A stretch of 30,381 nt of DNA, filler included, from an uncultured Methanosarcinales archaeon (GTDB lineage: Archaea; Nanobdellota; Nanobdellia; Woesearchaeales; CAXGTL01): the NCBI GenBank assembly GCA_964535955.1. It is 7 parts of 7 records of this genome, joined end to end, with 100 filler letters (N's around TTAATTAATTAA, not from the genome) between each part and the next. Parts side by side here need not be neighbours in the genome. Positions count along the whole stretch, not along the records: positions 1 to 7,278 come from CAZHVK010000024.1; 6 more parts are not named here. One strand, 5' to 3'. Below are positions 1 through 30,381 of the stretch, piece by piece. Within the stretch, counting starts at the first letter, position 1, and the number at the start of each line of letters is the position of its first letter. Under the pieces are notes generated by a model that saw nothing but the letters and a program-made list of their open reading frames with translations, was not told where the DNA came from and did not search any database. The translations under genes were made by a program, and so were the position numbers.

Positions 1-935
1 AACGAGATCTCCACTGTCCCCAACTAGAAGCCACCGAACACTCTTTTCTGGTGCAAAAGCCAGAGATCTCCAGTGGGAAGTGAAGACCCCGTGAAACTTT
101 ACTGTAGCTTATAATTGTAGCATGAATTTTGTTGTGCAGCGTAAGTGGGAGTTGTTATGTTACGGTCGCCAGATCGTGAATAGACATCAATGAAACACCA
201 CTCTTCGAAATTTATGTTGCTTACTTTTCTTTAGAAAAGGACAGTTGTAGGTGGACAGTTTGGCTGGGGTGGCACCCTGCTGAAAAAATATCAGCAGGGC
301 CCAAAGGTTAACTCAATCGGGTCAGAAATCCGATGTAGAGTGCAAGAGCAAAAGTTAGCCTGATTGGAATCTTACTAATATGGATTCCAAAAACGAAAGT
401 TTGGTCTAGCGAACCTCAGTACTTCTTTAATAGGAGTCTGAGATGACTGAAAAGTTACTCCGGGGATAACTGAGTTGTCGCGCCCGAGAGCTCCTAATTT
501 TATTCACTATTATATTTTTTTGAATAAAATGAGCAAATCGACGGCGCGGCTTGCTTCATCGATGTCGGCTCTTCCTAACCTGGACGTGCACAAGCGTCCA
601 AGGGTGGGGGTGTTCACCCATCAAAAGGGATCGTGAGCTGGGTTCAGAACGCTGTGAGGCAGTTTGTTTATTATCTACTGGAGGTGTTTGAAATCTGAAA
701 GAAAGGGAGCCATAGTACGAGAGGAACTGGCTCTCGGCGCCACTGGTCTATCAGTTATCTGGAAAGGTATGCTGAGCAGCTACGCGCTAACGGATAAGTG
801 CTGAATGCATCTAAGCACGAAGCCTATCTTGAAAAGAGATATCATAGAACACTCTTAAAACAGGAGTTTAATGGGACTGAGGTGTAAGTATCAAGCTTCG
901 GCGAGATATTCAGCCTGCAGTTTCCAATTGTTCAT
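1..935 (+). rRNA. rrl: 23S rRNA, 3' portion (domains IV-VI), archaeal type; 5' part lies outside the window, 3' end approximate; interrupted by an intron at 496-536
   Basis: Conserved LSU motifs: GAAGACCCCGTGAAACTTTAC, TTTGGCTGGGGTGGC (P-loop), GGGGATAAC, CATCGATGTCGGCTC, GTGAGCTGGGTTCAGAAC, sarcin-ricin loop AGTACGAGAGGA (714-725), GCTGAATGCATCTAAG. Confidence 0.98.
496..536 (+). other. 41-nt archaeal bulge-helix-bulge (BHB) intron in 23S rRNA helix 89
   Basis: Central 4-bp helix GCTC(490-493)/GAGC(531-534), 3-nt bulges CTA(494-496) and AAA(535-537), inner perfect stem ATTTTATTCA(497-506)/TGAATAAAAT(521-530). Removal restores CCCGAGAGCTCCTATCGACGGCG, colinear with canonical H89. Confidence 0.9.
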
Positions 936-1015
936 ACTTTAAATGTGATCTTGTACTAGCATGGTTTTTTCTCTTTTTTAAAAAATCATCTTTAGAACTA
1001 GACGAGAGTCTATTT

Positions 1016-1510
1016 TTATTTTAAATTAAGAAGTTTAGAAAAAACTCTTTCTAATGAATCATCTTCTGATACTTGTATGAATTCAGAAATGGGGATTGAA
1101 TAACACTTTTTTTGATTAATCTTAGGTTCAAATGTAAAACCAGTTTTTATAATATTAATAATTGGTATCCAAAACCAGGTTCTATAATGATATTTTTCGC
1201 TTGAAATAACATACCATGATTGTAAATTAAAAATCCTTTGTAAATTAACATATTTTTCTACTTCTTCAGCATTAATAAAAAATTTTTCATATTTAACTGC
1301 TGGCTCTTTATCTTTGACATCAACTATTATGAATCCAAAATTAGGAATTAGTACCATAAAATCAGGTCTTTTTGTCATATGATTTTTTAATGCTTTTGAA
1401 AACGTATTAATATCTTGTTGAATATACCAGTAAGGGATATTATGTTTGTCTAACCAATTTTTGAACTTTTCTTCTGCTAGATTTTTATTATTTAGGTCCA
1501 TAATTATCAT
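1016..1510 (-). CDS. PD-(D/E)XK superfamily nuclease-like protein
   Basis: N-terminal AEEKF helix, RPDF, and IVDVK motifs in the expected order and spacing; start may be the Met at 1501. Confidence 0.6.
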   Translation of the reverse strand: MIIMDLNNKNLAEEKFKNWLDKHNIPYWYIQQDINTFSKALKNHMTKRPDFMVLIPNFGFIIVDVKDKEPAVKYEKFFINAEEVEKYVNLQRIFNLQSWYVISSEKYHYRTWFWIPIINIIKTGFTFEPKINQKKCYSIPISEFIQVSEDDSLERVFSKLLNLK

Positions 1511-1595
1511 TAAATCAAATTATTATTTAAATCTTTTCACAAAGTTCAACCTTTTTTACAAACATTTATATTCTCTTCTTGTTATTGACTATTTT

Positions 1596-2297
1596 ATGTT
1601 ACAAAGAGTTCAAAAAATAATTTCAAATGCAGGATATTGTTCTAGACGAAAAGCTGAAGAGTTAATTGAATTAGGTTTGGTTGTAGTAAATAATAAGATC
1701 ATTACAATTGGAGATAAAGCTGATCCTGACAAAGATTCTATTTATGTTGAAGGTGAAAAATTAAAATTTGGAAGGAAAATATATCTTGCTATGAACAAAC
1801 CTGCGCACATATTAACTACTCTTTATGATCCTGGTCAGAAACCAACCATTATGAAATATTTACAAGGTGTTGATGAACGAGTTTTTCCTGTTGGCAGACT
1901 TGATTATGATGCAGAAGGTTTATTATTGTTGACTAATGATGGTGATTTTTCTAATTTAGTTATGCACCCTAGATATGAAACTTTAAAAGTTTATCATGCA
2001 ACATTAAGAGATAAGATTAAGTATGGTGATCTTTCAATACTTGATAGAAAAATTAAATTAAAGGATGGGTTTGTTAAAGTTGATTCTTATAAATTAATAA
2101 AACCTAATGTTGTAGAAATCAAAATTCATGAAGGTAGAAATAAAATTGTGAAAAGAATTTTCAAAAAATTAGGTTTTTATGTGAAATATTTAAAAAGGGT
2201 ACAAATTGGTGTGATAAAATTAGGAAGATTAAAACCCGGCAAGTGGAGAAATTTAACTAATCTTGAAATTGAATCAGTTTTGTCCATTAAAAAATGA
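1596..2297 (+). CDS. rRNA pseudouridine synthase, RsuA/RluB family (S4 domain + catalytic domain)
   Basis: MLQRVQKIISNAGYCSRRKAEELI S4 domain, NKP motif, GRLDYDAEGLLLLTNDG with catalytic Asp, EGRN, LKRVQIG. The ATG at 1596 is preferred over the ORF-track start at 1446. Confidence 0.93.
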   Translation: MLQRVQKIISNAGYCSRRKAEELIELGLVVVNNKIITIGDKADPDKDSIYVEGEKLKFGRKIYLAMNKPAHILTTLYDPGQKPTIMKYLQGVDERVFPVGRLDYDAEGLLLLTNDGDFSNLVMHPRYETLKVYHATLRDKIKYGDLSILDRKIKLKDGFVKVDSYKLIKPNVVEIKIHEGRNKIVKRIFKKLGFYVKYLKRVQIGVIKLGRLKPGKWRNLTNLEIESVLSIKK

Positions 2298-2315
2298 TAA
2301 ATGATACATTAATTC

Positions 2316-3299
2316 TTACCACATTACTTTTGGAAATGAGACTATTTTTAAATTTTCTAGAACCAATGAGAGTGAATAATTTTTTAAATTGTCTTTAAAA
2401 TATGATCTTAATATGTTAAATTGTTCATCAAATTGTTTTGGATTTTCTGCAAGTATATTTATTTTTAAATCATAATTTCCAATTACCCTCTCTGCAAATA
2501 TTACCTTGTCTTGTGTTTTAAGAAATTTTGCAATTTTTCTTCTTTTTTCATTTGAAAATTTATTGATTCTTAGAAAAATAACATATCTTGTATAACCTAA
2601 TTTAGTATGATTAATGATTGCTTTTGCTCCTGATATGATCCCTATTTTTATTAATCTATTGAATCTATTTGAACATGTTTCAGGATTTAGATTTGTTCTT
2701 CTGGCTAATTCTGAAATAGGAAGTTTTGGACTTTTTGATAATGTGTTTAAAATTCTTCTATCTTTATTGTCTATTCTAATTTTCCCATAATATTTTTCAG
2801 GCTTTTTTATTTTATAATTCATTTTTGAAATAATTTCTAAATTTCCATGTTTTAAAGGGACTATGTTTATTAGCACATGGTTTTCTGCAATATTTTCTCC
2901 AAATTCTTCATTAATCTCTTCTATGAAATCAGAGAGTCCGAATTTATTTTTAACAGCAATTGTTAGGATAAGGTCCCAGTCACCACTACACCTATCAAAA
3001 TATTTGATATTTCTATTTTTTTTAATAAAACTACAAATCCTTTCTAATGCCTCATTTGTCACATTTTGAATTTTTATAAGGATAGTATAGGTCTTAAAAT
3101 TAAGTTTTGTATTACTTATTATTAGGTTGTATCCTGAGATAAATTTTTCTTTTTCTAATTTTTTTATTCTATATGCTGCAAGTTCTCTTGAAATATGTGC
3201 TAATTTTGATAACCTTGTTTGAGAAATTCTTGCATTTTGATTTAGTATTTTAAGCAAATCTTTATCCTTTTTATCTAGTTTTTTTATTTTTCTTGGCAT
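2316..3299 (-). CDS. Lrp/AsnC-family transcriptional regulator with two tandem HTH+RAM units
   Basis: LDKKDKDLLKILNQNARIS...RIKKLEKEKFISGY and IDNKDRRILNTLSKSPKLPISELAR...RFNRLIKIGIISG; GDWDL and GNYDL RAM motifs. Confidence 0.9.
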   Translation of the reverse strand: MPRKIKKLDKKDKDLLKILNQNARISQTRLSKLAHISRELAAYRIKKLEKEKFISGYNLIISNTKLNFKTYTILIKIQNVTNEALERICSFIKKNRNIKYFDRCSGDWDLILTIAVKNKFGLSDFIEEINEEFGENIAENHVLINIVPLKHGNLEIISKMNYKIKKPEKYYGKIRIDNKDRRILNTLSKSPKLPISELARRTNLNPETCSNRFNRLIKIGIISGAKAIINHTKLGYTRYVIFLRINKFSNEKRRKIAKFLKTQDKVIFAERVIGNYDLKINILAENPKQFDEQFNILRSYFKDNLKNYSLSLVLENLKIVSFPKVMW

Positions 3300-3364
3300 T
3301 ATTTTACAATAACTCTTACTTATTTATAAATTTTGTGTTAAATGTAAAAAATAGACTCTTAAAT

Positions 3365-3372
3365 TTTATATA
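3365..3372 (+). promoter_or_regulatory. Putative archaeal TATA box for the ncRNA-ligase-Ro60 unit
   Basis: TTTATATA lies about 27 nt upstream of the 5' stem of the first structured RNA (3399). A divergent TTTATAAA (about 3323-3330) precedes the lrp ATG. Confidence 0.55.
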
Positions 3373-3398
3373 ATACCTTTACTATCAATTATTCTATT

Positions 3399-3473
3399 AG
3401 AGGTGAAGAAAAGGTTACTTCGATGAATTCAAATTCATTTGTGAAAGCAATACCCCTTTTCTTATAGTCCTCT
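3399..3473 (+). ncRNA. Y RNA-like structured RNA, copy 1 (divergent)
   Basis: AGAGG(3399-3403)/CCTCT(3469-3473), AAGAAAAGG(3406-3414)/CCTTTTCTT(3455-3463), GTTACTTCG motif, hairpin ATGAAT-TCAA-ATTCAT, GNRA hairpin TTGT-GAAA-GCAA, 3' AGTCC. Confidence 0.7.
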
Positions 3474-3487
3474 TATATTATGTTCAC

Positions 3488-3587
3488 ATAGGGGTGCGGA
3501 AGGAGTTACTTCGGTGCTAAATGGTTCGATTCCATTAACAATGGGGAAACCTGTTGTCAATAAACACTTCTTTCACCAGTCCCCTAT
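3488..3587 (+). ncRNA. Y RNA-like (YrlA-like) structured RNA, copy 2, with tRNA-like T-arm
   Basis: ATAGGGG(3488-3494)/CCCCTAT(3581-3587), GGAAGGAGT(3498-3506)/ACTTCTTTC(3566-3574), GTTACTTCG, T-arm AATGG-TTCGATT-CCATT (3520-3536), GNRA hairpin ACAATGGG-GAAA-CCTGTTGT (3538-3557), U-tract after the stem; lies in the same locus as a Ro60 gene. Confidence 0.8.
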
Positions 3588-3715
3588 TTTTCGTGAAAAT
3601 TACGGTTAAAAACAAAAAATCATTATAAAAAAGAATTAGTATAAAGGATATGTATATATCATAAATATATCATAAATATACAATAAACACACAATATTTA
3701 ACGAGGTGCAAAAAA

Positions 3716-4771
3716 ATGCCATTTTTGAAATATAATAAAATATATAGAATTGATTTAGATGAAGATACAAGAAGTATTTTAGGAGAAAGTGGGTTAATTG
3801 TAACTGAAAAATTAGATGGATGTAACTTATTAATCTGGAAAGATGGTGGTAAGATTCATGTAGGTAAGAGAACTCAAGAATTGCCTATGTCAGTTAATGA
3901 TCATAAGAAAGGTATGTTTAGTGAAGTTGTAAAATGGGTAGAAAATACAAACTGGGATTTTTTACCGGAAGGGGTTATTTTATACGGGGAAGGGTTAAAA
4001 GGAAAAGAGTATGGGAAGGACAAATACAAGACAATAGGTAAGATTCAGTATGAAAGAAAAGAACCATTTGTATTGTTTGATGTGTTTGATTTTGAAAAAG
4101 ACTTTTGGTTTAGTCCTGAAAGTAAAAGATGGAAAAAGATTAGATCAGATTTTAAGAAAGCAAATGGATCTGAATTACCACAAGTACCTGTAATTGATGT
4201 AAGTTTTGAATTACACAGAATTAACGATTTAAATAAGTTGTTAGGCCCATCAGAATGGAGTGAGAATGTAAAGAAAGAAGGGGTTGTTGTTAAAAAGTAT
4301 TATCCTGATGGAAAAGTAGTGATGGTGAAGTTAGTTGATGATGAGTTCAAGGAATTTATCAAAAGAAAAGCAAAGCCTAAAGGAAGTGCATACTATGAAA
4401 TTGTTGGGTCTGTTGTGACCAAAGCAAGAGTTGAAAAAATTATGAGAAAAGAAAATGTAAAAAGTATCAAAGATTTCAGTAAATTAATCAAAGCTGTTGT
4501 TGAAGATGTTTTTGAAGAGGAAGAAAAAGAATTAAAAGAATTGGCGTGGAAAAATTTTAAAAAGAATTTAGGAAAAGTAATGCCACAAATGATCAAGAAA
4601 CACTTTGATGAGATTACAGCAGAAATAATTGAAAGAGAGGAGAAAGAAAAGATGGAAAAGATTGATAAAAAAACAGTTGGAGAAGAAAAAGTCAAAGTTG
4701 AGAATAAAGCAAGTGATAAGAATATAGTTACTAAAGGTGTTGTTCAAAAGGATCAAGTAATCTCAACTTAA
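3716..4771 (+). CDS. ATP-dependent RNA ligase, Rnl2 family
   Basis: Nucleotidyltransferase motifs I (TEKLDGCN), III (LYGE), IIIa (FVLFDV), IV (EGVVVK), V (MVKLVDDEFKE). C-terminal VTKARVEKIMRK...KDFSKLIKAVVEDVFEE resembles the T4 Rnl2 C-domain. RBS GAGGTG at 3703-3708. Confidence 0.88.
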   Translation: MPFLKYNKIYRIDLDEDTRSILGESGLIVTEKLDGCNLLIWKDGGKIHVGKRTQELPMSVNDHKKGMFSEVVKWVENTNWDFLPEGVILYGEGLKGKEYGKDKYKTIGKIQYERKEPFVLFDVFDFEKDFWFSPESKRWKKIRSDFKKANGSELPQVPVIDVSFELHRINDLNKLLGPSEWSENVKKEGVVVKKYYPDGKVVMVKLVDDEFKEFIKRKAKPKGSAYYEIVGSVVTKARVEKIMRKENVKSIKDFSKLIKAVVEDVFEEEEKELKELAWKNFKKNLGKVMPQMIKKHFDEITAEIIEREEKEKMEKIDKKTVGEEKVKVENKASDKNIVTKGVVQKDQVIST

Positions 4772-4779
4772 TCATATTC

Positions 4780-4844
4780 AAGGGGTGCGGAAGGAGTTAC
4801 TTCGGTACATAACCATAAAAACACTTCTTTCATTCAGTCCCCTT
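4780..4844 (+). ncRNA. Y RNA-like structured RNA, copy 3 (minimal, lacks T-arm)
   Basis: 4781-4806 is identical to 3490-3515 (26 nt), 4819-4832 is identical to 3562-3575, CAGTCCCCT is shared. Terminal stem AAGGGG/CCCCTT, TAC-TTCG-GTA hairpin, followed by a T7 tract. Confidence 0.78.
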
Positions 4845-4890
4845 TTTTTAATCCCCAGAGCACAAAGATGTTTGGGGTGGAGGTAAAAAA

Positions 4891-6444
4891 ATGAATAAAA
4901 CAATAAAAAGAATCTTTGAAGGATTCAGAACAAGAAAAATATACAGCAATGCAGACCATTGGAATAAAGAAGGTCAACTAAGTTTTAGTTTAACTGATGA
5001 AGATTTGTTTCTTCAAACACTATTAACAAATACTTGCTCAGATGTCTTTTATGCTGATAAGAATGAACTAATAGAAGATAGTGTAGAGATTCATTCCAAT
5101 ATGTTGATTAAGAATCCTAAGTTCTGTGCTCAAGCAATAGTCTATGCAAGAACTAAAGGGTTTATGAGGCTTCAACCAATACTTGGTTTAGTTTTTTTGT
5201 CTACTTTAAAGGATAAAAGGTATTTTAAATCAGCATTTCAAAGAGTAATTTTAACACCATCTGATTTAGAATCTTTTATTGATCTCTGTAGGAGTGATAT
5301 AATTAGAAAAGGTGTTGGTAGGTCTGTTAAAAAAGAAATAATTAATTATCTTAAAAATAAATTAACAGAATATCATGCAATCAAGTATAAGAATCAATTA
5401 AAAGATGCTATAAGGGTTAGTAGGCCTGCTTCAAAGGTTTTTGAAGGTGTTAAGAAAGACATTGTTGAGTTTATCATGAAAAATAAAGTTACTAGAAAAC
5501 TTGAACAAGTCAATGCAATTAGTGCTCTTAGAGATCTTAATGTTAAGAAAGATGAATCCAAGATAATAAAGCTGATTGAGAAAGGTAGACTGCCATATGA
5601 GTCTATTGTTGGCACAATTAGTCCAAGTCCAAAGATTTGGGAAGCATTACTTTACCAAATGCCTATGTTTGCAACATTAAGAAACCTAAATGTTATGGCA
5701 AGAAATAAGGTTTTTGAATCAAGCAAAGCAATAGACTATGTTTGTGAAAAGTTTAAGCATGTTGAAAAGAGTAGAATCTTGCCTTTTAGATTTCACACAG
5801 CTTTGAACAAGCTAGAATCAGATGTGCCTATGAAGATAAGAGATTGTCTTAGAGATGCACTTGAAAGAAGTTTTGTAAATTTGCCTGAGATCAAAGGCAG
5901 AACATGTATTTCACCTGATGTAAGTGGCAGTATGGGTGGAAGACCAATACAAATTGCAGCTATCTTTAGCGCAGCTTTGCTTAAGAAATGTGATGATAGT
6001 CTTGTTTTGCCTGTTGACACTAAATTGTATGAAAATACATGCAGTAGAAGAGATAGTATGATGACTAATGCAGAAAAAATCATGAAATTTGGTGGTGGTG
6101 GAACAGAACTTGATCTACCTATTGAGTATTTGCTTAAGAAAAAGATTAAGGTTGACAACTATATTTGTATTACTGATAGTGAAGAATGGTATAGTGAGAA
6201 CAGGTATTATGGAAGAACTGGTAGAGGATTTTACAAAGCATTGCTTAATTACAAGAAAAAAGTTAACAGAAATGTTAAGGTCTTTTTTGTGAGACTCCAA
6301 CCTTATGGAGATAGTATGGTTCCAAAACACGAACATGGTTTGTATAATATTGAAGGTTGGTCAAATACTGTGCTTGATTTTATAGCAACTATAATTAACA
6401 TTGATAAAGACCAAAAAGCAGATATTTCAAGAATTGAGGTTTAG
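4891..6444 (+). CDS. rsr: Ro60/Rsr-like TROVE domain protein with C-terminal vWA domain
   Basis: TROVE features (WNKEG, FYA, AIVYARTKGFMR, WEALLYQMPMFATLRNL, SRILPFRF), vWA MIDAS DVSGSM, GGGGTE, ITDSE, GWS. RBS GGAGGT at 4879-4884. Confidence 0.95.
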   Translation: MNKTIKRIFEGFRTRKIYSNADHWNKEGQLSFSLTDEDLFLQTLLTNTCSDVFYADKNELIEDSVEIHSNMLIKNPKFCAQAIVYARTKGFMRLQPILGLVFLSTLKDKRYFKSAFQRVILTPSDLESFIDLCRSDIIRKGVGRSVKKEIINYLKNKLTEYHAIKYKNQLKDAIRVSRPASKVFEGVKKDIVEFIMKNKVTRKLEQVNAISALRDLNVKKDESKIIKLIEKGRLPYESIVGTISPSPKIWEALLYQMPMFATLRNLNVMARNKVFESSKAIDYVCEKFKHVEKSRILPFRFHTALNKLESDVPMKIRDCLRDALERSFVNLPEIKGRTCISPDVSGSMGGRPIQIAAIFSAALLKKCDDSLVLPVDTKLYENTCSRRDSMMTNAEKIMKFGGGGTELDLPIEYLLKKKIKVDNYICITDSEEWYSENRYYGRTGRGFYKALLNYKKKVNRNVKVFFVRLQPYGDSMVPKHEHGLYNIEGWSNTVLDFIATIINIDKDQKADISRIEV

Positions 6445-6453
6445 TTTGGTTTA

Positions 6454-6518
6454 GTGATTGAGTTTTTTATTTGATTTTTTTATTTTTTTATTTTGTTTTG
6501 TTGTTTATTTTCAATCAC
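6454..6518 (+). terminator. Putative T-rich archaeal terminator after rsr
   Basis: Long oligo-T tracts bracketed by the inverted repeat GTGATTGA(6454-6461)/TCAATCAC(6511-6518). Confidence 0.5.
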
Positions 6519-6555
6519 AACAATATTTAAATATCATTTCTCTTGATTTTGTTTT

Positions 6556-7278
6556 ATGTTTGTTCAGATAATATTAGCAATACTTGTAGGTTGTTTTTTT
6601 GGAATCATCACAGGCCTTACTCCTGGAATACATATTAATCTTGTTTCTATTATGCTGATTAATATGTCTGGATATTTTTTAGGATTCACATCACCAATGT
6701 CATTGGCTGTGTTTATTATTGCAATGTCTATTACACACTCTTTTTTAGATACAATTCCTGCTGTTTTTTTAGGAGCTCCTGATCCTGCAGTTGCTTTAGG
6801 TGTATTGCCTGGCCATAAGTTGCTTTTAGAAGGAAGAGGGTATGAAGCTGTAAAATTGACTGTAATTGGCAGTATGTGTTCATTGATTTTAACTTTATTT
6901 CTTATTCCATTATTAGTTCCAGCTGTTCCTTTTCTTTATGAATTTATTTCACCTTATATTGGATACCTGTTATTGTTTGTAATTATTTTTATGATTGTTA
7001 AAGATTTAAAACCAAAAAAAATTATGCTGAATATGTTCATAGTTTTATTATCTGGTGCATTAGGATTGATTGTATTGAATTTTCCCAATCTTTCTCAGCC
7101 ACTTTTTCCAATGTTGTCAGGGTTATTTGGTACAAGTGCTTTGTTAATGTCATTAAGCAACAATGTTACAGTTCCTGAACAAAAGATTACTGAAGAAATA
7201 CATGTGGATAAAGTTAAAACAGGCAAGGCATTAGGCGCTGCAACTTTTTCAGGAATCTTAACTGGATTTCTGCCTGGA
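6556..7278 (+). CDS. Tripartite tricarboxylate transporter TctA-family (DUF112) membrane protein, 3' truncated by contig end
   Basis: GIITGLTPGIHIN, FLDTIPAVFLGAPD, LPGHKLLLEGRGYEA, LFPMLSGLFG, TGFLPG; many hydrophobic segments. Confidence 0.88.
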
Positions 7279-7378
7279 NNNNNNNNNNNNNNNNNNNNNN
7301 NNNNNNNNNNNNNNNNNNNNNNTTAATTAATTAANNNNNNNNNNNNNNNNNNNNNNNNNNNNNNNNNNNNNNNNNNNN
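7279..7378. other. Artificial contig linker
   Basis: N44-TTAATTAATTAA-N44 (stops in all frames); identical at six places. Confidence 0.98.
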
Positions 7379-7433
7379 CGAAACAATTTTTTCACACAAA
7401 ATAAAAACATATGATTCCACCCTTTCACGGGCT
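7379..7433. repeat. 55-nt contig-start sequence, exact reverse complement of 17625-17679
   Basis: Direct base-by-base comparison; both copies are contig termini. Confidence 0.95.
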
Positions 7434-7476
7434 AAGCTCAAAATTTCGCAATTTATAAATCTTTGCTTTTTTGTTA

Positions 7477-7665
7477 CTATTTGGTGATTAATTCTTTCTT
7501 TTTTCTTAATCCATTTATGTATTTTTCAAATTCTACGCATTTATTTATGTCTATCCTTGTTTTTTTCCTATTCTTAAGATCAAAAGAAAAAACCTCTAAA
7601 TCATTGTGTTTATATTTAACCTCAAAATCATCTTTCATTCTTCTAAACAATGTTTTTAGTTTCAT
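7477..7665 (-). CDS. Small hypothetical protein (62 aa)
   Basis: Lys/Glu-rich composition typical of this genome; AGGGGG upstream of the ATG; divergent from mutL. Confidence 0.55.
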   Translation of the reverse strand: MKLKTLFRRMKDDFEVKYKHNDLEVFSFDLKNRKKTRIDINKCVEFEKYINGLRKKKELITK

Positions 7666-7815
7666 CTATGCCCCCTAAAATATATTAACTATATACTCTG
7701 ATTTTATCATATAAAAGTATTTATATACTGGAGTATATAGGTCCGGAAGAATCACATACTTATTATAGGGTTAAATATAATAATATATAAAAACACTTGC
7801 ATCTAACCTAAAAAT

Positions 7816-9561
7816 ATGGCAAAAATAAAGGTGTTGTCTCAAGATCTTATTAATAAGATTGCTGCAGGTGAAGTGATAGAAAAACCTAGTTCTGTAGTAA
7901 AAGAATTAATTGAAAATGCACTAGACGCATATGCTGACCAAGTATTGGTTGAGATAATCGAAGGTGGTAAGTCTTACATAAAAGTGCAAGATAATGGTTT
8001 TGGCATGAATGAAAAAGATGCAATGCTTAGTTTTCATAGACATGCTACTTCTAAAATTTCTGTTACACAAGATTTGTTTGACATAAATACACTGGGTTTC
8101 AGAGGTGAAGCATTGGCTTCAATTGCTGCTGTAAGTAACGTTAAGATCACGACCAGAGTTAAAGAAAAAATTGAAGGTGTTTTTATTGAAGTGGAAAATG
8201 GAACAATAAAATATAAAGCAAGTGTTGGTTGTCCTGTTGGTACTGTAATCGAGGTTTCTAATTTATTTTATAATACTCCTGCTAGGAAAAAATATTTAGA
8301 ATCTATACAAAATGAAACAAGACACATAACAGATATTGTGATTAGATATTCTTTGATTAATCCCAAGGTTGGGTTTAAATTAATAAGCAATGGAAATATT
8401 ATTATTAATACTCCTTTTACACCTGATGTATTGGCAAATGTAGCAAGTATATATGGGGCTGATGTTGCAAAAACACTTTTACCAATTAATTATTCATCTG
8501 ATTCAATAGAAATAAAAGGGTTTATATCTAAACCTAGTTATACAAGGGCTGATAAAACACAGCAAAGTGTTTTTGTTAATAAGAGGTATGTGAAGAATAA
8601 AATTATTAGTTCTGCTATACATGATTCTTACAAAGAATTATTAATGTTGCACAGGCATCCGTTTGTTATTCTAGATATTACTATTCCTGCAAGATCAATA
8701 GATGTGAATGTGCATCCTACGAAAAAAGAGATCAGATTATCTAAAGAAGGTTTAGTCTACCAAATTGTGTTTGATGCTGTAAAAAAGACTTTGCAAGAAA
8801 ATAATTTAGTAACTGAAAGAGAGATAACTGACAAAGAATTACAGAAATCATTCCACCAAACAATAAAGCCAATAACAGAACAACAAGAAGCACTAAAAGC
8901 AAACAAAGTAGTTGAACCAATGTCACAACAAACATTGGCAAAACCAGATACACAAGTCTCAACAAGTGAACAAACACAACAACTTCCTCAAGTAAACATA
9001 CTTGGTCTTGCACATAATTGCTACATATTAGCTGAAACTCCTGATGGTGTTGCGATCATTGACATGCATGCTGCAGAAGAAAGGATTAATCTAGAAAATC
9101 TGCAACAACAGTATGAAGATAAAGGCATAAAAACACAACAATTGCTTTCTCCTGAAACCATTACTTTAAGTCCAACAGATTCTCAATTATTACAATCAAA
9201 CTTAACACAATTAACTAATTATGGCTTCATTGTAGAGCACTTTGGTCAAAATACATTCTTAATAAGGTCAACACCTGTGATAATGAATAAACAACAGAAA
9301 AAAGAATTGCTTCTTGACATATTAGATGAATTAAATGCAAACAAAGCAAAGCTCATAGACCAGATAAAAGACAAAGTCATAAGAAGAATGGCTTGCAGAA
9401 AGTCAATCAAGCAAGGAGACAGGATTGAGATGGCTGAGATGTATGCTTTAGTACGTAAGTTGTACAAATGCAAAGATCCTTATGCTTGTGCGCATGGTCG
9501 TCCCACTATTATTAACTTAACAAAGTATGATCTTGAGAAAAAGTTTAAGAGGGTTGTTTAA
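7816..9561 (+). CDS. mutL: DNA mismatch repair protein MutL (endonuclease type)
   Basis: IAAGEVIEKPSSVVKELIENALDA, DNGFGM, HATSKI, TLGFRGEALASI, DVNVHPTK; C-terminal DMHAAEERINLE, ACR, CAHGRP. Confidence 0.98.
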   Translation: MAKIKVLSQDLINKIAAGEVIEKPSSVVKELIENALDAYADQVLVEIIEGGKSYIKVQDNGFGMNEKDAMLSFHRHATSKISVTQDLFDINTLGFRGEALASIAAVSNVKITTRVKEKIEGVFIEVENGTIKYKASVGCPVGTVIEVSNLFYNTPARKKYLESIQNETRHITDIVIRYSLINPKVGFKLISNGNIIINTPFTPDVLANVASIYGADVAKTLLPINYSSDSIEIKGFISKPSYTRADKTQQSVFVNKRYVKNKIISSAIHDSYKELLMLHRHPFVILDITIPARSIDVNVHPTKKEIRLSKEGLVYQIVFDAVKKTLQENNLVTEREITDKELQKSFHQTIKPITEQQEALKANKVVEPMSQQTLAKPDTQVSTSEQTQQLPQVNILGLAHNCYILAETPDGVAIIDMHAAEERINLENLQQQYEDKGIKTQQLLSPETITLSPTDSQLLQSNLTQLTNYGFIVEHFGQNTFLIRSTPVIMNKQQKKELLLDILDELNANKAKLIDQIKDKVIRRMACRKSIKQGDRIEMAEMYALVRKLYKCKDPYACAHGRPTIINLTKYDLEKKFKRVV

Positions 9562-9749
9562 TCAAGATCTGAATTAGGGAGTTTTCCTTTAAATCTTTTT
9601 TGTTCCTGATAATAATGTTTTCTGCAAAGATAACTCCATCCTCTATTCTTATGTTTTCCACCTAGTAAACTTGGAAAAACTTCTCTATAAGCTTTATTTT
9701 TACAAGTACCATTATAATCACAATGTGGTATTTTGTTCTTTTTTTTCAT
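9558..9749 (-). CDS. Small Cys/His-containing hypothetical protein, possible Zn-binding
   Basis: CDYNGTC...LCRKH; abuts the upstream gene (9750) and overlaps the mutL stop. Confidence 0.6.
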   Translation of the reverse strand: MKKKNKIPHCDYNGTCKNKAYREVFPSLLGGKHKNRGWSYLCRKHYYQEQKRFKGKLPNSDLD

Positions 9750-10079
9750 TTAAACCTCTATATCCTTTGCATGAACAGGTTTAATCAAGATCCCTTCTGA
9801 TTTTTCTTCAAAAACACCAAAATCTCCTGGTTTAATCCCATAATCTTTCAAAACTTTTGATGGGAATCTCATTATTGTTGAATCACCTAAAACACCGAAT
9901 TTTCTTACCATCTTCCTTCTACCTGTTAAAACATCAAATTTTAATAATTCACTTGATGTAAAATATTCTTCTCCACATTTTGTACATTTCATGCAATTCA
10001 AATTAATTCCTTCTTTTTTGCATTTACTAACTTTAACTTTTGCTCTGCATTTGTAACACTTTTTCATGAATCTTTTCAT
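9750..10079 (-). CDS. Zn-ribbon (YgiT/MqsA-like) + AbrB-like DNA-binding protein; putative antitoxin
   Basis: CYKC...CTKCGEEYF followed by RKFGVLGDSTIMRFPSKVLKDYGIKPGD...GILIKP. Confidence 0.78.
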   Translation of the reverse strand: MKRFMKKCYKCRAKVKVSKCKKEGINLNCMKCTKCGEEYFTSSELLKFDVLTGRRKMVRKFGVLGDSTIMRFPSKVLKDYGIKPGDFGVFEEKSEGILIKPVHAKDIEV

Positions 10080-10357
10080 TTTCTTTGCCTCTTTAATTTT
10101 TTTGTTGTAGGTTTTACATGAATCAGGATAATATTCTCATGTTCAACATAGGATAAACATAAAAATTTTCCTCTAAAATGGTAAAACACATTATATTTAT
10201 TCTGTTTCTTTGATATTAATATGTGTTCTCCACTTTCTAATATGTCTAATACAAATTCCAAAGGTTTTTTCAAACTATCAAACTCTCTTTTAAAGTGCCA
10301 TGTAAACACTAATAATTTCCCTTTCCAATACAAATCTTCGAATAATATTTTTATCAA
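10076..10357 (-). CDS. Putative RelE-fold/BrnT/DUF4258-like toxin
   Basis: 93 aa, basic, FTWHF motif, C-terminal IILIHVK strand; ATGA overlap with the antitoxin-like gene. Start codon uncertain. Confidence 0.55.
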   Translation of the reverse strand: MIKILFEDLYWKGKLLVFTWHFKREFDSLKKPLEFVLDILESGEHILISKKQNKYNVFYHFRGKFLCLSYVEHENIILIHVKPTTKKLKRQRK

Positions 10358-10374
10358 CCTTTGGATATCTCATG

Positions 10375-10417
10375 ATATCTATTAATAGTAATAGATATTT
10401 ATAAACTTTTCGGTTTT
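10375..10417 (-). promoter_or_regulatory. BRE-TATA promoter with adjacent 10-bp inverted-repeat operator
   Basis: Minus strand reads AAAACCGAAAAG-TTTATAAAT; perfect IR ATATCTATTA(10375-10384)/TAATAGATAT(10389-10398) immediately downstream of the TATA box. Confidence 0.7.
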
Positions 10418-11512
10418 TTACCTAAACTCCCTCAACATCTTCTGCCTATGTCCATTGACAATAATGAAAGGTTTGGCCCTCCGAACACTACCACCAAGTG
10501 CATGTAAGTCGCGCAGCTTCTTTATCTTATAACCATTTACAATCTTCTGAGCTATCTTTGGTCCAATACCAGGGACACGAATAAGTTCAGAATATGAAGC
10601 TTCATTTGGATCAATACCATCGCCACCAAATGTTTGCTGAGCCATCACCAACTTTGGATCACCTCTTGGTAGCATATCATCAACAAATACATTGTCAATT
10701 TCTTTTAATTTATACCCATACTTTCTCATTAAAAAATCAACATTGTATAAACGATTCTGCCGTAACAAAGGAACAGCCTCATCATTACCCATAGGTGTGC
10801 CTTTGACAGGCCTGAATGCTGCATAAAACATTCTTCTTAATTCCAGATGAGTATATTCCCAATTAGTCATCTTAAGAATGTCTTTGTCTGTTGAATTGTT
10901 TGTGACAATCATTTGGCTAGTCTGGCCACCCATTAATTTCATCTTAGATATCCAAGCTTGTCTACGAAGTATATCAATCTTATAATCCTTGCATGAAGAC
11001 AATTCACTCATAACAGATTTGTTAGGTGCTTCAAGATTAATACTCATTCTAGTTGAAAGTTCAGAAGCCTGCTTCACCAATTCATAACTAGTGCCTGGCA
11101 AAACCTTAAAATGAATATAACCCCTAAACTTATACTTAAAACGCAATAACCTAACACTCTCAATCATTTCTTCAGTAATCTTATCAACATTTCCACTTAC
11201 ACCAGAGCTCAAGAAAAGCCCCTCCACCGAGAGTGTATGACATAAATTCATAAAAACCTTTGCAAGTTCATCTGGTTTATACTTAGCTATTTTACTTTTG
11301 TTTTTACAAGAAGTAGAATTATGGCAATATTTACAATCAAATTTACATTCATTTGACATCAATGTCTTAAACAATCTACACGTCTTATGCTCAGCCTTTG
11401 CATGATATATTCCACCCAAACCAGAATCCACTTTAACTTCGCATGCCTTAGGACCACAACTATCATATTTGCCTGCTTCTGAAAGTATTTTAGCTTTTTT
11501 AAATATTTCCAT
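10418..11512 (-). CDS. Putative DNA modification/repair radical SAM protein with helix-hairpin-helix (TIGR03916-like)
   Basis: KYDSC, CRLFKTLMSNECKFDCKYC (CX3CX2C), EGLFLSSG, GYIHFK, RMSINLE, DPKL, LIRVPGIGPKIA HhH. Confidence 0.9.
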   Translation of the reverse strand: MEIFKKAKILSEAGKYDSCGPKACEVKVDSGLGGIYHAKAEHKTCRLFKTLMSNECKFDCKYCHNSTSCKNKSKIAKYKPDELAKVFMNLCHTLSVEGLFLSSGVSGNVDKITEEMIESVRLLRFKYKFRGYIHFKVLPGTSYELVKQASELSTRMSINLEAPNKSVMSELSSCKDYKIDILRRQAWISKMKLMGGQTSQMIVTNNSTDKDILKMTNWEYTHLELRRMFYAAFRPVKGTPMGNDEAVPLLRQNRLYNVDFLMRKYGYKLKEIDNVFVDDMLPRGDPKLVMAQQTFGGDGIDPNEASYSELIRVPGIGPKIAQKIVNGYKIKKLRDLHALGGSVRRAKPFIIVNGHRQKMLREFR

Positions 11513-11548
11513 TTTAGTTCCACCAATTAAAACAAAACAATCACCAAT

Positions 11549-12376
11549 TCATAAATTATCATAAGGACTTGTAACATTACTAACTTTATAACTAGACATA
11601 CGAGTATAAACTTGTGTTGTCTTAATATCAGAATGACCTAAAAGAAACTGAACATCTCTTAAAAGATTGCCATTTTCAATCAAATGTGTTGCAAATGAGT
11701 GTCTAAAAGTGTGTGGGTGAACATTTTTTTTGATTTTTGCTTTTTTAGAAGCAGCTTTAACAACTCTATAAACTGTTTCAATGCTAAGATGTCCATTTCT
11801 ACCCTTAAACACATAATCATTATAATCTAATTCTTTAGATAAGACAAAATCACGTAATTCTTCTTTCAACTTTTTAGCAATAATAAACATTCTATCTTTT
11901 TTACCTTTACCAAATCTGACCCATCCAAAACCTTGATCAATTTCTAGATCACAAACCTTTAATCTAACAAGTTCACCAACTCTTAAACCAGAAGAATACA
12001 ATAATTTTACAATTAGTTTGTGTTTAACATTGTCAATACAATTAATTATCAACCGAACTTCTTGTTTTGTTAATACAGTTGGCAGTGTTTTAGGAATTTT
12101 TGAGAATTTATAATTCAATTTCCATGTATTATATAAAATCTGACTAACAAAAAACTTAACAGAAGACAAAGCAACATTAAGTGTAGAACCACATTTATCT
12201 TTTGTGCAAAGGTGTTCAATATATTTCTTAACATCTCTTTTAGTAATCTTTCTAACACAATCTCTTTTACCACAAAAATCCAGAAATTTATCTACAAATA
12301 AACAATAAGTTTCAGCAGTTCTATTGCTCATGCCTCTTCTTTTGCATTCTTTTTTTATTAGTTCGAGTGGTTGCAT
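11549..12376 (-). CDS. Tyrosine recombinase (Xer/integrase family, N-terminal SAM-like domain)
   Basis: LLYSSGLRVGE, GKGKKDR, HPHTFRHSFATHL, LLGHSDIKTTQVY: complete R-K-H-R-H-Y catalytic set. Confidence 0.95.
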   Translation of the reverse strand: MQPLELIKKECKRRGMSNRTAETYCLFVDKFLDFCGKRDCVRKITKRDVKKYIEHLCTKDKCGSTLNVALSSVKFFVSQILYNTWKLNYKFSKIPKTLPTVLTKQEVRLIINCIDNVKHKLIVKLLYSSGLRVGELVRLKVCDLEIDQGFGWVRFGKGKKDRMFIIAKKLKEELRDFVLSKELDYNDYVFKGRNGHLSIETVYRVVKAASKKAKIKKNVHPHTFRHSFATHLIENGNLLRDVQFLLGHSDIKTTQVYTRMSSYKVSNVTSPYDNL

Positions 12377-12417
12377 ACATATATAGATAGTAATAATCCT
12401 TTATAAGTTTCACACGC

Positions 12418-12516
12418 ACATGTCCAGTGACCAGTGAAAACAAGTAAACAGACCACAACCCCAGAATTTAGCCATATAAGGTCAGTGGACATGTTTTTTC
12501 AAATGTCCAGTGTCCA
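12418..12516. repeat. Three related 14-15-bp repeats upstream of the recombinase (two direct, one inverted)
   Basis: ACATGTCCAGTGACC(12418-12432), inverted GGTCAGTGGACATGT(12480-12494; 1 mismatch), ATGTCCAGTGTCCA(12503-12516; 13/14 identical to 12420-12433). Confidence 0.8.
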
Positions 12517-12691
12517 AGAAATGTCATATAATAAAAATCTCTCAATAATCTTCATATTTTACCTTATTCTTATCACCTCTTTATGATTCCTTATTTTATC
12601 AGTTTTTCTTGTTAATTATTTCCGCAGAAGTACAAACAAATAATCATAAAACCTTCAGTAGGTAGTTTAAAATCATTTGAGGTGATATAAA

Positions 12692-12937
12692 ATGAATAAA
12701 GAAAAAATAATGGAAATATTGGGAACAGATTTCCTATTAATATTAAGACTTCATAATACTATGAAGTTTGTTGTGAATACTAAAAAAAGTCTGTATTTTA
12801 AGCACATGATTATGGACAGAGAGTTCAATGATCTGATTCAGTTATTTCGTGAAAGAAATAAAGATATTGAGAAATTATTATCAGAACACCACCCCAGTAA
12901 AGCCAAAAAACCCAAAACTCAACATAACTACAAATGA
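12692..12937 (+). CDS. Hypothetical protein (81 aa)
   Basis: Strong RBS GAGGTGA at 12680-12686; no recognisable motif. Confidence 0.6.
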   Translation: MNKEKIMEILGTDFLLILRLHNTMKFVVNTKKSLYFKHMIMDREFNDLIQLFRERNKDIEKLLSEHHPSKAKKPKTQHNYK

Positions 12938-12951
12938 AATTCAGAATTATT

Positions 12952-13051
12952 NNNNNNNNNNNNNNNNNNNNNNNNNNNNNNNNNNNNNNNNNNNNTTAAT
13001 TAATTAANNNNNNNNNNNNNNNNNNNNNNNNNNNNNNNNNNNNNNNNNNNN
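12952..13051. other. Artificial contig linker
   Basis: N44-TTAATTAATTAA-N44. Confidence 0.98.
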
Positions 13052-13173
13052 TTATCAGAATCATTTTCTTGAGACTTAAAATTATAATAATAATGTTCTG
13101 GTTCATAACCAAACTTATTAATACATTGTTCTATCAATTCTTTTTTTTCTTCTGTGTTTTTAATAAATTCCAA
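13052..13173 (-). CDS. N-terminal fragment of a paralogue of the DUF2156-like protein at 15758-16666 (not in ORF track; truncated by contig end)
   Basis: TTG start after AAGGGGTG; translates MEFIKNTEEKKELIEQCINKFGYEPEHYYYNFKSQENDSD, aligning with KELVENLISTHGYAPEHNYWY. Confidence 0.8.
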
Positions 13174-13354
13174 AAAAACACCCCTTAATTAAAGAATAAT
13201 GTAAAAGATTATATAAATTTTTCCAAAATTTATGCTTAAAAATTATTAAAATTATTTTTAATAATTTTTATTGTAAAAAGTTTTTGTTTTTTTGTTTATT
13301 TTTTATTATTTTTTTTGTTTTTTATTACTTTATTAGAAAACATTTAGTTTTTAC

Positions 13355-14020
13355 TTATAAACTATTTTTAAAAAACTCAACAGTTTTTTCAATGACTATT
13401 TTTTTATGTTCAGGAGTTTTATAAGAATGATCAGCACCTTCAACAACAAATAACTCAGCATTATCTAATATTTTTACTTTTTCTTCAGATTCTTTTAGAT
13501 CAACAACATTATCATTTGTTCCGCCGATTATAAGAATTGGAATTTTTAATTCAGAAAGAAAATCCTTGCTAAGTTTTATATCTAAACCTTGTTTAAATTC
13601 TTTAAAAAAAGTGTTTGTCACAGAATCAAAATTGCCTTTTTCAGAAACACCTATTGCAGGTGCCCATAAAACCATTGATTTTATACTCAAATTTCTATAA
13701 CCCAGAGCCATGCCACCACCAAAACTCTTACCAACAATTCCAATCTTATCATAATCTTTTTGTTTTAAAAATTCAATAACATCATCTATTTCTTTATGCA
13801 TGATATTGATATTCATATCTTCTAGTTCATCTGCATTTTTCCATGATTCATATCTTAAAAAAGCAAATCCATTTTCAACAAAAACTTTAGCAAGATCATC
13901 ATACCTATCTGTCAAAGATTTCCCACTAACACCAGGAATTAAAAATATTGCTTTATTAGACCTGTTTTCAGGTTCATGTAATATTGCTTCTACATCTTTG
14001 TTATTTATTTTTATATTCAT
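13355..14020 (-). CDS. Alpha/beta-fold hydrolase
   Basis: Nucleophile elbow GKSFGG, Asp in GTNDNVV, His in GADHSY. Confidence 0.9.
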   Translation of the reverse strand: MNIKINNKDVEAILHEPENRSNKAIFLIPGVSGKSLTDRYDDLAKVFVENGFAFLRYESWKNADELEDMNINIMHKEIDDVIEFLKQKDYDKIGIVGKSFGGGMALGYRNLSIKSMVLWAPAIGVSEKGNFDSVTNTFFKEFKQGLDIKLSKDFLSELKIPILIIGGTNDNVVDLKESEEKVKILDNAELFVVEGADHSYKTPEHKKIVIEKTVEFFKNSL

Positions 14021-14056
14021 TGTATCATAGGAGAATTTAGTGTTTTAAAAAGGTTT

Positions 14057-14611
14057 CTACTTGTTTTTCGAAATTATCTCCCAAACTTCTTCAACATTCT
14101 TTCCATCTAGAAAGTATTTTTCATATTTTTTATATTCTTCAACTTCTTTCAAATGCTGAGCAACCACTTTCTTGACTTCATCAACAGTCATGCCAATGTT
14201 TTTGCAAGTAATATCCATATCTTTATTCATGAATCCACAATATTCATCTTCTTCAAAATAACATAATGAACCATCAAACTTGTAACCGATTGGAAATATT
14301 TTACAAACCAAAGGTTTTGCACCGTGTATTGTGCATTGCATATCCTTTAGAAAGATACATTCATCATTAGGCTTTGATCTAAGCTGAAGAATTTTATTGG
14401 TGGAACTTATTTTGAAATAAGAATGATCTTTATTCTTTACTAAATATCTTTGAAAGTTTGAATCCTTGCTAATATTACCAAAATAACAGAACTCTAACAT
14501 AGCTTTTCCAGTAAAATCAGATATTCGTTTAGCATCGTGTATAGTGATAAAAGTACCAATTGGTCCTATACAGCAATGTTCTTTGCATTTAATGCATGGG
14601 TTTTCAATCAT
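14057..14611 (-). CDS. YkgJ/CxxCxxCC family cysteine-cluster protein
   Basis: CIKCKEHCC...CIFL...CTIHGAKPLVCKIFP. Confidence 0.9.
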   Translation of the reverse strand: MIENPCIKCKEHCCIGPIGTFITIHDAKRISDFTGKAMLEFCYFGNISKDSNFQRYLVKNKDHSYFKISSTNKILQLRSKPNDECIFLKDMQCTIHGAKPLVCKIFPIGYKFDGSLCYFEEDEYCGFMNKDMDITCKNIGMTVDEVKKVVAQHLKEVEEYKKYEKYFLDGKNVEEVWEIISKNK

Positions 14612-14665
14612 TTTATGTTATTTGTTTTATGTTCATCTAATTGTATTTGCAACCTACCTTGCTAT

Positions 14666-14731
14666 GGGTGGGTGGTGGGGATATGGAAGGAGGGTAATTG
14701 AGGGGTGGGTGGTCGGGAGGTTGGTGGTGGG
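14666..14731 (+). other. G-rich intergenic tract with G-quadruplex potential
   Basis: GGGTGGGTGGT occurs twice (14666-14676, 14703-14713) plus further G3-G4 runs, in an otherwise very AT-rich sequence. Confidence 0.6.
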
Positions 14732-14738
14732 TTTCAAA

Positions 14739-15626
14739 TCATAATTCATACAACACCTCTTCTTCACAATTCCATAATTTCTTCCAACCACTATCGCCAG
14801 ACAAAAAGTCAATTACAGGAACTTTGAGCTTCATTGCATTCTTTATATGCTCCACTATTAAAAGCTTTCCTAGATTTTTTATCTCACGATTAGAACCAGC
14901 ATTAAAAACATAATAAACGCCATTATAATCAGCACCAATCTCAACACCTTCTACTTTATCATCAACAATAATACTAATCACATGCAACATATTTTCTTTA
15001 TCTAGATAATCTATAAATTTCTCCATACCAATCAAAAATTCTTTGTCTTCAAAGTCTGATTCAGAACCAAACCTTTTCTTATTAAATTCAACAAGTTTAT
15101 CAAAAAATTTTTTTTCACCAAACCTAACCTCATAATTAAGTTTAGCTAATTGTTTAAGATCATACCTGAAATTCTTTCTATGCTTTTTCTTAAAAGTTTT
15201 TAATAGATTTTCAAAATCAAAATCAAATTTTCTAAGATCAAAGAAATATCTTATATCACATTTTGCTAAATCATATTCCTCTAAATGTTTTGCTTCAGAC
15301 GAATCAATATACATCAAATGAATATATTCAGGTAATTGTTCGAAAAATTCATGAATTAAGTCTTTATTTTTTACAAAAAAAATTCTTTTTTCAGGAAATT
15401 CTCCGCCAAAGAAACCATGAACATCTTCTTTTTTATCTAACCACAAAGGCAAGAGACCTACTAACTTATCATCATCATAACCAACAATAAAATGTAAATC
15501 ATAAAGCTTAGGATTATAAAAACAATAATTTACTTCCCATATATCCCATAAAGTTTTATTGGTAGAAAGTAGTTTCCAGAGTTTTTCACACTCTTCAATT
15601 TCCTTTATTATCTTGAATTTGAGCAT
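14739..15626 (-). CDS. GNAT-fold acyltransferase (CelD/BcsL, Acetyltransf_6-like)
   Basis: LVGLLPL, KKHRKNFRYDLKQL, YYVFNAG...NLGKLL...IDFLSGDSGWKKLW. Confidence 0.8.
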   Translation of the reverse strand: MLKFKIIKEIEECEKLWKLLSTNKTLWDIWEVNYCFYNPKLYDLHFIVGYDDDKLVGLLPLWLDKKEDVHGFFGGEFPEKRIFFVKNKDLIHEFFEQLPEYIHLMYIDSSEAKHLEEYDLAKCDIRYFFDLRKFDFDFENLLKTFKKKHRKNFRYDLKQLAKLNYEVRFGEKKFFDKLVEFNKKRFGSESDFEDKEFLIGMEKFIDYLDKENMLHVISIIVDDKVEGVEIGADYNGVYYVFNAGSNREIKNLGKLLIVEHIKNAMKLKVPVIDFLSGDSGWKKLWNCEEEVLYEL

Positions 15627-15644
15627 TTGGTTTATATCCTTTTA

Positions 15645-15768
15645 AGGCTCTGTAAAATCATGTTGTTGCCTACTATTTTTGCCGTTGTGAAGGCTCATAT
15701 TAAAAGAAAGCCTGAACAGGCATTGGCAACTACGAGGCTGAAAGCCGAGTAAGGTTTTTACAGAGCCT
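15645..15768 (+). mobile_element. 124-bp structured element with 13-bp terminal inverted repeats (MITE-like or ncRNA) containing a k-turn
   Basis: AGGCTCTGTAAAA(15645-15657)/TTTTACAGAGCCT(15756-15768); nested stems GTTGCC/GGCAAC, TGCC/GGCA, AGGCT/AGCCT; second hairpin TAC-GA-GGC-TGAAA-GCC-GA-GTA. Confidence 0.6.
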
Positions 15769-16666
15769 CTTTTTTAGTAACAGACATAAAGTAGCTTGTA
15801 TATAAAGATTCTGGTTTAAACTTCAGCTTAAAATTAAGATTAGCTTTTGAGTCAGACCCCCCCATATCAACATAATCTACTTTAAGAAGCTTTATACAGT
15901 TAAAATCATCTATATAAGCTGTTTCTCCTAAATATTTGTATTTATAATTATGTACACCGATTGCAGAATAATAATTATTTGTGTTAGGTATCCTCCACCC
16001 AGCTGTAATAGAACAAGGTACATTGTCCACTGAGATTATACGAACTATATCACAGCCTTTGAAATCATTCTTAACAAAGTTTTTAAAACATTTTGTCCAT
16101 TCATTCTTGATTTCTGATGTGTCTAATAATGTCCATTCATCTATTAATTGGAATAATTGTTCTTTTGTATATGGTCCTGGTCCTGTAATTTTAACTTTAT
16201 TGTTTTTCATAAAAGAATTTCTAGCATTTCTCATCTTTTTCCAGTCTTTGCCTGGTAAAGTAGGATCCCACTTCTTCATGTTAAAGATTGGTGCTGTGAA
16301 TGTTCTTCTTGGTGCTTTGACAATATATTTATCACCAACTTTACTAATCAAATCATTACGATACTTTGAGTTAAATGTTACTAATACTTCATCTACTTTA
16401 TAATTTTGATGAACAAAGTCTAAGAATTTGATAAAAAGATCAACTTGTTCTTGTTTAGGTGAAAGAATATCAGATATTAGTTCAATATCACCATCATCAT
16501 GCTTGAGAAATATTATCCCCTTACCTTCACATTCCCAAAGTAATACTTCAGAAGTATCATCTTTCATATTCACCATATACCAATAATTATGTTCAGGTGC
16601 ATAGCCGTGTGTGGAGATAAGGTTTTCTACTAATTCTTTGTTGTTTATTAGATTATAAACTTGCAT
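15758..16666 (-). CDS. DUF2156 / phosphatidylglycerol lysyltransferase C-terminal-like (FemX/GNAT-fold) protein
   Basis: LPGKDWKKMRNARNSF, LIDEW, YVDMGGS...LNFKLKFKP match the general DUF2156 pattern. Confidence 0.7.
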   Translation of the reverse strand: MQVYNLINNKELVENLISTHGYAPEHNYWYMVNMKDDTSEVLLWECEGKGIIFLKHDDGDIELISDILSPKQEQVDLFIKFLDFVHQNYKVDEVLVTFNSKYRNDLISKVGDKYIVKAPRRTFTAPIFNMKKWDPTLPGKDWKKMRNARNSFMKNNKVKITGPGPYTKEQLFQLIDEWTLLDTSEIKNEWTKCFKNFVKNDFKGCDIVRIISVDNVPCSITAGWRIPNTNNYYSAIGVHNYKYKYLGETAYIDDFNCIKLLKVDYVDMGGSDSKANLNFKLKFKPESLYTSYFMSVTKKEAL

Positions 16667-16702
16667 AAAGAAGTGGTAGGTGGAAGTAATTTATATTTAT
16701 TT

Positions 16703-17524
16703 CTATTTCTTGAACTTGGCAGCATGACCTTGTCCAAAATAGATTGTAACAGGAATCTTGTACTTTTTTGATAATTGTTTGATCTTAACAGCAGCTTTAT
16801 TATAAAAATCATTGAATTCATCCTTATCAAACAATATTTTGTTCATCTTTTGTAAGATGTCAGGATAATGTTTTTTTAAGATCTTTTCAACATTAGTATA
16901 ATTACCACCAATTGTGTTAAGACTTTCAGAAAACACTTTAGAAACACCTATTTTTTTAAATTTTTTGAACAATGCTTCTGCATCTGTGAAAAAAGGCCAG
17001 TATGGACCCATCATAACAAACACTTTTATTTTATTTTCAACTAATTTCTTAGCAGCAGATAATCTTTGATTTGTTGTAGATGAATTCGGTTCAACTAGTT
17101 TTTGCCACTTAGAGTCAAGAGAATTAATAGTAAAATTAATATCAATATCTTTTATTTGTTTAAGTAAATCAATGTCACGCAAAACCAAGTCAGACTTTGT
17201 TAATATAGACACTTTATAATCCTTTAATAGGTGGAGCAATTTTCTCATTAATTTATATTCTTTTTCTACTGGTTGATATGGGTCTGTAACAGTTCCTATA
17301 AAGATTACATCTTTTTTATATTTCAATGATTTGAGTTGTTTTTCAAGCATTTCAGAAATATTAATCTTTACATCAACAAATGATCCCCATTCTTCATTAT
17401 GCTTTGTAAACCTTTTCATAAATCTAGCATAACAATATTTACAATCATGTTCACAACCAATATAAGGGTTTATTGCAAATCCACCACCAGGAAAACCGCA
17501 TTTACCTATTGCTGATTTACATTG
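16703..17524 (-). CDS. Radical SAM protein, SplB-like/COG1533 family; 5' truncated by contig end
   Basis: Frame stays open upstream of the ORF-track Met: QCKSAIGKCGFPGGGFAINPYIGCEHDCKYCYARFMKR (CX3CX2C); also TDPYQPVE and ILTKSDLVLRDIDLL. Confidence 0.9.
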   Translation of the reverse strand, partial: QCKSAIGKCGFPGGGFAINPYIGCEHDCKYCYARFMKRFTKHNEEWGSFVDVKINISEMLEKQLKSLKYKKDVIFIGTVTDPYQPVEKEYKLMRKLLHLLKDYKVSILTKSDLVLRDIDLLKQIKDIDINFTINSLDSKWQKLVEPNSSTTNQRLSAAKKLVENKIKVFVMMGPYWPFFTDAEALFKKFKKIGVSKVFSESLNTIGGNYTNVEKILKKHYPDILQKMNKILFDKDEFNDFYNKAAVKIKQLSKKYKIPVTIYFGQGHAAKFKK

Positions 17525-17624
17525 NNNNNNNNNNNNNNNNNNNNNNNNNNNNNNNNNNNNNNNNNNNNTTAATTAATTAANNNNNNNNNNNNNNNNNNNN
17601 NNNNNNNNNNNNNNNNNNNNNNNN
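17525..17624. other. Artificial contig linker
   Basis: N44-TTAATTAATTAA-N44. Confidence 0.98.
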
Positions 17625-17679
17625 AGCCCGTGAAAGGGTGGAATCATATGTTTTTATTTTGTGTGAAAAAATTGTTTCG
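17625..17679. repeat. 55-nt contig-start sequence, exact reverse complement of 7379-7433
   Basis: Direct comparison. Confidence 0.95.
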
Positions 17680-17761
17680 TGAAGTGTGAATGTTTTCGTG
17701 AAAAGTAAATATAATTTATTTAAGCAAACATTTATAAAATATTAAATATAAATTAAATAGT

Positions 17762-18835
17762 ATGAAAAGAAAAATAATGCTCTTGATATTATTTTGTATA
17801 ATAAGCCTATCTTTATTTGGTTGTTCTGAAAATAATTTTAACAAATATCAACAGGAGATTCAAGAAAATCCCTCTTTTTGCAATACTTTTATAGGTGAAG
17901 AAAAAGACCTTTGTTATTCTTTTGCAGCAGGAATCAGATTTGAGCCTCAATTATGTGATAATGTTCTCTCTGAAGAAACAAAAAAAGAGTGCTATTTTGA
18001 AGTTGGTGGAATGTCTGGATTTAAATTAGAAGATTGTACTAAATTATCAAATGATGTTCAGAAGGAAAGATGTTATTTTGATGTTGCTGAGTCAATTACT
18101 CCTGAGAGTGATATAACCATTTGTGAACAATGGCCCGAAGAATGGAATTATATTTGTTATACTTATTTTGCTAAAACAAAATATGAAGTTCCTATATGTG
18201 ATAACTATGTTTCTAATGAAATTAAGTTAGAATATGATGAGCAAGATTACATTACATTAAGAGAATCATGCTATGAAGCAATTGCCATAACCAATTCAAA
18301 CCCAAATCTTTGTAAATTTGATGAATGTTCTAATCAGATTGCAATTTCAACACAAGATTTAAGCCTATGCAAGAATCAAGATTGTTATTCTAGTTATGCT
18401 ATAAAATTTAATGATATAGATGCTTGTAAATTAATAAAAGATGAATCTTTAAGAAATAGTTGTTATGTTCAGGTTGCAGAAAACACAAATAACATAAAAA
18501 TATGTAAAAATGTTTATGTTACAGAAGAACCTTTTAAACAGGAATGCTGGACAGATGAAAAAGGTAGAGAACATTGCACATTAGAATCAACATCATATTT
18601 AGATAAAACAGAAGAGTATAAAGTAACTAATTGTTATTTAAGGATTGCAACAGATGATCCTGATAAGTGTCAGGATGTTGCAGATGATTCTGTGAAATTG
18701 ATGAATGAATGTTATTATAGAGTTTCTAAAAATATTAATAATCTTAAATTATGTAAAAATATAGTTATTCCTGAAATTGATGAAGTTACATGTGAAGATT
18801 ATGTTAAACATTATGGATTGGTTTTAACTGAATAA
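17762..18835 (+). CDS. Secreted/lipid-anchored Cys-rich helical repeat protein
   Basis: Signal peptide ending in lipobox-like SLFGC; about ten repeats of C-x(3-9)-CY-x3-A. Confidence 0.85.
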   Translation: MKRKIMLLILFCIISLSLFGCSENNFNKYQQEIQENPSFCNTFIGEEKDLCYSFAAGIRFEPQLCDNVLSEETKKECYFEVGGMSGFKLEDCTKLSNDVQKERCYFDVAESITPESDITICEQWPEEWNYICYTYFAKTKYEVPICDNYVSNEIKLEYDEQDYITLRESCYEAIAITNSNPNLCKFDECSNQIAISTQDLSLCKNQDCYSSYAIKFNDIDACKLIKDESLRNSCYVQVAENTNNIKICKNVYVTEEPFKQECWTDEKGREHCTLESTSYLDKTEEYKVTNCYLRIATDDPDKCQDVADDSVKLMNECYYRVSKNINNLKLCKNIVIPEIDEVTCEDYVKHYGLVLTE

Positions 18836-18843
18836 ATTTAGAA

Positions 18844-21603
18844 TTATTTTGATTCTGCAATAAGATTATACTCCCATGAATTCTTAAAATTAGGCAGTTT
18901 TATTTCAATAGTATAATTTAACTCTGTTATATGAATTGGTTTTTCAGGATTAACTGGGTTTGATCTCTTATAGTAATAATTTCCATAATCATTTATTTTA
19001 AAACTTGATGAAATGGTATTTGATTCAATGTTAGAGTTAGGTTCCTCATATTTAATATGGATTACATCATCTAAAACAAGGTCTGTAAACAACTGCAATC
19101 TATTATTTTGAGAATCAGACACACCAAATTCAATATAAATCCTATCTTCATTGTCAAAATTGTAAAGATGACCATTAATTAATTCTAAGTTCACTTGATT
19201 AAGATTCTGTTTGTTATAATTCCATTGTTTGATAGTTTCTATATGTTTTTTAATTTGTTCTCCACCAGTAGGGCCATAACCTCTACCAAATATTTGATCA
19301 TTGGTTATATTTGGTTGCCCAGCAGCCATAATATTATAATCATATGCTCTAAAAAAAGGTAACCCAACTAACCAACAGTTAGTTTCTCCAATACAATTAA
19401 GTCCAAAGTCACACCCATAAGGATCATTATTAATGCCTTTCTCATTTAACATTTCAGTAAATGAAGCTAAACAATTATTTGCATCTCCTCTTGTTTTGGT
19501 TTGGTTTGATAAAAGACAATCTTTATAATTAATATATTCTTCATAACATTGAGAATTTGTATTAATTTGTCCAGAACACCATTTAGGACAACCTTCAATA
19601 TCCCAATTAGCTGGCAAATTAGAATTATCATTAAACCAACTTTCCGTAATGTTAACACTATCTTCATATTCATTACTTTCTATAAATGATTTTCCATACC
19701 CTTCATCTAATGCACCTAAAGAATGTCCTATCTCATGTAAACCTGTTTGTAATTCATTTAAATATCCTGACTTATAAGGTTGGGCCCAAACATTGCCTCC
19801 TATCTTAGAAACAGTTTTAGAATAACCTTCCGTACCAAATCCGATGTTAAGAGGACCTATGGTAATTATTTGATAAATATTTTCAGAAAGCACAGGGCAT
19901 TTTTCTTTTAAAATATCTTTGATTGCATCCCCTCTACCATAACCTTCTTCTCCTATTTTAGAACTATTTAAGTAATCATATTCTTCCAAATAAAAGAAGT
20001 TAATATCATTCTTATGTTCATTAAAAGGATATACTGAAAAAAAGGAATATTCTTGATTATCATCAAAAAATGTACTTAAATAGCTTATTGACTCTTCTTC
20101 TTCATCTTTTAATTCTAAACCAGGAATAAGAACAAAATTAATATTATCTTTTACGTCCCCCCCATAAAATATAGATTTACAACTACCAAAATCATGATTA
20201 ATCTCAGATTCTTCATCTTCTTCAACCAACTCAAACTCTTTTTCATCTAAAACATTTATTTCATTAAGCAGCACATTCTCAAAAACAAATTTCACATTAT
20301 AAGTTCCAAATTCAAGATCATCAATTTGTCCATTTATTTCCAAAGGACATATGCATTTACTGATAGATTCTGCGTCTAATATCTCTCTAACTTCAATGTT
20401 ATTGCCAGAGATTTTATATTGTAAGATCATATCACCTTCTGCTCCACAATAAGTATTGAGTGTCTGATGGAATCTAATTGAGTTTCTTTGTTGTGATAAC
20501 TGTATAGAATTCATAGCTTTTGATAATGAACTTGTACAGCCTTTAAAATTATAATCAAAATAAATTTCATCTTCTTCAGTATTTTCACAATTAGTCTCCC
20601 ATTTTTCACACAATAATTCATTACCTACATTGCATTCTTCTAGATATTCCTCACAATCCTCTGCAGTTGCACCTTCTGTTCCTCTGATAATATCTTTCTC
20701 TTTGACTAAAAAGCTCCACCATGGTTTATCTATATTTTCAATATCACCATCCTCAGCATCAATGATTATTTTAACGGGCATTTCAATTTCAAATAATCCT
20801 AAAATTTTTCCTAATTTTTTACCTTCAATCTCATAGCTAGGTTTTCCAGTATCTTTAAGTTCAATCTTAACATCTTTATTCATCTTAAGTTTTTCAATTG
20901 CCGTCTCAGAAGCAGTATTAGGCATAATTTTAATCTCTTTATTGTTCACATAAATTTTATCATCTTTGATCTCAACTTCTTCTATTGTTTCAGCGATAAT
21001 ATCCTGTCCTTGACAATTTACCTCATATTTAACGCATAGTATCTCATTGCCATTTTTGCATTCTTTTCGATATCCACCACAATCTTTTTTAGTTGCACCT
21101 ATAATAGAGATAACATTTTTCTCCCCTTTAGATTTAATATTTACATTACTTTCTTTTTCAGGACCGTGTTCGACTGCTACAATCTGTTTAGTATTATTTA
21201 TTTGATTATTTTCATAATCCTTTTTTTCTTCATTTTCCTGCTTTGCTTCATTTTCATCAACTGTAATTTCTTTAGTATTAGTATCTACATTTTCTATAGT
21301 ATTTACTTGATCTTTTTTATCTTCTTCTTGTTCTTGATCTTCCTTTGTTTTTGTCTCATTATTCTCTATTTGAATTACTTGGTTTTCTTTTTCTTTATTT
21401 TCATATTGAAGTTTATTATTATCATTAATAACTAATTCTTTGGTATTATCTGTTTTAGCATCATCAATAGGAACAACTTTATCTTCATTTATTTCTTGTT
21501 CAGAACTAGTGGTTATTTCCTTAGTAAGCTCAGAAGCGCTAACAAAATTAAAAATAATTAAACTAATCATAAGAATAATTAATATAACACCAAATTTTTT
21601 CAT
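18844..21603 (-). CDS. Large secreted multidomain zincin metallopeptidase (M64-like)
   Basis: Signal peptide MKKFGVILIILMISLIIFNFVSA (ATG 21603), acidic linker, two 4-Cys modules, DNINFVLIP...YPFNEHKNDINF, HEIGHSLGALDE, NIM Met-turn. Confidence 0.8.
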   Translation of the reverse strand: MKKFGVILIILMISLIIFNFVSASELTKEITTSSEQEINEDKVVPIDDAKTDNTKELVINDNNKLQYENKEKENQVIQIENNETKTKEDQEQEEDKKDQVNTIENVDTNTKEITVDENEAKQENEEKKDYENNQINNTKQIVAVEHGPEKESNVNIKSKGEKNVISIIGATKKDCGGYRKECKNGNEILCVKYEVNCQGQDIIAETIEEVEIKDDKIYVNNKEIKIMPNTASETAIEKLKMNKDVKIELKDTGKPSYEIEGKKLGKILGLFEIEMPVKIIIDAEDGDIENIDKPWWSFLVKEKDIIRGTEGATAEDCEEYLEECNVGNELLCEKWETNCENTEEDEIYFDYNFKGCTSSLSKAMNSIQLSQQRNSIRFHQTLNTYCGAEGDMILQYKISGNNIEVREILDAESISKCICPLEINGQIDDLEFGTYNVKFVFENVLLNEINVLDEKEFELVEEDEESEINHDFGSCKSIFYGGDVKDNINFVLIPGLELKDEEEESISYLSTFFDDNQEYSFFSVYPFNEHKNDINFFYLEEYDYLNSSKIGEEGYGRGDAIKDILKEKCPVLSENIYQIITIGPLNIGFGTEGYSKTVSKIGGNVWAQPYKSGYLNELQTGLHEIGHSLGALDEGYGKSFIESNEYEDSVNITESWFNDNSNLPANWDIEGCPKWCSGQINTNSQCYEEYINYKDCLLSNQTKTRGDANNCLASFTEMLNEKGINNDPYGCDFGLNCIGETNCWLVGLPFFRAYDYNIMAAGQPNITNDQIFGRGYGPTGGEQIKKHIETIKQWNYNKQNLNQVNLELINGHLYNFDNEDRIYIEFGVSDSQNNRLQLFTDLVLDDVIHIKYEEPNSNIESNTISSSFKINDYGNYYYKRSNPVNPEKPIHITELNYTIEIKLPNFKNSWEYNLIAESK

Positions 21604-21895
21604 ATCAATCTCAATAATCCTTTTATAATTTATAAAGTTATTGGTCAATCAAAAAAAAGCTCAAAACTTAACCTTTTCTTGACAAGATTTATATATCTCC
21701 TAAGACAACCTAATAGCTGTTACAGGCGCTTAAACACCTAAAAAGTGCAGGTAAGCTGAATTGAGCCAAGATTCCAAAATCAGGCTTTCGCAGAATATGG
21801 CGATGAGTTTTACGAAAAAATGGCACTGTCGCCCAGATTCTTTGCGGAGAGATTAATCACTACTTATGGGTGGTCACTTTTCCGAAACATTTATA

Positions 21896-21995
21896 NNNNN
21901 NNNNNNNNNNNNNNNNNNNNNNNNNNNNNNNNNNNNNNNTTAATTAATTAANNNNNNNNNNNNNNNNNNNNNNNNNNNNNNNNNNNNNNNNNNNN
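21896..21995. other. Artificial contig linker
   Basis: N44-TTAATTAATTAA-N44. Confidence 0.98.
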
Positions 21996-22404
21996 ATTTT
22001 TTTGATAATGTTATGTGGTATTCGAATGATGGTTTTGTTTTGATTTCAAAGTTTCTTGTTTCTGTGAATGTGTAAGGTTCTTTTATTGAAACTGATGCTG
22101 TACATGTTCCTGGTTCAAAATCTTCATCAAGTATTCCAAAAGAATATGAATCATAAAATGGTTGATCTTTTTTTAATTTTGCTTGTTTAAGCTCTAATAA
22201 TGCTTGAGGTGCATCAGGACAATTAACACTTGATGTGTATTTTATTGATTCATCTTCATATGAAATCATTCTAAATGCAAATTCTATTTCATCTCCTTCA
22301 TAAAAAACCGGGTCAATATTTATGTAAATCTGCGGTGCACTGATTACAAAGCAGCTTAATAATATGAAGATTATTGTTATTGTTATGTTTTTTAGTATTT
22401 CCAT
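21996..22404 (-). CDS. Secreted beta-sandwich-like hypothetical protein, 3' truncated
   Basis: Signal peptide (ITIIFILLSCFVISA); RBS AAGGTGA upstream; overlaps the stop of the upstream gene. Confidence 0.8.
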
Positions 22405-25085
22405 GGTAACTCACCTTCTAGTTTATATTCAGGATTTGGATTAAAAGTGGGATCGCCGATAAAAGTAGTCATAAAATTAAAAGGATTATAATCATAACTT
22501 TTTGCAAAAGCCTGCCCTAAATCTAAATCAGAATAATAAATCCCCTCCATTATATGTTTATAATCTTTGTTACCTGACCAAGCAATAGAGATTGCTCCAA
22601 AATGACCTAGCCCTCCTTTTCGAATAACAGTATTACAAAATGAGCTAGAGTCATAAGTAGAACATGTTGAACAAGCAGCATTATAAACAATAGAATTGCT
22701 TAACCAAGGAATTTTGTTTGATGTAATCCCTGCCCAAGCAGAGGATCCATGGTCCATATATGAAATAAGTTCTTTATTTTTCCAAAGAGGTGGCCAACTA
22801 TTTCCATTTTTATTATCAATATCACACAAATAATTTTCAATTTCAGAAGGATTAAAAATTCCTCCATGATCTAATTCTGGTTGAATGCTACAATGTGTAT
22901 TATATCCTGCATTTGAAAAAGATTTTGACCATTTATCTGAATGCAACATCTTATATCTAGAAGAGCTTGCCATAAATTCCATATAATTAGTATCTAATAT
23001 ATTATCATAAAAAAGATCTCTTGCAACATAACCAGATACATCTGATAAACTTATTCCTTGGATTCTACCAACTGATAAATCTGGTTGTTTATCACTTAAA
23101 TAAAAATCACTATATTCTGAAGAATCTAATGACCTGTAATTACCATAACCCAAGAAACCCATAAATTCCCTAATTGGAATTGCATTAGGAGCTCCAATAA
23201 TAGTTAAATATCCATAAATATTATATTCATTATTCTCATTCAAAATATAGAACATATCATTTCCCAACACAAGAGGGTTTTTTGCATTTATATCATTACT
23301 TATTTTGTGTTTTTCTTTGGAATTAATATCATAAGAATAAATTGCAGTTGGTTCACAATCATCCTTAATACAAGTTTCGTAAGATTTACAATCCTTATCT
23401 GTTTCGCAAAGATTGTAATTCCTATTACAATATTTTTGACAATTGGAAGAATCAATACAAGAATTTTGTGAAAGTTCACAAGTTCTGTCCTCATCTTCAA
23501 ACCAAATAATATTTTTATTATTAAATGAAGTGTCTGAATAAAAATTATCTGTTATTAAAGATTCATCTTTAGTTGAAATGTCATAAAGATAAAGATTTTG
23601 CTCTCTGTTCAAAAGAACCTTATTATTAGAAATTTCTGCAAAATCAACATCTATAATTTGTTCTTTCTTATCTAAAGAAAGATCATATAAATAGAATTCT
23701 TGTTCATTATCATCTACTAATTCATATAAGACTTTATTACCTGAAAAGCCAAGGTTTCTGAAATTATTAGCAGTTGCAATACTTTTCTCTTGCTTAGAAT
23801 TTAAATCATAAGTATTTAGAGTAAAAGACTTAGTTACACAAAAATCAGAGTAACAACCATCCCATTCGTTTTCATTACAATCAGAATCAGATTGACAAGC
23901 AATTTTACTAAATGAACAAAACTTATTTTCTTTACAATCTTCATCACTAATGCAAACCTCTTCTGAGATTCTACAAACACTTTGTTCTGGTTTTATAAAA
24001 ACAAGTACATTGTCGTTAATCTTTACATTTTTACAACGTCCTTTATAAGAAAACAATTCTTTTTCTTTTTTCTCATCTAGATCATATAAATAAACTCTGC
24101 ATTTTGAATCGCCTCTAGAATAACCAGTATAAACAATTTGATTTTCATTGAAGTCAGTATTCAACCAATCATTCACTTCGAGTTCTAGCTGTTCTTTTGA
24201 ATTTGTTTCAACATTATAAAGATAAATCTTTTCTCTTTCATTGAATAATAAATTATTACCTAAAACAAACAAATTAGTAGCCCTATTAGAAAAAGTATAA
24301 ACTAGATAATCTTCCCCTGAATTAAGATCCTTTTTATATAATTTGGTTACAAAATGATTATCTTTAACCCCTTGTTCATTATTAATTAAATTAGGTGTGA
24401 AATCTTGTATTACTAACTTAAGATCTTTATCAATTTCTTTATATTCTTGTTTTGCAATCGGAAAAATGATCTCATGTTTTGCACTTGCTAAGATTGGTGC
24501 TGATAATGAAGTTTTTGTGTAAAGACTTTGAATAGGTTTAACTGATTTTTCTGGAATTAATTTTTCTGTAACCTTAAGATCTAAATCATTGGGATTAAGT
24601 AGGATTATTTTATCTGTTTTTGTCTTGTCTATGTATAATTTTTGTAATTGTTCTAATGTGTATTGTTCATAGCATTCTTTGTTGACTTTACCAATGCAAA
24701 TCAGATTCTTATCTATGAAAACATTATCATTATCTAGATTGGTGTTTTCAATTATCAAAGGTGCATTTATCAATGAAGCATATGTTGATGCTAATAATGC
24801 TGATTCATAATCATCTTCTACATAAACAACATCTTTATATGAATTCCAATATGAAAGATAATCATTAGTTTTTATTTTGTTTATTTGTTTTTCATTTAAA
24901 CCTGCGCCAAGTTCTGGTTCAGATGTCAATAAATTATTTAAGTCTTCAGGTGTTTGACCAATAATTGTTAGTTTATCAGTGGAATATTGTTGCATAAAAT
25001 ATATTGCTGAGTCTATGTCATAACTAGTTTCTTCCTCATGCCATATCAGCGTCGGATAAACACAAACATTATCAGGAGTTCCATA
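22392..25085 (-). CDS. Large extracellular peptidase C25 (gingipain-like) protein with beta-propeller and Cys-rich inserts; 5' truncated
   Basis: Frame open to the contig end (YGTPDNVCVYPTLIWHEEE...). C25-type motifs YLTIIGAPNAIP, PDLSVGRI, YMDHGS (His), NAACST (Cys), FIGDP. Repeated YLYDL/YLYDI propeller strands. Confidence 0.8.
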   Translation of the reverse strand, partial: YGTPDNVCVYPTLIWHEEETSYDIDSAIYFMQQYSTDKLTIIGQTPEDLNNLLTSEPELGAGLNEKQINKIKTNDYLSYWNSYKDVVYVEDDYESALLASTYASLINAPLIIENTNLDNDNVFIDKNLICIGKVNKECYEQYTLEQLQKLYIDKTKTDKIILLNPNDLDLKVTEKLIPEKSVKPIQSLYTKTSLSAPILASAKHEIIFPIAKQEYKEIDKDLKLVIQDFTPNLINNEQGVKDNHFVTKLYKKDLNSGEDYLVYTFSNRATNLFVLGNNLLFNEREKIYLYNVETNSKEQLELEVNDWLNTDFNENQIVYTGYSRGDSKCRVYLYDLDEKKEKELFSYKGRCKNVKINDNVLVFIKPEQSVCRISEEVCISDEDCKENKFCSFSKIACQSDSDCNENEWDGCYSDFCVTKSFTLNTYDLNSKQEKSIATANNFRNLGFSGNKVLYELVDDNEQEFYLYDLSLDKKEQIIDVDFAEISNNKVLLNREQNLYLYDISTKDESLITDNFYSDTSFNNKNIIWFEDEDRTCELSQNSCIDSSNCQKYCNRNYNLCETDKDCKSYETCIKDDCEPTAIYSYDINSKEKHKISNDINAKNPLVLGNDMFYILNENNEYNIYGYLTIIGAPNAIPIREFMGFLGYGNYRSLDSSEYSDFYLSDKQPDLSVGRIQGISLSDVSGYVARDLFYDNILDTNYMEFMASSSRYKMLHSDKWSKSFSNAGYNTHCSIQPELDHGGIFNPSEIENYLCDIDNKNGNSWPPLWKNKELISYMDHGSSAWAGITSNKIPWLSNSIVYNAACSTCSTYDSSSFCNTVIRKGGLGHFGAISIAWSGNKDYKHIMEGIYYSDLDLGQAFAKSYDYNPFNFMTTFIGDPTFNPNPEYKLEGELPWKY

Positions 25086-25185
25086 NNNNNNNNNNNNNNN
25101 NNNNNNNNNNNNNNNNNNNNNNNNNNNNNTTAATTAATTAANNNNNNNNNNNNNNNNNNNNNNNNNNNNNNNNNNNNNNNNNNNN
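25086..25185. other. Artificial contig linker
   Basis: N44-TTAATTAATTAA-N44. Confidence 0.98.
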
Positions 25186-28073
25186 TACCTAATTCAGTTG
25201 CATGACATTGTCCTTGTTGTTCTGATGTGCATTCACAACACTGTGCAACACATTCACCATCTTTATTAACAAAATCATCTGTAGAACTACAACATGCATA
25301 AATATTTTCTGAAACACCATCACATCTATTAGAATTATAAATCTGATCATCATCACCACAACAATAACCATTTTCTTGATTCTCATCAAATGTATCACAA
25401 ACTTCTATTCCTGCACCACACATAGAACTAGTCCATACACAATTTTTTTCATAACATTGACTTTCAGTATCAACAGGTGCAAACTTTTTACCATAAATAC
25501 TACTCATAGATCCATCTTGTTTATCACTCTTCCATACAACAACATAATCATCTAATGAATTCATAACAATGCTTGGATATTGTTGGGAATTACTAGTATA
25601 TGTATTAACAACAAATTCTTCACCAACTTTATTTCCATCTGAATCAAACTTTTGTGCATATATTTCTATTGGTTTATATCTTCCAGCAGGCCCTCCACTC
25701 CATGTAACAATAAAATTACCATCATCATCCATTGAAACATCAGGACTAATATGATTACCAGGAGACAATGTATTTATTTTAAATTCACCACCTATTTTAC
25801 TTCCATCTGCACCAAACCTTTGACCATAAATACCACGAGTATCATCACCTTGACTTTCACTTTGCCAAACAATCACAAAATTACCTTGAGAATCCATTGC
25901 AATTGATGGGTATGTCTGTGCCCACTCTGTATGAGTATTAACACTTATCTCAGGACCAATTTTAACACCTTGTGAATTAAGTCTTTGAGCAGTAATTCCT
26001 TGATAAGAACCATCATTTCTATCCATCCAAGCAACTACAAAACTATCATCACCATTTGATACAATTGAAGGAGATTTAGCAGAATTTTCTTTACTTATTC
26101 TAAACTCTCCACCTAATTTATTACCAACAGAGTCAAACAATTGTCCATAAACACCAGGATTATCACCATAAACATAACTATCCCATACAACAATAAACAA
26201 ACCATTGCTTAATGTTGCAACATCAGGACTTGTTTGTTCATCCTCAGTATATGTATTAACCCTAAACTCTTTACCAGTTTTTCTTCCATCACTAAGATAT
26301 CTTTGACCAAAAACATCCCAAGATTTGCCCCAAAACTGCCATACAACAACAAAATCACCATTATCATTTGTTGCCACTGCAGCAAACCTAGGTTTACTAG
26401 TATAAGCATCAAATACATGTGAATGTACTTTAAACTGTGCACCAACCTTATCACCATTAGCATAAAACCTTTGACCAAAAATACCTTCATTATCAATAGG
26501 TGCTTGAGAACTATCCCAAACAACAACAAAACTACCATCATTTGCCATAGAAATATCTGGATCTGATTGTAATTTTTCACTATAAGTATTTACTTTAAAT
26601 TCTTCAGGATCTTCTGCAACAGGACTTACACATAACTCAGTACTACTGTCAGGATCACAATTTTCATCAATCTTGTCATCACAATCATCATTAATATTAT
26701 CACATGTTGAATCATCAACAGACAATGCCTGTCCAGGAACAGCATTACATTCAGCACTTAAACCATCATTTGAACAAACATTAACACCAGATGACTCGCA
26801 CACACCTAAACCATTTGTACAAGCTTCACCTAAATCAAATCCTTCATCAATCACACCATCACAATCTTCATCAATTCCATCACATGCTGATTCAGAATCA
26901 ACATCTACAATATCAACATAATTACATCCATCACATCTTTTGCTAACCAATGTTGCATGACACTGTCCTGATTGTTCTTCAGTACATTCACAACGTGAAG
27001 GACATTGTATTGTTGGTGCAGTTTCATCACCAGAATCTGTAGCAAGTTCACTATCACCACTACCAACACTGCTACCTAAACCAGTTGCTTCATAATTCTG
27101 TTTGATCTCATCACCACTCAAAGCCTTGTTATAGATCATGACTTCATCTATTATTCCATCACAATAATGAACCCAAGAATTACCAATCCTAGTAGACTGT
27201 TCATTTGTATAACTGTTTATATTCGCCCAATTAGAATAAGCAACTGTTAAAGGAGACCCATCAAGATAAATCCTAAAACCATTATCATTACTTACAATTC
27301 CAACATGATGCCAAGTATCCAATGAAATAGGAGTATTACTATGCGCACTAGCACCAGATACTAAAGGATCATTAGAATAAGCAATATATCCTATACCAGT
27401 TCCAGTTATATATGTTTGGTAACCATGCCCTCCAGCTTTTAAATTTCCTATAAGAGGACATTTATTTAGTGAATTTAATTTAACCCGAGCAATTTGTGAA
27501 TATTCACTTTGTGGATACCAGTCAGAGAATTCATTACCTAAATCAATATAATCATCAACACCATCAAACTCAAATGCTTTTCCAACTATGCCATCAACAA
27601 AAGTTGCACCATCATTTGTTCCATGATTATCATTATCACTATGATCATTTTCATCTTCATCAAAAGGATAATATGCAACTAATCCATCTTTAACATAAGT
27701 TAATTCTGGTTCACTAGAAGAACCATCTTCACCAACTTTAACAATAACTTTCTTAACTTCAGACAATTCACTTTCTTCATCTTCAACAACACAATAATAT
27801 TCATATTCACCATCTTCATCAGGGTATTCAAATGAACAATCCAATGAATAAGGTGATTCAGAATTAGTAGTACATTTATAATTAGTAGAAGATACATCTT
27901 CAGAATCACTGCAATACATTGTTAATGTATCATCATTAACATCAGACACTTCTAATGGACTTATCACAAGAACTTGTTCACACGCACCAGCAAGATTAGT
28001 TAAATAAGGTGCTTGATTACAACCTTCATTTACTTTATCATCACAATTATTATCTAAATTATCTTCACAATTT
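25186..28073 (-). CDS. Internal fragment of a giant surface protein: MopE-like DxxCDGxxDE repeats, LamG/ConA-like domain, repeated beta-propeller-like blades
   Basis: Whole contig is one open frame. LDNNCDDKVNEGC, CDGIDEDCDGVIDEG, GLVAYYPFDE...AFEFDGVDDYI...WHHV...GIIDEVMIYNKALS, and about seven EFxVNT...P...GxFVVVW...GQRF repeats. Confidence 0.9.
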
Positions 28074-28173
28074 NNNNNNNNNNNNNNNNNNNNNNNNNNN
28101 NNNNNNNNNNNNNNNNNTTAATTAATTAANNNNNNNNNNNNNNNNNNNNNNNNNNNNNNNNNNNNNNNNNNNN
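28074..28173. other. Artificial contig linker
   Basis: N44-TTAATTAATTAA-N44. Confidence 0.98.
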
Positions 28174-28241
28174 GTAGCATTTTTAGTACCATTTCTTTGT
28201 CCCAGCTCTATTTATAGAATCGTAACCTTTAATATTATGAG

Positions 28242-28439
28242 ATGACAGATAAACATTTACTTGGAATCAGAATCACAAAAGAACAAAGGCAAATCTTAGA
28301 AGCCAAAGCAAATAGCTGTGGCTTTGTGCAATTAAGTGATTATGTAAGATATGTTTTGTTTGTTCAAAAATCATTTCTTGAAAAAATAGATCAAATTCAC
28401 AAAAAGGTAGTTGAAAATGCAGAAGAACAAAATCAATAG
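28242..28439 (+). CDS. Ribbon-helix-helix (CopG/MobC-like) DNA-binding protein
   Basis: LLGIRITKEQRQILEAKANSCGFVQLSDYVR: strand-helix-G-x-x-LSDYVR pattern. Confidence 0.75.
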   Translation: MTDKHLLGIRITKEQRQILEAKANSCGFVQLSDYVRYVLFVQKSFLEKIDQIHKKVVENAEEQNQ

Positions 28440-28599
28440 ATCACATACCATATCCTGTTCGGATGAACTGATTGAATTAGTTGAAAGAGTAACCAAAAAA
28501 CAAATCACAACTTCTGCCTACATAAGAATGGCTGTGATAAAACAACTAGAAAGAGATTTGGGTTTTAATCCTTTTGATAATAAATTTTACACACGATAA
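28417..28599 (+). CDS. Second small ribbon-helix-helix protein
   Basis: SHTISCSDELIELVE...TTSAYIRMAV; overlaps the upstream RHH gene; ATG at 28417. Confidence 0.7.
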   Translation: MQKNKINRSHTISCSDELIELVERVTKKQITTSAYIRMAVIKQLERDLGFNPFDNKFYTR

Positions 28600-28809
28600 C
28601 TCACTTGTTAATCATCTATTTTAAAGAGCGTTAACTTATAATTGTTAGGTGTTAATGATGCAATGTCTAGTATGTGAGAAAACCATAAACAATGGGGAAC
28701 TTTGTTTTCAGTGTTATGTGTTTATGGTAAGAAAATATAGAAAACCAGAGCTGTTTGAAAAAGTCCTGTCTTTTTACAGGAAGGAACAAAGGCATGGGGG
28801 TGGGAAAAA

Positions 28810-29133
28810 ATGAATAAGCTGGCCTTGATTTTAATGCTGGTATTATTGGCAGTCCCAATGGTATATGCAGCAGACTTCGATGACGAGATTGACGACGATG
28901 ATAAGGCCACATTTGACCAGATATTAGAGCCTGTTATGAGGGTGTACAATTTTGTTAAGTACACTGCAACAGTCTTGGCAGTTGTTTTTCTGGTCTTTGC
29001 AGGAATAAGTTTTGTGGCATCTGGGAGCAACCCAAAGCAGAGAGAACAATCAAAAGCAATGATAATGTACATAGTGATTGGGTTAATTGTAATTTGGGCT
29101 GCACCTTTAGTCGTGCAGTATTTGCTGGGATGA
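28810..29133 (+). CDS. TrbC/VirB2-like pilin
   Basis: Signal peptide ending VYAA; two hydrophobic helices separated by ASGSNPKQREQSKAMI; GLIVIWAAPLVV. Confidence 0.8.
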   Translation: MNKLALILMLVLLAVPMVYAADFDDEIDDDDKATFDQILEPVMRVYNFVKYTATVLAVVFLVFAGISFVASGSNPKQREQSKAMIMYIVIGLIVIWAAPLVVQYLLG

Positions 29134-30251
29134 AATCAATAATCTGGGGAGTAATAATTTTATTGTTACTCCCCTCAGCATTTGCAATTTGTGATAAAGT
29201 TGAGAATAAAGAATTGTGCGAGCAAATCTTTAACTCTGACTTATCACAAGAATATCTTAATGAGTTAGTTGCAGATATGATTTATTATGGTCATAATTTT
29301 CCAAATCATAATGTGATTTCTGATTGGAATAGGGTTATTGAATTTACTGATCCTCCTGTTGGAGTTGGTTCTATTGATAAAAGATTTATAAAAAATGCTT
29401 GGATGAAAATTGTTAATGTAAATCCTTCTGTTAAAATAGGTGAGAATCTTTACACTATTAAACATCCTCGACTGATTGTAGGTTATAATTATGATCTTGA
29501 GATTCCACCTAATTATTATTCAAGAGGTTATCCTGAAAGAAATAATGGAGATTGTAAAACAACTTATTCTTTAATTAGTCAGAATGATGCTTTTGATAAA
29601 AATGGGTTAAAAGCAGAATATGGGGTAAATGCAAAGGTTCAGGTTAAACATTACAAGTGGAGAAGATATTGTTGTGACAGATGGGATGGTGAATGTGTTG
29701 AGTATTGCAGAAAATGCAGTTATAGATCAACTGAGAATGTTAATGAAAATGTTGTGATTAAAGATGAAGTTGAAGCTTCTGTTCTACCAAGTGAATTAGA
29801 TTATTCTTTTAGTATTGTTGACAGTTATCACGGTACAACAAAAGGGAAATTAAATGCTGAGAATTACACTAATTTAAAATTAAGTTTTAAGAATTCTGAA
29901 TATGTTCATTCAAAATACTCTTTTAGTGCAGAAGCTTCATTATCCCCTTATTATGTATTACAATTAAAAGCTGAGCCTAAAGAAATAAACAAAATTGACA
30001 ATATGTTTTTTAGTAATAATAGTTTTTATGTCGCTGATGATTCAGATTGTAAATTAGTTGTTTCTGATTTTTTCAGAACTATTGAAGAAGACTGTGACAT
30101 GACACTTTATGAAGAAGAGGTTGCTAAGTTTATTGCTAAAGAATTTGAAAAAGATAAATTAATGTTTTTTTTGAAGCTAATTGTATTTTTTATTATTTGT
30201 TGGTTGATTTATTCAGCAATGGTTGGAGCAACTAAGAAGTATAGGTTTTGA
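29130..30251 (+). CDS. Membrane-anchored extracellular hypothetical protein
   Basis: ATGA coupling to the pilin stop (ATG 29130), signal peptide MKSIIWGVIILLLLPSAFA, CC-x5-C-x3-CxxC cluster, C-terminal TM helix with basic tail. Confidence 0.85.
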   Translation: MKSIIWGVIILLLLPSAFAICDKVENKELCEQIFNSDLSQEYLNELVADMIYYGHNFPNHNVISDWNRVIEFTDPPVGVGSIDKRFIKNAWMKIVNVNPSVKIGENLYTIKHPRLIVGYNYDLEIPPNYYSRGYPERNNGDCKTTYSLISQNDAFDKNGLKAEYGVNAKVQVKHYKWRRYCCDRWDGECVEYCRKCSYRSTENVNENVVIKDEVEASVLPSELDYSFSIVDSYHGTTKGKLNAENYTNLKLSFKNSEYVHSKYSFSAEASLSPYYVLQLKAEPKEINKIDNMFFSNNSFYVADDSDCKLVVSDFFRTIEEDCDMTLYEEEVAKFIAKEFEKDKLMFFLKLIVFFIICWLIYSAMVGATKKYRF

Positions 30252-30259
30252 TAAATAAA

Positions 30260-30381
30260 TTATATTAAATCTAAATCTTTTACTTTTAAATCCAAGTCTT
30301 TAATAATCCCTCTATATCTATTAACGGGATTGAATTCTTCATCAGTCATTTTTGTTATATCCTTGCCAGAGATCTCATCTC
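30260..30381 (-). CDS. C-terminal fragment of a hypothetical protein entering from beyond the window
   Basis: Open frame ...DEISGKDITKMTDEEFNPVNRYRGIIKDLDLKVKDLDLI* converging on the 29130-30251 gene. Confidence 0.55.
   Translation of the reverse strand, partial: DEISGKDITKMTDEEFNPVNRYRGIIKDLDLKVKDLDLI

Follow-up and report, generated by a model that had tools for sequence, protein, structure and literature searches.

Do a Ro60 gene, three structured RNAs, and an RNA ligase gene that lie together in an archaeon form one conserved system? In bacteria, the RNA quality-control protein Ro60 (Rsr) is accompanied by YrlA and YrlB RNAs (Rfam RF02553), as in the rsr-yrlBA-rtcBA unit of Salmonella. 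A sequence-only reading of the archaeal locus had proposed a Ro60-Y RNA-Rnl2 ligase system in which the ligase occupies the place of RtcB. We analyzed the whole stretch of DNA (the window; 30,381 nucleotides from an uncultured archaeon, numbered from its first letter), in which positions 1-7278 are the single contig C24 and the remainder is N or other contigs. We find that the locus is a new archaeal variant of the Ro60/Y RNA system.

Layout and genomic setting

Positions 2316-6510 contain a regulator gene, a TATA box, two structured RNAs, an Rnl2-family ligase gene, a third RNA, and a Ro60 gene. The order that had been proposed (TATA box, ncRNA1, ncRNA2, ligase, ncRNA3, Ro60, T-rich tract) was recovered with every element in place. 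The features are listed with the evidence for each in brackets; R1 is a covariance model built from seven archaeal RNAs alone.

2316..3299, minus strand: double Lrp/AsnC-type regulator of 327 aa, transcribed away from the RNA genes (Pfam)
3365..3371, plus strand: TATA box of the Y RNA unit, TTTATAT, a presumed promoter element (sequence)
3393..3480 (paired core about 3399-3473), plus strand: Y RNA nc1, short, YrlB-like (R1, fold)
3484..3592, plus strand: Y RNA nc2, long, YrlA-like (R1, fold, T-loop motif)
3716..4771, plus strand: predicted Rnl2-family ATP-dependent RNA ligase, 351 aa (Pfam, profile, AlphaFold2/Foldseek)
4775..4850, plus strand: Y RNA nc3, short copy of the nc2 stem (R1, identity to nc2)
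4891..6444, plus strand: Ro60 ortholog, 517 aa, TROVE and vWA domains (Pfam, solved Ro60 chains)
6445..6510, plus strand: T-rich tract 3' of Ro60, likely archaeal terminator, right island edge (sequence)
2298..6473, no strand: whole 4.2 kb island (comparison with genome G072)

No ORF of at least 50 aa covers the RNA region on the plus strand of 3300-3715. In G072, a genome of the same genus, a pseudouridine synthase gene and TctA lie 423 bp apart; in C24 the island lies between them, and similarity to G072 resumes at 6474. The 23S rRNA fragment is 88-92% identical to those of same-genus genomes and 73-83% identical to those of other families, which agrees with the genus assignment. The host is a marine archaeon of the Woesearchaeota type, and its placement in DPANN had been suggested from the sequence.

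C24 is short (7.3 kb) and begins inside an rRNA gene, as might be expected if assembly or binning had joined archaeal rRNA to foreign DNA. We regard such an artefact as hardly conceivable. Both flanks of C24 are syntenic with G072, the 23S fragment fits the genus, and GC content is even (0.21-0.36 outside the rRNA). Contigs that show no differences, and whose runs carry no flag as a possible source, span the junctions 23S-orf164 (712-1347), pseudouridine synthase-Lrp (2039-2536), Lrp-nc1 (2847-3454), nc2-ligase (3449-3961), and Ro60-TctA (5772-7109). None of these pieces bridges 4618-5103, where run X3 has depth. A 69 kb contig of Woesearchaeota also carries the cassette of regulator, RNA, and Ro60, with genes for archaeal ribosomal proteins alongside, and genes for S19e and L31e lie near locus L013. 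On these grounds C24 is not a chimera.

Regulator, Ro60, and Y RNAs

The divergent regulator that had been read as a double Lrp protein indeed contains two HTH_24/HTH_AsnC stretches and an AsnC_trans_reg ligand-binding domain (Pfam). Orthologs occupy the same divergent position in the archaeal loci L013 (59% identity) and L044 (48%), and the distance from the regulator start codon to the first RNA is 93-94 nt in all three loci. TTTATAT precedes the GRGGUG core of the first RNA by 33-35 nt in each of the three loci (the window, L013, and L044). It is the only clear TATA ahead of the array, and none is present between the ligase stop and nc3. Upstream of the ligase the sequence is AT-rich and contains TATA-like stretches as well as a ribosome-binding site, GAGGTG. 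A ribosome-binding stretch, GGTGGAGGT, precedes the Ro60 ATG in both the window and L013.

The 4891-6444 protein matched TROVE (E 3.1e-11) and vWA_Ro60 (E 3.5e-12) in Pfam, scoring 43.5 bits against PF05731 (cut-off 23) and 47 bits against PF25045 (cut-off 27.7). Solved Ro60 chains aligned over residues 25-499 (E 6.6e-18), and phrog_850 matched over residues 25-503. D343, S345, S347, T405, and D429 are invariant among 64 aligned homologs, so that the vWA metal-ion site, which we take to be DxSxS followed by T and then D, is intact. Identity to the homologs P0001, P0002, and P0004 is 65%, 65%, and 46%, respectively. Profile searches and alignment to solved chains agree with the original assignment, and on these sequence comparisons the window protein is a true, full-length Ro60.

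R1 found 31 matches in 372 kb. Of these, 30, spread over 21 of 38 sources, precede a Ro60 gene on its own strand by no more than about 640 nt. The matched Ro60 loci belong to Paenibacillus, Synergistaceae, one Methanophagales archaeon, and viral contigs. R1 gave no match in five loci that contain only the ligase, and with filters off its best score in 32 kb of unlinked DNA was 16.4 bits, within a 23S rRNA gene; nc1, nc2, and nc3 scored 68, 69.4, and 67.4 bits. A scan of the whole 1.49 Mb genome showed that these three, which sit on the Ro60 strand 41 to 1500 nt ahead of that gene, are the only copies. Orthologs of nc1 were found at 5632-5709 in L013 and 3115-3192 in L044. In alignment A6, which was fitted to the model, 88% of cells were paired, compared with 52-64% in slid controls; 15 of 18 pairs in this fitted alignment changed on both sides, and its covariation score was reached in 0 of 500 shuffles.

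Even with E values up to 10 allowed, the Rfam YrlA and Y_RNA models did not match the archaeal RNAs. Two Paenibacillus RNAs found by R1 are, by contrast, full-length YrlA hits (E 2.5e-5 and 1.5e-4) that span model positions 1-114 with 39.9 and 37.2 bits, under the gathering score of 69. The motif GGUUACUUCG is common to the archaeal RNAs and these two matches, as is GGGUUACUUCGA. Covariation and this indirect homology point to nc1-nc3 as Y RNAs in the sense of bacterial YrlA and YrlB, and they support the Y-like identity suggested earlier. The sequence-only reading knew of no characterized archaeal Y RNA, and our literature searches likewise found no description of one.

All three RNAs are predicted to fold as end-to-end stems (z = -3.1, -2.3, and -2.1 for nc1, nc2, and nc3), and GTTACTTCG occurs three times on the plus strand, where 0.01 copies are expected and 0 of 100 shuffles reached three. 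In nc2, a T-arm-like hairpin (5-bp stem, loop UUCGAUU) and a GAAA-capped hairpin are followed by a T5 run. Its T-loop motif, GTTCGATTC, recurs in the long RNAs of L013, L020, and Paenibacillus. The nc2 fold has no D-arm-like hairpin, and neither ARAGORN nor the Rfam tRNA model found a tRNA among the RNAs. The third RNA lacks the tRNA-like part of nc2, begins 10 nt past the ligase stop, ends in a T7 run, and shares stretches of 26 nt (4781-4806) and 14 nt (4819-4832) that are identical in nc2. The Ro60-contact motif described for the 5' strand of Y RNAs is GNCGAAN0-1G (PMC4201824). The archaeal RNAs match it approximately only (GGUGAAG in nc1, with one change; GGUGCGG in nc2 and nc3), and GG(U/C)G stands at the contact place in 31 of 31 aligned rows.

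If the RNAs were not free molecules, they might be cis-acting elements through which Ro60 or the Lrp protein controls Ro60 expression. Their location upstream of Ro60 on the same strand, the single clear TATA ahead of the array, and the absence of a T-run between the last RNA and Ro60 in L013 and L044 would suit such a leader. We consider it very improbable, however: in the window, nc2 is followed by a T5 run and nc3 by a T7 run, the ligase gene puts 1.3 kb between nc1/nc2 and Ro60, and the bacterial homologs of the RNAs match YrlA, a family whose members PMC4201824 treats as stable RNAs bound by Ro60.

The ligase and its link to Ro60

Ligases of the Rnl2 family use ATP to join 3'-OH and 5'-phosphate ends at nicks in duplex RNA. 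The product of 3716-4771 matched PF09414 (RNA_ligase, E 1.1e-17) in Pfam, and the best solved match to its family profile was T4 Rnl2 (residues 2-326 of 335, E 7.9e-23). An AlphaFold2 model (pLDDT 88.3) matched NgrRnl and T4 Rnl2 in Foldseek, with 321 columns aligned to full-length T4 Rnl2. The model has helices at residues 225-333, and, like T4 Rnl2, the protein joins an N-terminal nucleotidyltransferase domain to the helical C-terminal domain specific to Rnl2. K32, D34, E92, E188, and K205 align to K170, D172, E227, E312, and K326 of NgrRnl, the residues mutated in its deposited structures. The nucleotidyltransferase motif KxDGxN reads TEKLDGCN, in which the lysine is K32; in 72 sequences K32 is at least 90% conserved and the other four residues are invariant. 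Pfam, profile, fold, and residue alignment thus sustain the Rnl2-type assignment, and the protein is an intact family member with its catalytic residues in place and a predicted activity.

The window ligase also differs from T4 Rnl2. Identity in the fold alignment is only 18%, the window ligase's family has valine where T4 Rnl2 has the second lysine of "KCK", and the host is a cellular archaeon. Beyond about residue 315 the window ligase has an extra Lys/Glu-rich C-terminal tail, which is missing from P0121, P0122, and the ortholog in genome G282. The family is large (3620 representatives at E up to 0.001) and mostly free-standing. Its members P0124 and P0125 match phrog_548 ("RNA ligase") end to end; no relatives were found in IMG/VR, and 50,697 phage records gave one weak match.

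The proposed three-part system did not prove to be conserved. The regulator, two Y RNAs, and Ro60 are present in all three archaeal loci with upstream sequence, and these parts form the conserved archaeal unit. The ligase and the third RNA are found in the window only and are missing in L013 and L044. Co-occurrence elsewhere had been set beforehand as a test of the pairing: the window ligase was found in the flanks of 0 of 31 other Ro60 places, and its closest ortholog lies in G282, a genome without Ro60, where it has no Y RNA beside it and its neighbors encode a PIN protein, a regulator of the ArsR type, and a class-V aminotransferase (Pfam Aminotran_5). In a sample of 401 genomes of the phylum, Ro60 was present in two and the ligase family in six; both were present in the window's genome only, and Ro60 was not found in the five other ligase-bearing genomes. 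The ligase beside Ro60 is a single case and looks like a recent add-on. It does not replace RtcB and RtcA, as had been supposed for RtcB, because both are encoded elsewhere in the genome, on contigs C7 and C1, apart from the Ro60 unit.

Explanations and known relatives

We lean, with modest confidence, towards a horizontally acquired 4.2 kb Ro60/Y RNA island with a lineage-specific ligase add-on. Its core would be a divergent double Lrp/AsnC regulator, a TATA-driven Y RNA pair (one short, and one longer RNA that retains a mimic of the tRNA T-arm), and Ro60. If they act like their bacterial and animal counterparts, the Y RNAs would attach to the outside of the Ro60 ring by a stem whose internal loop contains the conserved GGYG, and would then gate or direct Ro60 handling of misfolded or damaged structured RNA. 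In this lineage alone, an intact ligase gene and nc3, which duplicates the putative Ro60-binding stem of nc2, would have been inserted after the Y RNA pair and ahead of Ro60. As nc3 lies within the 3' untranslated region of the ligase, the two should be made together. The ligase would then be a repair add-on to the Ro60 module, and we do not claim a physical complex. Our comparisons show the gene identities, the homology and structure of the RNAs, the island, and the absence of a conserved ligase link; that Ro60 binds the RNAs, that the genes are co-transcribed, that the ligase is active, and that the parts cooperate at all is inferred.

Two other explanations concern the ligase, and we judge each of them unlikely. 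A Y RNA, most plausibly nc3 from the ligase transcript, could serve as a putative tether that links the ligase to Ro60. One report presents Y RNAs as tethers (10.1101/312249), and such an arrangement would mirror the Deinococcus Y RNA that tethers PNPase. Y RNA genes flank the ligase gene on its own strand, nc3 repeats the nc2 stem exactly just past the ligase stop, and the Lys/Glu-rich tail is missing in stand-alone relatives. A tether fits poorly, however, with a ligase-Ro60 adjacency that occurs once, and nc3, the shortest RNA, has almost no module beyond the putative Ro60-binding stem for a second protein. The ligase could equally be an unrelated passenger that inserted into a tolerant intergenic site within a mobile island and acts alone, for example in sealing nicked tRNA, with nc3 as a by-product of the inserting recombination. 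Ro60 loci that lack the ligase and ligase genes that lack Ro60 both exist, the family is mostly free-standing, and the gene has its own AT-rich upstream region with a ribosome-binding site. Against chance arrival, Ro60 and ligases both belong to RNA damage-response themes and are repeatedly linked elsewhere, and the perfect nc3 stem, with its conserved motifs kept, suggests selection or a very recent origin. A more elaborate proposal, which we hold to be less probable still, is a self-contained, mobile repair particle: nc3, cut from the 3' end of the ligase mRNA, would bind Ro60 through the stem shared with nc2 and deliver the ligase, perhaps via its tail, to nicked structured RNAs in the Ro60 ring, and the Lrp-type sensor would turn on the whole set. 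If true, it would provide the first Y RNA ribonucleoprotein from an archaeon and the first Y RNA that tethers a ligase instead of a nuclease.

The favored Ro60/Y RNA island resembles bacterial Rsr-YrlA/YrlB systems in that a Ro60 gene stands beside one long tRNA-like RNA and one or more short Y RNAs; in the covarying terminal stem, internal loop, and second stem of these RNAs; and in the T-arm mimic of nc2. It differs in its archaeal host and in its reduced RNAs, which lack the D-arm mimic and match no Rfam model. The Salmonella unit also links an RNA ligase gene to Ro60, but there the ligase is RtcB rather than an ATP-dependent Rnl2, and the regulator is RtcR (PMC7790460) rather than a tandem Lrp/AsnC protein.

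The Ro60 of Paenibacillus locus L021 is among the closest named relatives of the window Ro60 (34-39% identity), and its Y RNAs carry GGGUUACUUCGA. As in the window, its Ro60 stands in a row with an ATP-dependent RNA ligase (Ro60-RlaP-Hen1-Pnkp). A Ro60 gene in company with an ATP-dependent RNA ligase thus has a precedent, although among the Ro60 places examined the window's Rnl2-family ligase was found beside Ro60 in the window only. The L021 ligase is the ligase domain of Pnkp and comes with a kinase, the Hen1 methyltransferase, and RlaP, so end-healing is supplied. L021 further differs in its WYL regulator and in a full-length Y RNA (138 nt) that has a D-arm, unlike nc2.

Thermus phage phiLo encodes Ro60 with the stem-bulge-stem RNAs Yrl1 and Yrl2, and these two Y-like RNAs lie directly upstream of the Ro60 gene, as in the window (PMC12135203). 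The phage infects a bacterium, however, and host PNPase is its proposed partner (PMC12135203). The window's genome has two RNase PH-type genes side by side (frames of 266 and 253 aa), which look like an exosome rather than PNPase; judging from this pair alone, PNPase is presumably absent.

Ro60 homologs tied to archaea are also known from halovirus HGTV-1, the Asgard "Nidhogg" viruses, and Borgs, with about 25% identity to the window Ro60, which by contrast lies in a cellular chromosome. Nidhogg viruses are reported to encode both Ro60 and an RNA ligase (10.1101/2021.07.29.454249), and a Borg core cluster includes a TROVE protein (PMC11208441); the available portions of these accounts mention no Y RNAs, unlike the window. 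On the HGTV-1 stretch, R1 found nothing (best 9.5 bits). A repair theme is seen in two of these neighborhoods: RlaP, Hen1, and Pnkp follow Ro60 in L021, and the TROVE gene of HGTV-1 lies about 4 kb from RtcB.

Ro60 Locus and Its Archaeal Host

The locus lies on contig C24 (window 1–7278), the sole contiguous part, in a 1.49 Mb genome of 31 contigs that is rated 100% complete; window 7279–30381 is not contiguous with the Ro60 finding. The sequence-only reading had described candidate Y RNAs, an Rnl2-type ligase, and Ro60 on one strand, with a double-Lrp regulator divergent upstream, and both the parts and their arrangement proved accurate. C24 contains the following features.

Start of C24: 23S rRNA, archaeal, 3′ 947 nt (Rfam)
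1016–1510, (−): 164-aa ORF without a Pfam match
After the 164-aa ORF: pseudouridine synthase with an S4 domain
2316–3299, (−): two-module Lrp/AsnC protein, 327 aa
Between the regulator and ligase genes: 416-nt gap without (+)-strand ORFs of at least 50 aa
3393–3480, (+): candidate Y RNA nc1
3484–3592, (+): candidate Y RNA nc2
3716–4771, (+): RNA ligase (PF09414)
Between the ligase and Ro60 genes: 119-nt gap, with candidate Y RNA nc3 (4775–4850, (+))
4891–6444, (+): TROVE + vWA_Ro60 protein
After Ro60: T-rich tract, then a TctA-family transporter gene cut at the contig end

The reading frame of the transporter continues into N at about 7280. Over the window, Rfam at gathering scores found nothing beyond the archaeal 23S rRNA, and ARAGORN found zero tRNAs. 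A MutL-like ORF (7816–9561), judged from its N-terminal sequence only, lies on other sequence.

The sequence-only reading had named a chimera joining archaeal rRNA to bacterial DNA as a risk to its interpretation, and the linked 23S rRNA as a check on the contig's taxonomy. The 23S fragment is 88–92% identical to those of three genomes of the same genus and 73–83% identical to those of the order's other families, which supports the assignment. In one same-genus genome (G072), the order is 23S rRNA, the 164-aa ORF (86% identical), pseudouridine synthase (73%), 423 bp, and TctA (88%); the C24 stretch 2298–6473 (the island) replaces these 423 bp. The stretch occurs in 8 DNA runs from 2 studies of marine or seawater metagenomes, and 2 of the runs may be its source. 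In four runs that are not flagged as a possible source, difference-free contigs bridge every junction except that of ligase, nc3, and Ro60 (4618–5103), for which depth was reported and no bridging piece was among those listed; this interval is uncovered in metagenome runs X4 and X6. In L013, a 69 kb contig labelled Candidatus Woesearchaeota that carries a related cassette, genes for the archaeal ribosomal proteins S19e and L31e lie within 3 kb of the cassette. Because the 23S identity, the synteny of the flanks with G072, the bridging contigs, and the archaeal context of L013 agree, we consider it very unlikely that C24 is a chimera.

We found no Ro60 in the three same-genus genomes. GC content is even along C24, no integrase was seen in the island, and the only direct repeats flanking its edges were T-rich low-complexity matches. 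The 164-aa ORF, which in G072 also sits between the 23S rRNA and pseudouridine synthase genes, is 86% identical there and is therefore a real conserved gene. Single metagenome contigs match C24 and then diverge at 3165, 3269, 3474, 3787, 4096, 4316, and elsewhere, and one ends where nc1 ends; either strain variants of the island or other organisms may account for them.

Ro60, Candidate Y RNAs, and the Archaeal Layout

The window Ro60 aligns with solved Ro60 chains over residues 25–499 and retains the metal-site residues of the vWA domain, all invariant across 64 homologs. Its nearest relatives are P0001 (65% identical), P0002 (named Candidatus Woesearchaeota; 65% identical in the alignment and 64% by BLASTP), and P0004 (46% and 45%, respectively), and the next matches, mainly from Paenibacillus and other Firmicutes, are about 39% identical. 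A phylogeny had been proposed as a guide to a bacterial or phage donor; in a crude neighbour-joining tree without support values, the four DPANN-type Ro60s form one clade among bacterial sequences, and no clear donor of the archaeal Ro60 emerges.

Related loci were found with alignments as queries; single-protein scans of genome contigs and viral contigs gave nothing. Two of the archaeal loci, L013 (Ro60 64% identical to the window's) and L044 (a 4.1 kb metagenome contig; Ro60 64% identical over residues 1–275), have a common layout, in which a divergently oriented double Lrp/AsnC gene is followed by a TATA box, a pair of structured RNAs, and Ro60. At each of the three archaeal loci, the window's included, 93–94 nt separate the regulator start codon from the first RNA, and TTTATAT lies 33–35 nt before the GRGGUG core of that RNA. 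The Lrp/AsnC tandem regulator of these three loci stands where bacterial Ro60 loci have RtcR or WYL proteins. This archaeal version of the module is compact and conserved, and its regulator is of a new kind.

All three archaeal loci also contain a box, GTAAAAAATAGA (GTAAAAAATAAA in L013; GTAAAAAAT-containing), about 15–20 nt upstream of the TATA box, at approximate positions 3340–3352 in the window, 5581–5592 in L013, and 3066–3077 in L044; it may be an operator for the double-Lrp protein or an extended promoter element. Oligo-T tracts follow nc2, nc3, and Ro60, and the Shine-Dalgarno-like GGTGGAGGT precedes Ro60. A hairpin of the form CCCC..N..GGGG before the Ro60 start (window 4850–4890; L013 5965–6000) runs into GGTGGAGGT and could occlude this ribosome-binding stretch; L044 has a different, likewise self-complementary stretch before Ro60.

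The motif GTTACTTCG occurs three times in the window (0.01 expected), always on the (+) strand and within the two gaps, and each copy lies inside an RNA whose ends are predicted to pair. Features of nc1–nc3 include the GGUG and AGUCC internal loop and the GUUACUUCG motif. We trained a covariance model, R1, on seven archaeal RNAs alone and used it to search 38 sources (372 kb) at E up to 10. At L044, R1 listed one of the two RNAs; the second was spotted by eye and is in the training alignment. Of 31 matches, 30 are on the same strand as a Ro60 gene and no more than about 640 nt upstream of it, spread over 21 sources that include 3 archaeal, 11 Paenibacillus, and 3 Synergistaceae loci; other sources are a Methanophagales contig (two matches), two IMG/VR contigs, and two further contigs. 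The remaining match (E 2.3) lies within a Ro60 ORF and is probably due to chance. In a control with filters off, the best score in 32 kb of unlinked DNA was 16.4 bits, within a 23S rRNA gene, and R1 gave zero matches on five ligase-only loci. In the 31-row alignment, which was fitted to R1, 88% of cells in the two helices are paired, versus 52–64% with the partner column slid. Both sides have changed in 15 of 18 pairs, and the covariation score was reached in none of 500 shuffles.

Rfam YrlA likewise matches two of these Paenibacillus RNAs at full length (model positions 1–114; 39.9 and 37.2 bits, E 2.5e-5 and 1.5e-4; under the gathering score of 69), and both contain GGGUUACUUCGA, the motif noted in the sequence-only reading. 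None of the archaeal RNAs was detected by Rfam; at E up to 10, its only hits over 3250–4950 were three at chance level, none of them to Y_RNA or YrlA. At the junction of the outer stem and internal loop, GG(U/C)G is present in 31 of 31 aligned rows. Passages in Chen et al. (2014; PMC4201824) place the motif GNCGAAN0-1G at this junction and compare it with the GGUCCGA that frog Ro60 contacts; in nc1 the junction reads GGUGAAG, one change from that motif.

A typical locus holds a single long RNA bearing a T-loop-like GTTCRANNC hairpin, plus at least one short RNA that lacks the hairpin, mirroring the long and short RNA pairing of bacterial YrlA/YrlB. The long RNAs are nc2, L013 5782–5875, L020 5705–5815 (L020 is the Methanophagales locus), and the 138-nt RNAs of Paenibacillus. 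In nc2, the T-arm mimic and a GAAA-capped hairpin are kept and the D-arm mimic is absent, and nc3 and the second L044 RNA extend scarcely beyond the two stems and the motif. We conclude that the RNAs of the window and the other archaeal loci are candidate Y RNAs of the bacterial type in reduced form. They come from two archaeal lineages, namely Woesearchaeota-type DPANN archaea and one Methanophagales archaeon. The minimal forms, about 60–75 nt in length, are reduced almost to the predicted Ro60-binding stem plus a single conserved motif, which suits them to binding and structural studies.

At L020 (JAPDIG010000001.1, 5640–5920), the Ro60 is 36% identical to the window's, and R1 matches 5705–5815, which has the T-loop motif, and 5842–5918 directly upstream. 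A weak tRNA-like match (5646–5701, E 0.4) also lies directly upstream of this Ro60, and the neighbouring ORFs have no Pfam match, except for one of IS605 OrfB/TnpB type some 2 kb downstream.

RNA Ligase and Its Association with Ro60

A word-based search with the ligase gave two hits only, and a full profile search gave 3620 representatives at E up to 0.001, proteins of about 300 residues. The best solved match to a 72-sequence family profile was T4 RNA ligase 2 (E 7.9e-23), over T4 residues 2–326 of 335, so that the Rnl2-specific C-terminal domain is included. A first fold, from 3 sequences (pLDDT 62.7), was set aside; the AlphaFold2 model that we used (pLDDT 88.3) aligns with the Naegleria ligase across the nucleotidyltransferase domain and with full-length T4 Rnl2 over 321 columns. 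Residues K32, D34, E92, E188, and K205 align with Naegleria K170, D172, E227, E312, and K326 and are invariant or nearly so across the family. Past about residue 315, the window ligase has a Lys/Glu-rich tail, modelled with low confidence, that its relatives lack. Because the profile, fold, and catalytic-residue matches agree, we identify the protein as an intact Rnl2-family enzyme, as first proposed. The absence of an end-healing enzyme was likewise borne out across the island. No relative was found when viral contigs were scanned with ligase alignment A3; phage records gave one weak match, from a Staphylococcus phage (27% identity).

The proposed linkage of the ligase with the Ro60 system is not conserved. 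In L013 and L044, the second RNA leads straight to Ro60 (125 nt and about 30 nt between, respectively), and a ligase-family HMM found no member in 31 other Ro60-bearing places, several of which are short loci. Ro60 was found in 3 of 401 genomes sampled from the order, the window's genome counted. Among 401 genomes sampled from the phylum (two screens of the same families in the same order, taken as one sample), it was found in 2, the second being a weak 88-residue match, and the ligase family in 6; only the window's genome has both. The closest ligase ortholog (E 6.6e-94, 296 aa) is in G282, a 92% complete genome of the same order with no Ro60 match; it is flanked by a PIN-domain gene and an ArsR-type regulator, then a class-V aminotransferase, and its locus has no R1 match. 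As far as these samples show, the Ro60–Rnl2 pairing is one genome's arrangement and does not merit the name of a system. Pairwise identities among the three archaeal Ro60s are nearly the same (63–65%), so parsimony by itself does not separate gain of the ligase in the window lineage from its loss in the other two. Stretches of 26 and 14 bases are identical between nc3 and nc2, whereas the ligase shares just 49% identity with its closest relative, a pattern that fits recent duplication or ongoing homogenisation.

In G282 (locus L039, 937–2391 of G282:C3), the ligase ortholog divergently adjoins the PIN-domain nuclease gene, which could be a pairing of nuclease and repair ligase. PIN nucleases leave 3′-OH/5′-phosphate ends. 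As a source of ligatable ends in the window's genome they are unsupported, the one PIN match there being in a 653-aa frame.

Proposed Working of the Module

With good confidence, we interpret the locus as a Ro60/Y RNA ribonucleoprotein module adapted to its archaeal host, because it has a TATA promoter, oligo-T tracts, GGTGGAGGT, and the Lrp/AsnC tandem regulator. By analogy with known systems, the Y RNAs would bind Ro60 via the stem and internal loop and regulate entry to the ring, and the ring would deal with structured RNAs that are misfolded or damaged. Two RNase PH-type genes lie next to each other in the genome, probably for an exosome, and judging from this pair there is no sign of PNPase. 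RtcB and RtcA are encoded elsewhere in the genome; RtcB, not Rnl2, is expected for splicing ends. The Rnl2 family seals 3′-OH/5′-phosphate nicks in duplex RNA, and the ligase is predicted from its family to do the same. nc3 starts 10 nt past the stop codon of the ligase, and no promoter separates them; the ligase transcript is therefore its probable source.

Studies of Ro60 and Y RNAs cover animals, bacteria, and phages. The literature searched yielded no description of an archaeal Y RNA, and a search for TROVE in DPANN archaea matched the everyday word only. We regard the archaeal form of this known system as new, and the Ro60–Rnl2 pairing as a single-genome curiosity.

Ro60 is repeatedly found beside RNA ligases. 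At a Paenibacillus amylolyticus locus (L021, 4105–12476), a divergent WYL/WCX regulator, a YrlA-like RNA, Ro60, RlaP, Hen1, and Pnkp with a ligase domain lie in a row; the nearest named bacterial relatives therefore already have Ro60 joined to a repair set with an ATP-dependent RNA ligase. In halovirus HGTV-1 (NC_021328.1, 66069–73179), a TROVE gene lies about 4 kb from RtcB on the same strand, and R1 with filters off gave nothing above 9.5 bits in this stretch. An intron-bearing tRNA-Asp gene lies between TROVE and RtcB there, and a nucleotidyltransferase gene lies just after. Parts of the published record state that Ro60 occurs in all three domains (PMC12135203), and report TROVE genes in Borgs (PMC11208441), TROVE and RNA ligase in Asgard viruses (10.1101/2021.07.29.454249), linkage of Ro60 with RtcB in bacteria, and TROVE proteins within the Rnl1, Rnl2, and RtcB repair sets of jumbo phages. 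Because of these recurrent neighbours and published Ro60/TROVE–ligase links, a functional alliance of the ligase with Ro60, here represented by one arrangement, is plausible. The ligase insertion is a natural experiment in which an RNA repair enzyme has been bolted onto a Ro60 module; if the two proteins cooperate, the idea of Y RNA as a tether would reach beyond nucleases to ligases.

Follow-up and report, generated by a model that had tools for sequence, protein, structure and literature searches.

Candidate Y RNA genes with a shared scaffold and differing middles beside a Ro60 orthologue in a Woesearchaeota-like archaeon

The window analyzed here (the whole stretch of DNA, 30,381 nucleotides) includes an archaeal contig with three related RNA elements at 3399-3473, 3490-3585 and 4781-4843, all on the + strand, which lie around an RNA-ligase gene and ahead of a gene for a TROVE/vWA Ro60 orthologue. 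The features of this locus are listed below, P1 and P2 being the terminal and second stems of the elements.

2316-3299, - strand: double Lrp/AsnC-type regulator gene, transcribed divergently
3364-3373, + strand: archaeal TATA-box-like element TTTTATATAA, about 26-30 nt upstream of copy 1
3399-3473, + strand: candidate Y RNA copy 1, 75 nt (P1 3399-3403/3469-3473; P2 3406-3414/3455-3463; GTTACTTCG at 3414-3422)
3490-3585, + strand: candidate Y RNA copy 2, 96 nt (P1 3490-3494/3581-3585; P2 3498-3506/3566-3574; GTTACTTCG at 3505-3513)
3716-4771, + strand: ATP-dependent RNA ligase gene, 351 aa, between copies 2 and 3 (Pfam RNA_ligase PF09414, E 1e-17; motif I KLDG)
4781-4843, + strand: candidate Y RNA copy 3, 63 nt (P1 4781-4785/4839-4843; P2 4789-4797/4823-4831; GTTACTTCG at 4796-4804)
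4853-4890, + strand: Ro mRNA leader, with a hairpin CCCCAGA/TTTGGGG (4853-4859 with 4871-4877) and then a ribosome-binding site
4891-6444, + strand: Ro60/Rsr orthologue gene, 517 aa (TROVE ring and vWA domain with the MIDAS motif DVSGSM; Pfam TROVE and vWA_Ro60)

The Ro start (4891) is 1418 nt past the end of copy 1, 1306 nt past that of copy 2 and 48 nt past that of copy 3, and all three are on the Ro strand. The Ro protein was matched by the human and Xenopus Ro60 structures (E 7e-18 and 5e-16, respectively), residues 25-499 aligning with Xenopus Ro60 (1yvp), and its MIDAS residues D343, S345 and S347 are invariant in 16 homologues. With the NCBIfam Rsr equivalog it reached only 50 bits against a cut-off of 900, which makes it a divergent member.

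A 5-bp P1, an asymmetric internal loop, a 9-bp P2 and the 9-mer GTTACTTCG are common to all three elements, so that the shared 5'/3' scaffold described in the first-pass annotation could be confirmed on the window sequence. Copy 1 is arranged as AGAGGTG-AAGAAAAG-GTTACTTCG ... AATAC-CCCTTTTCTT-AT-AGTCC-TCT and copy 2 as AGGGGTG-CGGAAGGA-GTTACTTCG ... AACAC-TTCTTTC-ACC-AGTCC-CCT, copy 3 having the same ends as copy 2. The internal loop consists of UG plus 0-1 nt on its 5' side and of 5-7 nt on its 3' side, with AGU at the end of the latter, and a near-invariant block GUUACUUCG follows P2. That copies 2 and 3 are identical over their first 26 nt and over AAACACTTCTTTCA (14 nt), and that the arms of copy 1 differ yet still pair (AGAGG/CCTCT vs AGGGG/CCCCT; AAGAAAAGG/CCTTTTCTT vs GGAAGGAGT/ACTTCTTTC), was also found as annotated; the sizes had been estimated at about 75, 95 and 63 nt and measure 75, 96 and 63 nt. 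P1 and P2 form in the minimum free energy folds of all three copies (z = -2.9, -2.0 and -2.1), and on the - strand, copy 3 showed no folding advantage over shuffled sequence (z = -0.5). We dropped the idea of a K-turn at the internal loop, as inspection by eye revealed no tandem G-A pairs.

The 9-mer GTTACTTCG has three matches in the window against 0.01 expected, and the spaced pattern GGTG-N8-RTTACTTCG has three against 0.00 expected (100 shuffles); all of them are on the + strand. With a longer spacer, the spaced pattern covers Chloroflexi relatives with a 10-nt arm. Two regular-expression matches elsewhere (L033:2487 and L066:220) have no terminal stem and are not recovered by the covariance models described below, and we treated them as chance occurrences.

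The three copies differ in what P2 encloses. In copy 1 we found one clear 7-bp hairpin (3422-3439) and no tRNA-like part; the second of the two short hairpins previously annotated there is not predicted in the fold. Copy 2 has, as described before, a T-arm AAUGG-UUCGAUU-CCAUU (3520-3536) followed by an 8-bp hairpin with a GAAA loop (3538-3557). This T-arm is the single match to GGTTCRANNCC in the window, and its letters correspond to G53, U54, U55, C56, G57, A58 and C61, which we take to be invariant in tRNA T-arms. Copy 2 lacks a D-arm, with only 8 unpaired nt at its expected place. The middle of copy 3 is indeed short and A-rich, and only a 3-bp hairpin is found there. T-arm, acceptor-like stem and D-arm are all absent from copies 1 and 3, and ARAGORN found no tRNA in the window.

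The scaffold is also found in two RNAs of a second archaeal locus, L001 (Candidatus Woesearchaeota), where they again lie between this Lrp-type gene and a Ro gene, whose product is 64-65% identical to the window Ro; no ligase gene is present there. Compensatory changes are seen in both P1 (UGAGG/CCUCA and CGAGG/CCUCG) and P2 (GAGGAAAGG/CCUUUUCUC and UGGAGAAG/CUUCUCCG) of these RNAs, one of which contains a T-arm, ACGG-UUCAAAU-CCGU. L001 is the one locus available for independent archaeal comparison, since a further one, L002, is cut inside Ro.

The three window copies and the two L001 RNAs were the only seed (five archaeal RNAs) of a covariance model, R1, with which we searched 68 sources (713 kb) on both strands. 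In the seed alignment (A4), copy 3 and the L001b RNA were one column off register in P2, and the models realigned both; a joint archaeal and bacterial MAFFT alignment (A3) misaligned the 3' ends and was kept out of model building. R1 yielded 30 matches at E<=10, 30/30 on the Ro strand. Among the 25 non-seed matches (67 Ro loci), 20 end within 1 kb upstream of Ro (5 of these 20 are identical Paenibacillus sequences), 4 lie at 1-4 kb upstream and 1 is downstream. The bacterial matches are individually weak (E 0.015-5), so it is their strand and position that make the case. The second-round model, R2, gave 133 matches at E<=1 in 61 of the 68 sources, again all on the Ro strand (133/133), and 109 of them are located within 1 kb upstream of Ro, compared with 5.9 expected from the share of searched sequence. 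Copy 1 itself scored 80.1 bits with R1 and 55.5 bits with R2 (E 1e-08). Enrichment near TROVE genes, which the earlier annotation had demanded of a true Y RNA family, is thus observed with both models, whose matches are on the same strand as Ro and mostly within 1 kb upstream of it. The bacterial members form arrays of up to 6, and 8/133 matches are downstream of Ro; 35/133 are shorter than 85 nt, and the T-loop is absent from 31 of these 35. Tandem paralogue sets with differing middles are therefore ordinary for the family, and the trio in the window is less exceptional than had been implied. At the TROVE locus of the haloarchaeal virus HGTV-1, R2 with filters off gave only weak matches on mixed strands; the best-placed one, directly upstream of the TROVE gene, is not significant (8.8 bits) and looks plausible by eye and by folding.

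Covariation, proposed before as a test of the scaffold, is strong in both P1 and P2. Because R2 and alignments A5 and A6 were fitted to the tested structure, the pairing counts are favoured: 91.5% of cells are paired in 18 distinct sequences against 73.3% in shuffles, and 90.1% against 69.1% in 119 distinct sequences, in which P1 is 98.6% and the apical 6 bp of P2 98.7% paired. Both sides have changed in 10/14 pairs of the smaller set (47 such cells vs 13.8 in shuffles and 4-11 in slid controls) and in 12/14 pairs of the larger (387 vs 120 and 4-41, respectively). RNAalifold predicts both stems unaided, with 8/12 pairs compensated. One G-U pair is conserved in 108/119 sequences and the arms GGAAGGAGT/ACTTCTTTC of copies 2 and 3 include G-U pairs that exist on the + strand only, which together fix the strand. 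Within GUUACUUCG, U23, C25 and C28 are invariant in the 119 sequences, and UUAC (the YUAY that in YrlA comes after the second stem, where the variable loop begins) is found in all three copies. The column AGU on the 3' side of the loop has its G in 10/119 sequences, 5 of them archaeal. These elements belong to a sequence family with a covarying structure and a strand-specific linkage to Ro.

As for expression, the TATA-like element is contained in a 14-nt block, CTTAAATTTTATAT, that is identical in the Woesearchaeota L001 locus and, by alignment, equally distant from the first RNA there. The distance between TATA box and transcription start is well established in archaea. Since its spacing fits this distance, 3364-3373 probably acts as the promoter from which the RNAs are transcribed. 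Neither copy 2 nor copy 3 is preceded by a clear TATA box of its own. A T5 run follows copy 2 (3587-3591) and a T7 run marks the end of copy 3 (4843-4849), where the RNAs may end; no T run follows copy 1 or either L001 RNA. A scan for sigma-70 promoters and intrinsic terminators, uninformative for an archaeon, gave 7 promoter-like sites vs 7.6 expected and 0 terminators. The Lrp/AsnC-type regulator keeps its position and orientation in L001 (59% identity), and one may speculate that it regulates the RNA genes. The block TTGGGGTGGAGGTAAAAA of the Ro leader is also identical in L001. Within the leader, GGGGUGGAGG resembles the Y RNA 5' strand and is most simply the ribosome-binding site. The ligase aligned with the Naegleria gruberi RNA ligase (E 4.5e-05) in the nucleotidyltransferase domain only, and had only two relatives in the protein collection. 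As none was found at the 67 other Ro loci, or in phages, its link to Ro is specific to this genome.

Taken together, it is very likely, judging from sequence and predicted structure, that the three elements are small non-coding Y RNA genes of the bacterial YrlA/YrlB type, carried with Ro60 in a DPANN-type (Woesearchaeota-like) archaeon. The enrichment at Ro, the covariation and the recognition of bacterial relatives by YrlA (see below) all support three Y RNA paralogues with a common predicted Ro-binding stem and different middles, as had been suggested initially. They would be reduced archaeal relatives of bacterial Y RNAs, known in kind and new in their archaeal form. By homology with bacterial and animal Y RNAs, the scaffold may be where the Ro60 ring docks with its outer surface, and the part enclosed by P2 may serve as an exchangeable effector module. 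In copy 2, this module would be a T-arm plus a closed acceptor-like hairpin, i.e. a mimic of a tRNA minihelix lacking the D-arm; in copies 1 and 3, as in the short YrlB, it would be reduced to a short hairpin or be nearly absent. Such RNAs could gate or tether Ro60, and copy 2 could bring a tRNA-recognizing partner to it. Together with the interposed ligase, the set probably has a part in repairing RNA or controlling its quality, a role that has been proposed for rsr-yrlBA-rtcBA operons.

On the other hand, the elements might not be free RNAs and instead act in cis within one or two operon transcripts (copy 1 - copy 2 - ligase - copy 3 - Ro), serving as Ro-binding, processing or attenuation sites that control the ligase and Ro. 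Several details would suit such a role: the ligase gene comes right after copy 2, the 119 nt that separate ligase and Ro are taken up by copy 3, the only well-placed, conserved TATA box is at copy 1, the T runs after copies 2 and 3 could be attenuators, and a conserved hairpin precedes the Ro ribosome-binding site. However, the L001 RNAs do without the ligase, and neither the bacterial arrays nor the members downstream of Ro fit a leader function, so we consider this improbable. In Salmonella, YrlA and YrlB are encoded in an operon and yet are stable RNAs that accumulate bound to Ro, according to the parts of the sources used here (bioRxiv 10.1101/312249; PMC4201824), and therefore the Y RNA and cis-acting readings are not exclusive. 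It is very hard to believe that the elements are decaying tRNA-like or duplicated remnants of no present function, for example scars of a ligase insertion between copies 2 and 3. The identity of these two copies over 26 and 14 nt on both sides of a ligase absent from other Ro loci, the resemblance of copy 3 to a copy 2 minus its middle and the incompleteness of the tRNA-like part would agree with decay; nevertheless, scaffold positions show conservation and compensation both across phyla and when the window is compared with L001, at a Ro identity of only 64-65%, the deletion in copy 3 leaves precisely P1, P2 and GUUACUUCG intact, and short members lacking the T-arm are common (31 of the 35 matches below 85 nt). 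Finally, a chance repeat or low-complexity artefact, conceivable in an AT-rich genome with arms made of purine or pyrimidine runs, has a negligible probability and is refuted by the R1 and R2 searches (homologues in the same context in other genomes), the covariation and the three exact matches, against 0.00 expected, of a spaced pattern of 13 letters.

Beyond the assignment as Y RNA genes, we tentatively propose a fuller scenario, possible rather than probable, in which a Ro60-Y RNA cassette came, probably from bacteria and as one protein and RNA unit, and was refitted for an archaeal cell: it would have gained a TATA promoter and oligo-T ends, had its tRNA-like module trimmed to a T-arm/acceptor minihelix, and received a rare ligase between near-identical paralogues. 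Its Y RNAs would recruit, in place of PNPase, an archaeal partner, candidates being the neighbouring ligase, the exosome and enzymes that modify tRNA or process ends. In the Ro tree (49 rows, unrooted), the three archaeal Ro sequences form a clade (SH-aLRT 99) adjoining Bacillota (96). A bacterial origin is only suggested by this topology because a long-branch join and odd composition were flagged, no more than 85 residues of L002 are included, the tree lacks a root and similarity guided the choice of sequences. Omitted from it were the partial L065 and L067 as well as 17 Paenibacillus-type loci that are near-duplicates (L035, L037-L043, L045, L047, L048, L050, L051, L053-L055 and L064).

Ro60, a major autoantigen in humans, is studied together with Y RNAs as a particle for RNA quality control, in animals as well as in bacteria. 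In the literature consulted, Y RNAs are treated as animal, bacterial and phage RNAs. The phrases "archaeal Y RNA", "archaeal Ro60" and "Y RNAs in archaea" had no full-text occurrence, although an earlier mention may exist, and the string "archae" is absent from Tables S1 and S2 of Chen et al. (2014; PMC4201824). If expressed, the RNAs described here would extend the Ro-Y RNA partnership to archaea. The cassette, if real, would represent the first archaeal Ro60 RNP to be described, found in a DPANN symbiont with a reduced genome, and, along with the weak HGTV-1 candidate, would imply that Y RNAs accompany Ro60 in the archaeal domain too. Expression would also make the three copies a natural minimal set (scaffold alone, scaffold plus hairpin, scaffold plus T-arm minihelix), from which the needs of Ro binding could be separated from the additions made by effector modules. 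Moreover, many short Y-like RNAs missed by Rfam YrlA at its cut-off can be picked up with a covariance model of the scaffold alone.

When compared with Rfam, as recommended in the first-pass annotation, the outcome was mixed. In a 216-nt search, neither Y_RNA nor YrlA matched the window RNAs at E<=10, and neither matched the L001 RNAs; long bacterial relatives are recognized by YrlA at 37-49 bits, which is below its gathering cut-off of 69 bits. YrlA (RF02553) covers the R1/R2 match L044:4691-4822 at full length (39.9 bits, E 2e-07) and also matches array members in 5/5 bacterial loci tested. In the parts of Chen et al. (2014; PMC4201824) used here, bacterial Y RNAs are located within 4 kb of Ro on the same strand and have a covariation-supported stem of paired 5' and 3' ends, both of which were found for the window copies, all three lying within that distance and on that strand. 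YrlA is further defined there by a T-arm, a closed acceptor-like stem and a D-arm, a combination that no copy has. The same source reports YrlA from Salmonella Typhimurium, Mycobacterium smegmatis and about 250 bacteria and phages, lists YrlAs beside Ro in Paenibacillus (Table S1) and reports that each species has one or more Y RNAs with a tRNA-like domain.

Like YrlA, the window RNAs are directly upstream of Ro60/Rsr on the same strand, their paired ends form two stems with an internal loop, and a G-rich 5'-strand motif is followed by GUUAY ("YUAY"). The YrlA seed (supplementary text 2, PMC4201824) has G-N-CGAA, then GGUUAYC, then the T-arm, and the window has GGUGAAG or GGUGCGGAAG, then GUUAC, in the same order; copy 2 adds a T-arm, whose T-loop letters are canonical, and then a closed hairpin resembling an acceptor stem. 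The candidate Ro contact reported for bacteria is the 5'-strand motif GNCGAAN0-1G (PMC4201824), from which GGUGAAG of copy 1 deviates by one mismatch (U for C), copies 2 and 3 having GGUGCGGAAG; this column is C in 70/119 and U in 48/119 family sequences. Unlike YrlA, the window RNAs have GGUG in place of GNCG, the 3' side of their internal loop ends in AGU rather than UUU/UUC, and they have an archaeal host, an archaeal-type TATA box and T-run ends. They also lack a D-arm, so a full tRNA-like L-shape cannot be assumed.

By description only, copies 1 and 3 can be likened to the short Salmonella Y RNA YrlB, being likewise a scaffold with a small middle; YrlB orthologues were found by BLASTN in Salmonella serovars only, as far as the consulted part of Chen et al. 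(2014; PMC4201824) tells. Short members of the bacterial arrays also resemble copies 1 and 3 in standing beside a longer paralogue that carries the tRNA-like part. Deinococcus radiodurans Yrn1, again likened by description, has like copy 2 a T-like stem-loop and no complete D-arm (PMC4201824). It tethers Ro to its effector PNPase and is the only Y RNA for which that source gives experimental evidence of partner binding (PMC4201824); PNPase is a bacterial enzyme, whereas the window host is archaeal. Metazoan Y RNAs (RF00019) differ in giving no Rfam match and, from what was available of the same source, in the vertebrate motif GGUCCGA (PMC4201824), but share the terminal stem with a loop or bulge as Ro60 site (predicted in the window RNAs), the variable middle, several paralogues per genome and the 3' U run. 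The Thermus phage phiLo RNAs Yrl1 and Yrl2, compared by description only from part of their report, differ in belonging to a phage of a bacterium and in their motif CGAA (PMC12135203). They are two Y-like RNAs likewise upstream of a Ro60 gene, were found by position, stem-bulge-stem shape and a short motif, and have been shown to bind Ro60 (PMC12135203).

The three RNA elements upstream of and between the ligase and Ro60/TROVE genes of the window are members of a covarying, strand-specific and Ro-linked RNA family that includes YrlA (Rfam RF02553). Their contig is archaeal: its bases 1-947 correspond to the 3' portion of a 23S rRNA of archaeal type (838 bits). No tRNA gene was detected in the window by ARAGORN. 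The locus is arranged as follows:

2316-3299, - strand, double Lrp/AsnC regulator, divergent
3399-3473, + strand, RNA copy 1
3490-3585, + strand, RNA copy 2
3716-4771, + strand, RNA ligase gene (Pfam PF09414, E 1e-17)
4781-4843, + strand, RNA copy 3
4891-6444, + strand, 517-aa protein with TROVE and Ro60-type vWA domains

Elsewhere the window encodes a HYExAFE-family protein (1016-1510), a homologue of MutL in which all three MutL domains are present (7816-9561), a tyrosine recombinase of XerC/D type (11549-12376) and, within 18844-27967, three ORFs of very large size (934, 867 and 945 aa) with C25 peptidase-like and laminin-G-like domains.

The first-pass annotation had described common ends in the three copies, identity of copies 2 and 3 over 26 nt and 14 nt, and arms of copy 1 that differ yet stay complementary, all of which were confirmed on the window sequence. 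The pattern GGTG-N8-RTTACTTCG occurred three times in the window and never in shuffles, and GTTACTTCG also occurred three times (0.01 expected). In the predicted folds of all three copies, a terminal stem of 5 bp (P1) is separated from a second stem of 9 bp (P2) by an asymmetric internal loop. G-U pairs, which copies 2 and 3 have in P2, make the - strand fold poorer: for copy 3, z was -2.1 on the + strand and -0.5 on the - strand. With regard to the middles, a second hairpin proposed for copy 1 could not be confirmed. The T-arm and GNRA hairpin assigned to copy 2 were recovered: the sole GGTTCRANNCC of the window lies there within a 5-bp T-stem, followed by an 8-bp hairpin capped by GAAA.

To place these RNAs among relatives, we collected 67 Ro loci from reference genomes using an alignment of the window Ro and 15 homologues. 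Two loci were archaeal (L001, from Candidatus Woesearchaeota, and L002, whose contig is cut inside Ro and has no upstream DNA), and the others came from Chloroflexota, Bacillota (mainly Paenibacillus), Paceibacterota and a few more. L001 carries the same Lrp-type gene (59% identity) and, between this gene and Ro, two scaffold RNAs with compensated letters, one with a T-arm; it has no ligase.

A first covariance model was seeded with no RNAs other than the five archaeal ones (three of the window, two of L001), and P1 and P2 were supplied as structure. Over 713 kb searched on both strands it gave 30 matches at E<=10, 30/30 on the strand of the Ro gene. Among the 25 non-seed matches, 20 ended within 1 kb upstream of Ro (5 of these being identical sequences from related Paenibacillus species), four lay 1-4 kb upstream and one downstream, when about one of 25 would be expected by chance in the 1-kb zone (4.5% of the searched sequence). 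The aligned matches began with NGAGG-(U/C)G, P2 and GUUACUUCG, continued through a variable middle, and closed with P2 (3' strand), a loop rich in U and a CCUCN end. A second model, built from the 22 best matches, gave 133 matches at E<=1 in 61/68 sources, only 111 of them new; 133/133 were on the Ro strand, and 109 lay within 1 kb upstream of Ro (5.9 expected), with up to six per locus. The motif is thus enriched near TROVE genes with both models. In contrast to this main search, the second model, run with filters off on one distant Ro locus, gave only weak matches on mixed strands.

Covariation among homologues was found in pair counts on both 18 and 119 distinct sequences. In the smaller alignment (22 sequences, 18 distinct rows), which like the larger one was fitted to the model and is biased towards pairing, 91.5% of cells were paired compared with 73.3% after shuffling, 10/14 pairs had both sides changed, and 47 cells were changed on both sides, versus 13.8 in shuffled and 4-11 in slid controls. 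For the 119 distinct sequences the paired cells amounted to 90.1% (69.1% shuffled), and those changed on both sides to 387 (120 shuffled, 4-41 slid). Pairing reached 98.6% in P1 and 98.7% in the apical six pairs of P2; the first P1 pair appeared in all four Watson-Crick forms (CG 48, AU 31, UA 23, GC 10), and one P2 pair was G-U in 108/119 sequences, which fixes the strand. RNAalifold, unaided, predicted the same two stems, and the compensations between the window and L001 are visible in the plain sequence.

It is possible that the elements, mainly copies 2 and 3, act purely in cis within the operon transcript, but such a role fits poorly with L001, which has the RNAs without the ligase, with arrays of up to six members, and with family members downstream of Ro. 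The idea of non-functional duplication remnants is contradicted: the elements are conserved, with compensated letters, in genomes that share only 64-65% identity in Ro. Chance is excluded.

Several loci showed additional features. Chloroflexota Ro loci had six Y-like RNAs in tandem that share the scaffold and differ greatly in length, 59-178 nt (L060:4049-4878, L011:3936-4971, L019:2896-4770, L012:2196-3702 and L013:3473-4987), with true tRNA genes between members (e.g. L060:4701-4774, L011:4017-4088 and L019:3568-3875). Ktedonobacterales-type loci had Y-like RNAs downstream of Ro (L046:6760-7005, L061:1872-2542, L062:2503-2577 and L065:8112-8182), with a divergent terminal stem (GUGGC.../...GCGCUUC). 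In the haloarchaeal virus Halogranum tailed virus 1 (NC_021328.1), a candidate Y-like RNA directly upstream of the TROVE-domain gene (L068:3780-3866) has CGG-UG-CGA, a perfect 9-bp second stem and then AUACUUC; its fold shows this scaffold too (z = -1.85), and its score with the second model, 8.8 bits, is not significant alone. L056 and L058 (Paceibacterota), L057, L059 and L007 gave no match to this model at E<=1 despite intact upstream sequence, and any Y RNAs of these loci are too divergent or more distant.

The 517-aa window protein aligned with the human and Xenopus Ro60 structures (E 7e-18 and 5e-16) and keeps the MIDAS motif DVSGSM. Its closest named relative is a Candidatus Woesearchaeota protein (64% identity), followed by bacterial proteins at about 39%. 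A quick tree of 49 Ro proteins, left unrooted, placed the archaeal trio in a clade adjoining Bacillota; 19 near-duplicate or fragmentary loci were omitted, L002 was represented by 85 residues, and the tool warned of odd composition and of long branches being joined. That the cassette came from bacteria is a reasonable reading, short of established. The L002 fragment (record titled uncultured Methanosarcinales archaeon), 64% identical to the window Ro, clusters with the two DPANN-type sequences, and the bin assignment may merit a re-check. Before the Ro start codon, a hairpin (CCCC...GGGG) is followed by the 18-nt block TTGGGGTGGAGGTAAAAA, with the same letters in both archaeal genomes (window 4853-4890, L001:4966-5000); these could control translation of Ro.

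With regard to transcription, CTTAAATTTTATAT, which contains a TATA-like box, is identical in the window and L001 and lies about 26-30 nt before the first RNA, a distance that fits the established archaeal TATA-to-start spacing. We infer from sequence that this box is a promoter, and transcription would likely start there. Runs of T5 after copy 2 and T7 after copy 3 could end transcripts, because archaeal polymerases terminate at oligo-T. A TATA-like tandem 11-nt repeat (TCATAAATATA x2, 3659-3680), 36-57 nt upstream of the ligase start, is possibly the ligase's own promoter.

The ligase has an N-terminal nucleotidyltransferase domain, weakly similar to that of the Naegleria nick-sealing RNA ligase (E 4.5e-05); its C-terminal 150 aa are rich in Lys and Glu and matched no family. 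A collection of 5.8 billion protein clusters yielded only two relatives (49% and 31% identity), and the ligase was absent from every other Ro locus fetched and from the phages searched; the Ro-ligase link therefore rests on one genome. Its flanking repeats are the near-identical copies 2 and 3, which suggests a recent duplication or conversion tied to arrival of the ligase.

According to the consulted parts of PMC4201824 and bioRxiv 10.1101/312249, the stem formed by the ends of a Y RNA, mainly its 5' strand, docks on the outside of the Ro60 ring, and the middle binds an effector (PNPase in Deinococcus); the RNAs may also gate entry to the Ro cavity. Genes for Rsr and Y RNA often adjoin RtcB and "occasionally" other RNA ligase families. 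The putative Ro site would consist of P1, P2 and the loop between them, together with GGUG and GUUACUUCG. With its T-arm and acceptor-like minihelix, copy 2 may look like a tRNA to a protein that recognises tRNAs, copies 1 and 3 may serve as gates or competitors without effector, and the RNA set and adjacent ligase might act in joint RNA repair.

Y RNAs beside a Ro gene are what a specialist would expect; what is new is that the host is archaeal, the modules are reduced and the ligase is unusual. Consulted portions of earlier reports mention Ro60 genes in archaeal settings: a TROVE protein in Borg elements (PMC11208441), Ro60 accompanied by an RNA ligase in "Nidhogg" viruses of Asgard (bioRxiv 10.1101/2021.07.29.454249) and Ro60 "across all three domains" (PMC12135203). 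We came across no account of archaeal Y RNAs; three explicit phrases had 0 occurrences in a full-text search, although reviews may say more. Within Chen et al. (2014; PMC4201824), Tables S1 and S2 contain no archaeon, and Table S1 lists Paenibacillus YrlAs and no Chloroflexi.

The Rfam YrlA model matched a Paenibacillus RNA (L044:4691-4822), also matched by both of our models, over its full length (E 2e-07; at 39.9 bits, short of the gathering score of 69), and one or two array members in each of five bacterial loci tested, again below cut-off; it did not match the window or L001 RNAs. By a rough motif count, T-loops and D-arms were present in 4 and 0 of 35 members shorter than 85 nt, 16 and 0 of 26 members of 85-110 nt, and 63 and 40 of 72 members longer than 110 nt. 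Middles thus scale with length, and a shared scaffold with a swappable middle is a general property of the whole family, the archaeal loci having reduced forms only. Bacterial Y RNAs, as characterised in the sections consulted of PMC4201824, lie near Ro, have a 5' motif GNCGAAN0-1G followed by YUAY, and include a tRNA-like domain made up of a T-arm, an acceptor-like arm and a D-arm. The window RNAs have GGUGAAG or GGUGCGGAAG, with U replacing C of the published motif, as in 48/119 family members, and their UUAC sits within the near-invariant GUUACUUCG. The archaeal RNAs also differ in that the 3' side of the internal loop ends in AGU in place of UUU/UUC. Copy 2 has only 8 unpaired nt at the expected place of the D-arm, and shares with YrlA the T-arm and closed hairpin in the published order.

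Follow-up and report, generated by a model that had tools for sequence, protein, structure and literature searches.

A T-arm hairpin in a probable Ro60-linked Y RNA of an archaeal genome

RESULTS

The hairpin at 3520 to 3536 lies in a probable YrlA-type Y RNA

The hairpin at positions 3520 to 3536 is, with a probability of about 0.8, the T-arm of a Ro60-linked Y RNA that is homologous to the bacterial YrlA type. It was found in a stretch of 30,381 nucleotides, here called the window, made up of parts of the genome of an uncultured archaeon (GCA_964535955.1) that GTDB places in the Woesearchaeales. The sequence-only reading of this DNA had proposed a reduced, YrlA-like tRNA mimic, and the proposal was supported by the context of a Ro60 gene 1.3 kb downstream, by homology to two covariance models built from bacterial Y RNAs (R1 and R2, described below), and by a T-arm in the corresponding RNA of an archaeal relative, locus L001, which together point to the RNA carrying the hairpin (copy 2) as a YrlA-type Y RNA without a D-arm. 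Y RNAs are partnered by the protein Ro60, and both have been studied in animals and bacteria; what defines a Y RNA functionally is binding by Ro60, whether in vivo or in vitro. The parts of copy 2 are as follows.

3486..3589, + strand: probable Y RNA copy 2, which holds the T-arm; R1, 27.8 bits, rough E value 6e-4; R2, 22.7 bits, rough E value 1.3e-3; fold
3488-3494 with 3581-3587, + strand: terminal stem of copy 2, 7 bp; fold
3498-3506 with 3566-3574, + strand: inner stem of copy 2, 9 bp; fold
3505-3514, + strand: conserved block GTTACTTCGG of copy 2, present three times in the window
3520..3536, + strand: T-arm, a 5-bp stem (AATGG and CCATT) with the 7-nt loop TTCGATT; matched to the T-arms of R1 and R2
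3538..3557, + strand: GAAA-capped 8-bp hairpin, located where the closed acceptor-like stem would be in YrlA; sequence and fold
3558..3565/3566, + strand: A-rich unpaired linker replacing the D-arm; D-arm positions of R2 unmatched; sequence and fold

The perfect 5-bp stem with a TTCGATT loop that had been read from the sequence is present on the + strand at 3520 to 3536. Its two loop-proximal G-C pairs are tRNA-like, its loop fits TTCRANY, and a scan of both strands of the window found no other perfect 5-bp stem enclosing a TTCRANY loop. After removal of the Ns, 300 dinucleotide shuffles of the window were made; 68 contained at least one such hairpin (mean of 0.25 per window), and when the + strand of the 416-nt intergenic region was shuffled alone, a T-arm-like hairpin appeared in 8 of 5,000 shuffles. 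At window scale the T-arm motif alone is weak evidence and is not significant; its significance comes through homology.

ARAGORN reported no tRNA or tmRNA gene in the whole window, as had been anticipated for an element that should not give a full tRNA, and the Rfam tRNA model had no match in the window. When the region from 3250 to 3760 was compared with Rfam (4,227 models) at E ≤ 10, only two chance-level matches were obtained, on the opposite strand, and at the gathering score the sole match in the whole window was at 1 to 947, to the 3' portion of an archaeal 23S rRNA. Rfam likewise reported no Y RNA family in 12 loci rich in R1 matches; it is blind to the bacterial Y RNAs of these loci, and its silence on the window is uninformative. 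Readings of the RNA as C/D-box, H/ACA, 5S, or SRP RNA were set aside by eye after the Ro60 gene had been found, their formal test being the Rfam search only.

Copy 2 combines a T-arm with a probable acceptor-like hairpin

The GAAA-capped 8-bp hairpin, also described earlier, was located at 3538 to 3557 with six Watson-Crick and two G-U pairs, and an unpaired A at 3537 separates it from the T-arm. Its position is that of the AS stem of classic YrlA and also that of the hairpins that follow the T-arm in the D-armless Y RNAs of Chloroflexota. It forms an insertion in the R1 and R2 alignments (3538-3563 in R1) and is absent from L001, and it is best read as the counterpart of the acceptor stem rather than as an unrelated hairpin. 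The sequence-only reading had seen no D-arm, anticodon arm, or acceptor stem around the T-arm. The first two are indeed missing, with 8 to 9 unpaired, A-rich bases lacking a GG at the place of the D-arm, whereas the claim that there is no acceptor stem was not confirmed, the GAAA hairpin standing in the acceptor position of YrlA. Because the D-arm is missing, the canonical elbow between T-loop and D-loop cannot form in copy 2, and the L-shaped fold shown for Salmonella YrlA is not to be assumed for it.

The stems of copy 2 carry sequence blocks that are nearly invariant across the bacterial family. The blocks common to the window copies and the bacterial loci are GGYG at the 5' end and GTTACTTCGR; every Y RNA copy has the latter once, giving three occurrences in the window where 0.04 are expected, and the bacterial alignments hardly vary at this block. 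GNCGAAN0-1G, published as a motif near the 5' end and proposed to contact Ro60, was present literally in neither form in any of the three copies. A run of 5 T lies 3' of copy 2.

Copy 2 is one of three probable Y RNA copies near a ligase gene and a Ro60 gene

The neighborhood of copy 2 contains two further copies and the following genes.

2316..3299, - strand: tandem Lrp/AsnC-type regulator, 327 amino acids, divergent; Pfam HTH_24, HTH_AsnC-type, AsnC_trans_reg
3366..3373, + strand: TATA-box-like TTTATATA, about 25 nt upstream of copy 1; read in the sequence
3395..3477, + strand: probable Y RNA copy 1, YrlB-like; R1, 26.1 bits, rough E value 1.4e-3; fold at -19.4 kcal/mol, z -3.2
3716..4771, + strand: ATP-dependent RNA ligase, 351 amino acids; Pfam RNA_ligase PF09414, 1.1e-17
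4777..4847, + strand: candidate Y RNA copy 3, previously unnoticed; R1, 17.2 bits, rough E value 0.11; sequence and fold; third GTTACTTCGG
4891..6444, + strand: Ro60 (Rsr) orthologue, 517 amino acids; Pfam TROVE and vWA_Ro60

The Ro60 protein of the window shares 64 to 65% identity over 100% of its length with two homologues, one of them from a Woesearchaeota MAG, and about 40% identity with Ro60 of Paenibacillaceae and Chloroflexota; the sequence DxSGSM is invariant in the Ro60 alignment (A1). The RNA genes lie within 1.5 kb of it, and from the end of copy 2 (3589) to the start of Ro60 (4891) there is 1.3 kb on the same strand. In bacteria, Y RNA genes are no more than 4 kb from Ro60 and on its strand, which is also the published criterion for YrlA (PMC4201824), and copy 2 falls within this distance and orientation. 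Directly before the Ro60 start there is, in addition, a hairpin that is conserved, along with a G-rich block resembling that of Y RNAs. Farther along the window, a tyrosine recombinase gene occupies 11549 to 12376, 8 kb from the T-arm hairpin.

Copy 1 is built of a terminal and an inner stem topped by a simple hairpin, and it has no T-arm; R1 aligned it with the T-arm of the model skipped. The TTCAAAT reported for this copy as a degenerate T-loop does exist at 3428 to 3434, yet it cannot form a T-arm: its flanks pair at only 2 of 5 positions, and the region folds instead into a hairpin of 7 bp closed by a loop of 4 nt. A TTCAAAT-like motif was not found in the L001 homologue of copy 1. Copy 3, between the stop of the RNA ligase and the start of Ro60, has 5' and 3' stem modules that match those of copy 2 nearly letter for letter; a small loop takes the place of the tRNA-like part, with neither T-arm nor acceptor-like hairpin, and 7 T follow.

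The 14 bases around the TATA-like TTTATATA are identical in L001, at an equal distance from its own copy 1, and we infer that TTTATATA is the archaeal promoter of the Y RNA transcript. In L001, a homologue with 59% identity to the divergent Lrp/AsnC-type regulator is found at the corresponding place and in the same orientation; the other 79 loci of the survey described below have none. The RNA ligase, whose gene sits between copies 2 and 3, carries KxDG in its N-terminal nucleotidyltransferase domain. Among proteins of solved structure, it comes closest to the Naegleria gruberi RNA ligase, in the adenylyltransferase domain (E value of 4.5e-5), and no NCBIfam model matched it. By tblastn, no homologue of this ligase was found within about 5 kb of Ro60 in the 80 loci, and an L001 open reading frame at 2538 to 3509 proved unrelated. 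So far, compared with the 80 loci, the link between ligase and Ro60 is unique to the window. The available part of a preprint on Asgard viruses states that some of these viruses encode both Ro60 and an RNA ligase.

T-arm cores are found upstream of most Ro60 genes surveyed

The locus set came from one scan of genome contigs with a profile of the Ro60 alignment, which yielded 80 loci, of which 78 are bacterial and 2 (L001 and L002) archaeal. In 72 of them, GGTTCRANTCC, the core of the T-arm, was present on the Ro60 strand no more than 1.5 kb upstream of Ro60. The remaining eight comprised three loci with little or no upstream DNA, one with the core 3.5 kb upstream, one with it downstream, and three without the exact motif.

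A regular-expression scan for Y RNA candidates returned 389, a set too loose and with many members inside genes; tightening it left 195, still with false positives and mis-set ends, which fell into the rough classes TD (57), T- (51), -- (83), and -D (4). By these rough classes, a classic YrlA, a T-arm-less RNA, and a T-arm-bearing D-armless RNA typically stand in a row in Paenibacillaceae, the classic YrlA having a T-arm, a 7-bp closed acceptor-like stem, and a D-arm. D-armless Y RNAs that bear a T-arm were common among the bacterial loci surveyed.

In a quick, unrooted Ro60 tree, the three archaeal proteins formed one clade with a support of 100; where Chloroflexota and Bacillota part, this clade lies with Chloroflexota. 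As the tree is unrooted, the archaeal branch long, and the composition biased, no donor is claimed. The cassette of the window is similar to the cassettes of Chloroflexota and Paenibacillaceae, and horizontal transfer, the direction of which is left unassigned, probably links them.

Bacterial covariance models place a T-arm on the hairpin

Model R1 was built exclusively from 30 bacterial Y RNAs that bear a T-arm and no D-arm (alignment A2). These were 38 non-redundant "T-" candidates minus 8, of which four were left out for degenerate D-arms (L003 2885, L004 1075, L063 4156, and L063 4660) and four for doubtful ends or length (from L014, L049, L074, and L080). For model R2, the input was 24 bacterial RNAs of the classic YrlA form, from Paenibacillaceae and Chloroflexota (alignment A3). 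The calibration of both models was shortened, and their E values are for this reason rough.

A search of the window, L001, and L002 together (47.9 kb) with R1 at E ≤ 10 gave five matches: the three window copies and the two below.

L001 4784-4872: homologue of copy 2; R1, 33.3 bits, rough E value 4e-5
L002 1892-1908, - strand: T-arm of a tRNA gene; R1, 15.1 bits, rough E value 0.31

In the alignment of copy 2 to R1, the T-arm of the model falls exactly on 3520 to 3536. R2, searched over the same 47.9 kb, matched 3486 to 3589 with its T-arm aligned and its acceptor-like and D-arm parts skipped, including 18 D-arm positions. Over all 81 sources (875 kb), R1 gave 185 matches at E ≤ 0.01, all of them on the Ro60 strand, and none of the three window copies was among these 185; the scores of the window RNAs against the bacterial models are modest.

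Pairing was examined in a model-guided alignment (A5) of 35 matches that included the three window copies and L001. It was used instead of a MAFFT alignment of five archaeal copies and four Chloroflexota RNAs, in which the 3' halves were misaligned. In A5, which is fitted to the model, 96.8% of cells pair, whereas the share is 72.1% in shuffles and does not exceed 56.5% after the partners are slid, and 14 of the 21 pairs show changes on both sides, a count that must be read with the leaning of the alignment toward the model. The T-arm helix is missing from 9 of the 35 RNAs; it is 98.5% paired, with both-side changes in three of its five pairs and the two loop-proximal G-C pairs invariant. In the terminal stem, an otherwise invariant A-U pair is G-C in exactly two sequences, which, from their sequence, we take to be window copies 2 and 3. 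RNAalifold, run independently on the MAFFT alignments, found compensatory changes in 13 of 22 pairs for A2 and in 22 of 36 pairs for A3. Covariation across the family was present in both the terminal and the inner helices.

An archaeal relative retains the T-arm

L001 was the one archaeal locus with upstream DNA, L002 ending within Ro60. Two RNA genes lie directly upstream of Ro60 in L001, with no ligase gene between, and archaeal ribosomal protein genes for S19e and L31e are located beside the locus. The second RNA has a T-arm with the loop TTCAAAT, in which the third stem pair is C-G where that of the window is U-A and the outermost pair is mismatched. No hairpin follows this T-arm, and a small hairpin precedes it instead. 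As L001 keeps its T-arm in different apical surroundings, the T-arm was retained while its neighbors were remodeled. The first RNA, the L001 homologue of copy 1, had no R1 match at E ≤ 10, and its likeness to copy 1 was judged by eye only.

DISCUSSION

If the hairpin belongs to a Y RNA, the question is what its T-arm does there. By analogy with known systems, it may serve to engage a factor that recognizes tRNA and not only to stabilize the RNA, a reading to which we give even odds. Ro60 would dock on the terminal and inner stems, as judged from Y RNAs of the frog and Deinococcus, and the apical part of copy 2 would be a cut-down tRNA mimic, in which the T-arm and the GAAA hairpin could stack and imitate, at most, the acceptor/T-arm limb of a tRNA. 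The exposed T-arm could then recruit a protein that reads T-arms, such as a modification enzyme, a processing enzyme, or a nuclease, and tether it to Ro60, or it could stabilize the RNA. Copies 1 and 3, with no T-arm, would provide alternative Ro60 particles.

It is unlikely that copy 2 is a true Y RNA whose T-arm recruits nothing and is either a stable fold that protects from nucleases or a relic of a bacterial-type cassette. Nuclease protection was raised as one possibility by Chen et al. in 2014 (PMC4201824), the T-stem of copy 2, its two G-C pairs apart, departs in sequence from its bacterial counterparts, and the D-arm partner of its T-loop is gone. A generic stabilizing hairpin, however, need not preserve a tRNA loop sequence, and both the T-loop consensus and the loop-proximal G-C pairs were kept in the window and L001 while neighboring apical elements were gained or lost; copies 1 and 3, moreover, manage without a T-arm. 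We consider it improbable that the RNA elements are instead cis-acting leader or processing signals of a ligase-Ro60 operon transcript, for example, sites through which Ro60 feeds back on its own mRNA. Such a role would suit the single clear TATA-like element, which stands before copy 1 with none suitably spaced before copies 2 and 3, as well as the polycistronic precursors of bacterial Y RNAs (PMC4201824) and the conserved hairpin and G-rich block adjoining the Ro60 start. Bacteria nevertheless show that cotranscribed Y RNAs can be processed to stable forms, T-runs stand 3' of copies 2 and 3, and the L001 RNAs are present without a ligase gene before Ro60.

Two readings that would remove the hairpin from the Y RNA family altogether are very improbable. 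The sequence-only reading had named two findings that would speak against it, a T-loop not conserved in homologous loci and a fragment of a tRNA gene left by integration; the T-loop proved to be conserved in such loci, and the hairpin lies inside a Y RNA scaffold and not in a tRNA fragment. A remnant of a tRNA gene, or a part of a split or permuted tRNA, would account for the canonical form of the T-arm, a tyrosine recombinase is encoded in the window, and permuted tRNA genes exist in one archaeon, according to the part of 10.1101/312249 that was available. Against such an origin, neither ARAGORN nor Rfam detected a tRNA, D-arm and anticodon arm are lacking, the flanking stems match bacterial Y RNA models, the same arrangement recurs in L001 and at 72 of the 80 Ro60 loci, and the recombinase is 8 kb distant. 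That the hairpin arose by chance and has no biological meaning is equally hard to credit: such hairpins did turn up in 68 of the 300 shuffled windows, but this one stands at the T-arm position of a scaffold matched by two independent bacterial models, the L001 T-arm contains a compensatory change, and shuffling of the intergenic + strand was positive in only 8 of 5,000 cases.

We return to copy 2 as a Ro60-linked Y RNA and to what this would mean. A full-text literature search, whose scope did not extend to the Ro60 reviews of 2019 and 2020 or to the supplements of PMC4201824, found no description of archaeal Y RNAs. Ro60/TROVE genes have been noted on Borg elements and in viruses of Asgard archaea, in sources that, in the parts available, concern the protein only. 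If the RNAs truly partner Ro60, a cassette of Ro60 and Y RNA, T-arm included, has crossed domains and been kept in a small-genome archaeon. Moreover, because Rfam and ARAGORN report nothing at this locus, its three RNA genes would otherwise be missed in annotation. The T-loop enzymes of archaea differ from bacterial ones and, to our knowledge, archaea generally lack PNPase, the only demonstrated effector of Y RNAs in bacteria; given true partnership with Ro60, the archaeal host would thus be a natural experiment on the purpose of the T-arm.

A bolder combination, that these are the first Y RNAs described in Archaea and that the module works as an RNA repair particle, strikes us as doubtful. 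Under it, the acceptor/T-limb mimic of copy 2 would bring an enzyme that processes or joins tRNA ends to RNAs captured by Ro60, and the candidate enzyme would be the ATP-dependent RNA ligase encoded between copies 2 and 3. In another version, it is the closed helix that would be opened and resealed; compare the action of RNase P on YrlA of Mycobacterium smegmatis.

Pseudouridine 55 in the T-loop is known from Y RNAs of Salmonella and Deinococcus. At least one Y RNA per bacterial species has a tRNA-like domain, and among the bacterial Y RNAs that bear a T-arm, forms both with and without a D-arm are known. Bacterial Y RNAs also arise from polycistronic precursors that are processed to stable RNAs; in Salmonella, TruB modifies the T-loop of YrlA, and in M. 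smegmatis, RNase P opens its 7-bp acceptor-like stem (all PMC4201824). In YrlA, a closed stem stands for the acceptor stem and a long stem for the anticodon stem (PMC4201824 and the available part of 10.1101/312249).

Compared with tRNA, copy 2 has a T-arm of the same stem and loop size with TTCRANY and the two G-C pairs, followed by an 8-bp helix where a 7-bp acceptor stem would be expected, and it lacks the D-arm, the anticodon arm, and a free 3' end. The likeness to bacterial YrlA is closer. As described for Salmonella Typhimurium and M. smegmatis in PMC4201824 and the available part of 10.1101/312249, several Y RNA genes stand in a row near Ro60 and on its strand, and copy 2 likewise has a long end-pairing stem with conserved blocks and the same order of elements, from T-arm through a closed hairpin, at the place of the acceptor-like stem-loop, to the strand leading back to the stem. 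It differs in lacking a V hairpin and, with its 8 to 9 unpaired bases, the D stem-loop that strict YrlA has in addition to T and acceptor-like arms; in lacking the literal GNCGAAN0-1G; in the unpaired A between T-arm and acceptor-like stem; in its archaeal host; and in a neighboring ligase of the ATP-dependent RNA_ligase family rather than RtcB. A T-arm without a full D-arm is shared with Yrn1 of Deinococcus radiodurans and with YrlB of M. smegmatis, described as having a "possible T-arm" (PMC4201824). Copies 1 and 3 resemble the second Y RNA of each bacterium studied in that work, which has stems without a tRNA-like module. The stem sequences of copy 2 differ from those of bacterial D-armless Y RNAs, and its GC content is much lower, yet three such RNAs from Chloroflexota (L003 3031-3132, L063 3880-3988, and L063 4486-4593) have its very succession of T-arm, one A, hairpin, short A-rich linker, and inner stem.

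A third Y RNA-like gene and an RNA ligase within the Ro60 cassette

The Y RNA/Ro60 cassette of the window was found to contain two further features:
3716-4771, ATP-dependent RNA ligase gene, inserted inside the cassette
4777-4847 (+), Y RNA-like gene (copy 3), downstream of the ligase stop and upstream of the Ro60 start

Copy 3 lacks a T-arm and is followed by a run of seven T's. In its stem modules it hardly differs from copy 2. These features, along with its position beside the ligase gene, suggest that copy 3 arose recently, by duplication or gene conversion in connection with the insertion of the ligase gene. In Chloroflexota, Y RNA-like genes were also observed in long arrays 5' of Ro60 (L063, 2890-4940; L074, 3560-4920; L080, 4200-4530), in which classic, D-armless, and T-arm-less forms are mixed. 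In L063 alone there were up to 10 T-arm cores (GGTTCRANTCC), part of them inside true tRNA genes.

The leader of Ro60

The segment preceding Ro60 in the window (4853-4890) and in the related archaeal locus L001 (4973-5002) begins with a conserved CCCC...GGGG hairpin. The 18-base stretch 3' of the hairpin, which contains the ribosome-binding GGAGGT immediately upstream of the Ro60 start, is identical in these two archaeal loci. Since the G-rich run of the leader is similar to the 5' block of Y RNAs, Ro60 might bind its own leader.

Surrounding genes

The following features were identified elsewhere in the window:
1-947, archaeal 23S rRNA, 3' part
1446-2297, bacterial-type pseudouridine synthase (S4 domain and RsuA/RluB/RluF-like catalytic domain)
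11549-12376, XerC/XerD-type tyrosine recombinase

The 23S rRNA part has a 43-nt insertion near 495-540 relative to the Rfam model, and no 5S rRNA was found after it in the window. It was observed that the pseudouridine synthase gene adjoining its 3' end is of bacterial type in an archaeal genome. The recombinase gene is 5 kb downstream of Ro60 in window coordinates, on a different record, and no sign of a mobile-element location of the Ro60 cassette was found in the window. The window includes six pairs of 44-nt N-runs, with 12 bases between the runs of each pair, representing masked stretches (7279-7378, 12952-13051, 17525-17624, 21896-21995, 25086-25185, and 28074-28173).

Comparison with bacterial Ro60 loci

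None of the 80 related loci was found to have a counterpart of the ligase close to Ro60. In bacteria it is usually RtcB that accompanies Ro60, whereas the window cassette has an ATP-dependent RNA ligase in its place.
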